A stretch of 55,035 bases of DNA, the filler included, from Jimgerdemannia flammicorona (lineage: Eukaryota): assembly GCA_003990765.1 (NCBI GenBank). It is 2 parts of 2 records of this genome, joined end to end, with 100 filler letters (N's around TTAATTAATTAA, not from the genome) between each part and the next. Parts side by side here need not be neighbours in the genome. Positions count along the whole stretch, not along the records: positions 27,597 to 55,035 come from RBNJ01000627.1; 1 more part is not named here. The stretch is one strand, 5' to 3'. A program made the translations under genes and the position numbers. Below the pieces are notes generated by a model that searched no databases, had not been told where the DNA came from, and was given only the letters and a program-made list of their open reading frames with translations. This document shows, piece after piece, positions 1-55,035 of the stretch (positions within the stretch are counted from its first letter, which is position 1; each line of letters starts with the position of its first letter).

Positions 1-36
1 TTTTATAGTCCCTTGGACTTCATCTTTATTACCAAT

Positions 37-3000
37 CTATGAATAAGTATACAATACACCACCCTCTACCCTATCCCCATTGGGGGACCCCTCCCCACCT
101 CTTTATGTATAAAGACCACCCTCTCACCAATAACTCCAACTCTCCCACCACTCTGACCACAGATTTTCACCACCAAGCGGCACCTCCGACCCCCCTGCAG
201 CCCCCAACCAAGCTACCAGCCTGTCAAGGTATCCTCCATAAGGCACTGCCACCATGATAACCAGCTCCCCAAGCTCTGTCGCCTCCCCTTCTTAAATACA
301 AATAGCCAGTGACTGGCCAGCCCAACCCAAATAGCCAACACCCAGCCTAGAGTAATTCATTTCTCCCCTACCCCTCCTATCAATCGATCCCTCAGATCCT
401 CCCACCTCCCCTGTACATCATCACCCCTATGCCTTACCCCCAAGCAGTCCCCAATGGCCTGCCAAAAGTCACCCAACATCTCACACTCCCCAAGCCAATG
501 TTCTGGCATCTGTACAAATCCCCCTTCCAGCTCTACATTATGGCACTCCTCACAGTCAAAGCAGCCCCCTACAACAAGGTGTCCTGAGCGGAAGTTAAGC
601 ATTACATTCCTCCTCAGCATATGCCACCAGACCACCCAGTACTTCGGCAGCATCCAATTTTTCACCGCGGCACTCCAGGTCCAAACCCCCTGCCAGTCCC
701 ACTCCTCACCAATTCCGACTCCTTGCCAACCACTAGGCCACAGATCCTGGCCTGGTTCCCTTTGGCATTCGATTCCATCACCAATGTCGAAATCCAGTAA
801 AGGCATGCCTCCCAGAAGAATGCCATCCCATCTCCACATCACTGGGCCCCAAGCCCTCTCCCCCTCATCCCCTTGCCAGCAAATATCAATGCGGTGTGCC
901 CCCTCGGCTATCCCCCACCAGAAGCCTTTATATCACAGTTGCCTAGTGTTCTGAAGCCCAACTAATGAAAGAAGATCACCAGTTAAGCCTCTTGGAGATG
1001 TCTGCCTCTCCCATACCTTCTGCAGCAGGGGAACCCAGCCCCCTCCATGCAACTCCACCGCCCTCCTAAGCCACCATGCCCTCAAGCAGTGTAGTCTTTT
1101 GGGGAAGTCCACCAGCCCAAGACCACCTCTTGCCACTGGTAGGAATAGCATCTCCCAACCAATCTGACTCTGTCTGCCAGCCCAAATCCATCCCTTGGCC
1201 ACCTTCACCAATTGCTTCACCACCCAGACTGGGAAGTCCAGATGATAAGCCAAATACCACAGTTTTGGCAGCCAGTATATATTCAAAATCGAGATCCTTC
1301 CTATCAGAGAGAAGTGTCTTCCCCCCCAACCCCACAGGTCCTCCTCCCAAATTCCAATCCTCTGCTCCCACCACAGCCTGGGCAGAACAGACCGATAGAC
1401 TGACAAATATATGCCCAAGTACTGCACTGCCTCTCCGGTGGGGACAATTGTTCCAATAACCTCTCCACCCACCAGTCCATTGCCTAGCACCATTGTTTCG
1501 CACTTGTGCCAATTCAGCTTCACCCCAGAGTTCTCCTCATATCACTCCACTGTCTTCTTGAGCTCCTCGACATCCACAGTTACTCCCAAACCAACCACTA
1601 TGTCATCTACAAAGGCCCCAACTTTCCAGCCAATTCCATAGATAGAGAGCCCCACAATCCTCTACTGAATTCGGTCCATTAGAGGTTCCAAGGAAAGTGC
1701 ATTACAAAATGAGGGACAGTGGGTCCCCCTGGGGCACTCCCCTACCCAGAGGGAATGCTACTCCTCTATGCCCATTACACATGAGTGCAGCCCTACTCCT
1801 TTCCAGTAGGCTGACCATCGCTGCCTAAAATGGGACTGGAACCCCAATCCTATCCAACACTTTCGCTAGCCAGACTCGCTGCACCTGGTCATAAGCCTTC
1901 TCCTGGTCCAAGAAGACAAGACACTCATTCAGTCCACAGGCTTGAGCACCCTCAATAACTCTATGTACCCAGGCCATGCCATCTCGAATAAGCCAACCCT
2001 CTATGAAGCCCCTCTGCTCAACACCCACAATTTGTTGGGCCACCTTCTGCAGCCTTGCGACTACCACCTTAGTCACCAACTTTCTGTCCATATCTAGCAA
2101 CATTATTGGCTGCCAATTCTTCCAATTCTCTCACCTTCCCTTGTTCTTATAAAGCAGCATCACCAGCCCAAGATCCTGCTCCCCCACCCATCTCCCTGAC
2201 TACAATATAGAGTCACACAGTGCCATCAACTCTCCCAATATGCCCAGGACTCCAACCATTTACTTCCAGAAGTCCCAGGGGAGGCCATCCTCCCCAGGTG
2301 CCATACCTGAGGCTGTCGTGGCAAGAATCTGGTGGATCTCATCCTCCTTTACAGGCATCACCAGGTCACCTAATCCCTCAGCTCATGGAGGGTGCCAATC
2401 TTCTAATATTTGTTCAATAGTTGTAGCATTCGCCCCACTCTCCTCCTCACTCCACAATCCACTCCATCGCGCCTTCAGCATTCCAAGGATATCCTGTACA
2501 CCATGCACTAGTCTACCATCTGAGTCAAGTACCCCTTCCCACTGCTGCTGTACCCTTCTCGCTTGAAGCATCCTCATAAGAAACTTGGAAGGCCTCTCCC
2601 CTTCCTCCAGCCCCTGCCAACGAAGCCGCACTGCCAGGCCTTGTATCCTTGACTCTTCCTCTTCCCGCAGCACCTGTTGTAGTTCCCCAACCTCTATCTT
2701 CACCCTTGTTATTCTCCAATCCTCTTCTCCCTCCACTACTGCCAGACTCGCCCACTCCTCCAGAAGCCTAGCCAATCTAGTAGAAGCCCAATGCACTCTC
2801 TGCCTTCGCTGCCTCCCAGCCACTCTGCCAGCCTCGCTCCAATACATCCTGGCCATCTCTTTCATCCTCCTCCACTGAACTCCAATTGTGGCCCCTTCCT
2901 ACTACCAATTCGCCACCTTCATCTGAATGTCATTTGCCCACTCCTCTCACCGGGACTCATCATCCAATAAGGAGGAATTCAGGCACCAATGTCCAGGCCC

Positions 3001-3723
3001 ATCACCACTTCCCCCAAAACACCCCTGTTCCAAAAGACCCCAGTGGTCCGACCATGGACACCATTCTACCTCTAGCATCTTCCAAATGTCGTGGCCCCAG
3101 CAGTTGGCCATCAGAATCCAGTCAATCCTTGTCCCCAGACCTCCAGCCCAATGCATATATACCCTCCTGTCCCCCCAGTATTCCCTACCAGCATCCACTA
3201 GTACTCCTAGCCTTTTGACCTCCTCCCACATCACCAGCCCCCCACTCCTGCTCTCAGCACCCCATCCTCCATCAGTTCTATCCAGCTGTACATCCCGAAC
3301 CATATTGAAATCACCTCAAAGTATATCCAACCCAGCTTCAGCAAGGATCCCACTCTCCAGGAGCCCTTTCACCCAATCCACATGCTCCCCCCACACAGCA
3401 GGGCAGTAACAGGAGCCAACTGTAACTGGCTCCCAACCTGCATGAATTCACTCACCCCAGACCAGTCTCTCCCCCCAGCTCCTCACATTCTGTATCTCCC
3501 CTCTGCCTTTCCGAACCAGAATTCTGACCTTGCTGTTCCAAATCGCTGTGCCACCCCATTCCTTAGTCCATTCCATCCTATCAGAATCATCCTCACACCT
3601 GACATCCTGCAAGAGGAAGAGATCGGCCTCCAATCCCTTCAACTAAGTAAAAATGTTCCTGCATCTAACTGCGCCCCTTAGCCCATTCATGTTCAAAGAA
3701 AAAATGTTGGTTGTACTGTTCAT
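37..3723 (-). pseudogene. LINE ORF2: AP endonuclease, reverse transcriptase, C-terminal Cys/His motif
   Basis: Endonuclease motifs IFSLNMNGL, DLFLLQD, TRIDW and WSDH. RT motifs EQRGFI, FLDQEKAYD, PQGDP, FVDD and QYLGIYL. C-terminal C-x2-C...EH-x4-C. Contains stops and frameshifts. Confidence 0.93.
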
Positions 3724-3753
3724 AATGAAATATGGTTTGTTTGCAATCAATCC

Positions 3754-5760
3754 CTACTGCTCCATGCCCATCTCCTCCTGTGCCATGTCTAGATTGTATT
3801 CAGCCATCACCTCCTCCTCTTCAGCCCTCTGAGCCTTCAGTCCAGCCAACAGCTCATTCATCTCCTCATCAGCCTTCTCCTCAAACTCCTCTCTGTACTC
3901 GATGCAAGCCTCCTGCCAAAGCTGCAACCCATGATACCTGTTCCAACAGTACTCAGCCTTCTCCCCAGCGACAACCACCAACTCTGCCTCCCTCTCCTTG
4001 TCCACCTCATACCCTTCCTCCTCCAGATACACCACAAGAATTTCCGCCTTCAGTGCCATCACCACTCCTTCCCCCTGCAAAATTCTTGCCCAGTGCTTGT
4101 CACCCATCCCACGCAAGTCCACCTCCCCCAGCTCTTCTGCCGCCAGGTTGTTCATCATCCAGCATATCCAAAGTAGGTTTCCTACCTCCTTCCCACCAGG
4201 GGTCACCAGCCTCCCTTCGTCCAGCATCATGGTATCAGCTCCAGCACTCGCATCCTCATCCCACACCTCCAGGACATCCACCAGTTCCTCCTCCCCAGCT
4301 GCCACTACCTGGTCCCCATCCATTACCTCCGGAATGCTGAATTTCACCTGCTGGGTCCCCAGCATCATCATGTTCTCCCCAGATTTGTTCCTGGAAGCCG
4401 GGCCACACCTGATAAGAGAGGAAGGGGTGGAGGAGTTCTCCCAGCCTTCCTCCCAAACCTCCAAGGTGCCATCTACATATGGGTTGTTAATCATCACCTC
4501 CTTTGCCTTCCCTGTCTTTGCCCCATCATTTCCACTCCTCTCACCAGCCCAGACACTCGCTCCGGCCCCTTCTGCACCCGTCTCCATGCTTGCATCCTTC
4601 TGTGGTCCACCCCCCAGTTTAGCCAGCAGATTCTTCTGCCTCTTCCACCCCTGAGCCCTTTCCTACTGCACCTTGTCTACTCGAATCCTCTTCCCATCCA
4701 CTATCTCCAGGTGCATCAACTCCTTGAAAGTCTTCTAGGCCTTGGCACACCATTCCACAGCCCTATCCAGCTCCTCCAGTGCTTCTAATAAATCCTCCTC
4801 CTCTTCTTCACTTCCTTTCACCCATGTCACCTTGCACAGGAATGCACCCCAAACCATCACCGAAGGCCAGTCCCTCATCTTCCCAGTAGCCTCTTTTCCG
4901 GCCAGCCAAATCCTCACATCCACATCCCCAGTCCTGAGTGTGGTCCCTTCCCAGACCCTGAATCTGATATCTACCACCTCGCTGTACTCCACCATGACAT
5001 CCTCCACTCTCTTCCTCATCTCCATCGCCGTCACCATGGAGACTCCTTTCACCAGCAGTTGGACCACCCTCAGATCCCATTTCAAATACCTCACCATCAG
5101 AACACACACCTCTCCAACCACCAGCCCAACCCTCAGTGCCTCCTCCAGTGGTTTGACCTCCTCAAAACCTACCTCCACCCCCTCCAGTCCCTTCAGGAAC
5201 TTCACCGAAGCCGCTCCAGCTACCTGCTTAGTGATAAGCCCCAACACCATTTTCACCGTCACTGCTAAGCCCCGGAAACACAGCATGACTGTGAATGCCG
5301 AGATCGACTTCTTGAGTAACGGAGCCACTGCCAGTCCCATTACACCATCCGCCAGGTCCCCGGGCCTCATGCCCTTCCCACCATTTGGCTCACCATCAGC
5401 AGTCCCATCTAGATTTTTTTCCAGATCGCCCATTACACCCCCATCAGCAGTCCCCGCCCCAGCCGCTACCCCCCCAGCTCCACCCCTATGGCCCTCCAGA
5501 GAGGTACCCCCAAGAGATTGCTGCCTGGCAGCCTTCACTGGTATCTTCCCCCCTCACAGCCAGCTCTCCAGTCCAGCCCCTTGCTGACCCCCCTTCACCT
5601 TCTCCGCAAAGCTCACCCTGCCAGACCCTTGACCTCCAGCTCTGCCCCCTCCTCCACCATGGCCTCCTGCCAGCAGGCCCCTCATACTTCCCCCCAAGCT
5701 GGGGCCTCTCCCCACTTGCTGCCATTCAAATGCTCCAGGGCCACCCTACCCAGTATGCAC
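3754..5760 (-). pseudogene. LINE ORF1 (RRM-like region plus acidic C-terminal domain)
   Basis: ORF fragments 4735-5538 and 3754-4587 share one frame and are separated by stops. Homologous to ORF1 of the other copies. The start is approximate. Confidence 0.8.
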
Positions 5761-5863
5761 CTCCAGATACTCATTGGTCACCATAATACCAGTAGCTTTC
5801 CTCCAGAAACTGTGTCAAAAGTGTTGCCAAAGATTGTGTAACCTGAATGTTACCAGAGAAAGG

Positions 5864-8785
5864 ATGTCCTTTTCCTGTCTCTCTTCAGTACCCCTGAGTA
5901 TTCACCTTTAGCCTCCTCCAGTGGTCTCCAATCCCCAGGCCCTGGTCCTGCCATTTTCCAATGTTCCCAATGACCTCTGTTTCTCAGTCCATCCACAAAC
6001 CCCCATCCTCTAACAGAGAAGAATTTAGGTACCAATGTCCAGACCTGTCCTCCTTACCCCCAAACCTCTCCCCTTCCAGCAGCCCCCAGTGATCAGACCA
6101 CAGATACCAGACCACCTCTAGCATCATCCAGACATCTATACCTCAACAATTTACCATCACAATCCAGTCAATCCTGGAGCCCAGTCCTGCAGCCCAATGT
6201 ATATAAACCTGACAATTATCCCAAAACTATCTTCCTGAATCCACCAGAGAACTCAATCTCTCCAACATCCAATCCATCACTTCTACTCTACATTCCTCTC
6301 TCTCCATCTGTTCTGTCCATTGCCTTATCCTGCACCATATTGAAGTCACCCCCTAAACAGTCCAACCCAACCTCTCCTAAAATGCCAGCCTCTCTTAACC
6401 CATAAATCCAAACCACCTGCTCCCCTCTCTCAGCCAGGCAATAAATAGACCCCACTGTCAATGGGCTCCATCCAGGCCACTTCCACACTCCCCACACCAA
6501 CCGAGACCCCAATGTCCAATGTCTCCAATGTTCCCCATCCCTTTCCAATTGAGGATACTCACCCTCCCCATCCACACTGCAGCCCCCCATTCCTTGGTCC
6601 AATCCTGTAAGTTCACATCTGCCTCATAATAAACATCCTGTAATAAGAAGAGATCTGCATCCAGTTCCTTTAGCCAGCCAAATATATACTTCCTCCTTGT
6701 TGCCCCCCATAACCCATTTATGTTCAAAGAAAAAATCCTGGTTGTACTATTCATATTGAAAAATGTTTGCAAATAAGGTCCCATCCTAGTACTCTATGCT
6801 CATCTCATTTCCAGCCAGATCCAAGTGCCACTCTGCCTTCAAGTCACCCTCTGCAACAGTCTGAGCATCCAATGCCTCTAAGATCTCCTGACATTCCACC
6901 CCATCCACTACCTCTATCTCTGACTGGTAGTCTCTGCAGACTATATGCCACTTCTCCAATCCCTTTCTCAAGTTCCACAAGAATACCACTCTATTATTTG
7001 CAATCCCCCTAAGTTCCTCCTCCCACTAATTATCGACTTGATATTCCACTTACTCTAAGAGGACTGCCAGGATCTCATTTCTTACCTTCCTTGGTACTTC
7101 CTCCCCCCAAAGGATCTCCTCCCAATGCCTCTCTTCTATAACCTGAAAGTCCTCTCCTCTTAGCTCTTCAGCTACCACCCCTTCCAGAGTCTTCTACAGT
7201 CACTTCTCCTCATCCACCGCCTCTGCTACACCTTGGATGACCTGCCCCCCTTCTATCCCTTGGTCCACCATAGTGCTCCTCCTCACTGACTCATCCCACT
7301 CCCATCTGGGACATCCAGCAACTCCTCCTCCCCTCCCTCTCCTCTCAGGACACTATACTGAGGGTATATACCTTCACTCATTTCCACATCAGCCTCCCCA
7401 CCACCCTCCCTCACCTCACCCAATCCACTCTGAGCCCCACCCTGGGCCAACCGGCTTTCCCCAGCCCAGGCACTCTCTCTCAATCCTGTGTTGCCACCTT
7501 CTGTGCTACCACCTGCTCCACCCCCTCCCAGCTTCGCCAACAGCTCCTTCTGAATTTTCCTCCCCTGCATCTTCTCCCAGACCACCTGGTCCATTCTGAC
7601 CCTCTTTCCATCCACTTCTTCTACCACCATCCTGGCCACGTACTCCTTCCACACCACTTGTCTTCTCTCGACTACCCCTTCTAGCTCCTCTAGTGCCTCA
7701 AGCAAGTCCTCCTCCTCCTCCAGAGTCCCCTTCACCCTCATGACCCTGCACTCTACTGGCCCCCACCTCAGTGTTGCCAGTCAGTCCCTTGTCTTCCCCA
7801 TGTTCTCCTTTCCAGCCAATTGCACCCTGACATTGACATCTCCTATCCGGAGCTCAGTACCCTCTCAGACCTTGAACCCAACATCTACAATCTCCCCATA
7901 TTCCTTGACTGCCTCCACAATCAACTCTCTAGCCCTCTCCTTCAACACTGTCAGAAGATCCAAAACTGTCAACTGTACCACTCTGGGGTCCCAGCACATG
8001 CACCTGACCATAGGGACTATAATCCTGCCCACTGTTGCCCCCTTCTCCATGGCTGCCAGCAGTGCTTCCTCTTCCTCGAACCCCACCTCGACCTCTTCTT
8101 TCCCCTTAAAAAACTTCACCGAAGCTGCACCTTTTGCCTCCTGCACCACCAGTCCCAGGATCATCCTCACCATCACTGCCAGGCCCCTGAAATACATTGT
8201 GATCATGAATTCTGATCTCAATTTCTTGAGTAATGGTGCTGACACCATGCCCGTCACCCCATCTGCCAGGTCCCCAGGCCTTGTGCCCACCCCCTGTCCT
8301 GAATAAGCAGCCACTATCACATCTGGATTTTTTGCCAGATCTCCAGTCACAGCCTCATCATCAGTCATATCTCCTATCCCTACTTATCTTCCACCCTTAC
8401 CACCAGACACTCTCCCAGATACACCTCTCTGTCCCCCAGTAGCAGCCATTGATATCTTTCTCAGACCCAGCCAATCATCCAGATCCGAGACCATCCTCTC
8501 CATCTTAACCTTGTCTATAAAGATCAACCGCTCCCCTCCTCACTGCCTCAAGCTGCCTCTCTCTCTGCCCCCAGTGCCTCAGGTGGCCATTGAGGCCCCC
8601 GGCATCTCCAAACCATTACTCCTCCTCCCTACCTGCTGCCAGCCAAAGGCACCATCACCTCTCTGGCCAGCACACCCACTAGATTGATTGTTGCCATCCA
8701 TGTTGATAGTTGTCTGTCACCAAAAATATTGAGAAAAGTGTTGCTGAAGTCTTGTGTCACCTGAATGGTATGGGTGAAAGATGGA
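5864..8785 (-). mobile_element. LINE copy 2, 5' portion (ORF1 plus endonuclease), interrupted by copy 1
   Basis: ORF1 ~8701-6786. ORF2 starts MNSTTRIFSLNINGL at 6754 and has GGDFN and WSDH motifs. The sequence breaks at the 5' end of copy 1. Confidence 0.9.
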
Positions 8786-8789
8786 CCCT

Positions 8790-8978
8790 CCTTTTATCCT
8801 TCTTTTATATTCCTCAAGATGCCTGTACTGTGGTCACAATGACTCACAGTTGGTCATTATTGCTCATCTTGTAGCCTGGATGAGTCATGCCATATAATCT
8901 TCTTATGCTCTGATCTGGTAGCTTATAAGGAATTGCTGTCTCTTATGCTGATGTCATCATTCTGAGGTCACTGTTACA
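8790..8978 (-). repeat. 3' LTR of Gypsy A, first ~190 bp (remainder displaced by LINE copy 2)
   Basis: Matches 16210-16396 and begins TGTAACAGTGACC immediately after the PPT. Confidence 0.9.
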
Positions 8979-11900
8979 TCTTCCTCCTGAATAAGGATCT
9001 TCTTGAATATTCTTATTCATTAGTTCAGTCCTGAAAAATTTGCTGATTCCATAACCTCTGGCAAGGGGTCAAAAAGTGATATTTATAAGCTAATGTCTTC
9101 TCTATATATTTTGGCATAATGGTGAAGAGTCACTCCCTTCATATAGAGAAAGGACCTGATTCTGATCTTAACCAATCAGTTGACAGTTCAAACTCCTCTA
9201 GCTTTGAAAGTCTCATAAATGAGTAGTTACTAGTGCTATATCCCTTAGAGAATGGTCCAGACAGATTGCCTACTGGTCACAGGATATGCTGTTATGATTC
9301 ACAGACTAGAACCTCATGGGTAGTCATCATATTTTGCTTTTCTTGTATAGGTTTATGGTACTTCTTGAGTCTGTTCCTGTGTACTGTGATAGGCAGTATA
9401 GTTTTTGAGATTTTTTTAAACCAGAAGATAGTTCTTTTGATATCTTGTACATAGAAGGGTCCTTCCCATTTGGGCTCCAGTTTTTATGACTATGAGGCTT
9501 CTACTATATTTCAATACAGTAGGATATTTTCTCTGATTTGGATAGGTTCTAGGGTCTTGTAATTCTTTTCTGCATTTTTTCTTATTAGTACTTGTAACTT
9601 GATGATATAATCTTCAGTCTTCTTCCTGATTTGGTGTAGTCTCCAGATTTTCAAGTCAACTCATCTCCAAGTTAGGTCTAGATTTGTGGCTGAGGTTCTA
9701 TCAGAATCTTCTTCTCTGAAGAGCAGTTCTCTTAGAGTAAAGTGTGTGCTCTATGACTGTATATCTTATAAGATAGAGAGAGCAGTTGGGAGGTAGTTAT
9801 CCCAATTCTCATATATGTCTGAGATCTTTGCCAGGATGTTCTTGAGAGTCTTATTGGTTCTCTCTATCTGTCCATTTTCTTGAGGGTGGTACATGGTAGT
9901 CTTAATGTACTGAATCTTGTATTTCTGATATATTATCTTATGGAATCCATTGACAAATTCTGTACCACAGTCTGTGGTGATTTGCCTTGGTGTCTTATAG
10001 TAGCAGGTGATTTCTTAGTATAAGAAGTCAGCTATAAAGAGAGCATTGACTTCTTATAATACTCCTGCTTCTATCCATTTGATAAAGAGGTCTATAATAA
10101 CTATAATATAGCAGTTTCCTGATAGTATTACTGGTAGTGGCCCAATGATATTCATTACAATGTGGAAGAAGGAGACAAGCTCAATTCTTGATGACCTGGG
10201 TGCCTGGTCTTACTGATCTTATTTCTGTTTTTGGCACTTATCACACCCTTTGACAAATTGGTGTTGATCTTCTTCCATCTTGGGCTACTATATAGTTCTT
10301 CTTGCCTTATTATATGTATTGATTCCTCTTAAGTGTCCTTATTTGTGTACTTCCTTCATTACTTGATACTTCTTGTATTCAGATATTACAAGCTTTTCTC
10401 CTTTTCTGAGTATAGTATTATCTAGTTCAAACTGTTTCCAAGTCTGGTTGATAATAGTGATTGTTCAGAGTTCAAGGTGGTTGGGCATCTTCCACTGCCC
10501 AAGGTAGCTAATTAATCTATAGTATAACTTCTTATTCATGTTGAATAGTCTTGATGGTCATATTTCGAATATCTTTGAAAGTATATCAGCATTGGTGTTA
10601 GTTCTCCCTGAGTAGTGCTTGACAGTACAGTCATACTCTTATAGTCTGTAGATCTATCTGGTATATATTCCTCTGGAGTTCAGAGTGTGAAATAGCCAGG
10701 CAAGAGCAGAATGATCTATTTAAATAGTGAAGTATTTCTCAGCTAGGTAGTAGTGGAACATGTCTACTGCCTAAACTACTGCTAAGTATTTGAGCTTGCA
10801 TAACTCTTAGTTTTGTTCTGCTCTGTGGGTACCTCAGCTTATATAAGAGATGACATATTCATATCTATCTTTCTTCTGAGCTAAGACTGTTTCAAGTTCT
10901 ATAGCACTTGCATCTGTCTGCAGGATGAACTCTAGGTTCCAATCTGGTCTTCTAAGGATGGGTGCTTAGATCAATCTGGTCTTGAGTTCATTGAAGGTTT
11001 CTTAGCATTCCTTGGTCCATTCAAATTTAGTCTCCTTCTTCAGTAGCTTGTAGATAGATGTTGCAATATTGGAGTATCCTTTGATAAATCTTCTATAGTA
11101 AGAGGTCAGTCCAAGAAAGACATAGACTTCTATAGTTGTTCTGAGTCTCAGGTAGACTGCAACAGTCTCAATCTTCATGAAATCTATATGGATTCCAGTA
11201 TGATTGATGAGGTATCCTAGGTAGGTGATTTCCTGAGTCACAAACTTGCACTTCTTAGACTTGATATAGAGGCCATGCTCCTTGAGCTTCTTGAGGGCTA
11301 GCTATATATGGTTGATATATTCCCATATAGTATTGCTAAAGATGATCACATCATCAATATAGACAAAGAGTAATTTTCCAATCTCATTGCTAAAGACTCT
11401 ATTCATCATTCACTAAAAAATTGCTGGGGTATTGTATATTCCAAATAGTATTTACAGATAGATATAGATGGCATTAGGTATAATGAAGGCTAATTTCTCA
11501 CTGACATCTTGAGTGAGACCAATCTGATAGAAGCCTGAGAATAGATCCAAGGTGGTGTAGTATTTGGCTTTACTTCCAAGAGTGGTAAGGATTTTTTAAA
11601 TATTTGGCAAGAGCTGCTTATCCTTTTTGGTAATTATATTGAGCTTCCTATAGTTAATGTAGAGTCTTAGGGCAAACTCTCCAGACTTACTTCCTTTCTT
11701 TGGGGTAAAGACAATGGGTGAAGCCCAGAGACTGATAGCTTGTTTAATAATTTTGGCTTCTTCCATTTCCTTGAGTTCTGCTTGCAGCCATTCTCTATAG
11801 GCAGGTGGTATAGGTCTGGCTTTCTGGTAGATGGGCTTAGTATCACCAGTATCAACTTCATAGTAGTACTTGGGTTCTTGATTGTGGATATCCCTGAAGT

Positions 11901-12049
11901 CTATAGTAAGTACTTCTTCATTCTAGTATAGGATCTTGAGAAGTTGCTCTTCCAGGGAAAAGTTTTCTCCAATAGTATATATGTGCTTATTCTGGTCCTT
12001 ATCTTTCTTGTACTCAAGTTTAGTAATCTTGGTGGCAGTATAGACTCCT

Positions 12050-12430
12050 CTTCCAGTAGATCCAAAGCCTTGTTCTCCTCTCTTGGTCTTGATGAGTTTG
12101 ATGGCTTCAGTGATCTTGGGCTTATTGATTTCATGAATCAGCATCTGATCAATCCTATTATACTTCTTGACTTCAAATGGGGTGGTAGGGTTGTGATTCC
12201 TAACTATGAGGAAGATCTTACCAGTATAATCAGGATCAATTACTCCTCCTTCAACTGAGATTTCACCTTTGGCCAGACTGCTCCTGGTCTTGATAATTCC
12301 AGCATAGTTCTCTGGAAACTTGACCCCAATTCTAGTACCAAGTAGAGTGGTGGTCTGTGGTTTGAGAGTAGCATCTTGAATGCTGGCAAGGTCTATTTCT
12401 ATGGCTCCTTCAGTCTTATATTCTGAGATT
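12050..12430 (-). pseudogene. dUTPase domain of Gypsy A, between PR and RT
   Basis: Trimeric dUTPase motifs RSSLA, GGVIDPDYTG and RGEQGFGSTG. Confidence 0.9.
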
Positions 12431-12839
12431 TTGGCTTTGGGGTGAAACTTCTTAACCTTGAGGGTGATGTCTGGTTCTTGTTCCTCCTCATTATTACTGT
12501 CATCTTGAAGCTCTGGGGGCTGGTCATCTTCTTTAGCTTTCTTTTTTGCTTCAGTAGCTTCTTACTTATGCTTCTGTTGACAGATTTTCCTGACTTCACT
12601 GATACAGGACCAGCAGTCATTCAGGTGTTCAGAGCAGTACATTCTAGTACCATGGGGGCATCTTCCTTGAGGGGCATAGCCATTGATGATCTTGTTGTAT
12701 CACTGCTCATCTGTGAGCTTGGGTGTCTTGTTCTTATTCTTGTTCACTGAGTGTATGAAGACTTCTGTGTTCTCTTCATCTCCTTTCTTCATGTCTGGTA
12801 GAACTTCTTTGTGGACATTGATAGAGACTTGTACCTTTA

Positions 12840-12955
12840 GTCAAGTCCTTCGGGACCGCTGACACTTGAAAAAATTGGAATGATACAGAGAAGATTAGCA
12901 TGGCCCCTATACAAGAATGATACTATCTTCCTGAGTGAATAGCCCTATATGGGCA
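12840..12955 (+). ncRNA. U6 snRNA retrocopy (pseudogene)
   Basis: 5' stem GTCC-TTCG-GGAC, then the core ATACAGAGAAGATTAGCATGGCCCCT. Flanked by the 17-bp TSD AGAGACTTGTACCTTTA (12823-12839, 12956-12972). Confidence 0.93.
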
Positions 12956-14981
12956 AGAGACTTGTACCTTTATTTCTCTATAGTTGATCTGTATCTTCTG
13001 GGCATTGAGGTCAATGATGGCCTTGGTCTTATAAATCTATTGATTGCTAATGAGGATGTCATAGTTGGTGGCACTTGTAATAATCACATCTACTGGAATA
13101 GTAGCTCCTCCTATCTTGATGAGGACTTCTCAGATTTTGCCAAGGGAGGTAGCTCATGTATCATCTACTATGACATAGACTATCTTGGTAGACTCTTCAA
13201 TGTCTCAGCCTAGGCAGTCAATTGCCTTCTTGCTCATAAGGCATCCTCTAGCACCAGTATCAATGATGGCATCAAAGATACAATCTTCAATCTGACATGG
13301 GGTATAGGCTGATATCTTGTACTGGTCTTCAGATTCTTTATCTGAGTCTTCTTAATCATCTTCTTTTATATTGTGAGCTTCTACAATCTTGTACTCTTGA
13401 TTCTTGATAGTAGTTGTAAGTCCTACTCTTAACTACTATCTGAAGGCAGAGACTTTAGCTAGCTGTCCAAAAGTAGCATTGATCTTCTGTTCCTTGAGAT
13501 CTTTGTAGATATTATACTGGTGGATCTTAGTCTTATATAGCTTCTGTTCTCTCTTGCTTTCACTTTCTTCTAAGACTAGAGTAGTATATTCAATAATTTG
13601 ATAGGCAGCTTCATTTAACTCTATGTCTTGATCAATCTTCTCAGATTGGATCTTGCTTTGAATAGTGACAGCTGGGGTCTTCTTCAGTCTTTCAACTGGC
13701 TTGCTGTTGCTCTTATTGTCATAGGGCTTAGACTGGGTTCTGATATCTTTAGTAGCAGGGTAGAATTCGAGCTCTTTGTAGTATTCTTCATCATCAGTAT
13801 TACCAATCTTCTTGATGACTACTGCATTGGTTTGTTCTCTAGTTCTGGTAGCATTACTTGGTTGAGCTTTGTATCTTATTTCAGTTATGCAATTCTTTGC
13901 ATAGTGGCCTTTTTCTCTACATCTGAAGCATGTGATATTATATTCTTCTATAATAGCTACACATCTCTATACTGGTCTCCTGTTGGCACTTCAGACTTCT
14001 CTAATAATATTGCCAAGGTGTGCAGTCATCTTGATGAACTGCTTGGCAAGTTCCTCCACTAGGTCAGCTTTGGCTATCTTGGAGGTAGGTGGAGATGATT
14101 GTCTATTTACAATTGTGGTGGGTATAATACTAGTTGGCTTTGATGACTTCATTTTGATGCTAGTTATTTTCTCCATTAAGTGTTTGGTGGGGTATCTGAC
14201 AGTTTAATATCTCTGTACAAAGACTACTTTCTGATCAAGGGTTGGTGCAGCTGGGGTAAATCAGATTGCTAAGGCAATTTCAGAGCGAACTCCTTTAAGA
14301 AAGGTTGAATCTGCTATTTGTTCCTTAAGATAGTCATCATAGTCAGTCAAGATAATCTGATAGTAGATTTGGATATAGAATGAGTTGGAATCTTCACTGA
14401 GTCTCTGGCAGATAGTATTGAGTTGATCCTTGAGAGCTTGCTTGATCTCTTCAGTATAGTATATAGTTCTGAGAAAGGTCTTCATATAGATAAGTCTGGC
14501 TGCACCAGTATTAGCAATAGTGACTGCATTGAACTTATCTCTGACAGGTCCTCTGAGGCTGACTGATAGAAGGACTAATTGTACATCCACATTGAGGACT
14601 TGTAGAGTGGCAAATTGTTCAAAGTCTTTAATGAAGGTCAGGATTGACTCTTCAGTAGTATATCTATAGAATATAGAGAGATGTATTTTTATCTTATCTT
14701 GAATTCATACAGGGGTGACTCTTGTAGTCAGGTAGTTATTGTAGTAGTTGTTTATTTTTCAGCTTGAAAGTGAGGGATTCATCTTGAATCATCAGCCAAT
14801 GGGTACTAAGTTGTTATGTAGTAGTTGCTGAGTCCTTCAAATATATCAGATTCTCTTTAAAATATATCTCTTAGACTAACTCAAGTTTGTTATAAGCAAG
14901 TTCTTATTGAAGTATCTTCCCAAGGTCTTATAGTCCTCAAACTTCTTATCTTTAAACTGTCATATTATCTCTTAGATTGCT

Positions 14982-16396
14982 TGTAAGAGATTGTGTGTAA
15001 GTGAATCAGAACTGACTTTATTTCAGAAGAAATAAGAAGAATATTTATACAAAATATAATTCAATAGTTACTAAGATATAAAGCTAAATATAAATTCCAA
15101 TAACCAAATAAAATGCTGGAACACAGAAAACTGCTAAGTTTCAGGATTGGTACAGATGGTTGTACAGGTTCAGGATGCTGGTATAATTTCAGTAATATAG
15201 GAAAATAGTACTGGAATAATTCTGAGTTACACAAGATCAGAATGCTGATAGAGGAATAGCTGTTATATAGGAAATAGATACTAGCATAATTCAGTATAAC
15301 TAAGGGACTTAGAGCAGAATGTTCAGGACTATGAGGGCTTCATCCTCATCATTGCTGAAGGAGATGATGTCTATAAACATTTTATCCATCTCATTATATA
15401 GGTTATACATTTCGTGTATATCATACATTTTGCATACTTCATGTATATCATGTGAGATGACATCATCATATTCAGTGGCAGCAGAAACAAGGAGGTCTGG
15501 AGCTCTCCAGTCTATGAGGTTCTCTTCCACAAAATAGAGAACAAATGTGGGGTCTTGGAGAGATCTAACCTGGATACTTGGGCATTAGAATACTGAGATC
15601 AATCCTTATAAGAATTGATCTGAGTTGTCCTGGAGGATGGGATATCAGAAGTCTTCTACTTCATCACTATTGAGGGTAATAGTGGACTAGACTTCTATAG
15701 CCACCCTGGCTTCTAGTATATTGATATAGTAGGCTGATAGATCTCTGAAGTCTGAGACTCTAATATACTCCAAGTTGGAGATCAACTATAATGTATACCT
15801 GAAGATCTGATGAATCTTCTTAGCTGTCCTTGCTTTATATATATTCATAGGAGTGATATCTTGTAACTCTTGGGGGCTGGTCTGTAGGAACTCTCAGTAG
15901 AGAAGGTTTCCTATTTTGTACTCTTGCTACATTTGGAGGTATTTTGTAGCAATGGTGATCTTTGTTTCTATTTCATAATGATAGAGAATAAAATGATAAG
16001 GATCTCTGGTATCTAGGTCAAGGTTAGAAGTTCTTCTTATATAGATCCTCATGGCTCTTCTGATGTCTTGAAATATCCTTTCTTTAACTGAGGTACCTTG
16101 GTGATTTCTTGACCTTGAGGTTTAGTAAGCAGCAGATATTTCATTTGTAGTAAGTCTTTGAGCTATTTTGGGATTAGTGGGTCTTATTGAGTTGCTGCTA
16201 CTGTAGTTCTTTGATCCTTCTTTTATATTCCTCAAGGTACTTGTACTGTGGTCACAATGACTCATAGTTGGTCATCATTGCTCATCTTATAGCCTGGGTG
16301 AGTCATGCCATATAATCTTCTTGTACTCTGATCTGATGGCTTATAAGAAATTACTGTCTCTTATGCTGATATCATTATTCTGAGGTCACTGTTACA
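14982..16396 (-). repeat. 5' LTR of Gypsy A (~1.4 kb)
   Basis: TGTAA...TTACA termini; homologous to 8790-8978 and 53750-55035. Confidence 0.88.
15309..16139 (-). pseudogene. LTR-embedded accessory ORF, decayed copy
   Basis: Colinear with 53991-54827. The start codon is mutated to ATA. The C-terminus reads EENLIDWRAPDLL...IVLNILL. Confidence 0.8.
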
Positions 16397-18262
16397 ATAC
16401 CTGAGCCTAAGCCAGAGATATCTGAGCCAAGAATAATAGAGATCAAAGATAATAACAGTGAATCCTCTAACAATGAGAGATCCTCTATAAAGAGTAAAAA
16501 GTACTTAAATATTTGGTAAGAAACTTGTTCAGAATTGGAAAATTATTGAGATACACCAATAAGTTCTCAACAGTAATATAAGAACTATGTAAGCTCTGTC
16601 AAAGCATACAAATGTGCATATATCATGATATTCTCTGGTAAGCCAAATATGTATAATAAAGCTATAACTACCAGTTCTAATAGTGAGAGATAAAAGTAAG
16701 CTATGGATGAGGAATATGATTCACTTATTGAGAACAGCACATGAGATCTGATATCTCTTTCACCAAACTGTTAAGTAATTAGATCAATAAGGGTGTATAA
16801 GATAAAGTACAATGCTAAAAGAAATATAGAGTAGTATAAAGCTCATTTTATTGCTAAGAGTTACTTGCAAGATTGTAATGTTGATTATAATGAAATCTTT
16901 TCACTAGTATTCAAGCTTACTTTGCTTAGAATACTTCTTGTGATCAGTATACTATATGATCTAGAAATCTATCAAATAGATATTAAGACAGCCTTTCTGA
17001 ATAGTGATATAGATACTAAACTATATATTTGCTAACTATAAAGATACAAACTATATAATAACTAGAATAGCAAGCTTATATATAGACTATATAAAGAATT
17101 ATATATGTAGCATTAAGTAAGTAGTATGCCTATATAATAAAAGAATTAATAAATATCTCCTTGACAATGGATTCAAGTATTACAAAGTAGATAATTATAT
17201 ATATCTAATATTATAACAATGACATAGTATTCATTAGCATATATATTGATGATATTATCATTATAGCTAGCAATAATAGGCTTAATAGAGTAAAGGAAAC
17301 TCTATATTAAAAATTCAAGATGACTGGTGATGTATCCTTCCTTTTAGAGATATCCATAATATATAATAGGAATATATATACCATATACCTCTTGCAAGTA
17401 ACATATGCTCAAATAATTCTCAAATATTTTAATATGAGTAATTATAAGTCCATTGGCACATTAATAGAGATTTCTGTAAAGTTAAAGAAACCACACACCA
17501 CACCTAAGGATAATGATAACAAAAATATTCTCTATCAGCAAGTAGTTGGCTCCCTCATATACCTTATACTAGAAACAAGACCTGATATATCATATGCTAT
17601 AAATAAGGTGGCACAGTATTACTCTTACTATAATAATTTACATTGAAGTACTATTAAGAGGATTTTCTAATACTTAAAGGGATCAGTATACTATATACTT
17701 ATACTGAGTAATAATATTAGATTAAGTGAGAGCAATGGTAAGAGCAATGATAAGAACAATAATATCTAGCTATCTGGTATATGTAATACTGATTGGGCTG
17801 GAGACTTAGATGACTACCAGTCTATAACTGGATATCTCTTCTATATTGACAATTAAGGATCTATCATTTTATAGCAAATACATAAGTAGAGTTCCATGAC
17901 AACATCTTCAATATAGGTAGAGTATCAGACATTATCATTGGTAACAAAGAAAGCTATTTGGCTCTGTGAACTATTAAAGGAGCTTAGTTTCACTTAGGAA
18001 TAAAACTCTATGCTAATCAAGCAGAATAATCAATTGACAATAGTATTTACCAAGAACTCAATACACTATAGCAGAACAAAACATATTGATATATAGTACT
18101 ATTTTATTTATGAATATATAGTAAATAGTGCTATATACTTATAATATATCTCTATAGAATATATGATTGCAGATTTACTTACTAAAGCTCTTCTAAGACT
18201 AAAGTTTAAGTAATGTACTAAAGAAATGAGTCTTATGAGTACTATACCAATATTCAGTTGAT
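16397..18262 (+). pseudogene. Ty1/Copia pol 3' half (RT-RNase H), heavily mutated
   Basis: Motifs AMDEEYDSL, DIKTAFLN, YIDDI, YQQVVGSLIYL..TRPDISYA, DWAGDLDD and SRTKHIDI. Confidence 0.93.
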
Positions 18263-18588
18263 TATGGAATACTTTTCAGGCTTTAAAAAGCCTCTCTTAC
18301 TATATATATATTGGTTGCATTCCTCATCTATAAGTAGATAACATTATGATATATTTCTACAAATATTTCAGATATTTTAGAACACTTTTAACCCATGAAA
18401 ATTCTTACATTACCATTCTTTTACTATATTATTTACCTATTTTCATACTTATAAGTAGGAAATTTTGACCTTCTGCAGTTATCTAGATAGCACTCTATTG
18501 ATCATATTTAGTTTACTTTAGTTTACTTCTATTCTAGTTTATATTCTTTTTTTGAGTATATTTACATTCTTTTTTTATATATACATAT

Positions 18589-18852
18589 CCCTTTGTCTGT
18601 AGATAAGATCATCTTTTAAAATCATTTAGCAGACAAATTAAAGTTTGAAAAAAATGATTTTTTGAAATGTTAAAAATATATCTCAATTTGTTTAAAAATA
18701 ATTTTTTTTTTTTTTTTGTAAAATTTTTACCAAAGGTAGAATTATTATATAAAAAATTATTGGTAAATTTTTTTTTAAAAGTTATTATGATTTTAAAAGT
18801 TATAAACTTTTAAAATCTTGCCTCTAAATATAGGTACAAAACAGTCAAAGAG
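18589..18852. mobile_element. Possible AT-rich MITE
   Basis: Imperfect 12-bp inverted ends CCCTTTGTCTGT / ACAGTCAAAGAG, each flanked by ATAT. Confidence 0.4.
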
Positions 18853-18875
18853 ATATATATCTCATTGAGTAAGAG

Positions 18876-20438
18876 TGTTGGAATAGTAACTTGATATATC
18901 AATATGTGATTAGTGATTTCATCAGTTTTACATTATCTATCAGTAATGTGTGGAATATATATCCTATGCAAACTTAATAAAAACACCTCTTTTTTCAATA
19001 TTATCTTTCTAACTATTGTGACAAATAATAGAATTATACTGCTGAAATCATAAATTAGCTATATATTATATCTAGTATACTAAGCAACCAAGACTGCTTT
19101 ACTGTGCCAACCTGTATATTTAGCTAGAGATATCAGAAAGAGTATATTTACCTGTACCCTCCAGATATACTATACTCTTAAGATATACTATATCCTCAAG
19201 GTACACCATACCCTCAAAGTACACTGTACTCTCAAGGAAACACTTATCATAGTTAGCAACCTATAGTTAGCAATGTAGTAACTACAACTATACAAAATAC
19301 CCCAGAGACAAGAGTGAATAAACCTTATCTAAAATTTGAACTCAAAGCAAAAGATAAGTCTGCCTACAATACTTCAAGAGGAACTCTACAACTACTGCTA
19401 GGAGATTGTGAGCTTTGCTATTTCATTTTCACTCTGGTCTCCTTTCTGATACAAAGCCTTGGTTTGCTTACTAGATAAGCCTGAGTTTGTCACCCAAGTT
19501 TGAGGAAGAACTTCACTGCCATTTGAGTAATCTATCACTTAAGGAATAAGCTACTATATTTTGGTTTGCTTGTTAGATAAGTCTGAAGAATTCAAGTTAT
19601 CTGCATTCTCAGAGAGCCCTTAAGAAACCTTGCCATAAGCTAGTCTCTTGATACAACTTTACAGTGATATGTTCATATAAATAAAGTTAGTCTTTAATGT
19701 AACTTACCAAGAATCTGAGTTATTTCCCAGAAGAACCCCACTAATTCAGAAAGAATCCATAATATCTGAGTTATCTGAGTTATTTGAGTTATCTGAGTTA
19801 TCTGAGTAATCTGCATCATCTAAGTTATCTGAGCTACCCATATTATCTAAGTTATTTATTTGTTCTTAGTGAGCTAATACAGAAAAATCTGCTATCAGTA
19901 TTATTCTCAATAAGCTGCCAATTTAGAAATAATCCATGCTACCCTCTATTCCCAGAGAACCCATGCCCAAATCAAGTTATTCAGAAATCACATATTTTTG
20001 GAGATTGTCATACTATACAGAGATCACTCATTACTTGAGAAGAAGAACCACTAAATTGCCAGACCATCATATAGAGATTATTGTGCTATACAGAGATCAC
20101 TTGCCACCCAAGAAGAAACCCCACTAAATTGTCAGATCACATACATAAAGAATGCCTACACCACATATACAAATTGCTGCTATACCCAAAGAACTGTCCC
20201 AATAAGGAAATTGCTCGCAGATATCCAGCTTTGACTATTATACCACTAAACACTAAGAACATTTTGTTACTTTTAACAAAGTAACTAGGGGCTCAAGCCA
20301 AACTACATCAATCTCCAATCTTGTAATTTGCCTCTATTGAGCTAGATATATTATACTATATAGAGTCTTTTTTTTTTAGCTAAACTGCTTCTTTCTACAA
20401 AACAGATATAAGTTCCTTTGGAGACTTCTATTCTAACA
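18876..20438 (+). repeat. Putative Copia 3' LTR, possibly with an internal insertion
   Basis: A purine-rich tract precedes TGTTGGAATAG and the inverted end CTATTCTAACA is at 20428-20438. Internal short tandem repeats (CTGAGTTAT). Confidence 0.45.
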
Positions 20439-20699
20439 TCTGTGGTAATGATCACTTACTTGTCTGATTCAATAATTATTTCTACACTTGAGTAGATATC
20501 ATAGCTAGTATTGGATTTATATACTTTGTCTAAGATTTTTATAATAATATAAAATTACTTAATTTTGATTTTTTTTTAGAGATTTCTTTAGAGTTATCTC
20601 TTATTATAGTAATAGTATATAAGGAGAATAGTTCTTTATTCATATTGATCTTCTTGTTAGGATATTTATAAGATATATATATATATCTCTACTAAGTCT

Positions 20700-22510
20700 C
20701 TCAAAACCTACTAGTCTTACCCTAATACAACATAACAGCCTCCTTCAACTTCATCCAGTAGACCTCTATCAGAGACCCCTCACTCTCTCAGTGAACAATC
20801 TTTGACTCAATATCTGCCACCTATATATATATCACACAACTTCTTCTTCTCTAGTAAGGAGAAATTGAGATACCAATGTTTAGGCCCATTACTACTCTCT
20901 CTAAGCTAACTATATTCTAATAATTACTAATAATCTGACCATGGGTACCACTCTATCTCCAAAGTTACTTAAATATCCATCTTTTAGTAGTCAGCTATTA
21001 ATATCTAATCTATCTTTATCTCAAGTCTATTTATTCAATAAGTATAAACCCTCTGATCCCTCTATACTATCTTGCTAGTATCTACTAATAAACTTAGATA
21101 CTTTACTTTCTTCCAAATGTCCAGACTATTAATATGGCCCACAGTATGACTCTTTTCATCAGTCCTGTCTAATAGTATATTTTACACTATGTTAAAGTCC
21201 CCTTTTAGTATATTTATACTAGCTTTAGCAAGGGTATTATACTTATAAAGTCTATCTAGCTACTCTAGTAATCACTTCTAACTGCTGGATAATAATAAGA
21301 ACCTACTATCACTAGATCTCACTCTGGTCTTTGCCACTCTCTCTATATTAATCAGTCTCTCTATCTCTCAATCTCACATAGTTCTCTCTTATCTCTCTAT
21401 ACTAAAATTTCCACCTTACTTCTCTAAACTACTATACTATTCTATTTTCTTATCTATATCTATCTATCTAATTTCTTCTCACAGTATATATCTTGCAATA
21501 AAAAAAGATCTGTCTCTAAATCTTTAGCTAACAGAGTCTCTCAGACTATTTATATATATTTAATAAGAAAATGTTAGTTATATTATTAATAAAAAAAATA
21601 GTATTTTATAGCATTCTCATCTCCTTTCTAGTTCTATACTCATCTCTTTTCTAGTCATATCTAGATTGTATTAACAATCTTCTTATCATTCTCTTAGTCT
21701 TTATCTTTTTCTTATACTTCTTATATCTCTACTTATCAGATTATTAATCCATTCTTCTGCCTCTACTAAAAACAATATACTCCTTAGTAACTACTACTAA
21801 ATCAGTCTTTCTTTCTACATTTATCTCATAGTCTTTATCTTCTAACAATATAGCTAAAACTTTAGTCTTCAGCTTCTCTATCACTCTATCATCTCTCAAT
21901 ACTCTCTCTTAGGACTTCTTGCTGATAATATACAAGTTTACCTCTCTTAGCTTCTCTGTAGTTAACTTATTTATCATTACATATATCCATTAAGTATCTC
22001 TTATATATTTTTCATCTGAAGTCACAGATCTCCTCTCTATTAGTAATATAGTATTAACTTTAGTACTAGCAGACTCATCCCACTTCTTCTCTAGAATATT
22101 ACGTATATAACTTATTCTCCTTTACTCCAACTATCTGCCCTCTCTTTACTATATCCAGTACTCTAAATCTGACCCTATATATATCTCTCATCTCTACATT
22201 CTCTACAATCTACCTTTCTTATATATTAGTCTATATTAGATATTCCTCCTTCTCCTCTCAGATCTTGAGTATATTATCATTATAGAGCTACTAACTCTCT
22301 GTCTTCCTACTCAATGCTATATTCTTCTCTCTCACTTTCATTCTATTTTTAGTCCAATTACTTACTATTACTTCTTCTAAACTCTTTCTACTCTAGTTAC
22401 TATTCTTTTCTTTAAACCAGCAAATAGATCTCTTTGCCTTTTTCTTCTCTGAGCCTTCTCCTATATTATCTTATCTATATATATCTACTTACTATTTACT
22501 ATCTTCAAAT
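20700..22510 (-). mobile_element. LINE copy 3 fragment (ORF1 C-terminus plus endonuclease), hypermutated
   Basis: Colinear with ~2800-4710 of copy 1, with most C/G converted to T/A. The ORF2 start homolog is near 21590. Confidence 0.8.
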
Positions 22511-23227
22511 ATATATATAATATATTTGAAGTTATAGCTAAAAATGAAGTTTAGAAATAATTAGTTATTTAGAATATCTCAATTTATGTATACACCCTTC
22601 ACATTCTAGTAGCTCTGATATAAACTTACTTCTCTGAGTCTTATATAGATAACAACCAGCTGGTCACTGAATGAGCTCTCTTTGATAAATGAGCTAGTAT
22701 ATAAGTACTGATAAGATATTGTTTATATAACTCAGAATTTAAAAGATTGAAATTATATATTTTTAAAAAACCACTAGTGAAAAAATTATTTGGCAAAAAA
22801 ATCAAGTGATGCTATAAAGGTTCTCTACTTATGAGAGGTGTAACTTTTTATTTCTTTAGAGAATAATATACCTTTGAGAGACAGTGTCCTCAGGAGATAG
22901 GGTACCCTCAGAGAATGGTTTGCCCAAATATGGTATGTCTAATTATTTATACCAATTGGTAGTACATATGAGTAACTATGTGGAGTAACTATGCTAGGTA
23001 TTATATATGTAGTTCTGCTATACTATAAAGTTCACTTATTACAATGTACTGAGTTAGGAATAATATTATCCATATATATATATATATTGGAGAACTCAAG
23101 TTGATTATTTTGTACTTTGATCTATTTAGTCTACAGCATTAATCTTGTCGGCGACCTGGGTGCTCAAGTCCAAGTATAAGGTGAGCTGTATATGTAACAA
23201 ACACTTCACCAGTTCGTCTATTAGCTG

Positions 23228-23264
<37 letters not shown>

Positions 23265-23585
23265 TCATAGTTTGCTGATAATTTAAATTCTCAACTCTAC
23301 CCAGTATAATATTTAAAACGGAATTTCGACCATACAAATTTTCATTGGAGATGCTAATCTTATCGTCCCGTCAGGCCGCCCTCAACGCTTTTGAGTCAGG
23401 GTATTTGAATTTCATGAAATAGGCGATTGTCCCTGATGATTATACAACAAGAAACTTTATTTCGTCGACAGCACTACATACTAGCCACATATACGGTTCG
23501 GGGGTTTTGGGTTGGCTGTGGTGCGGATCGTTGACGGTATTCAAATTGCTAAGCTAAGAGCATAAGGGTCATTCACAATCTCATC

Positions 23586-24989
23586 TCAGCCTCGACGATA
23601 TTTTATCCGATACTTATATCCTCCACGTAAGGTCATGCAGGGTACACCTTGTCGGGAAGATTGCGCCAGGCTGTCCCGTAATTGCATCCGTTGATCGAAA
23701 TGGCACAAGTATGGTCGTTTAATTAAATGCAGCGTTATAACATCACCATTTTTAATGTGTTTACCGTAATCGCGGTATACTGTTTGACCAAATATACGTC
23801 GGTAGTTGTCGCGGGTTTGGAAAGCCCATCCATACTTCTGGTTTGCTATTTTATCTGAATTCCTCTCCAACGAACTCAATCTCACAGTTGCCGTAAGTGC
23901 TAATGGATTCAATGACAATGTCCTTTCGCATAGATTGTTGTGAAACCTTCGTCTCAGGGACGGAAAGCCGCGCTGTCTGCATCGAAGTCCCCGATGGAAG
24001 TTCCACAACTTGGGCATCTTCCGAAACGATCACTTTAGAACTGATTTTCGATCCCACTGGAGATGCGCCTTTCCGCGACGTGCGGATGGACCCGTAGGGC
24101 ATACGGTGTCATGCAGGTATTATGAAAAACGTCATGTAGTATGGAGAGGTCTCTGCAAACGTGTCGACTGCCTCCGCGAGGCTTCTGAGTCGATGCAGGC
24201 AGACGAGCGTAATCAAGGTGGCTCATCATTTTGAGCAGCAAGGCGCGCGACGCGTCATCTCCAAGCCGGACTGTACCGCCACATCCCGCAACCATATCAT
24301 TGATGTCATGCAGAATACAACGGCGCTCCGAAGCTGACGGCGCATTATCCCAGACCCAGTCGACGACGCACGCAACAGCTCGTGCTCGGGAGTGGCAAGA
24401 GTTGCTACCTCGATGAGGAGTAGTTCAAGAGCTTCTTCGGAGAGGTCGGTCAGTTCGCCGATGGCGAGTTTGTAAGCGCGGAAAGGGTTGAGAAGCACAT
24501 TATGAAAGTCTTTGTTGGCTTCGCTCCAGGGATGGCGGCAACAGCTTCGCTGTGAAGCGATGAGGCGATACAAAAATCACTGAGGTTGTGTGCGCGTCCC
24601 AATACCATCTTCATGAGCTTGGGGAGGAATAGAGAGTTTGCTGCGCGGTACATTCCTACCGCGATGGAAACATTGACGGTGTTGAAGACTCTAGCACCTT
24701 TTAGGAAACCATAAAAATTGTGTTGAAAAATGCCACGGACGCAACTAAACTGTGTAAAGGAATCGAAATCGGCAACCCTTGAAGCGAGTACAGCACGGCA
24801 CGCGCCTAGTTCGACCCCATCATGATCCTTCCAGATAGAAGCGGTGTCGTCCTTGAGATTAACACCGCTTTTGGATTGTTCGACCGTGTACATAAAAGCA
24901 AGAGTTCTTTTGGGATGACTGAGGTGTGATTTCGACTGTGGAAAGAATCCCTTTCTGTTTGTACTTATATATATCTGAATGGCCGCCAT
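23586..24989 (-). pseudogene. BTB/POZ-BACK-SPRY protein gene, frameshifted
   Basis: BTB-like DGVELGACRAVLASR and MYRAANSLFLPKL. BACK-like LSEEALELLL...TPEHELL. SPRY-like YGKHIKNGDVITLHL and, in a shifted frame, ISINGCNYGTAWRNLPDKVYP. Confidence 0.65.
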
Positions 24990-27496
24990 TTTGGTGGTGA
25001 GCTACACGGCACTATTGAACATATATTCGATGTATTTTGAGATGCCTGCATCACAAGGAAATGGGAGTGCATTATGGAGCGTCAAACCCAGCACCGTATG
25101 GCCCATATACGTCAGCGCTGCAGGTTGATGTATATACATTGTTTGCGTGGGCAGTTCATATAATATAAAACACAAACACTTCGCCAGTTCGTCTTTTCTC
25201 TCCTCTTCAACCGGATGTCTAGGAAATTCGCCACTGTGGTTACATCGCGCTTGGAGAATCTTGCACGACGCACGCGTCATTCCCACCAAAATACCTTAAG
25301 GCACGAAATATTTTACAGCGGCCCTGTTCCAGATATAAGTACGTAACTAAAGCACTCAAATGAGCAAATATGATAATAGACTTTTTCAACGACATTAATA
25401 TCTCGTTTCATGCAACGTGAAACTTGCTTGTGTCAAAGGGGATAGAACTATCAAATTGGTTTGATCTTGATATAAAGATGCGTGTCGCATTCCTCGTGAA
25501 AATCGAGATCTCGACATATAATTAGATTTCAAATGAAGCGATAAGTTGCAACCCGGCAAGCAAATCCAGTAATTGGATAAATAAAGATAGTAGAAATGTA
25601 GCAACAACGCGAGGACCAAGTTGACTATATATAACAATGTAGTGGTTGGATGAAATCTCCACTGACATTATCCAGCTTATGCTTTAGGTTACAGTCCGCC
25701 TACGAAATCGCCTCTTTAACAACGAAACCGGACCAAATGTCAAAGTCAACACCGGACCATAGTTGTTCAAATCGGAATCGGAATCCTCACAAGGCGCGCG
25801 AGTATCAACAATGCGGGAGATGTGAGGACGAATCGAAATCTGTTAGTAGATAGATTTTGAATAAGTAGAGTAATTCATCTCACTTCTCGAGATCGTAAAG
25901 TGATTATGCGCTGCCGATCATATATTTTCTCCATGGAAAAAGATGCAAAAGTGGCTGATTGTGTTGACGTAGATTTTCAGCTCGCGCTAAATGTATCATT
26001 TAGTCGATCATGTGATCCAATATCTGGAGCATAGCGGTGAACACGGTGTTTATCCAGTGTGATTGTGGAGTAAAAAGTTATAGTTGTGTGATTCTTGCAC
26101 GGGTCATCCTTAACCGAAAGCTCAGAAAAGCGGACGCCGCGTTCAGGCGACATTGTCTTTCCCTGGTCAATGAAACAGAGTTCATTTTCGGTGCGGACGA
26201 TTGAAATGTGTAGCGTATCTGCAACGCCACAGAGTAGCCAAAAGCGAAGCTTACGCCATAGAGCACATGCAAAGCGAGACACTGAAACCATAGGATAATG
26301 AAATCCTTTCGGAACGAACATTCGCTAGTCGATATTCGGAATGATAGACAAGATCTATCATACCACGAGAACGCCCTCCAGTATGGTGCGTCTCACGTGA
26401 CAAACAGACATGCGTCAAGTTCGAGACTCAAAGTCGAGGCCCAATTCGAAATCTCTGTTTTGGTTTAAACCAGTTTACTATATGCTACCGCGGAGTCCAA
26501 GGTGTGCAAGTACTGGGGCGGTCAAGGCATCTAGGGATTATGGGAACGAGCGTAAAAGAAAGTAGAGTTTGGCATAGATCCCTTGTCTTAAATGATACGA
26601 CGGATTATATTATATACTAGCAGCGAAAAAAAAAAAAAAAAAAAAAAAACGGCATTTGTCAACCTACCTATTCTATTTTGCGACGAAACCTTCTAGGTCT
26701 TCCACAACCAAGTGATCGGTAAGTACTATTATTATGCAGCTATGTGCGAACATATTTAAGTGAGCCAACATGTTTAGGCTGGGAATCAAGACCGTGTTTA
26801 CTTGAACTCGATGTATCAGAGCTTCCCAGTTTATCCTGGCTACATCAAGTTTCTACTTCTCGTTGGTTCAACACTAGAGGTCCCGTTCATGTACACATCG
26901 TCACGGTGGACAAGAAGATGCATGCCATGCGGTGCAAAAGCCCCTGCGAAAGAGCATGGCGCTCAAAGTGTGCGAGTTCCTCAGGGGATCAATCCATCCA
27001 AGTTGGCGGCAAGACGCGATGAAATTTCGCAGTGTGCATGTTTGTTATGCGAGACTTCCAACTCTTTTGGAATTCAGGGTCTGGTTGAAGGACTTGCCCG
27101 AGTATACGTATTTCCAAGGTTGACCGTGGATCAATAAACAGCCATGACATGGTCTTGTTTGATCATGTATAAATGTAGCCACCTGTAAATATTACGTATT
27201 CGCCTGCTGTACCCAAGAAAGCCGTCTCCGCAGCGGTATTTTCTGCGAGCGTCGAACATTGGATAAATTATGACAGGTCACCGCTGTCTGGCGTGTTTGT
27301 TGTTGCACACAATTACTGCGTGAGGCGGTACATTGGCGGGGCAGTGTGATCGAATTTGACAAATGCACGAGGACCTGGAACAGTCAATGGTCAATTGCGG
27401 GTGATGGGGCTTCGCTTCCATTTGCGAGAGAGAGGCAGCGGGCGTAAAGGGTACTAGCAACGGAGTTCTCAGATTGACCGGTTTGACACCAGGGGA

Positions 27497-27596
27497 NNNN
27501 NNNNNNNNNNNNNNNNNNNNNNNNNNNNNNNNNNNNNNNNTTAATTAATTAANNNNNNNNNNNNNNNNNNNNNNNNNNNNNNNNNNNNNNNNNNNN
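27497..27596. other. Scaffold gap with an artificial TTAATTAATTAA spacer
   Basis: N runs flank a 12-mer that gives stops in all six frames. Confidence 0.95.
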
Positions 27597-27684
27597 TTCT
27601 GAGTCTTGATAGAATTGAAGGAATTTAACTAGGGGGCTATTCTTTTAGTAGCCATCTCTAATGATCTAAGTAGTATATCACAAC

Positions 27685-27995
27685 CTGAGCCAACCTGTGT
27701 ACATATTTAACCTGATCTGGAATTATACATCACCTGTCTTTAACCTGACCTGGAAATATATGTCACCCATCTTTAACCTGACTCAGAATTATACATTCCC
27801 CATCTTTAACTCAACCTGGAATTAAACATCACCCATCTTTAACCTAAGCTGGAAACATATGTCACCCATCTTTAACTTAACCCAGAATTATATATAACCT
27901 GTCTTTAACCCAACCCAAGAAATATATATGACCCAACCTGAGAAATATACATGACCCAACCCTGACTCATATTTAACCCAATGCAGACCTGTCTT
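27685..27995. repeat. Array of ~33-bp repeats (TTTAACCTGACCTGGAA...CACCCATC), resembling subterminal repeats
   Basis: About 7 degenerate units. AACCTGACC is compatible with CpG-decayed AACCCGACC. Confidence 0.75.
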
Positions 27996-28163
27996 TAATC
28001 TGCCTTTAAGCTACAAGGTACTAAAAAATATATATTATACATATAAGATATATATTTAGAATAAACAAATAGAAACATAATTAGGAATTAGAAATCAAAA
28101 TGAAATCAGAAATAAATAAGAAGTAAATCAGGAAAATAAAGAACTTACTGGTGTAAACAGATC

Positions 28164-29512
28164 TTACTCTTCATTGCTATAAACCAACTGATCCTCCTTC
28201 TCTTCATCACTATAAACCAACTGATTCTCCTCCTTCTCATATTCTGAACCATCTTCCTCTATATATTCTGAACTGCTTTCCTCTATATCCTCCTCCTCTA
28301 TATCCTTCTCTGTGCTGACCTCCTTCACACTAACCTCCATTTCATCCTCTGCACTGATCTCTCCATATTCCTCTATGCTGACCTCCCCTGTGCTGACCTC
28401 TCTGTATTCCTCTGTACCAACCTCTCCATATTCCTCCACACTGACCTCCCCCACACCAACCTCTCCATGTTCCTCTAGACTGACTTCTCCCATACTGACC
28501 TCCCCTATGCCAATCTCTCTATATTCCTCTATGCTGACCTCTCTCATGCTGACCTCCCCCACACTGACCTCTCCTACACTGACCTCTCCACTGACCTCTC
28601 TACTGGTGCCAATCTCTCTGCTGGCATCAACCTCTCCCACCTCTCCATCTCCTCTACTACTACCCCCCTCAACAAAATGTACAAGCCTACCATCTATCAG
28701 TTACATATAAAGCATTTTGTCATTCTTCACTGGTACTTATTCAAATATGGCTAGTAGTTTTTCATATTTATCCATGACAACAATTCCATCTAGATAACCT
28801 CACTTGTTCTATGCTTTGGCATTCATCTTGAAGCCAGGGTAGTATGATGAATGTTCCACAATTTTCACACAGTTTTCTATTGCTCTTATGACTTCTTACC
28901 TCAGTTAGTCATCATATACTTTCTTAATGTGTTTATTGGCTACAGCAAAAGTACACCTAATGTCTAATTTATAAGGCCTTTTCTCTGTGAGGTTTGGGGC
29001 ATCCAGGAAATTGGTTTGGCAATGCTTCCAGATGGTACTTGGGCAAACTTGATGGCAAAAATAGCAATTGTAGTAAGATTTGCACTCTGGCCCAGACTTA
29101 GAAGCTGGAGGATATGTATATTTTGAATGTTATTAGGAAAAAAATTTAGACATTAATTTAAAAAGAAAAAAAAAAAAAAACTAACTTTTCAAGCTGCATT
29201 ATTGGAATCTGGTGGAGGACCTTGTGCTTGCAGACTGACAGTGAGCTGGCAGTCAAGCTAAAGATTAGGGAGCTGAGGGTCAGTGAGCTGAGAGTCAGCA
29301 AGCTTGGCAACCTGGGTGTCAGCAAGCTCAGTAGGCTGGGTATCAGCAAGCTTGGCAGGCTGGGTGTCAGCAAGCTTGGCAGACTGAGTGTTGGCAAGCT
29401 GAGCATCTTTAGAGTGCTGAGCTTTGGGACAGTGAGCTGAAGTGCATTGAGCTTGGGGGGGGCTAAGTAAATACTTATTGGCTGGGTGGTCATATTCACA
29501 TTTTTTCAACAT
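28164..29512 (-). pseudogene. Decayed uncharacterised gene (8-aa repeats, Cys-containing middle region, acidic repeat C-terminus)
   Basis: Exon with KLADTQPA repeats, a probable intron ~29108-29185, then ECKSYYNCYFCHQVC continuing into EVS-repeat acidic sequence. Confidence 0.45.
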
Positions 29513-29827
29513 AATGGTAAATTAAGTAAGGTAAAGTAAAGGATGAGGTGAAGTGAAGGATGAGGCAAAAAGAATGAGAGGTGAAAGTAAGCTTTCAATA
29601 TCTTAAATGTTCAAAAGCTATAACATCTTTCAGAAGCTCTTTCAGAATCTCACCAAAATCTCTTTCAGAAGCTCTTTTAGAATCTCTTCAAAATCTCTTT
29701 CAGAATCTCTTCGAAATCTCTTTCGAAACCCATTTCTAAATTGCATATTATTTGCAATCTGAGGAATAAGAGTGAGGGAGGTGGAGGAATATGTGAGGGT
29801 TGTGCAAGAGAAGTGGAATTCAAGAGA

Positions 29828-30021
29828 AGTGGAATGTAGTAAGGAAAGCTCCAGATATAAGTATAAGCATAAGCATAAGTGCAAGCTTTGCTCCACTCAG
29901 CTTATAGCTGATATTATGTAATATTAGCTTATTATCAGCTTATCAGACTGAGTGGAGCAAAGCTTATACTTATACTTATGCTTACACTTACAATCTGGAG
30001 CTTTTCTTACTATATTCCACT
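29828..30021. repeat. Long inverted repeat (hairpin 1)
   Basis: Arms AGTGGAATGTAGTAAGGAAAGCTCCAGAT...AAGCTTTGCTCCACTCAG versus CTGAGTGGAGCAAAGCTT...ATCTGGAGCTTTTCTTACTATATTCCACT. Confidence 0.85.
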
Positions 30022-30184
30022 CCTCTCTATGTGATTCAGTGGGTTCTGCATAAGCTCTGATTGAGCAAGGTTTGCAATGATATTTGAGCAAAGTTTGTAG
30101 TATATTTGAGCAAGATTTGTAGCAAGATTTGCAGCAAGGGTTGAGTGAGATTTACAAGTAAGATTAAAGTGAGATTTGCATAAG

Positions 30185-30950
30185 TATAATAGAATGAATG
30201 AGCAAACAGATGAGATGCAACAAATGATCACATGACCCAGTGATGACATCATCATACAATTGAGCATGACATACAAATGAATGATGTGAAATGATGTGAA
30301 AAATGATATCTAGCTTATCTCTGACAATTGGTGCCACAGCAACTATTATCACAGCAGCTGATCATTGCCTAGTAATTGAGGTCCTGATCACAAAGTTGTT
30401 TTTACCAAAAACCACCTAACAAAGGTTATGATCACAAACCTCACTATAGTTACCAAATTAGTCACTCATACATAGTCAGAAATCACAGACCAACTTGTAT
30501 AAATACCCCCTAGTTTCCATTTGAAATAAAGCAGTTTTAGTTCAGTCCTTGATACAAAAATCAAGTCCCCCCACACACACACATTCTTCTGAGTTTAAGT
30601 AATGACATCTAAGTGACTCTAGTGTTTCTGACTAAACTCTAGAAGCCTAGCTAACTTCTGCCAGAACTGAGACCAGTATATAAATCTCCAAAGACTTAAG
30701 TAAACCTATTGAACCTAAATTCCAAGGCGAATTCAGTCTGTGTACAGCAAAGAACAAGACCCTTGAAAGATAGGGCAAATCAGAAAAAGTCCTTTGAAAT
30801 AAAAGGCACTGCTACTACAACTACTTATAAGTAAGTGCTTCCTCAAACTGAAGGCTTCTTGGTATATATTGTGTACTAAGTCCCTAAGTAATAGTCTTAC
30901 TTCTCTAATATCCAAAGGATAAGAGAGGGGTAGAAGTGAGAGTCATTACA
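30185..30950 (+). repeat. 5' LTR of Gypsy B
   Basis: Direct repeat of 45098-45853. TATAAATA at 30498, AATAAA at ~30525, ends TTACA. Confidence 0.93.
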
Positions 30951-30953
30951 ACT

Positions 30954-30965
30954 TGGTAGCAGTGG
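30954..30965 (+). promoter_or_regulatory. Primer-binding site, probably initiator tRNA-Met
   Basis: TGGTAGCAGTGG 3 nt after the LTR, complementary to a ...CUGCUACCA tRNA end. Confidence 0.75.
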
Positions 30966-31189
30966 ATTACTGAGCCAAGAAGGCACTAAGAACATACTCC
31001 TGAAGTTGGAACAAGACCAACCTTGGACAGGAGTAACCCCCAGAACTAACAGTAGATTCCCTAGGATCAAACCCCCAAACCAGAGCCAGAGAAGCCCTTG
31101 CCTAGTGCTCTGAATGAGTCAATTTAAATCAAATCTGGATTCAATTCATCACATGATGGTTTGATTCAAATCTCAAATCCAAAGCCATC

Positions 31190-31440
31190 CGAATCAACTC
31201 AGATTAATCTGAATCACCCCATCTGAATCACCCCATCCAAATCACCTATCTAAACTACCCCAATCTGAATTACTCAATCTGAATCACTCAATCTGAATCA
31301 CTCAATTCAAATCACTCAATCCAAATTACTCAATCTGAATCCTCCAATTCGATTCCTCCAATTCAAATCCTCCAATTTGAATCCTTTAATCTGAATCCTT
31401 ATCTGAATCCTTCAACTGAATCCTCTAATCCAAATCCTCC
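31190..31440. repeat. hAT left subterminal repeats (AATCTGAATCACTC units)
   Basis: Tandem ~13-14-bp units; related GATC/GATT motifs occur at 37540-37680. Confidence 0.85.
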
Positions 31441-31442
31441 AC

Positions 31443-34146
31443 ATGACTCATATGCTGGACATGTCTACAACACAATACATACACATGCATACACAATACA
31501 CATACATGCATACACATGTATATGCAAACATGCAAACACACATGTTGACAGATCAGTCTTCAACAGTTCACAGTACTGATGATACTTCAAGTCAAACATC
31601 CCTAATAGTTCCACACCTTCTACACAATCCTTGCTCTGAAATCTGGCAACATTGTGCTAAGATAGGAGATGATGTTGTTTGTAATTATTGCAGGTAAAAA
31701 ATTAAGATGCACCTATTGACACTTTTTGTTTGTTTTGACATACATATGATATTGTTTCATCTACCCCTATAAACTGCACCAGCCAGAAGTTCAAAATCCT
31801 TAGGGGTATGACTTCGAACATAAATCGACATATAAAAGACAAGTACTCTGACAAAATCAAAAAGAATACAGAGACAAATAAAATTGACATCCAAGCTGTA
31901 GTGGGTACGTTTATCTGATTGCCCAACCATTTCTATACCAACAATGCCATTTAATCAAAAATATTTAGCCATACTCTTGACAGAATTTCGAAATCAGCTC
32001 ATTCGCTGGATTGTGTGCACAGACCAGCCATTCACAACTATCAAGAGTGATCAATTGCATAGCATCTTTGGCCTCCTCAAGCATGATTTATATTTGCCAA
32101 GTGCTGATACTATTCACAAAGATGTCCTGGAGGCCTATAGGAAGGAGCACAACAATCTCTGCCAGATACTTCAGGTAAAATAAGGGCAGCACCATGACCT
32201 TTGCAAGCTGAATTATATAAAGAGCTCACCAATTTAACCTCACATTCAATAAGCAGAATTTGGCAGGCAAAATTTTATTTACAATCAACACATGGACATC
32301 CCCCAATGTAATTTCATTTCTGGGTATTACTGGTCATTAGATTGACCTCAATTGGCAGCTTAAATCTCTCACCCTTGACTTTGTCAAAATTGCTGGCCCT
32401 CATTCTGGAGACAACATTGCAGATACTTTTATTAGTTGTATCTGGGAGCTTGGAATCACAACCAAGGTAAAAAAGGGTGGCTTGCCATCAGGTTGGCATT
32501 TTGAGGGAGATCCTAAAACAAACCAGATTTTATTGGTTATTTATTTTTGCATAAATTCACTGACTGAATATTTCAAGTACAGATTTTGGCCATTATGACA
32601 GACAATGTCACAAACAACTCAACATTTTTCAAAGTTTTAATAGCCAGCCTCAAACAGGAAAATGTGGCCTTCAGTGTAGAAAGCTGCCATGTGCGATGCC
32701 AGGCCCATGTACTGAACCTTGCTATTCAGGACTATCTTATACATGTAGATAAAACATCCGAGAGAGGAGGGACCCTGAGTATAATTTTCAAGCTATGCAA
32801 CCTGGTTGTGTCAGTCCGATCATCCCCACAATGATGAGACAAATTTGCTGTGCAATGTAGGGCAATCAGTTTAGCCCCAAAAGAACTTATATTAGACATC
32901 TGTATGCATTGGAACTCAACATTTGCAATGATCCAGCACATGCTGGAGTTTGCTGTGGTATGCATCCTTTTTTTCTTTGGTTGGCTGAAGTAACTTGTTT
33001 TGGATGATTGAAGATTTATTTTAAAAAAAAAAAACAAAAAAAGCCAATAGATTCAACAGTGGCTGCCAACAAGAAAATACAGGCTGAGGCTCTAGGTGAA
33101 AGTAAGTGGGACATACTTAGGAATATTATCAGAGTTTTGGAAGTAAGTAGTGATTGCTCTGGCTCCACACTCATTTTGTCAGCCTCCACACTCGTTTTGT
33201 CTGCCTCCACACAATGCAACACCTCACCACATATAACTGCCAGTGTTTTGATGATTGTACAAAGGATATAGTCAAACAAATGACCCCAACAATAAGCTTG
33301 GCAATACCAGTATACAATCTTCTGATTGACCAGCTAGAGGCCAAGCTCGAGGACAGACTAGAGGGTTGCAGTGATTTACAGTTGAGCCCAGATCAGAGAG
33401 ATGCCATGGAGGTTGTTCTTAGTAAGCTCAGAAAGTACTACTCCCAAACAGATACTGCCATATACTCAATCAGTACAGGTATGTCGATGTCAGTGTATGG
33501 CCATTGTCCCTTCCAAAACAGAGAAACCCCTACAAAAACTCACTCTCTCCTCTTCTTCAAACAGTGCTGGACCATGCTTAAAGCTACAATACCATAAAGA
33601 TCAGGGCTGGGAGCAGCACTTCATTAAGAGAACCAAGTAGGCTGTAATCAAAGTATACTGGAAAAACTATGTGCCACTGCAAGATTCCAGCCAAAGTCTG
33701 GATGAATATGCCGAGAGATCTCTTCTGTCCCATATTTACTTCAGCAGAAAGAGGAAGAGAGAGCTGTCAGTGGAAGAGCTGCTATCAATAGACAAACTTA
33801 CCATTTACCTTGCCAGCAACCACATGATCCTACTGGAGGGCATGGAGGTGCTCAACTAGTGGAAGGTGAGTTGTCAGATGAGTGTTGTCAGGTGGGCATT
33901 GGGCCAATTTAATCCACCAATCTAACCACCACTCTACCCACCAAGGCATGCAGCTGCATCAAATGGACTTCTCCAGCCTATGTGGATATGGCTCAGAACT
34001 ACCTGGCGATTCCTGCCTCCAGTGCTCCTGTTGAGTGGGTGTTCTCAGGTGGGGTGGACCTCATTGCCCCAAAGAGGTGTGCGCTGAACACTGAGACAAT
34101 CTGGGCATGTATATGTCTGAAGTCTTAGTGGGGCTCAGGCTGCTAA
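31443..34146 (+). pseudogene. hAT transposase, multi-exon, with a BED finger
   Basis: IWQH...CNYC, DQPFTTI, TWTS, HSGDNIA, TDNVTNN, RCQAHVLNL, WNSTFAM and C-terminal YLAIPASSAPVE.VFS. GT-AG introns and several stops. Confidence 0.95.
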
Positions 34147-34284
34147 AATTTGGCAAGTCCTAGGGGTTCGCAGATAAGTTGGTTGGCCTTGTGAAATATT
34201 TAATATCTTTCAAAAATAATAAAAAAGGTAAAAAACCCTGAGGACTTGGCCTGGAGTTTGCGGCCCAAGTGGGCAGTAGTTGGT

Positions 34285-35335
34285 GGGGTTGGTGGTAGTA
34301 GTGGAGGGAGCACACAATATTTGTGGCCCTTCGCCAGCAGCAAGGGGCAGCCCCAAGCTGTCAGTGCCCAGGTTGGTGGGTGGGTCAGCAGAGGGAGCAT
34401 GCAAAATTTGCAGCCCTCCACCAGCAGTAAGGGGCAGCCCCAAGCCACAAGTGTCCCAGTCAGGGGGGTTGGTGGAGAGAGTACACAAAACTTGTGGCCC
34501 TCTACCAGCAGTGAGGGGCAGCCCCAAGCTATCAGTGCCCAGATCAGTGGGCAGGATCAGTAGGCAGAGTTGGTGGGTGTGGGGTCAGCAGAGGGAGCAT
34601 GCAAAATTTGTGGCCCTCTACCAGCAGCAAGGGGCAGCCCCAAGCCACAAGTATCCAGGATGGGCAGGGCAGGCAGAGGGAGTGCGCAAAATTTGCAGCC
34701 CTCTGCCAGCAGTGAGGGGCAGCCCCAAGCAGTCATTGCCCAGATCAGTGAGCAGGGTCAGTCGGCAGAGTTGATGGGCATGGAGTTGGTGAGAGAGCAT
34801 GCAAAATTTGTGGCCCTCTGCCAGCAGCAAGGGGCAGCCCCAAGCTGCAAGTATCCGGGATGGTTGGGCAGGTGGAGGGAGCATACAAAATTTGCAGCCC
34901 TCCACCAGCAGTATAGGGGCAGCCCCAAGCCACCAAGGAGTCCAGGGCGGAGGGTACTTCTGGCAGTCAGAGAGTGCTTCTGGTAGTCAGAGGGTGCTTC
35001 TGGCAGTTGGAGGGCATTTCTGGTGGTCAGAGGGTGCTTCTGGCAGTTGGAGGGCATTTCTGGCGGTCAGAGGGTGCTTCTGGCAGTCAAAGCCCACTAC
35101 CGGTTTGGGCCCTATTGCTGGTTCAGGTTCCATGGGCACCCTGGCCAGTAGCACCCTGCTTAATGGCTAAGCTAGTGCTACAGAAGAGGTACCCGGCCCA
35201 ACCCCCCACATAAGACTACCCAACCCGCACAAAATGACTGCCCAACCTGAACAAAATGACTGCCTAACCCTCATGAAAGACTGCCTATCCCTCATGAAAG
35301 ATTGCCTAACCCTCACAAAAACTGCTTCACCTATC
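34285..35335. repeat. Three adjacent tandem arrays inside the hAT element
   Basis: Units of ~85-120 bp (CCAGCAGCAAGGGGCAGCCCCAAGC) at 34285-34935, ~20-bp units (AGAGGGTGCTTCTGGCAGT) at 34950-35090, and ~22-bp units (AAAGACTGCCTAACCCTC) at 35210-35335. Confidence 0.9.
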
Positions 35336-35339
35336 AGTC

Positions 35340-37407
35340 CTAGGCCTTGATGAGCCTATCATCTATTGTGAGTGTGATAACTGTTGTGTCTGAGCTCTCC
35401 TCAAAGGCAACAGTACCATGGTGGTCATGTGGTTGAAAGAGGATGGCCGTGTTGGCTGTAAACGGGACCCCAAAACTATAGGTGAGGTCATACCAGACTC
35501 CTCCACTATCCTCCCAGGTTGGGCCCTTCCTTTCTGGAACATAAAACATTACCGGGGTGACATTGTTGTCTGTGTGTGTAGGCAGAGAAACATTGTACCT
35601 GACATATTCTGATGTGATATGAGTGTACAGTTGGGTGAACCCTTGGCCTAGGACCTCATACTGCCAGGCTGTGCTGGTGGATGCCTGCCCTTGGTCCAGC
35701 CCTGGGAGCCCCGGCTTGGAAATCTACCAAAACAGATGGCAACCAGTCAGTCCTTTTTGCATACAGGGGGGCAGAAACCCCCCAGACTGCAGAAACCCCC
35801 TGGGCCACAGAATCCCCCCAGGCTGCAGTACTTCAAAAAAGCAGAGCTCCTCACCTCATACTGCATGCTAAATTGCACCAAGAATGTACATACAGCCACA
35901 CTGAGATCACCACCAAGCTGGCCTGCCATATGCTCTACCAATCTGCTCAAAAAACCCCAGATCATAGCCACCATCTGCACAGGCCGTGTCATGCTTGTAT
36001 GCAGTTTGCTCTTTGATGGCACTTCTAAAGTTCCAGTAGGGGTATAGAATCTAATGTATCCCTGGAATTGTATCAAAAAGAGTATGTTGGCGAAGAGTGT
36101 GATTTATCTGGAGAGGAGAAAAAAAAAAAAGAGAGATGAGTGCAGGGGATTTCGGAACTCCGGAACCCACCATTTGCCAGTGTTGAAGTATACCCAATTC
36201 CCATCCAAACTCCCCCTCCTTGCTTTTTTCACCCCTTCTTTCCTGCCACCTGGTATTTGATGTAATTCTTGCAAATCTTATTGATGTGGCAGCAAAGCTC
36301 ATCACCATAGAGGTTCCTTACCACTATCGCAACCACCTCTCCATGTTCATTAATAAAGATATAGTTCTCTCCATCATTGGTTACTCCTGCTGGCCAATGG
36401 ACCTCTTGGTCGAGAACAATTGACTCTGATTCAAATATAAATCCCCAAGTCTTGATGATGATGCTGATACTGCTCATGCTGAATATCTTGCCCTCAAATT
36501 TCTCTATCTGATCAGATGCCAGATGTGGTTGAACTCAGGTAACTTTGAACTCTCCTTTCCAATAGAACTGAGCCCTGATCTGAGAGACTGAGATAAGTGT
36601 ATGGATGGGTTGCATGCAGATGGGTTGCATGCAGACAGGTTGTATGTGGGTGAGTTGTATGCAGGCAGGTTGCATATGGGTGTGGGTGTTTTTTAGGGGG
36701 AGACTACATAAAAAATGAAATTAAATAAAACATAGAGATGGGTATTTCAGAAAAAGAGCATGAGTGAGTGAGTGAGTGAGCTGTATGCTAATGAGTTGCA
36801 CACTGACAAGTTGCACAAGTTGCACAAGATTGCTCATGAAGGCTTGCTTCTGTTCCTTTTGAGACCTCCACCACATGATGCATTGACTCAACAGCTCAGC
36901 CACCAAAGGCATGCCCTGCAACATCCTCCAACCTTTCTTCATCTTGACCAGATGTTGCAAATAAAGTCAGCAGATCTTGCCATAGAGCTGTGGACCCTAA
37001 GAAGAGCACGAGGTAAATTGGGTCATGCTGGGGGAATTTAAACAAGTAAAAAGTAGCAGCAGAAAAGAGCAACCAACATCTACTACCAGCTGCTCCAAAA
37101 AGGCTGCCACATACATAGCTGTGAGGTCTGTGAATTCTGAGGTCTGAAGGGCTGCTGTGAGTTATTACCAGAATTCACCCTCATCTCTGTCATCACCATT
37201 ACCATCACCATTGCCATCACTACTGCCATCACCTCTTTGGATCTCGATGAGTAGTTTATATGCTGCTCATATGAGAAAGAATCTAATATTGTCAGCAGAG
37301 AGTGTGTTTCCACCTCAAATACTCCCTCTTTTGATGATCATTACAGGGTGAAAAATGAGTAGACTGGACCAACATATGAATTAAGGGCTGCTGTTTTGTT
37401 TGTTCAT
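35340..37407 (-). pseudogene. hAT cargo gene, putative TET/JBP-like 2OG-Fe(II) dioxygenase (5 exons, ~500 codons)
   Basis: Exons 37407-37087, 36996-36808, 36579-36178, 36061-35855 and 35723-35340 join in phase 0; intron 3 has a non-canonical GC donor. The last exon reads YNVSLPTHTDNN...SGGVWYDL...AILFQPHDHHGT. Confidence 0.62.
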
Positions 37408-37717
37408 GATGTGGCAGGAAAGAACAAAGAAAAAGAATAAAGAAAAGAGAGGGAACAAAGAAAAGGGTGATGTCACCAAAGTGTGGCAGGAAAAAAAAAA
37501 TGAGAGTGAAATAAACAAAAGAAAGGGTGATGTCACCAAAGATTTCAATCTGGATGGATCAATCCAGATGGATCAATCCAGATCAATCTGGATCAATCTG
37601 GATCAGATCACGAGACTAATCTAAGTTGATTTGAATCCATCACATGATGAACCTGAATCGAATCTCATCTAGATCAACTCCATTCATTCGGAGTACTACC
37701 CTTGCCATTAGGACCAG

Positions 37718-40700
37718 ATGGTACTAGGAAACCACAGATCCAGGGACCCATCAGCTTATAATTGACCAAGCTTACAAGAATCTATACCAGGCCTTTAGGA
37801 CTTACCACCCAGGACTTAGAAATATAGTCAGCCACCATACGTTCTACAAACTTCTCTATAAATATATTAGAACCACTAGGACCCCAGAATCTACTGCTGC
37901 AGCCACTCAGGATTTTTTAGATTATATCTCACCCCCTGCTGCAAGAGAAGCAGCTGCCGAGTAGATTACCTCTGACAGATATCATCATACCCACCAAGAC
38001 CTCACTCTACTACAGGTTAGTTGTATACTATACCTCTGCCATAACCTGGTATGAGAATGAGCAAGCAGGCCACCCACCCCCTACTGCTGAACAAGAAGCA
38101 GGCCCATCTACTTAGCCAGAAACTGATATTTGCTTTGAAGGACCTAGTCAGTACAAAGATGCACTATCTCATCAGGAAAGGAAGTCAGACAAAGACTCTA
38201 CAGGTTACCAGTCTGACAATAGCCAACTAGAAATAGTAGGCCTAGGAATTTACCAAGGAATTACAGATTAAGAAAATCAGACTCCAGAACCAACCCAGCC
38301 ACCTATATAGAGATTTGGGTTACCCTTCCTCACAGGACTCTTTGATCTGATATCTGGGAATCAAGTAACCCCAAGTCATATAGCACTACAACCTCATCAG
38401 GAAGATCAATCTTCAGGAGAATCTACCCCAATAGGCCTACCACCAATAGTCAATACAATGATAGATGTCAATATTACAGCACTGACTACCTAGCTAGCTG
38501 CACTAGCAGGAATAGTAGAATAGATTGCTGAATAGAACAAAACAACCAAAACTTTGCAAATCCCAACATTCAGTGGAAAAAACAGTGATATTGAAAACTT
38601 CATCAATATAGTTGATATAGGTTACCAAGCAAACTAATAGAATAACAACCAAGTGCCTATAGGAATGCTCACTAATAATCAGAACAATACTCTTCAACAG
38701 TTGTTTACCACATCAGCAGTACAAGTGGAAACAGTAGCCACATTCTTCACTAAAACAGCAGCTGAATTCTGGCAAATCTTGGAATAGCACCCAGTAACCT
38801 GAAAAAACCACCCTCAAGTCAATAGACAAGCACCTGCCAACAATAGACCAGGTTGGGATGACTATGAAGCAGGCCCAGGACTCAAGGCCCTGCTACTGAC
38901 CAAATTTCAAAATGCAGTCTATATATAAGAAACTTGGAACAAACTGTCTCAGATGAAGTTCTACAAGAATGGTGAAGAGGATCTTGAGATCTTTGCCACC
39001 AGAATGGATACCTACCTCAAAACCATTGGACTTACCTACCGGGAGAACAATTAGGCCATCAATAGTACCAGAGCCAACCATCTCTTTGCAGCTCTACCAG
39101 ACTGGCTCACCCAGAAGATCAAGGAACAAGGTCTTCTCTAAGGATGCCCCCACTATTCATAGTGCTTTGCCCAAGTACAAAGAAGAGCCTGTGAAATCCT
39201 TGCTGCACAAGCCTCATGAAATCAGGAACATAAGAAGGATAACCAAGATAGGAGGAATCCTACTAGGAGAAATGATCAAAGGAATGATCAAAGGAACCAG
39301 CAAAACCCCAGAGGACTCAGACCTCCAACTGAGGATGAAAAAAAGCAGCTCTGCAAAAAGAGATTGTGCTTCATCTACAAGAAGGCAGGACACATCTCAT
39401 TCAAATGCTCTGAGAAGAGAAACAGATCAGGCAAACCCAGTAACCAGAACATTACTATTATTAGAGAAGGCCCAGAAAAGAAGAACTCTGAGAATATCAT
39501 CAAAGCAGAAGATATGGTACAAGGCTACTATCCCCACTAAGGCCCACCCAACTGATACTGGATATGACCTCTACAGTAGCCAAGACCTCACTATCTCACT
39601 AAGTACCAATGCTACAGTGCAAATAGAGATTGCAATACAAGCTCCCAAAGATATATATATCTACCTTATTGAGCGAAGCAGCTTAGCCAAAGAGTTCAAC
39701 ATTGGGCTAGGAGGAGGAGTAGTTGACCAAGGATATACTGGTGAAATCCATATTATCTTGTGAAATTTTGGAGACACATCATTTGAAGTCAAAGCAGGCC
39801 AAAGAATCGCCTAAGCAATCATTGAAGAAATCCATTAAGATCTCACCATTGAAGAAGTCCCCAAGTTCTCTCAGACAGACTATGGCAAGAAAGGGTTTGG
39901 ATCAACCAACAAACCTTCTAGTCAAAAGGTCACAATTATAAAGAAAGATGATGAAAACTGGTACAAGAGAATTGCAAATGGTTATATACCATGTGGATGA
40001 TACCCTCATTCTATTCAAATGTACTACATGGAACATGTTAATAAATGCCATATATGCCTCTTCAAGGTTTTTAAAATCAACTCTGAAAGAAACCAAGCCC
40101 AAAAGACTGAGGAACTCAAACAAGACCACTCTCCTTGTGAAGGATGGGGAGAAACTGACTTCAAGGAGACTAATAGCAATTGGGACAATAATGAAGAGGA
40201 AGAGCTCAACACCATCAAGAAGGAGGACAGTTGTATCAAGTTCACAGACCAAGTTCACAGACAAAATGTCAATGTCTTACTTGATAGCAGTGCTACTGGA
40301 AACTATATCAGCACCAAGACTGCCAAGAAGATTGGAGCCTGAAGCAAACCAGCTACCGAAAAAAGGATTATTATCTTTAGTGATGGCAAGACTGTACCAC
40401 TGACTAAGATCTGTGAAGACCTCTTGCTTAAGATTGGCAAATATCAAGAGAAGTTGGACTTCAGCATTGTAGACCTCTCAGGACAAGATATTATCCTAGG
40501 AAAAGCCTGGTTGACTCAGCACAACCCAGATATTAACTAGAGGACCAATGAGGTTAACCTGATCTATGAAGGAAGAAAGATCACCCTGACACCCCAGGAA
40601 GGTACCAACTATCAAGGAATTGAAATCATCTCTGCCATTCAAATGAAGAGACTCTCTCAAAAAGAGGGAAACACCTACTTCATCTGCACAGTACAAGAAG

Positions 40701-43600
40701 TCACTGAAGCTACAAGTAGCCCAATTCCAACAGAAGCTCAAGAACTATTTGAAGAGTTCCAAGATATATTCCAGGACCCTCAAGGACTTCTACCTAAACA
40801 CCAAATCTAATATGAAATTGATCTTATTTCAGGATCTGAACCTCCTTATAAGAGTATCTATCAATTGACCCAACCTGAACTTAAGACCCTCAAGGATAAG
40901 TTGACCAAACTACTGGCCCAAGGATATATTGAATCTAGCCACTCTCCATTTGGAGCCCCCATCCTATTTGTCAAGAAAAAGGATGGCTCTCTGCAAATAT
41001 ATATTGACTACAGAGCCCTTAACAAAATTACTATCAAGAACCAGTATGTCTTACCCAGGATTGATGAGTTGTTACACCAAATCTTCAAGGCCAAGATCTT
41101 TTCCCTACTAGACTTGCAAAATGGCTACCACTAGATTCTTATTGATGAGAAGGACATTGAAAAGACAGCTTTCCAAATACAGTTTGGATACTACTAGTTC
41201 CGAGTTATGCCTTTTGGTTTAACCAATGCTCCAGTAATATTCCAGTATCTGATGAATGACATCTTTGGACCACTCCTCAACATTTGTATTTTTGTATATA
41301 TTGATGATATACTAATCTACAGTGAAACAGTAGAGTTATACTACACCCACCTCAGATAGGTACTGACCCTTCTGCGAGAACACCAGCTCTATGCTAAGAT
41401 GAGCAAGTATAAGTTCTATCAAGACCAGATTGAGTACCTAGGACATATCATATCTGCTGAAAGTATCAATGTGGACTCCCAAAAGATATCAGCCCTCAAG
41501 GATATTTCCATCCCTACTACCCTCAAGCTACTCCAGCACTTTCTGGGTATTGTCAGTTATTACCAAAGATTTATTCAAGGATACTCTGCTATTGTAGCCC
41601 TACTGACCAGCCTGGCCTACAAAGGAGTAAACATCAAGACTGAATGGACTCCTGAATGTACCCAGACTATGGACCATCTCAAGAGACTCCTTACTAAGGC
41701 CCCAGTGCTAATTGCACCTGACCCTACTAGGCCATTCACTCTGACCACAGATGCCTCTGATATTGCCATTGAGGCAGTGCTCAGCCAAGAAGACCACCTA
41801 GTAGCCTACCTTTTCCAAAAGCTCAAGCTAGCTGAGATCTGGTATACTATCTATAAGAAGGAACTCCTGGCCATTGTTACTGCTCTCCAGGAATGGTGCC
41901 AGTTCCTTCTAGGATAACTATTTATGATCTACACTGATCACCATGCTCTGTAGTATATTCACATATAGCCCATACTGACCCACAGACAAGCCCACTGAAT
42001 GGAAATTATTGCCAACTTTGATATGGAAATCAAGTATATCCCAGGCAAAACCAACTGTGTGGCTGATGGTTTTTCCAGATATATGGGAGATGAACTTGTC
42101 TTCATGGTCAAGATAATTGGAGACCTTACCCAAATGATCAAGAATGGCTATCAGCAAGACAGCCCTCTGATGAAATTTCTTCAATTCTGCCAAAATCCAG
42201 AGGCCAAGGTCCCAGAACTCATGAGGCAAATGTCCAAGAGATTCTCTTACTGTGATGGACTTATCTACAGGGACCATGACAGAGTAGTTATACCCAATAA
42301 TAATACTCTGTGGCTCAAGATCATGCAGGAACTCCATGATACTCCTGCAGCAGGACACTTCAGTTTTGAGAAGACCTATAACCTCCTCTCAAGAGAGTTT
42401 TACTAGCCAAAGATGACCAAGGACATCAAAGACTTTGTGGCCTTATGTGAGATGTGCCAAAGATTCAAGAGTAGTAACAAGCTACCAGCAGGACTTCTGC
42501 AACCTCTGCCAATCCCAAGTCATAACTAGGATCAGTTTGCAATAGATTTCATTGTCCAACTCCCTAAGACCAAGGTTGGATGGGATGCCATTGTGGTATT
42601 CATAGACTGCTTAAGCAAACAAGCCCATTTTGCACCCACTAAGACTACCGCTACTATACCAGAAATTGCCAAGATTTTCCTCAACCAAGTATTCAAACTA
42701 CATAACATGCCTAGCACCATTGTATCTGACTGGGATGCTAAGTTCAAAAGTAACTTCTGGAAGGTATTTTTCTCTCTCTATGGAACCAAGCTGAAGTTCT
42801 CTACTGCCTACCACCCTCAGACTGACAGTCAAACCAAGTGAATCAATAGGACCCTCAAACAGATGCTCAGCATCTTCTACTGCTACAAGCAGAATGATTG
42901 GGACAAGTACCTAGCCCATGCTGAGTTTGCCTACAACAACAGTTAGCAAATCTCTACAAAGAAGACTCCATTCTTTCTGAACCACAGTCAATATCCAAGG
43001 ACCCTGAGTACCACTGTAAAATCAGCAGTCCCAGTAGCCCAAGATCTGGCTGAGACCATTTCTGATCTTACTTGAATGACAAGAGATACTCTCATAGAAG
43101 CACAGGACTACCAGACCAAGTATGCAAACTTGAAGTGAAGAAAAGTCTCTTATAATATTAATGACATAGTCATGCTTAGAACAGACTATCTCCACCCAGA
43201 TACCCTGGCACAATAACTGGTCAAGAAACTCTATACTAGAAGAATTGGACCATATAAGATTGTGGAAAAAGTCAGCAAAGTCAACTATAAGTTGCAACTT
43301 CTCCACAACATCTAAGTACACCCAGTATTCCATATCAGCCAATTGGTGGAATACTATGAGAACACATTTTCTGAGTATACAGTTCCACCTCCACTTCCAA
43401 TTAGGATCAATAATCAAAAGAAATTTGAAATTGAGGAAGTACTTGACTATAAGATCCACAAATATTCCAAAATAGTCAAGTGGATTTTTCTCATCAAGTG
43501 GAAGGGTTACCCCACCCATGATGCTATCTGGGAAAAAGAAGAAGCTCTAGAGAATGCACATGAAGTTCTCCAGGACTACATGGAAACACTCACCCCCTAG
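37718..43600 (+). pseudogene. Gypsy B gag-pol (stops, frameshifts)
   Basis: Knuckle [40 protein letters not shown] and YIDD, RH TTDASD, IN HDTPAAGH and YHPQTD, chromodomain FEIEEVLD...LIKWKGY...DAIWE. The start is approximate. Confidence 0.93.
39510..39910 (+). pseudogene. dUTPase domain of Gypsy B, between gag and PR
   Basis: Motifs TGYDLYS, RSSLA, GGVVDQGYTGEI and GKKGFGST. Confidence 0.93.
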
Positions 43601-44258
43601 CAAAGGAAAGAACTACAGCTCTAAAAATTAGAGCACATAGCAACAGGAGGATGCTATATATTTTTATCCAAAACATATATTACTGAACATTGCAGAAAAA
43701 AGAAATACTATAATTGAGAAGACACTCAGACAAAGGACAATCTAGCATAGTACAGCAAAACACATTTGAACAACTCTATTTCACATCATCTATATCATCT
43801 CCACTGGATGATGATAGATACTTCATATGAAACTTAGAAAAGCCAACAATGTCAAAACCAATCTAAGCCCATCTACATGATAGATATTATTACTTAGGAA
43901 TTGCCTCAGATTATAAGAAAGTTTATTTTCAAGAGGTTCGAACCCCCAGCCATGACAATGAGAGCTCTTGTCCTAGACAAGTATGGTTAGTCCTTGTAAA
44001 TATATCAACCAGACAAAAAGAAAGAGAACCAAGACCTACTAACCCTGTGTAACTATGACTACAAGTGACAATATCTTTAAAATCAGGATCTTCTCATGTG
44101 CCCAGTATATGCCTGCTTACAGCAACAGATCATATATTTTGCTGGAAGGTATAACCAAAAGAAGGTCACACCAGATGGGTGAATAAGTATAAATACCCAA
44201 GGCAAGAATGTCCCACAACTCTCACCTCTCTCCTCACAAAGAAAAGACAAAGACAAGA

Positions 44259-45086
44259 ATGCCTGCTATCTGCCACCAAACTGCCTGTCATAGCCAGCTC
44301 CTCCCAAGCCAGATTGACTGCCTTTTTGGACACATCCAGATTGCCATCCAAGGAAGGAACCACTGCTCTGAGGCCCTTAACCTCTTCAGCCCAGACCTAG
44401 GACAGTACGTCCTTGACCACTATGAACTTATCAAATGGACCTACCTTGCTATCAGCCACCTAGAGATCTAGCATGAATACAAAGTCAGCCACCAGCTTCT
44501 TCAACATACAAATGGCCTACCTACTGACCAGGTCTCAGACAGGACCCACCTGGACAGATATGAGCAAAGACTTACCAAAAAGGTTCATCAAATCTTGTGC
44601 CATGCACCCTTTGCAATCCCCAACCTCAACTATGTCCAACTGAAGGATTTCCAGAACCTCTCTTTCCCTGAAGTGGATGCTCTAGAGATCAAGGTTGCCC
44701 AAGAAGCCAACTCCTGGATTGCCCTCAAGTCCACTGACTGTGAACCCCACTAGAGCCTCCTCCTGAATGACAACCCAGACCAATTGCTCCAAGGCCTCTC
44801 TGACCTCTTTGAAGGACTATCTATTCGAATGGATATCCTCAGGCATGAGGATTAAGAACCTTACTTAGATGGTCTCAACCACATCAGATGGAGAACCCCT
44901 ACACTAGCATCCATCCCAATGCAAGAACCATTTGCAGACCTCATTGACTTCTCCATCCTGGACAGCAAGCCATCAGCATCTACCCCCCCTGCCACTGAAG
45001 AAGATGGCAACAAACCTGAGGAAGACTCTCCACCTTTCTCTCCCCTGGTTCTCAATTTCCAAATCAATGAGGATATTGATTTCTAA
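44259..45086 (+). pseudogene. Accessory ORF of Gypsy B (275 codons, 3 internal stops), function unknown
   Basis: Single frame MPAICHQ...PLVLNFQINEDIDF*, ending at the PPT. Homologous to the LTR ORF of family A. TATAAATA at 44188. Confidence 0.85.
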
Positions 45087-45097
45087 GGAGGGAAGGA

Positions 45098-45853
45098 TAT
45101 AATAGAATGAACAAGCAAATAGATAAGATGTGATGAGTGATCATATGACCTTGCAATGACCTCATCATACAATTGAGCATGACATACAAATGAATGATAT
45201 GAAACAATGTGAAAAACAATATCCAGCTTATCCCTGACAATTGGTGCTGCAGCAACTGTTACCACCGCAGCTGATCATTATCTAGTAATTGAGGTCCTGA
45301 TCACAAAGTTGTTTTTACCAAAAACCATCTGATAAAGGTCATAATCACAAACCTCACTATAGTTAACTCATACTTAGTTAGAAATCATGGACCAACTTGT
45401 ATAAATACCCCCCAGTTTCCATCCAAAATAAAGCAGTTTTAGTTCAGTCCTTAATATAAGAATTAAGTCCCCCCACACACACACATTCTCCTGAGTCTTA
45501 GTAATGACACCTAAGTAACTCTAGTATTTCTGACTAAACTCCAGAAGCCTAGCTAACTTCTGCCAGAACTGAGCCTGATATATAAATTCCCAAAGACTTA
45601 AGTAAACCCATTGAATCTGAATTCCAAGGTGAATTTAGTCTGTGTACAGCAAAGAACAAGACCCTTGAAAGATAGGGAAAACCAGAAAAAGACCTTTAAA
45701 ACAAAAGGTACTGCTGCTACAATTACATATAAGCAAGTACTTTCTCAAACTGAAGGCTTCTTGGTATATATTGTATACTAAGTCCCTAAGTAATAGTCTT
45801 ACTTCTCTAATTATCCAAAGGATAAGAGAGGGGTAGAAGTGAGAGTTACTACA
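45098..45853 (+). repeat. 3' LTR of Gypsy B
   Basis: Follows the PPT (45085-45097), ends CTACA and is followed by the TSD. Confidence 0.93.
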
Positions 45854-45858
45854 ATAAG

Positions 45859-46180
45859 CCAGACTTTGCAAGCCTTGTACTTATAAGCTTAGCCAATAGC
45901 TGATATTATATAATATCAGCTTATATATACATCATATCAGCTTGTAACTGAGCTTGTCTAGACTTGTAAGTACAAGGCTTGCAAAGCCTGGCTTATGCAA
46001 ATCTCACTTTAATTTTACTTATAAATCTCACTTTAATCTTGCTTGCAAATCTTGCTTTAATCTTGCTTGCAAATCTTGCTTGAATCTCACTGAAAATCTT
46101 GCTCAAATGCACTACAAATCTCACTCAAACATCATTGCAAACCTTGCTTACTTGGGGCTTATGCAGAATATGCTGAATCA
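45859..46180. repeat. Hairpin 2: core and right arm (left arm continues at 30032-30184)
   Basis: Perfect 24-bp palindrome AGCTGATATTATATAATATCAGCT at 45898-45921. 45995-46180 is the reverse complement of 30032-30184. Confidence 0.85.
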
Positions 46181-47068
46181 TGCAGAACACACTAAATCTC
46201 CAAAGTATGTTTGCTGTTTGCAGTTGTATAATAGGTACCAGTTCACCATCCATATATATTTATTCATCCATCCTCTATCCACAATTGATCATTAGCTATC
46301 ACATCTTATGCTGCCACCTCATTACTCTCCATCTTGCTGCCTCCCAGCTCACTGACTCCTGTTCCAGGCCCCACAGTTTCTGGCTTTCTCCACTACTCAC
46401 TGCTTCCCCCCAACTCTCCACTCCCTAGTTCACTGCTCCCCCAGCTCATTCCCCAGTTCACCACTCTCTAGCTCACCACTTTCTAGCCACTTTCTAGCTC
46501 TTGGCCTCTCACTCAAGCTTCCAGTCCCTGCCATCATCAAACACTTTTTGAAATGTCTAAAGATCAAGAAGTACATTTAGGAGAAATCTCAGAACTATTA
46601 GATAATATATTGGAGGATATATTGGAGGATATATTGAAGGATATATCAGATATCTCCACCAGTTCATTATTACCAATGAGTATGAGAATAAAAATAAAAA
46701 TAAAACCTGGTGATAGCTGGATATAGAATCATGCTACAAAGGTAGTTTTATATATTATACTAATGGTTGCATTCATAGGGATGGTTGGTCTCATCAGTCA
46801 TAAGGATGGTCAGTCATAAGAGTGGTTAGTTGTAAGTGGTTGAGGTTCTAATATAGTCTCACATCTCTCTATTCAAATAGAATTTACAAAGTAAGCTCAT
46901 CAGTTGCAACCATTGTATGACTTGGAACTATATATTGAAGAATGGCAATATCAACAATCTTAAACAACATCTCTGGAAGCATCACAATACCATGCTCTTA
47001 TCTCTCTAGCATACTGAGAATCCTTGCTGGTCTAAGAAAGATGATATTATAAGTATGAATAGAATGGA

Positions 47069-47082
47069 GGAGTCCAAGTGAC

Positions 47083-47121
<39 letters not shown>
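47069..47121 (+). mobile_element. Extremely 5'-truncated LINE (17 nt plus poly-A)
   Basis: GGAGTCCAAGTGACTAT matches the LINE 3' terminus. 18-bp TSD AAGTATGAATAGAATGGA at 47051-47068 and 47122-47139. Confidence 0.92.
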
Positions 47122-47126
<5 letters not shown>

Positions 47127-47739
47127 TGAATAGAATGGAATTTGGGAAGTACTTAAGAGGTTATTAGAAAAATAATTTATCAAATTTTATTATTACAAAT
47201 AGGAACATATTAGCAAGACTTTAAGTGATGAAAATTTCTATCAGTTAATTGCCAACTTCATTGTCACTGGATATCAGCCATTCTCTACTATCGAAAATGC
47301 TAACTTCAAGTATCTCTTTCACATATTATACCATAATCTGGCCCTTCCATCAGCTGATATGATTTCATATATTATTCAAAAGGAATTTAAACAATTGTAG
47401 ACTCAAGTAAAAGCAAAGCTAGCAGGGTTCAAGTCAAAGGTGTTACTTACACTTGATTGTTAGACATCAGATATTAACATCAAGACCTTCCTTGAAATAA
47501 CAGCCTATTGGATTGACAGTGATTGGAAGATATATGACATTATCTTAGACTTTATAAATATTAGCGAAATAACACACATGGGTGCCAATCTTGCAAAAAG
47601 TCTAAAGCTGGTAATAGATGATTTATAGCCTAGTGACAATCAAATAATTACTGTTGTATGTGATAATATCTGTAACAATGATACTCTGTTTAAGAATTTC
47701 CATCATCTGCTTGCTCATGTATACTGTTTTGAGTATGTG

Positions 47740-50700
47740 TTTTTTTTTTTTTTTTTTTTTTTTATAGTTACTTGGACTTCTCTTTATTATCACAATTTAT
47801 AAATAATAATACAATTTCACCCCACTCCTCACCCAATACTCCTTGGATCTCCTTCCCTACTCTCCATCTCTCCTCAATGGAGAATAACCCAGCCACCCAC
47901 CACCTGAACCCTCTCTCCACTTTTCTAATAGATATACATACAACACCAAACTCTGTCAGCCCCACCCACCTGGTCCCACCCCTCTTCACTAGCTATTCAA
48001 AATGTCAAGTATTAACCATTCCTATCATACCACTCTAGCCCTAACCTCAACCTACTGGCCCTCCTCAAAAACATATAGCCAATATCCAGCCAGCCTAACC
48101 CAAATTGCCAAAACCCATCCCAAGGTTTACCACTCATTCCCAACCCTGCCCACTAATCTTTGGCAGAGGTCCCCCCATTGCCTCTCTTCCCCCCCCACTA
48201 GGGCCTACAGCTCTAACAAGTTTGCAATATAGTGCCAAAACTCCCCCAGGACCTCATACTCACTAAGTCAATGTTCAGGCATTTGTACCACTCCACCCTC
48301 TTGGCCAACATTCAAACACTCCTCACACTCAAAAGTACCATCTGCCACCAAGTGCCCAGACTGATAGTTCAGCATCACATTTCGCCTTAGAAACCTCCAC
48401 CATACTACCCAGAACTTGGGGGGAAGCCAATGCATCACCTGCTTGCTCTAAGGCCAAAGACCATTCCAGTCTCACTCCTCACCAATCCCTACTCTCTGCC
48501 ATGCTTCAGGCCATAGGTCTCCCCCAAGGCCCCACATATAATCCATTCTATTGCCAAGCAGGAAATCCTCCACCAATACACCTCTCAGCAGTAGCCTGTC
48601 CCATCTCCACATCTGTGGGCCCCAGTCCTCCTCTCTTTCATTGCCCTGCCACTAAAGTCTAATTCTCCTTGCACCATCTACCACTCTCCATCAAAAACCT
48701 TTATACCTCATCCTCCTGCTCCCATCCAAGGCCACCATTGCAAGCAGGTCACCAGTCACTCTACAAGGGGAATACTAGACTTCTCACACCCTCTGCATGA
48801 GTAGTACCTACTCCTGGCCCCTCAACTCGCTCACTCTCTTTAGCCACTATGCTCTCAGGCAATGAAGGCATTTGGTAAAGTCTACCAAGCCTAGCCTGCC
48901 TCTGTCAACAGGCAGAGTCAGAACCTCCCATCCAATCTGACTTTGCCACTCAGCCCAGATCTATGATCTTGCTATCTTCAGAAGTTGTCTGACTACTCAC
49001 ACCAGGAAGTCCAGATGATACCCCACATACTATAGCTTCAGCAGCCAATATACATTTAGCACCATCACCCTTCCTGCCAAGGATATATACCGACCACCCC
49101 ACCTCAAAAGCACATTTCCCCATACTAGGAGCCACTGTTTCTACTATATATAGGGTAGGAGAGACCTATATACCAAAAGGTAGATCTCTAAATAATAGAC
49201 TGGTTCCCCTGCTGGCACTATCATTCCAATTACATTGCTGCTAACTATTCCACTGCTGAGCACCAGAGTCTCATATTTGTGCCAGTTGAGTTTGATATCT
49301 GAGCTCCTCTCATATCATTCAATCGACCTTCATAATTCCTCCACATCCTCTAATGAATCCAGTCCAACTACTATATCATCTGCAAAAGTCCCCACTTTCC
49401 AGTTAATTCTCAAGATATCCAAATCTCCAATTCAATGCCTGATTCTGTCCAATAGGGGCCCCAAGGAAAGGGCATATAAGATGAGTAACAAAGGGTCTCC
49501 TTGCAGCACCCTATGACCTAGTGGGAAAGTTACACCTCAGTACCCATTCACCACCAATGCTGCTTGACTGTTCTCTAAGAGACTGATTAATGACCTCCTG
49601 AACTCTGGGGGAACTCCCACCCATTTCAGCACCTCTTCCAGCCAGACTCTCCTCACCCTGTCATATGCCTTCTCCTGATCCAGAAACACTAACTGGCCAT
49701 TAACCCCAGCTGCCTGAGTTCCTTCAATTACCCCATGAACCCAGGCAGTTCTATCTCAAATCAACTGTCTACAACAAATCCCCTCTGCTCCACCCCTAGT
49801 ATCTGCTGAGTGATCCCCTGCAGTCTAGTTACCAAGATCTTTGTCACTGGCTTGCAGTCTATGTCCAGAAGCATGATCAGTCATCAGTTCTTCCAATCTT
49901 CTCTTCTCCCCTTATCCTTATAGAGCAAAGAGACCAGCCCTAGATGCTGGCCCCCAATCCATGATTCAGATTGAAGGACCTCATCACTTATCACCATTAT
50001 CTCCTCCAATACCACCTCTATCCCAGCCATCTTCTTCCAAAAATCCCAGAGAAGCCCAGCCTCTCCTAGAGCTATCTCTTTACTTGTTGAAGCCAAGACC
50101 TTGCATACTTCCTCCCCTCTCACTGAATCTCTCAGTATCCCCAGGCCCATAGCTGGGTCTGGATACCAATCCTCCAAATACCATTCAATGTTCAGGGCAT
50201 CCTCACCCCCTTCTTCCTCACTCCATAGATTCCCCCAGTGAGTCCTTAGCAATCCCAAAATCTTAAAAGTCCCTGCCACCATCTCCCCATCCTCATCTAG
50301 AATCCCCTCCCACTGCTGTCTGGTTCTCCAAGCCTGAAGTAACTGTGAAAGAAATCTGGTGGGCCTCTCCCCCTCCTTCAACCCCTGCCACTACAACCTT
50401 GCTACCATCCCCTTCAACTGAGCCTCTTCTTCCATTCATAGCACATCCTTTAACTCCTCAACTTCCTATTGAATCTACAGAATTTGTCAATTGGCTGCCC
50501 CCCAATCCTCCAGTGACCCTGCCCATCTCCCCAGAAGTGCCACCAATCTCTGTGAAGCCCATTGCACTCACTGCCACTGCTGAGCACTTCTTCCTTTCCC
50601 TGCCTCTCTCCAGTACCTCTGAGCACTTGATTTCAGCTGCTGCCAGCAATTTCCAATTGCCAATCCCTGCTCCCACCACCTACTAATCTTCTCAATAACT

Positions 50701-53493
50701 TCCACCTCTCAGTCTATCCATAAGGAACCATCCTCCAATAAAGAAGAGTTCAGCTACCAATATCCTAGCCTGTCCCCACTTCCCCCAAATCTCCCACCCC
50801 CTATTAGACCCCAGTGATCTGACTACAGGCACCAAACTACCTCCAGTGTATCCCATACATCCACTCCCCAGCACTCTGTCATCAACATCCAGTCAATCCT
50901 AGAGCTCAGCCCTGCCACCCAGTGGGTATAAATTCAGTGATCTACTCAAAACTATCACCCTGAGTCAACTAAGGAGCCTAACCTCTCAATCTCTATTCAA
51001 TCATCTAACCTGCCACTTCTGGCTCTCATTTCTCTCCCTCCATCAGTCCTGTCTATCCCATTATTACATATTATGTTGAAATTCCCCCCAGGCAATCAAT
51101 CCTGACCTCACCCATGACACTAGCCTCTCTCAGGCCTCTGACCCAATCTATGTATTCCCCCTGCTCAGCTGGGCAATAATATGACCCAACAGTTAAAGGG
51201 TTCCATCCAGGTCTCCAATGTCCAATGTCCCCAATGTCCCCCATCCTCTTTTGAACCAGAATTCCCACCTGCTCAGTCCATACAGCTGCCCCACCCCATT
51301 CTCTAGTCCAGTCCAATAAGTCCAAGTTGGCCTCATACTGTACATCCTACAATAAGAAGAGATCTGCATCCAGTCCCCTCAGCCAGCTAAAAAAATTCCT
51401 TCTTCATATCACTCCCCTCAACCCATTCACATTCAAAGAAAAGATTCTTATTGTACTGTTCATATTGAAAAAATGTTTGATAATAGAGAGCTCAATCTAG
51501 AATTCCATGCTCATCCCATCTCAAGCTAGATCCAATCACCACTCTGCCTCCAAATCATCCTCTGCTACAGCCTGAGCATCCAGTGCTTCCAAGATTTCCT
51601 GACACTCCACCCTATCCACAATCTCTATTTCTATCTGATAATCTGTACACACTACTCTCCACTTCTCCAACCTCTTCCTTGAGCCCCACAAGTATGCTAT
51701 CTGGTCATTTGTAATCCCCTGAAGGGCCTTCTCTCTTTGATCATTCACTTGATATTCCTCTGACTCCAATAGTACTGCCAGGATCTCATTTCTAATCTTC
51801 CTCGATACTTCCTCTCCATGAAGAATTTCCTCCCAATACCTATCACTTAGTATCCAGAAGTCCTCTTCCCTGAGCTCCTCAGCTGCTACTCTCTTCAGAG
51901 TCTTCCATAACCACTTCTCTTCATCCACCACCTCAGCAACACCCTGGACAACTCTCTTGACTCCTACCACAGAGTCCACCAAAGCACTCCTCCTCTCAGA
52001 CTCATCTCACTCCTCCTCCAGGATGTCCAGTAATTCCACCTCTCCCTCTGCCCCACTTAGGACACTATACTGAGGACAAACCTCCTCCCCCATTTCAGCA
52101 TCCTCTACTATACTGCCTAGACCCTTCTTGTTTGATCCATCTGGGGCCACCTCTGGAGCCACCCTGTGTTCCCCAGCCCAGGTGCTCTCCATCAGTCCAG
52201 CACCACCTTCCTCTACCCCACTATCTACCATACTCCCTCCCAGCTTCACCAGCAACTCCTTCTGGATTCACCTCCTCTGCATCTTCTCCCAGATCCTCTT
52301 GTCCATTCTGATCCTTTTTCCATCTACAATCTCCACCACCATCTTGGCTTTATACTCTTTCTGAGCCAGTCTCCTCTTCTCAACTACTCCTGCCAGATCC
52401 TCCAGAGCCTCCAGCAAGTCCTCTTCTTTCTCAAGTATCCCCTTTACTCTCAAGACCTTGTACTCAACTGGGCCCCACTTAAGAGTAGCAGGCCAGTCCC
52501 TTGTCTTCCCCATATTCTCCTTTCCAGCCAGCTGCACTCTGACATCAATATCTCCTATTCAGAGTTCAGTACTCTCTCAGATATGGAACCTGATGTCCGT
52601 GATCTCCCCATACTCCTTGACCACCTCCACAATCAGTTCTCTGGCCCTCTCCTGTAACACCATAGGAAGATCCAAAACTGTCAGCTGCACCACTTGTGGG
52701 TTCCAGCATATGCACCTAGTCATAGGAACTACTACTCTGCCCACCACCATCCCCTTCTCCACAGCCTCCAATAATGATGTCTCTTTCTCAAATCCCACCT
52801 TGACCCCTTCTTTCCCCTTCAGGAACTTCACTGAAGCTGCTCCCTTTATCTCCTATACCACCAACCCCAGAATCATCCTTACAGTCACCACCAAGCCTCA
52901 GAAGTACAATGTGACAGTGAATTCTGATCTCGACTTTTTGAGTAACAGTGCCAACACTATGCCTGTCACACCATCTGTCAGATCTCCAGGCCTCATGCTC
53001 TCTCCCTATTCTGATCCACCAACTACTGTCACATCTGGATTTTTTTCCAGATCCCTAGTCACAGCTCTATCAGCAGTTACATCTCTAGCCCCTACTCCTC
53101 CCCTCTCTCTACTGCCCAACCCTCCTATGGGGACCCCTCTCTGTCCCCCAACTGAAGCCATCAATGTCTTCCCCAGTCCCAACCAACTATCTAGTCCAGA
53201 TGCCAATCTCTCCATCTTGACCTTATTAGCAAAGATTGTCCTCTCCCCTCTTCTTAGCTGCAATCTGCCTCTCCCTCCACCACCAGTGCTGTAGCCAGCC
53301 ATAGAAGGCTCTGGCATCTCTAAACCATCTCCTCTCCTCCCTACATACTGCCAGTCAAAAGCACCACTACCCCTCTGACTAGTACACTCATCAGTACAAT
53401 CATTGCTGTCTATATCGATAGTCTCCTTTCACTAAAAATGTTGTGAAAAGTGTTGTCTGAGTCTTGTGTTACCTGAATATTACTGGTAAAAGG
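47740..53493 (-). mobile_element. Full-length LINE copy 4
   Basis: Poly(A) tail and AATAAA, ORF2 (ATG at 51463; APE and RT motifs), ORF1 ~53413-51497, and a ~14-bp TSD TGTTTTG(A/G)GTATGT. Confidence 0.93.
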
Positions 53494-53749
53494 TGTTTTG
53501 GGTATGTATTGAATCTCATCATTCATGATGCTCTTGGTTCTCTTAGCAAACCCATTGGAAAGCTATGGGAGTTGATAAAGAAGATCAAAAATTCAGTATA
53601 ATGACAAGTACAACTAGTGAAGGTCTGTAAATCCTCCAGAATTTTCATTTTGAAGCCTCTCTTAGATGTTACTATGAGATTGAGTTCTACACATGAAATG
53701 TTAATATATACTCTAGAGATTTGTAAAGTAAGATTTTGAATCTATTTAT

Positions 53750-55035
53750 TGTAACGGTGACCCCAGAATGATGACATCAGCACAGGAGCAGCCTTTCTTT
53801 GCAAGTCACCAGATTGGAGTACAAGAAGATCATATGGCATATGAGATGAGCAATGATGACCAACTGTGAGTCATTGTAACCACAGTACAAGCATCCTGAA
53901 GAATATAAAAGAAGGATCAAGGAACTACAGTAGCAGCAGCCAATAAGAACTATCAATCCCAAAATAGCTCAAAGACTTACTACAAATGAAATGCCTGCTG
54001 CCCACCAAACCTCAAGATCAAGGAACCACCAAGGTATCTCAGTTGAAGAGAGGATGTTCCAAGACATCAGAAGAGCTATGAGGACCCGCTCAAGAAGGAC
54101 TCCCAGTGTTAACCTGGGTACTGCAGATCCCTATCACTTTATCCTCTACTGCTTTGAGATGGAAACAAGGATCACCATTGCTACTGAATGCCTCCAAATA
54201 TGGCAGGAGTACGAAATAGGAAACCTCCTCTGATGGGAGTTCCCACAGACCAGCACTCAAGAGCTATGAGATGCCACTCCCATGGATATATGTGAAATAA
54301 GGACAGCTAAGAAGATCCATCAGATCTTCAGGCATATACCATGGTCGATCCCCAACTTGGAGTATGTTAGAGTCTCAGACTTCAGAGATCTGTCATCCCA
54401 CCATATCAATACACTAGAAGCCAGAGTGGCTACAGAAGCCCAGTCCACTATCACCCTCAACAGTGAAGAAGTAGAAGACTTCTGGCATCCTATCCTCTAG
54501 GACAACCCAGATCAATTCCTGCAAGGATTGATCTCAGTATTCCAAGGCCCAAGCATCCAGGTTAGATCTCCCTAAGACCCCACATTTGTTCCCTATTTTG
54601 TGGAAGAGAACCTCATAGACTGGAGAGCTCCAGATCTCCTTGTTCCCAATTTCCCTGCCACAGCTGAATGTGATGATATCATTGGTGATGATGTCATCTC
54701 GCGCAACATTGACATACATGAGATGTGTGACGAAGCACATGAAAACGATGAATTCGCAGATCTCATCTCCTTCAGTGATGATGATGACAAGGATGAAGCC
54801 CCCATGGTCCTGAACTTTCTGCTCTAAGTTCTTTATTACACTGGATAATGCCAGCACCAGTATTCTTATATAACACTGGATAATACTAGCATCCTGAACC
54901 TGTACAATCATCAGTACCGACCCTGGAACTTAGTAGTTTTAGTTATTGGAATTTATATTTAGCTTTATATCTTAGCAACCATTGAATTATATTTTGTATA
55001 AATACCTCTCTTATTTCCTCTGAAATAAAGTCAGT
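53750..55035 (+). repeat. Family-A LTR, less mutated copy, running off the window end
   Basis: Begins TGTAACGGTGACC and is the reverse-complement homolog of 15011-16396. Confidence 0.93.
53991..54827 (+). pseudogene. LTR-embedded accessory ORF (278 codons, 4 internal stops), function unknown
   Basis: ORF fragments 53991-54233, 54282-54500 and 54600-54827 share one frame. The stops are TGA/TAG/TAA, as expected from C->T. TATAAAA at 53904. Confidence 0.87.

Follow-up and report, generated by a model that had tools for sequence, protein, structure and literature searches.

A dead hAT transposon of Jimgerdemannia flammicorona holds a convergent, spliced gene that plausibly encoded a divergent TET/JBP-like dioxygenase

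Can a DNA transposon carry between its own ends a gene whose product would work against the silencing of that transposon? The question is raised by a stretch of 55,035 nucleotides from the fungus Jimgerdemannia flammicorona (GenBank assembly GCA_003990765.1; positions 27,597 to 55,035 come from record RBNJ01000627.1), which we refer to throughout as the window and along which all positions are counted. A sequence-only reading of the window had proposed that a hAT transposon encloses a spliced gene for a TET/JBP-like 2OG-Fe(II) dioxygenase, here called the cargo, and that the element might thereby erase or alter its own methylation. The answer depends on whether the transposon is what it seems to be, whether the cargo is a gene and lies within the transposon, and what kind of protein the cargo would have encoded.

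The transposon can be delimited to the nucleotide, and its parts are as follows.

31095..31102: left copy of the 8-bp TSD, CCCTTGCC
31103..37698, plus strand: the whole hAT element, 6596 bp, placed by its TSD and inverted ends
31103..31180, plus strand: 5' imperfect TIR, beginning TAGTG
31206-31439: 14-nt subterminal repeats of the 5' side
31545..34128, plus strand: remnants of the hAT transposase, spliced and with stops
33913-34128, plus strand: Dimer_Tnp_hAT domain (PF05699) at the transposase C-terminus, E 1.5e-8
34301..35315: tandem arrays, rich in G+C, that separate the convergent genes
34301-34930: array of 84/200-bp units
34950-35089: array of 20/40-bp units
35197-35315: array of 21-22-bp units
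37545-37605: 10/14-nt subterminal repeats of the 3' side
37622..37698, minus strand: 3' imperfect TIR, ending in GAGTACTA
37699..37706: right copy of the 8-bp TSD, CCCTTGCC, an exact match to the left copy

The element starts with TAGTGCTC and finishes with GAGTACTA; hAT termini typically start YARNG. The TIRs are imperfect and ~75 nt long, and when the first 110 nt of the element are aligned with the reverse complement of the last 110 nt, the alignment scores 83, as compared with 38.5 +/- 5.3 and a maximum of 56 in 300 shuffled controls. The PF05699 match scores 34.7 bits, where 21.4 is the cut-off. An 8-bp TSD, TIRs and a dimerisation domain are thus all present, as expected of the hAT superfamily, and on the exact CCCTTGCC pair, the inverted-end score and the Pfam match the earlier description of a hAT element with TIRs and an 8-bp TSD is borne out. 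A 7-bp reading of the TSD was rejected, as it would make the hAT ends asymmetric. The transposase carries a double stop at about 32832-32837, and this copy of an autonomous-type hAT DNA transposon is dead. Within the window there is no second copy of it.

The element sits inside another transposon, a Ty3/Gypsy retrotransposon whose 5' LTR ends ~150 bp before the insertion point.

30306-30951 and 45219-45854: Ty3/Gypsy LTR pair, 89% identical to each other
38 to 43.6 kb: Ty3/Gypsy gag, dUTPase, RT, RNase H, integrase and chromodomain

A search of the window for an empty insertion site found none, the LTR pair being the sole match.

The cargo lies between the hAT ends on the minus strand, downstream of the transposase and convergent to it, which is where the sequence-only reading had put it. 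To model the gene, we combined tblastn of related proteins on the window with three-frame reading, and the result supports a gene of four exons and ~370 codons running from about 36912 to 35313.

36913..37540, minus strand: upstream stretch lacking homology support
36838..36912, minus strand: tentative exon 1 (MPLVAELL...WW...FM), paired by eye with the N-terminal end of the relative P0003
about 36169..36585, minus strand: exon 2, from tblastn, with E 1e-9 to exon 2 of the related locus L001
35855..36060, minus strand: exon 3, from tblastn and three-frame reading
35313..35723, minus strand: exon 4, from tblastn to relatives

Exons 2-4 are backed by homology both to the full-length protein P0003 (374 aa) and to L001, where GT-AG introns, following ..ASG and preceding ..LPRLDGG, coincide with the window gene in both positions. 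The ATG at 36912 is the probable start of exon 1, whose donor is placed approximately; BLASTP lent this exon no support (E 0.77, elsewhere). The gene had earlier been drawn with five exons and ~500 codons from 37407. That it is spliced holds, but the exons number four and the codons ~370, and we rejected 36913-37407 as coding sequence, since it is without homology and the ATG at 37407 meets a stop after 8 codons. Two direct repeats of ~70 nt occupy about 37408-37540, upstream of the cargo.

Exon 2 holds an NYIFIN...VVAIVVRN strand and, at about 36240-36180, a K/G-rich segment reading ...GGGVWMGIGYT, in which the basic/GxxxMGxG segment of the sequence-only reading can be recognised. Exon 4 is free of stops on the minus strand over 35343-35723 and contains H-T-D at 35576-35568, GG at 35504-35499 and HHGT at 35423-35412, so that the frame and coordinates previously given for the last exon were correct. 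It also contains an Arg codon at 35531-35529 and, within a DDRL motif, another at 35357-35355. The reading frame goes on beyond the stop at 35340, where A-stop-D-stop-stop-VKQF aligns with AWDWWVEQF of the relative P0001.

A phmmer search with the last exon against 1.84 billion representatives matched four proteins: P0001 (136 aa, 81% identity, E 3.9e-63), P0002 (134 aa, 51%, E 1.9e-27), the full-length P0003 (374 aa, 31%, E 3.6e-14) and P0004 (128 aa, 35%, E 1e-8). A fifth, P0005, was found with P0003 at E 8.8e-59 (2 matches in 7051 candidates), and a metagenome scan yielded two relatives among 63 pattern matches, the loci L001 (E 7e-69) and L002 (E 4e-64). Beyond these, none of 80 candidates was a further homologue of the last exon, a profile built from alignment A1 recovered P0001 and P0003 and nothing else among 8000 scored candidates, and the 22 pattern matches in viral contigs included no relative. 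Judged by its homology, the cargo is a genuine gene and not a chance ORF, and its family is fungal, rare and without annotation. Among the relatives are basidiomycete-like ones and those of an AT-rich soil fungus with Mucoromycota neighbours in the ESM Atlas.

The copy in the window is a pseudogene, and both genes of the hAT element are dead. As had been noticed earlier, the cargo has stops; we count six premature ones, namely TGA at 36537-35 and 36231-29, TAG at 36053-36051, and stops at 35342-40, 35336-34 and 35333-31 that replace Trp codons. In addition, the frame changes near 35974, in exon 3. The surroundings are strongly depleted of CpG. CpG o/e is 0.18 over the whole TE-rich window and 0.01-0.22 in its TE parts, as compared with 0.67-0.75 at 20-30 kb. 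Inside the hAT element it is 0.12 for the cargo and 0.13 for the transposase part, and the neighbouring TEs are alike. The cargo copy has therefore decayed as the neighbouring TEs did, and because its CpG o/e equals that of the transposase part and of these neighbours, any protection that this hAT copy may once have had lapsed long ago.

The sequencing runs that share words with the cargo are three soil-metagenome contig runs from 3 studies (X1-X3), each with a small fraction of those words; no RNA run is listed among them. When contigs with at least 80% likeness were mapped on the cargo stretch, divided into 30 bins, 43 contigs of X1, 396 of X2 and 22 of X3 covered 30, 30 and 28 of the 30 bins, respectively. 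The changes are almost all transitions (225 of 245 changes in total for X1, 212 of 223 for X2 and 135 of 142 for X3). Window A/T stands against contig G/C at 138 sites in X2, with 74 in reverse, and at 95 in X3, with 40 in reverse, whereas both directions are balanced in X1 (108 vs 117). All 11 contigs over 36053 read T, so the TAG of exon 3 is absent there, and one X2 contig has two additional letters behind 35974, the site of the frame change. These contigs, which could represent copies, different strains or related species, are too short to join cargo and transposase. The AT-rich relatives, too, exist in multiple decaying copies. Over 2715 aligned bases, L001 and L002 show 28 differences, 17 of them G>A or C>T, and all 8 exonic differences alter the protein, with two making stops in L002. 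The 28 members of the P0004 cluster are spread over many contigs.

What would the intact protein have been? Across the six rows of alignment A1, H283, R298, G307, H335 and G336 (P0003 numbering) are invariant and D285 is kept in five. In the P0004 cluster, HVD is found in 11 of the 13 sequences covering the site and HG in 14 of 15, and the exceptions (D>N, H>Y and G>D) are all decay-type changes. An H-x-D...H triad of the iron type is thus kept among the relatives, with H-[VT]-D as the family pattern. The layout is also familiar. NgTET1 has about 320 aa, with roughly 50 residues from HxD to the distal His and about 40 after it, and P0003 resembles it, with HxD at 283-285, His at 335 and its end at 374. 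The position that aligns by eye with the Arg of the PU-type R-x-G-x-S motif holds H, N, T or V in the cargo family; an Arg 8-9 residues further on (DDRL or CHRT) occurs in 5 of 6 lineages and is absent from L001.

Standard searches are silent. Pfam returned no family even at E 1-10, whether for the exons in the window, for P0001-P0005 or for the exons of L001, and no member of the cargo family matched PF12851 or PF20515 at E up to 1-10, so the HMMER comparison with Tet_JBP that the sequence-only reading had proposed gave it no support. PHROGs holds no relevant family for the cargo. Sequence searches of the PDB with A1, A3 and P0003 at E up to 10 gave nothing relevant, and no similarity of the cargo family to CcTET, NgTET, CMD1 or human TET2 was detectable in them. 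The one PDB entry returned, at E 0.15, was a DMSO-reductase subunit. AlphaFold2 models from 6 and 9 aligned rows have mean pLDDT of 36.5 and 35.4 and are unusable. The ESM Atlas places the last exon near a cluster in which 72% of the members have PF20515 (score 0.91, 175 shared features). For P0003 it gives a cluster where 15% of the members have PF20515 (score 0.96, 209 features) and a viral one where PF12851 occurs in 16% (score 0.91). The corresponding recognition values, 2129 and 2142, lie under the level that 91 of 100 known-family proteins reach, and because they are so low we take the Atlas scores as a weak lead and not as proof.

TET/JBP genes in fungal transposons have a history. Iyer et al. 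reportedly linked such genes, in 2014, to KDZ (Kyakuja-Dileera-Zisupton) and Plavaka elements. These share with the window element the pairing of a fungal DNA transposon with a TET/JBP gene and the anti-methylation logic proposed for it, and they differ from it in transposase superfamily and in the type of TET protein carried (AG/PU).

A closer comparison is provided by PMC12730594 (Kojima 2025), the available parts of which distinguish three types of transposon-borne TET/JBP proteins (PE, PU and AG) and describe capture of TET genes by many transposon superfamilies, hAT among them. There, the PE type is found in fungal DNA transposons of Agaricus/Laccaria/Gymnopus and of Pezizales, its carriers are Helitron and KDZ/EnSpm, and those parts report no PE type on hAT. 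The PE type has diverged so far that its HHpred match to CMD1 reaches only E 1.4, while PE-type AlphaFold-DB models match CMD1, NgTET and CcTET; CMD1 is named among the nearest solved structures to the PE and PU types, and other activities are left possible.

The PE type is also what the cargo family most resembles, in a hand comparison with the printed Table S1 domains of PMC12730594 that carries no E-value. Both are transposon-borne and invisible to ordinary HMMs. Both have an NYIF[VI].....E[IV]V..V.RN strand, ..SAG.. after a basic stretch, an Arg 13-14 residues after the first His motif (HxE in the PE type, HxD in the cargo), and a late ..RL. They share the ungapped block GG-x-F-[FY]..DYG.......N...V.[WF].P...HGTT with the same 26-residue spacing from GG to HG, and 13 of 32 positions are identical to L001 exon 4. 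The hallmark H-x-E of the PE type is replaced by H-x-D in the cargo family, however, and the cargo has a shorter loop following its second His. PU-type sequences are less like the cargo family than PE-type ones are, and we rejected PU-type membership on the absence of the GG.MW.IGWRK and R.G.S.Q motifs; the G331/D337 pattern that PMC12730594 gives for CcTET is likewise absent after the H-x-D of the cargo family. The TET/JBP-like character first proposed for the cargo is thus supported in part, by conserved residues, Atlas neighbours and by-eye likeness to the PE type, but not by any Pfam match. The identification of the cargo as a divergent TET/JBP-like Fe(II) dioxygenase, nearest by eye to the PE type, is plausible but unproven; a double-stranded beta-helix fold, TET/JBP ancestry, the substrate and an anti-silencing role are what we infer for it, while the hAT ends and TSD, the place of the gene between them, its homologues, conserved residues and common intron sites, and its pseudogene state are observed.

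The same source also bears on the carrier. The sequence-only reading knew of no link between TET/JBP genes and hAT, and this has been overtaken, because PMC12730594 already describes 20 TET-bearing hAT7 families from six Puccinia species, for which the same anti-silencing role is proposed. These, too, are elements of the hAT superfamily with a second gene of TET/JBP type between their ends, so a TET gene on a hAT element is no longer new, and the window holds a further example of a known trick. The two are nevertheless distinct. As far as hAT7 is described there, its TSD is 7 bp and its elements start CAACGG or CAGCGA, as opposed to the 8-bp TSD and TAGTG start of the window element, and its cargo is of the PU type (GG.MW.IGWRK, PH.D, R.G.S.Q), as opposed to PE-like. 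In hAT7-1_PCor, hAT7-2_PCor and hAT7-1_PHor the TET gene precedes the transposase and is read in the same direction, unlike the downstream, convergent cargo of the window. The TSD of the window element, 8 and not 7 bp, speaks against membership in the hAT7 lineage, and its termini also set it apart. Against what the available parts of PMC12730594 describe, the combination of a canonical 8-bp-TSD hAT with a PE-like cargo is still new.

Several other readings of the cargo deserve to be weighed. It might be an orphan accessory protein with some other fold and function, its H-x-D...H-G pattern and likeness to TET being coincidental or convergent, as would suit the complete absence of HMM and PDB sequence matches, the unusable AlphaFold2 models (pLDDT 36.5 and 35.4), the low Atlas recognition values and the lack of conservation of the canonical 2OG-binding Arg. 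We think this unlikely. Two Atlas queries arrive at the same clan at 0.91-0.96 with 175-209 shared features, the residues that are conserved are ones typical of metal binding, and, by hand comparison with the Table S1 domains of PMC12730594, the order and spacing of the motifs fit the PE type along the N-terminal strand as well as in the C-terminal core. It is also improbable, in our judgement, that the TET-like gene came in a fragment of another element (Helitron or KDZ/EnSpm), or in a captured host segment, that happened to lodge in one hAT copy and was never stable cargo. Cargo and hAT are indeed seen together in one copy only, with about 1.2 kb of tandem arrays between cargo and transposase. 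Yet a scan for internal pairs of a 12-nt TIR with a 2-9-bp TSD, which recovers the true hAT ends and to which Helitrons are invisible, found 3 weak pairs around the cargo as compared with 0-7 in 20 shuffles, and so nothing above chance; the cargo and the transposase have decayed equally (CpG o/e 0.12 vs 0.13); and capture of TET genes by many superfamilies, including hAT, is documented in PMC12730594.

The chemistry of such an enzyme is a separate matter. The residues H, N, T or V at the position of the PU-type Arg could be those of a TET/JBP-like enzyme that works in another way, whether CMD1-like, with a different co-substrate, or as an oxidase of thymine or 6mA. CMD1 uses vitamin C in place of 2OG. 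PMC12730594, in the parts available, speaks for a different chemistry by naming CMD1 among the nearest structures and leaving other activities possible, but the nearby Arg of 5 of 6 lineages could take over 2OG binding, and we regard a different chemistry as quite improbable. A more far-reaching variant, which we put forward tentatively and would not expect to hold, is that the cargo belongs to a fourth type, as yet without a name, of TET/JBP-like proteins carried by transposons: PE-like, with H-x-D, without the canonical 2OG Arg and with an invariant Arg 13 residues after H-x-D, occurring in distant fungal lineages, captured by an 8-bp-TSD hAT, and possibly acting with a co-substrate or on a substrate other than 2OG and 5mC.

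The explanation that we prefer, with a probability of about 0.62, is that the window holds a dead autonomous-type hAT element with a convergent four-exon gene for a TET/JBP-like Fe(II) dioxygenase, nearest the PE type, which would have countered silencing in an intact copy. In this case, an intact master hAT would have expressed transposase and dioxygenase from its two convergent genes. The cargo enzyme would have bound iron via H-x-D...H and oxidised 5-methylcytosine or another modified base on DNA. Oxidation of 5mC could then have blunted or delayed silencing by CpG methylation, together with the C-to-T decay that results from it.

Because the copy in the window is a fossil, the value of the locus lies in cataloguing and as a guide to intact relatives, and not in any function on site. 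A demethylase-like enzyme encoded by a transposon would be a rare direct counter by a parasite to the epigenetic silencing imposed by its host. If our reading is true, the locus adds to the known cases both a carrier lineage, the canonical hAT, and a divergent subtype of the enzyme to which standard domain models are blind, which suggests that TET-like cargo may be under-counted in fungal genomes.

The decayed hAT transposon sits inside a Ty3/Gypsy retrotransposon whose two LTRs are 89% identical, and the parts of this host element, together with the repeats found within the hAT, are as follows.

30306-30951 and 45219-45854: LTRs of the Ty3/Gypsy host element
34301-35315: G+C-rich tandem arrays of about 1 kb, with 84/200-bp, 20/40-bp and 21-22-bp units
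37408-37540: pair of direct repeats, each roughly 70 nt long (GTGGCAGGAAA...GGGTGATGTCACCAAAG)
37707-43600: stretch of the host element beyond the hAT
Within ORF 38957-39760: dUTPase domain of the host element (PF00692, E 2.4e-15)
Within ORF 43316-43597: C-terminal chromodomain of the host element (PF00385)

Within the hAT, the transposase gene and the minus-strand cargo gene, a putative TET/JBP-like dioxygenase pseudogene, run towards each other, and the tandem arrays fill the interval that separates them. The direct repeats lie upstream of the cargo gene and close to the subterminal repeats at the 3′ end of the element.

Relatives of the cargo gene are present on two AT-rich contigs from soil metagenomes.

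L001, 1-3666: intact four-exon relative
L002, 1-2870: four-exon relative with two stops

The two loci are 99% identical across 2715 bases, with most of the differences being G>A or C>T, and they match a protein cluster of 28 members. One ESM Atlas neighbour cluster is Mucoromycota. No transposase was seen on either contig, both of which are short, and neither of the two ORFs downstream of the gene in L001 (2320-2601 and 2661-2945) matches a Pfam family.

Across the window, CpG is near normal only at 20001-30000, where the observed/expected ratio is 0.75 and 0.67, as compared with 0.01-0.22 elsewhere. This region may consist of DNA that is unmethylated, unique or genic; its ORFs of at least 75 aa have no Pfam family except for a low-complexity pentapeptide-like match at 28479-28751. 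Separately, 1-9000 and 48000-53000 are G+C-rich blocks (0.47-0.56) with strongly negative GC skew (-0.34 to -0.57), and the long ORFs on both of their strands lack a Pfam match, the one exception being an RT fragment at 1828-2130.

Another retrotransposon remnant occupies 9769-14704 on the minus strand, and it also contains a zinc knuckle and fragments of RT and integrase in addition to a dUTPase.

11926-12561, minus strand: dUTPase of the second remnant (PF00692, E 1.5e-24)

Gypsy elements with a dUTPase seem to be common in the Jimgerdemannia flammicorona genome.

Follow-up and report, generated by a model that had tools for sequence, protein, structure and literature searches.

A Conserved Accessory Gene in Two Ty3/Gypsy Lineages, Next to the Polypurine Tract in One and Probably Within the LTR in the Other

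Introduction

Extra open reading frames (ORFs) are common in LTR retrotransposons, and a function is known for almost none of them. Among the retroviruses, genes that are located in or overlap the U3 region of the 3' LTR include sag of MMTV, tas/bel of the foamy viruses and nef of HIV. The foamy-virus tas/bel region has an internal promoter, and the Tas protein contains an acidic activation region.

Several related systems have been described in plants, fungi and rotifers. In plant Ty3/Gypsy elements, extra ORFs of the class eORF-3'F are defined as sense ORFs of at least 250 codons located between pol and the 3' LTR, and the occurrence and type of the extra ORFs track the RT/RH/INT phylogeny (Neumann et al. 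2019, PMC6317226). In fungi, chromoviruses with a dUTPase are known, such as PosPlaTy3 of Postia placenta, in which the position of the dUTPase varies; an 'additional ORF with unknown function' is among the features named in the legend of Figure 3 of the respective paper (Novikova et al. 2010, PMC2864245). The Boty-like elements of Botrytis cinerea provide another example of an extra gene in a fungal Gypsy element, the antisense gene brtn (cited in PMC8365987). In bdelloid rotifers, the same ORF3 types are found across LTR-retrotransposon lineages, which was read as gene sharing, and several of the ORF3-bearing lineages also carry a dUTPase (Rodriguez et al. 2017, PMC5408684).

In this study, an accessory ORF present in two families of Ty3/Gypsy elements, here called family A and family B, is described and discussed. 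The analysis covers a stretch of 55,035 nucleotides (filler included) from the Jimgerdemannia flammicorona assembly GCA_003990765.1, which is referred to as the window. According to the original prediction, which was made from this DNA, the same accessory protein is encoded in both families at different positions, and it would be a selected module that was exchanged between lineages and possibly belongs to an undescribed family.

Accessory Open Reading Frames in Two Element Families

The window overall is a mosaic of decayed retroelements. Family B is a 15.7-kb LTR element on the plus strand. Its 5' LTR (30185..30950, +) and 3' LTR (45098..45853, +) are ~88-90 % identical, and the element is flanked by the 5-bp target duplication ATAAG (30180-30184 and 45854-45858). 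A primer-binding-like sequence, TGGTAGCAGTGG, is located 3 nt past the 5' LTR (30954-30965, +), and the core of the 3' LTR consists of TATAAATA at 45400-45407 and AATAAA at 45427-45432 (both +). Pol occupies a single frame (39521..43585, +), in which Pfam, applied to the frame read with X at the stops, recognizes a dUTPase (39521-39907), protease (40211-40561), RT (40970-41452), RNase H (41645-42019), integrase (42302-42817), Tf2-type SH3 domain (43163-43354) and chromodomain (43424-43585).

A spacer of ~670 nt separates the end of the chromodomain (43585) from the accessory ORF of family B (P0001; 44259..45086, +), which has 275 codons and a TAA stop. The frame, read with X at the stops, is interrupted by three in-frame stops at codons 71, 165 and 199 and by no frameshifts, and this copy is a pseudogene. 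The terminal stop codon (45084-45086) is directly followed by the polypurine tract (PPT) GGAGGGAAGGA (45087..45097, +), in agreement with the predicted location of the ORF between the chromodomain and the PPT. With its 275 codons, its sense orientation and its place between pol and the 3' LTR, it fits the eORF-3'F class of the plant elements. A candidate promoter of the ORF is the TATAAATA box at 44188..44195 (+), 71 nt 5' of the ATG.

The gag-pol region of family A (9910..13933, -) contains, according to Pfam, a zinc knuckle (13933-13889), protease (13306-13010), dUTPase (12435-12052), RT (11676-11212), RNase H (11019-10633) and integrase (10371-9910), all on the minus strand, and no Chromo match at E <= 0.01 was found in it. 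A B-type primer-binding site was not found within three mismatches at a sensible place, and the window holds no tRNA genes. The PPT of family A, AGGAGGAAGA (8988-8979, -), is followed by TGTAACAGTGACC. The LTR start, TGTAAC, occurs directly after this PPT at 8978 and is found again at 16396(-) and 53750(+), and this recurrence indicates that all three are family-A LTR starts. Of the 3' LTR, no more than 188 nt remain (8978 to 8791, -), and they adjoin a GC-rich repeat whose terminus is at 8783. This repeat was probably inserted in the 3' LTR, since the same terminus is found at 53495 in another copy of the repeat.

The 5' LTR of family A probably extends over 14982..16396 (-), from the TGTAAC start at 16396 to one of two candidate ends, ..TTACA at 14982 or ..CCCA at 14800. 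It contains a TATA box ahead of the ORF (16227-16221), the core TATAAATA (15049-15042) and AATAAA (15022-15017), all on the minus strand. Between these signals lies ORF copy 1 (P0003; 15309..16139, -), which has eight stops before the terminal stop, no frameshifts, and has lost its start codon. The second LTR copy (53750..55035, +) begins with TGTAACGG and runs past the window end. It holds ORF copy 2 (P0002; 53991..54827, +), with 278 codons plus stop, four internal stops and no frameshifts, followed by the TATAAATA/AATAAA core.

The family-A ORFs begin 255-257 nt (copy 1) and 241 nt (copy 2) past the LTR start and therefore fall outside the eORF-3'F class. We infer that the family-A ORF is located inside U3 of the LTR and is thus copied into both LTRs, because an LTR must be unbroken from its start to R/U5 and the core, which matches the one inside the family-B LTR, is found 3' of the ORF; the downstream boundary of this LTR is itself deduced, as the 3' LTR stops at 188 nt and copy 2 reaches the window end.

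Prompted by the 188-nt length of the 3' remnant, a model with a short LTR was also considered for family A, in which the LTR would be ~190-200 nt long and the ORF would be a leader ORF ahead of gag. This model was rejected on four grounds. The 188-nt remnant is without a terminal CA, and it adjoins the common terminus of the GC-rich repeat (8783 matches 53495). The sole TATA would be ~20 nt from the end of such an LTR, which would leave no room for R/U5, and a TATA/poly(A) core like that of the B LTR sits 3' of the ORF.

A tblastn search of the window with the family-B ORF recovered both family-A copies in gapless alignments, at 53991-54638(+) (E 4e-29, 35 % over 216 aa) and 16076-15492(-) (E 5e-21, 32 % over 195 aa). 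The BLASTP alignment of P0001 with P0002 is likewise gapless (E 1e-34, 38 % over 178 aa). This significance gives the pairwise statistics that the original prediction had called for, and the A and B ORFs align over their length, with both A copies, likewise read with X at the stops, full-length in one frame. The six pairs of short peptides on which the prediction was built were all recovered, among them FADLI.FS and P.VLNF at the C-terminus. These comparisons confirm the homology of the A and B ORFs, far beyond chance. The differences between the two hosts that had been pointed out were found as well: the LTR sequences have no significant DNA similarity outside the TATA/poly(A) core, the protease precedes the dUTPase in A and follows it in B (Pfam), and a Chromo match is obtained in B only (Pfam).

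Layout of the Gene at the 3' End of the Elements

In addition to the three copies in the window, one copy with readable surroundings is present on an independent metagenome contig (L001). A TATA-type box is found before the ATG in all four copies, at 71 nt (B), ~75 nt (L001) and 88 nt (A). The leader AAAGACTTACYACAAA just 5' of the ATG is nearly identical in L001, which is of the B type, and in both A copies, and the in-frame translations of this leader differ between L001 and the A copies. The layout of L001 is that of family B to the base, with TATA, ATG, stop, PPT and a TGTAAT LTR start, and a 19-nt stretch across the ORF end and PPT has the same sequence in the two. Upstream of the ATG, L001 holds a stop and 51 nt, with no pol frame 5' of the ORF. 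These observations suggest that the conserved unit consists of the promoter-like box, the leader and the ORF.

The distance from the ORF end to the TATA of the LTR core is 260 nt in A and 314 nt in B, with sense orientation in both. This TATA/poly(A) core is the sole significant non-coding similarity between A and B (z 4.7), and in B it lies inside a proven LTR. For the other non-coding flanks, z is below 3 in 14 of the 15 segment pairs compared, and the LTR starts and spacers are not alignable. An exact 11-bp palindrome, TGATGACATCA, is present close to the 5' end of the LTR in A as well as in B.

On this basis, the accessory gene is proposed to be part of a cassette consisting of the TATA box, the short conserved leader and an ORF of 270-290 codons at the extreme 3' end of the element. 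In family B and L001, the cassette lies between pol and the PPT, with the stop codon touching the PPT. Family A has its PPT and LTR start 5' of the cassette, which would place the cassette in U3 and in both LTRs. In either layout, the cassette may give rise to a separate transcript, a short mRNA of its own that would start at the cassette promoter and end at the LTR poly(A) site. The claim that the gene occurs at different positions is formally correct. It is internal in B and probably in the LTR in A, but in both families it is at the 3' end, with its own TATA and 260-314 nt from the core. The difference in layout comes down to the side on which the PPT/LTR start is found, 3' of the cassette in B and 5' of it in A. 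The two layouts, internal and U3, offer a natural experiment on the movement of the PPT/LTR boundary.

Relatives, Selection and Predicted Structure

Relatives of the protein are rare. A profile of the three window copies retrieved 5 proteins among 2507 candidates from ~5.8 billion proteins. When 1.84 billion representatives were scanned exhaustively with HMMER, 8 matches were obtained, one of which is a spurious ankyrin-like repeat protein. A profile search of wider scope added no further members, as its 3 matches among 2910 candidates had been found before. The relatives without internal stops span 138-342 aa, those taken as intact 214-342 aa, and the full-length ones are P0005 (271 aa), P0012 (342 aa) and P0018 (291 aa). 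Uninterrupted members are found in an A-like lineage (P0005), a B-like lineage (P0011) and a third lineage (P0012), in addition to more distant members, and their annotation is 'hypothetical protein' at most. A metagenome search with a 6-row alignment yielded L001 as the one locus among 87 pattern matches, and the same search of viral contigs yielded no loci among 50 pattern matches. The L001 ORF (P0018) is intact, has 291 codons and is of the B type, with 50 % identity to P0001 at full length (E 3e-85). Like the family-B ORF, it fits the eORF-3'F class.

The substitution pattern shows that the protein has been under selection, since replacement sites are much less diverged than the saturated synonymous sites. 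By the Nei-Gojobori method, pS and pN are 0.70 and 0.27 for B compared with L001, and 0.75 and 0.45 for B compared with A copy 2. None of the three window copies contains a frameshift. In a soil-metagenome DNA run (X1), 611 short contigs related to positions 43000-46000 were found, and their differences are mostly transitions. Among the 12 indel rows listed, of 15, there is no frameshifting indel within the ORF, and at one or more of the stop positions of the window ORF a sense codon is present in this run. The CpG observed/expected ratio in these elements is 0.02-0.08. The window copies were killed by transition mutations. Together with the intact relatives, the pattern in run X1 indicates that they are dead copies of a gene that is functional now or was so recently. 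The accessory gene is thus real and conserved beyond the window, and the proposal of a selected protein-coding module is supported by the intact homologues found elsewhere and by pN well below saturated pS.

The proposal that the protein belongs to no named family was also confirmed in the databases searched. With hmmscan, no Pfam families were matched by P0001-P0003 at E <= 1, and for 13 members at E <= 10 only three noise-level families were obtained (best E 0.088). The best match among PDB sequences has an E of 0.13, and Foldseek found nothing at E <= 0.001 in PDB and BFVD. In the ESM Atlas, the best scores were 0.89-0.92, for unnamed clusters and with recognition under the threshold of the tool. 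A search for forms fused to Pol, which is rated as weak evidence, gave none among 7848 candidates of 600-2000 aa.

The AF2 model of P0005 has a mean pLDDT of 66, with a helical core at residues ~60-160 (pLDDT 80-96), a long helix at residues 47-83, a small beta element and a disordered stretch at residues 218-271. A second AF2 model, of the core of the L001 protein, is poorer (mean pLDDT 61). In a wide structural search with VIA-align, none of the 48161 chains reached Z >= 5. The best structural likeness, over model residues ~65-153, was to 3vwb_A (Z 4.1, rmsd 3.9, 76 aligned), 1zx4_A (Z 3.6), 3mkw_B (Z 3.4) and 3mky_P (Z 3.2). These ParB/VirB/SopB-type helix-turn-helix DNA-binding domains make up 4 of the top 34 structural rows, at Z values that are far too low to be meaningful for helical proteins according to the guidance of the tool. 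The structure prediction that had been suggested as a check gave a confident helical core and no match to a known fold.

The composition of the protein changes along its length. Residues 1-60 carry a net charge of +8 in P0005, +4 in P0002 and +3 in P0018. The final third of the protein is strongly acidic in all lineages, with a net charge of -14 to -20. The C-terminal tail contains the conserved motifs F.DLI.F and [VI]LNF. The Kyte-Doolittle hydropathy maximum (19-residue mean) is 0.59-1.05 in six members, and the usual cut-off for membrane segments is ~1.6. The AF2 model is that of a soluble, helical protein. As there is no transmembrane-like segment, the protein is not env-like.

Origin and Possible Role of the Gene

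The original prediction combined selection with an exchange of the module between lineages. The first part stands and the second is not supported by the degree of divergence. Between A and B, the accessory ORFs are 33-38 % identical, and the Pol domains are 23-39 % identical: 23 % for the protease, 27 % for the integrase, 37 % for RNase H, and 39 % for both RT and the dUTPase. For gag, there is no match between A and B at E <= 1e-3. Since a later swap would have left the ORF clearly closer than Pol, a recent exchange is not supported, and the equal divergence of ORF and Pol matches co-divergence from a common ancestor. As only two elements carry both the ORF and pol, this equal divergence fits vertical descent or an ancient transfer. 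The history proposed here is that dUTPase-bearing Ty3/Gypsy lineages would have diverged deeply, each keeping the cassette. That an old cassette was passed down together with pol, and that the PPT/LTR-start segment was later rearranged once relative to it, is considered marginally probable, and such a vertical history is the most economical. The conservation of an accessory gene to the same degree as RT is unusual in itself, which counts against plain inheritance.

Movement of the cassette between Gypsy lineages, or its capture on two occasions, is an unlikely explanation that nevertheless deserves consideration. Non-homologous recombination during reverse transcription could have placed the cassette 5' of the PPT in one of the lineages and within U3 in the second. 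The two hosts are very unlike in domain order and chromodomain, with gag sequences that have no match at E <= 1e-3, and the ORF is conserved at least as much as RT and far more than gag. The leader DNA is conserved between the A type and L001, so a unit of promoter, leader and ORF could have moved, and the common 11-mer palindrome in the 5' parts of both LTRs could mean that the cassette flanks a homologous landmark in opposite ways. If the LTR starts are homologous, the cassette is on opposite sides of this landmark, and a true relocation or a separate insertion would be needed. In bdelloid rotifers, ORF3 types common to unrelated retroelements have been observed (PMC5408684). Against an exchange, the identity of the ORF is no higher than that of Pol and the synonymous sites are saturated, so that any transfer would date back roughly to the time when the lineages separated. 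In addition, the orientation is the same and the distance to the LTR core promoter is nearly equal in both families. Another explanation is that the elements captured a gene of the host, or that an element gene was domesticated and is under host selection. Several of the database relatives sit on short contigs, and three distant members, P0014, P0016 and P0017, could be of cellular origin. This is very unlikely, since LTR-element landmarks surround all four copies with a readable context (three in the window and the one on L001), hundreds of related contigs are present in run X1, as expected for a repeat, and the family is very rare among ~5.8 billion proteins. Finally, the stops in all three window copies could suggest chance open frames or mis-aligned low-complexity sequence in place of a gene. 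That is virtually out of the question, being refuted by the E of 1e-34 between A and B, by the E of 3e-85 between P0001 and the intact ORF of L001, and by a pN far under saturated pS.

The role of the protein can be discussed in terms of its composition. With one basic end, a core of helices and, in the acidic tail, bulky hydrophobic motifs, it has the look of an acidic transcription activator. A tentative suggestion, more often wrong than right by our own estimate, is that the protein is a nuclear regulator of the LTR of its own element, either an activator or an anti-silencing factor; it is derived from the composition and from motifs known in other activators. Such a regulator could be of use to elements that are as heavily mutated, and presumably methylated, by their host as these are. 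The main functional rival concerns the same gene with the same history, and assumes that the protein is an RNA-handling adaptor that helps the genomic RNA to leave the nucleus or to be packaged, comparable to HIV Rev. This alternative is rated as quite improbable. It agrees with the arginine-rich N-terminus in the A lineage (net +8 for residues 1-60 of P0005), with the long helix 47-83, which could mediate oligomerization, and with the short hydrophobic C-terminal motifs, which could be export signals; the B-lineage N-terminus is only weakly basic, and no likeness to any RNA-binding fold was found with Foldseek (PDB/BFVD) or VIA-align. A precedent reported among LTR retrotransposons is CERV of the Caenorhabditis elegans element Cer1 (PMC10309623).

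The regulator proposal and the U3 layout can be combined. It is conceivable, with a rather low probability, that the proteins are retrotransposon nuclear regulators acting on their own LTR, encoded in one lineage by a gene that resides in the LTR and is complete with promoter, ORF and poly(A) signal. If this is true, every LTR of the family-A type, solo LTRs included, would be an autonomous protein-coding unit, and this would be the first description of a regulatory gene of this kind within U3 of LTR retrotransposons, which are probably fungal here. The fold of its product would be absent from the PDB. If the U3 layout is true, solo LTRs could keep making the protein after loss of the element, which would open a route to trans-complementation or host domestication. 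The accessory ORF is an unusually tractable subject, as its conservation equals that of RT in two lineages with gag genes too diverged to be aligned. It has intact members and encodes a confident helical core without a known fold and conserved motifs in an acidic disordered tail.

Comparison with Described Systems

The B ORF resembles the eORF-3'F class of the plant elements in sense orientation, size and place, and tracking of the phylogeny, as reported for the plant ORFs, is also the pattern favored here. The likeness is one of layout. The elements in the window are not of a plant-type lineage; they carry a dUTPase together with a Tf2-type SH3 domain and chromodomain and are fungal-like. The plant class does not extend to an ORF internal to the LTR, as proposed for family A (PMC6317226). 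The position of the dUTPase in elements of the PosPlaTy3 type, either N-terminal to pol or between the protease and RT, corresponds to that in family B and family A, respectively. The additional ORF in the figure legend of the same paper can be compared by description only, and it may belong to the same family as the accessory ORF, which bears on novelty (PMC2864245). The gene brtn, again compared by its description, is antisense, whereas the accessory ORF is sense (PMC8365987). The ORF3s of the bdelloid rotifers belong to recognizable families (env-like, GDSL lipase and DEDDy exonuclease), and the accessory ORF is without one; the rotifer case was read as sharing, whereas the pattern of divergence between A and B needs none (PMC5408684).

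A literature search, conducted by words and not by protein sequence, found no description of this protein, and no account of a retrotransposon ORF within an LTR was found. The new aspects appear to be the unnamed protein family and the unusual layout, with a probable residence in U3. Plant Gypsy elements are already known to carry sense ORFs in the interval from pol to the 3' LTR, rotifers to have shared ORF3 types and retroviruses to have U3 genes.

The U3 genes of the retroviruses differ from the cassette in that no sequence or fold likeness was detected in PDB and BFVD and in that the host here is an env-less LTR retrotransposon. They are similar to it in their extreme 3' place and may also resemble it in the 3'-coterminal layout and, in the foamy viruses, in the presence of an own promoter. 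The proposed regulator would work in the same manner as Tas of the foamy viruses and Tax of HTLV, to which it is probably unrelated.

Conserved Sequences Flanking the Accessory ORF

The unnamed accessory ORF of about 275 residues is common to two dUTPase-bearing Gypsy families, the chromodomain-bearing family B and a second family, A. Directly 5' of its start codon lies an untranslated leader, AAAGACTTACYACAAA, which is near-identical in L001, an independent metagenome contig with a B-type ORF (leader region 256-387), and in both A copies (53871-54002 and, on the minus strand, 16130-16261); the same region of the window B copy is found at 44139-44270. The near-identity between L001 and the A copies contrasts with the saturated synonymous sites in the ORF. 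In-frame translations of the leader are not alike between copies, indicating that its conservation acts at the DNA/RNA level.

At the other end of the ORF, the window B copy (45068-45097) and L001 (1234-1262) share 19 identical nt that run from the final codons through the stop into the beginning of the polypurine tract (PPT). The B-lineage ORF continues 8-25 codons past the VLNF motif and reaches the PPT, whereas in the A-lineage ORFs the LNF motif is followed by two more codons before the stop (LNFLL), so the ORF end appears, from the sequence, to overlap this cis-acting priming signal.

Organization of the Family-B Element

The family-B element spans 15.7 kb (30185-45853), and its 5-bp target duplication, ATAAG, is perfect. 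An inverted repeat is present on both sides of its insertion site (30032-30190 vs. 46012-46180, 77 %). The 5' LTR and gag-pol are separated by approximately 6-7 kb of unassigned sequence, part of which is a block of GC-rich tandem repeats (34268-34946). From the dUTPase to the chromodomain, the coding sequence stays in one frame for about 1,350 codons, with stops as its sole interruptions.

A segment of about 90 aa is conserved between A (12478-12720, minus strand) and B (39941-40204, plus strand) at 36 %. In A, it occupies the protease/dUTPase interval, and in B, the dUTPase/protease interval, with the order reversed. Because this segment lies between dUTPase and protease in both orders, the change in dUTPase position involved more than a simple move of the dUTPase domain by itself.

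Mutational Decay and the GC-Rich Repeat

Transitions predominate in the decay of the elements (8791-16399, 30185-45854 and 45855-55035), with transition/transversion counts of 70/9 for the B LTR pair, 175/38 for the A LTR copies and 15/1 in the A 3' LTR remnant. The changes fall mainly in CpA/TpG context, and all ORF-disabling changes seen are stops, with no frameshifts. In the same three segments, the observed/expected CpG ratio is 0.02-0.08, compared with 0.19 for the GC-rich repeat (1-8783) and 0.59 for 16400-30184. This pattern is consistent with RIP-like or methylation-driven mutation in the host. Separately, two runs of 44 N each occur at 27497-27540 and 27553-27596.

The GC-rich repeat family is present as two diverged copies (1-8783 and 48059-53495), which are 65-72 % identical, have a GC content of 50-55 % with strong C skew, and contain internal duplications; an RVT_1 match is located at 1828-2130 (minus strand). 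The repeat probably inserted into the A 3' LTR, since its right terminus (8783 / 53495) adjoins the truncated LTR in one copy.

A Palindrome near the LTR Starts

The 11-bp palindrome TGATGACATCA has three exact copies in the window, two in A (8949-8959 and 53769-53779) and one in the 5' LTR of B (30241-30251), all within the first 20-67 nt of LTRs. At one mismatch or fewer, 16 matches are found in the window against 2.0 expected. This shared motif hints at homology between the A and B LTR starts, and it may represent a U3 cis-element common to both families, resembling a bZIP/CRE site.

Follow-up and report, generated by a model that had tools for sequence, protein, structure and literature searches.

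A selected accessory gene of a dUTPase-bearing Ty3/Gypsy lineage in Jimgerdemannia flammicorona, probably borne within the LTR of one family and internal in its sister element

The window considered here, that is, the whole stretch of 55,035 nucleotides of Jimgerdemannia flammicorona DNA (assembly GCA_003990765.1) that was analysed, consists of two parts joined by 100 filler letters, the second of which (positions 27,597 to 55,035) comes from RBNJ01000627.1. It carries remnants of a Gypsy family, called family A, together with a sister element, called element 2, and an accessory open reading frame (ORF) is found in both. No tRNA gene was found in the window and no host gene was recognised in it. 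The features of family A are the following:

53750-55035, + strand: family-A LTR, copy 2, starting with TGTAAC and cut by the window end
53904-53911, + strand: TATA1, TATAAAAG, candidate promoter for the accessory gene, 87 nt ahead of the ATG
53991-54827, + strand: accessory ORF, copy 2 (P0001), 278 codons with four private in-frame stops
54995-55035, + strand: LTR core module, copy 2 (TATA2, 17-19 nt, AAATAAA, CAGT), located by pattern search
15011-16396, - strand: family-A 5' LTR, copy 1, minimum extent; it may reach about 14817
16139-15309, - strand: accessory ORF, copy 1 (P0002), frame kept end to end, with eight internal stops
9766-14704, - strand: family-A interior with gag (CCHC), dUTPase, RT and integrase, decayed
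8793-8988, - strand: polypurine tract (8988-8979), followed by the opening 186 nt of that element's 3' LTR, truncated next to an unrelated repeat

In the sequence-only reading from which this work started, three tracked ORFs had been taken as one reading frame, and rightly so, these being the three longest pieces of the 278-codon frame at 53991-54827. The translation (53991-54830(+)) follows a single frame from ATG to TAA, starting MPAAHQ and ending LNFLL, and is broken at codons 81 (TGA), 93 (TGA), 170 (TAG) and 195 (TAA), the remaining five frames of the same stretch holding 8-24 stops each. The second LTR copy of the ORF, placed by the same reading at 15309-16139, is also present, in inverted orientation (-), at about 80% identity and with its frame kept. 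Both family-A copies in the window are dead, with four and eight stops, none of which is common to the two in the pairwise alignment. In addition, the gaps between the copies inside the ORF are all multiples of three (five of five: 9, 3, 3, 3 and 6), compared with two of nine outside it (alignment-end gap excluded). In the ORF, 96 of the 152 differences are C or G in copy 2 and T or A in copy 1, and copy 1 has therefore been heavily decayed by change of the C-to-T type.

The element to which copy 1 belongs reads, in order, flank, TGTAAC (16396), TATA, ORF, a second TATA with AATAAA (15051-15017), gag with a CCHC knuckle, dUTPase, RT/integrase fragments, the polypurine tract and TGTAAC at 8978. 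Pfam searches of the interior gave zf-CCHC (E 2e-4) and dUTPase (PF00692, E 1.5e-24; 86.7 bits for a curated cut-off of 22), together with RVT_1 (E 1.5e-4) and rve_3 (E 5.9e-4), both of which lie under Pfam's score cut-offs; no chromodomain was matched in this interior, whose RT and integrase fragments are themselves sub-cut-off. TGTAAC is the true LTR terminus of family A, since the upstream context differs between the 5' end of copy 1 and copy 2, and since the polypurine end of the interior precedes it at the 3' end of the copy 1 element. The contigs of four sequencing runs (X1, X5, X7 and X9), compared with 53400-55035 as they stand and with no consensus built, lead to the same terminus, because X1 depth goes up steeply in the bin 53730-53784, to 400-2300 after 20-60, and because, among the loose contig ends before 53750, at least three in X1 and at least three in X9 carry the polypurine end of the interior, and at least one in X5 an unrelated flank. 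X5 and X7 may be RNA runs; the part of the LTR before TATA1 is covered by their contigs as well, X5 being thin on 54885-55035, and contig depth gives no decision as to expression.

At the other end of the copy 1 element, the LTR start is duplicated at 8978-8793 (91% identity, 186 nt), the 3' LTR breaking after these 186 nt, before the ORF. The break at 8793 adjoins the terminus of an unrelated repeat whose second copy ends likewise (8783 and 53495), and 11 long ORFs of this repeat (1-8783 and 47760-53495) gave no Pfam match. The sole family-A element with both ends in the window thus holds the ORF in its 5' LTR, with the 3' LTR cut after 186 nt. Copy 2 matches 16399-15261 (-) at 80% identity in the self-comparison of the window, and the LTR measures at least 1386 nt (16396 to 15011). 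An end near 14817, followed by a primer-binding-like site at 14809-14796, is suggested by a weak likeness to element 2. The primer-binding motif of the plant initiator tRNA was matched 5 times in the window for 5.8 expected, in no case near an LTR end. The earlier estimate that the ORF fills about 60% of a 1.4-kb LTR is an upper figure, as the LTR is at least 1386 nt long and its 3' end is not fixed.

The position of the ORF with respect to the LTR core depends on a short module, composed of TGTATAAATA, 17-19 nt, AAATAAA and then CAGT, whose pattern has four matches in the window for none expected from shuffles. Two of these matches fall in the family-A copies and two in the LTRs of element 2, and the module is present too in L001, an intact locus considered below. 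It is by homology over this module of about 40 nt only that the LTR core is placed downstream of the family-A ORF. Since the terminus lies 241 nt upstream of the ATG in copy 2 and the core module downstream of the ORF, the location of the gene inside the family-A LTR, as first proposed, is well supported by the arrangement of these motifs, the window holding no complete element of the family.

Element 2 provides the complete element, with the following features:

30180-30184 and 45854-45858, + strand: target-site duplication ATAAG, 5 bp
30185-30950, + strand: 5' LTR, 88% identical to the 3' LTR
30953-30968, + strand: primer-binding-like site, 3' of the 5' LTR
38957-43597, + strand: pol with dUTPase, RT, RNase H, integrase and chromodomain
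44259-45086, + strand: paralogous accessory ORF (P0024) with three stops, internal and outside the LTR
45087-45097, + strand: polypurine tract, immediately 3' of the ORF stop codon
45098-45853, + strand: 3' LTR, followed by ATAAG

With its LTR pair (756-766 nt), target-site duplication, primer-binding-like site and polypurine tract, element 2 is complete. It is a chromovirus by its domains, that is, a Ty3/Gypsy element with a C-terminal integrase chromodomain (PF00692, E 2.4e-15 and 56.9 bits; PF17919, E 3e-27; PF17921, integrase zinc-binding, E 1.3e-7; PF00385, E 9.4e-10; RVT_1, PF00078, and rve, PF00665, matched under Pfam's score cut-offs). The pol fragment searched has its nearest relatives, at 37-46% identity, among elements from land plants and from a charophyte alga. 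An additional TATA-like box is found in its LTR near 30680, and a second AATAAA in the 5' LTR near 30800. The paralogous gene copy, internal in this complete sister element, is new here, the sequence-only reading having contained no third copy. It was found by tblastn with family proteins, its product P0024 sharing 58% identity with P0020, 41% with P0021 and, over 216 aa, 35% with P0001 (E 2e-37). The chromodomain extends to 43597, the ORF occupies 44259-45086 and the polypurine tract 45087-45097, all in the same orientation, which is the classical place, between pol and the 3' LTR, of additional ORFs in sense orientation, and one which the family-A ORF does not occupy. Reading 44050-45853 as a single 1.8-kb LTR with the ORF inside was considered and rejected, since similarity between the LTRs begins only at 45098; the polypurine tract before 45098 and the fit of ATAAG to LTRs of 756-766 nt also exclude it. 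As the gene is internal in element 2, its location in an LTR is a trait of one lineage and not of the gene.

Given the internal gene of element 2, it could be argued that the family-A ORF lies outside the LTR as well, the LTR being only about 180 nt long and followed by a 5' internal ORF, as in the case of Ogre ORF1 or Retrosat2 ORF0, or the present arrangement being a remnant of tandem elements. The only family-A LTR pair belonging to one element does measure 186 nt and ends before the ORF, and just after TATA1 a run of 7 nt matches the primer-binding-like site of element 2. Nevertheless, such an LTR would end about 20 nt after its TATA and could not accommodate R, U5 or a poly(A) signal, and the module common to genuine LTRs sits downstream of the ORF. 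Moreover, the break at 8793 fits neither candidate CA end, no target-site duplication fits, the break adjoins the terminus of another repeat which has the same end in its second copy (8783, 53495), and no loose end lies near 53920-53950 among the 24 listed of 121. Taken together, these observations render a short LTR distinctly improbable, and the ORF is treated below as part of the family-A LTR.

Whether so decayed a frame represents a gene can be judged from its relatives. A word-indexed search retrieved 6 proteins at E <=0.01 among 320 candidates, and a HMMER profile pass 6 proteins at E <=0.001 among 1.84 billion representatives; all accessory-family hits came from JGI or ENA contigs and none carries an informative name. 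Intact relatives of 214-342 aa lie on metagenome contigs, at 22-79% identity to P0004. The nearest to P0001 are P0003 (83% identity) and P0004 itself (72%), which is intact and full length at 271 aa and has the same first and last residues as P0001. P0011 (323 aa) and P0021 (342 aa) are likewise intact and full length, and P0020, P0022 and P0023 represent distant members. The family alignment contains conserved blocks in the middle of the protein and a short conserved motif at the C-terminus. No accessory-protein relative was found among the viral contigs searched, nor any fused or longer form among 7848 candidates of 600-2000 aa. The search of metagenome contigs for loci gave L001 as the sole one, with an intact ORF of 323 codons.

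An open frame in the consensus LTR and codon-position bias had been put forward as the points on which the reading as a gene could fail; examined on the copies themselves, both come out in its favour. Differences between L001 and copy 2 are distributed over the three codon positions as 96/71/145 in 276 codons, with a pS of 0.73, a pN of 0.28 and a pN/pS of 0.39 (bootstrap 95% interval 0.31-0.47). As a control for strong transition bias, the same alignment was re-read in the five other frames, giving pN/pS values of 0.52-1.32, and the true frame had the lowest value in all four pairs tested. As for the stops of copy 2, 96-100% of X1 contig depth has a sense codon at each of the four sites (TGC, CAA, CAG and CAA), and X5, X7 and X9 point in the same direction wherever they cover them, so that all four are sense codons in most of the contig depth of the four runs. 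The attribution of these stops to C-to-T type change can be kept for three of them, where the other copies have C; it fails for 54231-54233, which is TGA in the window and TGC in most of the depth. Among the 40 variants listed of 222, 20 fall inside the ORF; third positions account for 10 of the 15 of these that lie outside stop codons, and 9 of the 15 leave the amino acid unchanged (chi-square p 0.022). The ORF indels among the same 40 are +6, -6, -6 and -3, together with a single -1/+1 pair whose members, 4 nt from each other, compensate. Among the runs, one from a soil metagenome has the LTR in abundance, and it occurs also in runs of two organisms.

The accessory ORF is thus a genuine protein gene, not a chance frame, and by these substitution patterns it appears to be maintained by purifying selection. 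That it might be a dead relic or chance ORF, for instance a captured host fragment without function in the life cycle of the element, is very improbable. Both window copies are broken, as would then be expected, the searches gave no family, fold or named homologue, and none of the runs containing the stretch is on record as RNA. Such a relic, however, would leave unexplained the intact full-length ORFs with conserved blocks found in several lineages, in which identity to P0004 falls to 22-47%, as well as a reading frame with the lowest pN/pS in every pair, indels in frame and no stop in common. Furthermore, both families have retained the cassette formed by the gene and its TATA box over a divergence like that of their dUTPase domains, which share 38% identity over 65 aa, the ORFs sharing 35% over 216 aa. 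From this similar divergence it follows that the cassette is old in the lineage and not a recent capture.

The encoded protein would be soluble, of about 270-340 aa, and no relative of it was detected beyond its own small family. In all ten family proteins the 19-residue Kyte-Doolittle mean peaks at 1.29 or lower, in agreement with the earlier remark that there is no hydrophobic stretch, and the protein is therefore not env-like. Net charge over the last 70 residues ranges from -8 to -18, and the first 45 are basic only in the family-A lineage. Pfam gave no family for P0001, P0002, P0024, P0021 or P0011, and a profile search of PDB sequences gave no match at E up to 10. An AlphaFold2 model of P0004, built from 12 sequences, has a mean pLDDT of 54.9; helices are predicted between residues 18 and 184 (about 70-90 in parts), with a disordered tail and no hydrophobic helix. 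Comparing this model with PDB and BFVD by Foldseek returned nothing at E <=0.001, a wide VIA-align search nothing usable (best Z 4.2) and the ESM Atlas nothing usable (best feature score 0.83, TM <=0.33). Since the model is poor, missing fold matches say little and a novel fold is not supported.

Several candidate identities were considered and set aside: a duplicate of gag or capsid (hhalign of A3 with family-A gag, probability 0.14%, on one decayed gag fragment), a member of the MMTV Sag family (no Pfam match, and no hydrophobic anchor at hydropathy values of at most 1.29 in ten of ten proteins) and an env-like protein (no transmembrane segment by hydropathy in the ten proteins, and none in the model). 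A transactivator or anti-silencing factor had been suggested from the acidic C-terminus, and the profile and structure searches gave no functional lead for such a role. From composition, a regulatory or adaptor protein acting through the short conserved motifs of its acidic tail is conceivable, though we consider it doubtful.

As regards expression, TATA1 stands 87 nt from the ATG in family A, 65 nt in L001 and 71 nt in element 2, where the box is TATAAATA at 44188-44195. The stretch from TATA1 to the ATG (53906-53990) is 92.9% identical between the family-A copies, compared with 83% for the ORF, and constitutes the best-conserved portion of the LTR. In element 2 TATA1 stands at the 3' end of the interior and so cannot be the genomic promoter there. 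We infer that TATA1 is the promoter of the cassette in both families and, reading from motifs, that the TATA2 module would be the genomic core promoter. In family A the ORF stands upstream of this module, which makes U3 its most likely location.

The same conservation around TATA1 (92.9% for the box and its next 85 nt) could also be read as the start of genomic RNA just after TATA1, which would place the ORF in R instead of U3, as a first cistron repeated at the 3' end, and would oblige gag to rely on reinitiation, splicing or an internal entry site. The AATAAA near the aligned end of the LTR copies would suit this arrangement, which we nevertheless regard as unlikely. In element 2 it is the 3' end of the interior that carries TATA1 and the ORF, the LTRs bearing the TATA2 module instead. 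Moreover, by what is established on retroviral poly(A) site choice, an R of 1.1 kb with a strong cap-distant poly(A) signal would terminate most transcripts within the 5' LTR.

Combining the evidence, the two families are probably best described by a joint reading, in which a selected accessory gene of a dUTPase-bearing Ty3/Gypsy lineage lies in the LTR of family A, likely in U3, and internally in element 2. The gene would travel as a cassette, with the conserved TATA box 65-87 nt upstream and then the ORF. The order of pol, cassette and LTR core is common to both families, the placement of the polypurine tract alone differing. With the tract after the cassette, as in element 2, the cassette is internal; with the tract before it, as in family A, the whole cassette would become part of the LTR. 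Plus-strand priming sets the left edge of U3, and a shift of the priming site would therefore suffice to move the cassette in or out of the LTR. Judging by the motifs, the family-A gene may be transcribed from its own TATA and end at the poly(A) site of the LTR, and each family-A LTR may thus be a self-contained transcription unit.

A bolder form of this reading can be put forward tentatively, and is as yet more readily doubted than accepted: every family-A LTR, solo LTRs included, would be a full coding unit supplying an orphan regulator in trans, and the two families would capture the move of the gene into U3 by way of the shift in priming site. If this were true, hundreds or thousands of scattered copies could supply a protein that, for instance, counters host silencing or tunes the neighbouring genomic promoter, and the sister families would display, here in retrotransposons, the path that sag and nef are presumed to have taken.

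Independently of that proposal, a gene borne in an LTR is duplicated in every element, persists whole in solo LTRs and lies next to the promoter of the element, an adjacency by which the two could be expressed in concert. Family A and element 2 offer a natural comparison, with one cassette inside and outside the LTR, by which the entry of genes into LTRs and its effects on dosage and regulation become testable. Moreover, an orphan protein with conserved motifs is a candidate for a new kind of interaction between element and host. Extra ORFs placed internally in LTR retrotransposons are already known from the parts of PMC7264820 and PMC3485330 drawn on here. In the literature on ORFs in LTRs that was covered, outside which most subscription journals fall, the reports were mostly of MMTV and no retrotransposon with an LTR-borne protein gene was found.

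Among known systems, the fungal chromoviruses resemble element 2 in having a dUTPase within the Gag-Pol of a chromodomain-bearing Gypsy element; in the sections consulted of PMC2864245, a dUTPase in this position is given for fungal elements only (Postia, Phanerochaete and Tuber), and a figure legend lists an "add. ORF" of unknown function in some element. With respect to these fungal dUTPase chromoviruses, as far as those sections describe them, the pol of the window differs in being closest to green algal and land plant elements, at 37-46%. The additional ORFs of plant LTR retrotransposons lie in the internal region according to the passages of PMC7264820 used, and a term search of the whole text of that paper gave no phrase placing one in an LTR. 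In those passages, the sense additional ORFs have the same place and orientation as the ORF of element 2, occur in most copies and evolve faster than pol (PMC7264820). The accessory protein has no transmembrane segment and is thus not env-like, and the family-A ORF differs in lying in an LTR. Retrosat2 ORF0 is located upstream of the gag-pol ORF, beside LTRs of more than 3 kb, and is not placed in the LTR in the portion of PMC3485330 consulted. The ORF0 of Retrosat2, RIRE3 and RIRE8, as presented in that portion, shares with the family-A gene its orphan nature, with no assigned function, its place before gag in sense orientation and an evolution faster than that of gag-pol (PMC3485330).

Assignment of family A to the class of 5' internal extra ORFs was rejected, as its ORF precedes the core module, the 3' end of the LTR not being fixed. 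Ogre ORF1 belongs to the same kind of orphan 5' extra ORF, upstream of gag and in the same orientation. Unlike ORF0 and Ogre ORF1, the family-A ORF precedes the LTR core and the sole primer-binding-like stretch, and it has no sequence relation to either.

The closest layout is that of MMTV, whose sag ORF lies in U3, upstream of the genomic core promoter. Like family A, MMTV has an ORF of about 300 codons filling roughly half of an LTR of 1.3-1.6 kb and standing upstream of the genomic core promoter, and each MMTV provirus hence carries sag twice; in family A the same order is found, with the LTR start at 53750/16396, the ORF at 53991-54827 and TATA2-AATAAA at 54995-55029. The proteins themselves have no relation in sequence or fold, the accessory protein having no membrane anchor, and MMTV is a retrovirus, whereas family A is a Gypsy retrotransposon with a dedicated TATA before the ORF. 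Lentiviral nef and foamy virus bel/bet are 3' accessory genes that span the polypurine tract or the U3 boundary, those of foamy viruses having an internal promoter of their own. In element 2 and family A the two states occur side by side. Nef and bel/bet have no homology with the accessory gene and overlap U3 only in part, the family-A cassette lying wholly in the LTR.

In copy 2 of the accessory ORF (53991-54827, + strand), an out-of-frame ATG lies 5 nt upstream of the start codon and opens a 31-codon upstream ORF (53986-54081), unlike element 2, the complete sister Gypsy element, and the metagenome contig bearing an intact relative of the ORF, in both of which the ORF's own ATG is the only one. 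The most variable part of the ORF is its acidic tail (54662-54781), where copies 1 and 2 share 65-67% identity, each of the four sequencing runs compared has a gap in contig depth (54665-54774), and one contig of run X5 skips 96 nt (32 codons).

A large repeat with a G+C content of about 50% is present in two copies (1-8783 and 47760-53495). It is strongly strand-biased (GC skew -0.35 to -0.57), contains internal repeats of approximately 3 kb (2821/5867, 3546/6577), and both of its strands bear long open frames; none of the 11 ORFs searched in it matched Pfam. The terminus of one copy adjoins family-A sequence at 8783, while that of the other, at 53495, lies 254 nt ahead of the family-A LTR.

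The left flank of element 2 (30032-30190) is an inverted copy, at 77%, of 46012-46180, about 160 nt past the right end of the element, and 45837-46009 is palindromic with itself; the insertion site seems to be an inverted-repeat structure. Within the interior of approximately 14 kb, some 7 kb (30951-38900) separates the primer-binding-like site from the first recognisable pol domain. Part of this stretch is a G+C-rich block (34000-36000), which had no Pfam match and resembles either a long leader or an insertion nested in the element. The window also contains two N runs, each of 44 nt (27497-27540 and 27553-27596).

In each of the two Gypsy families, RT is preceded by a dUTPase domain (PF00692):

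11923-12561, - strand, dUTPase domain of family A (E 1.5e-24)
38957-39760, + strand, dUTPase domain of the element 2 family (E 2.4e-15)

One database relative, P0036 (1387 aa), likewise combines dUTPase and chromodomain. In PMC2864245, dUTPase is reported among chromoviruses from fungal elements alone, whereas the window pol has green-lineage elements as its nearest relatives.
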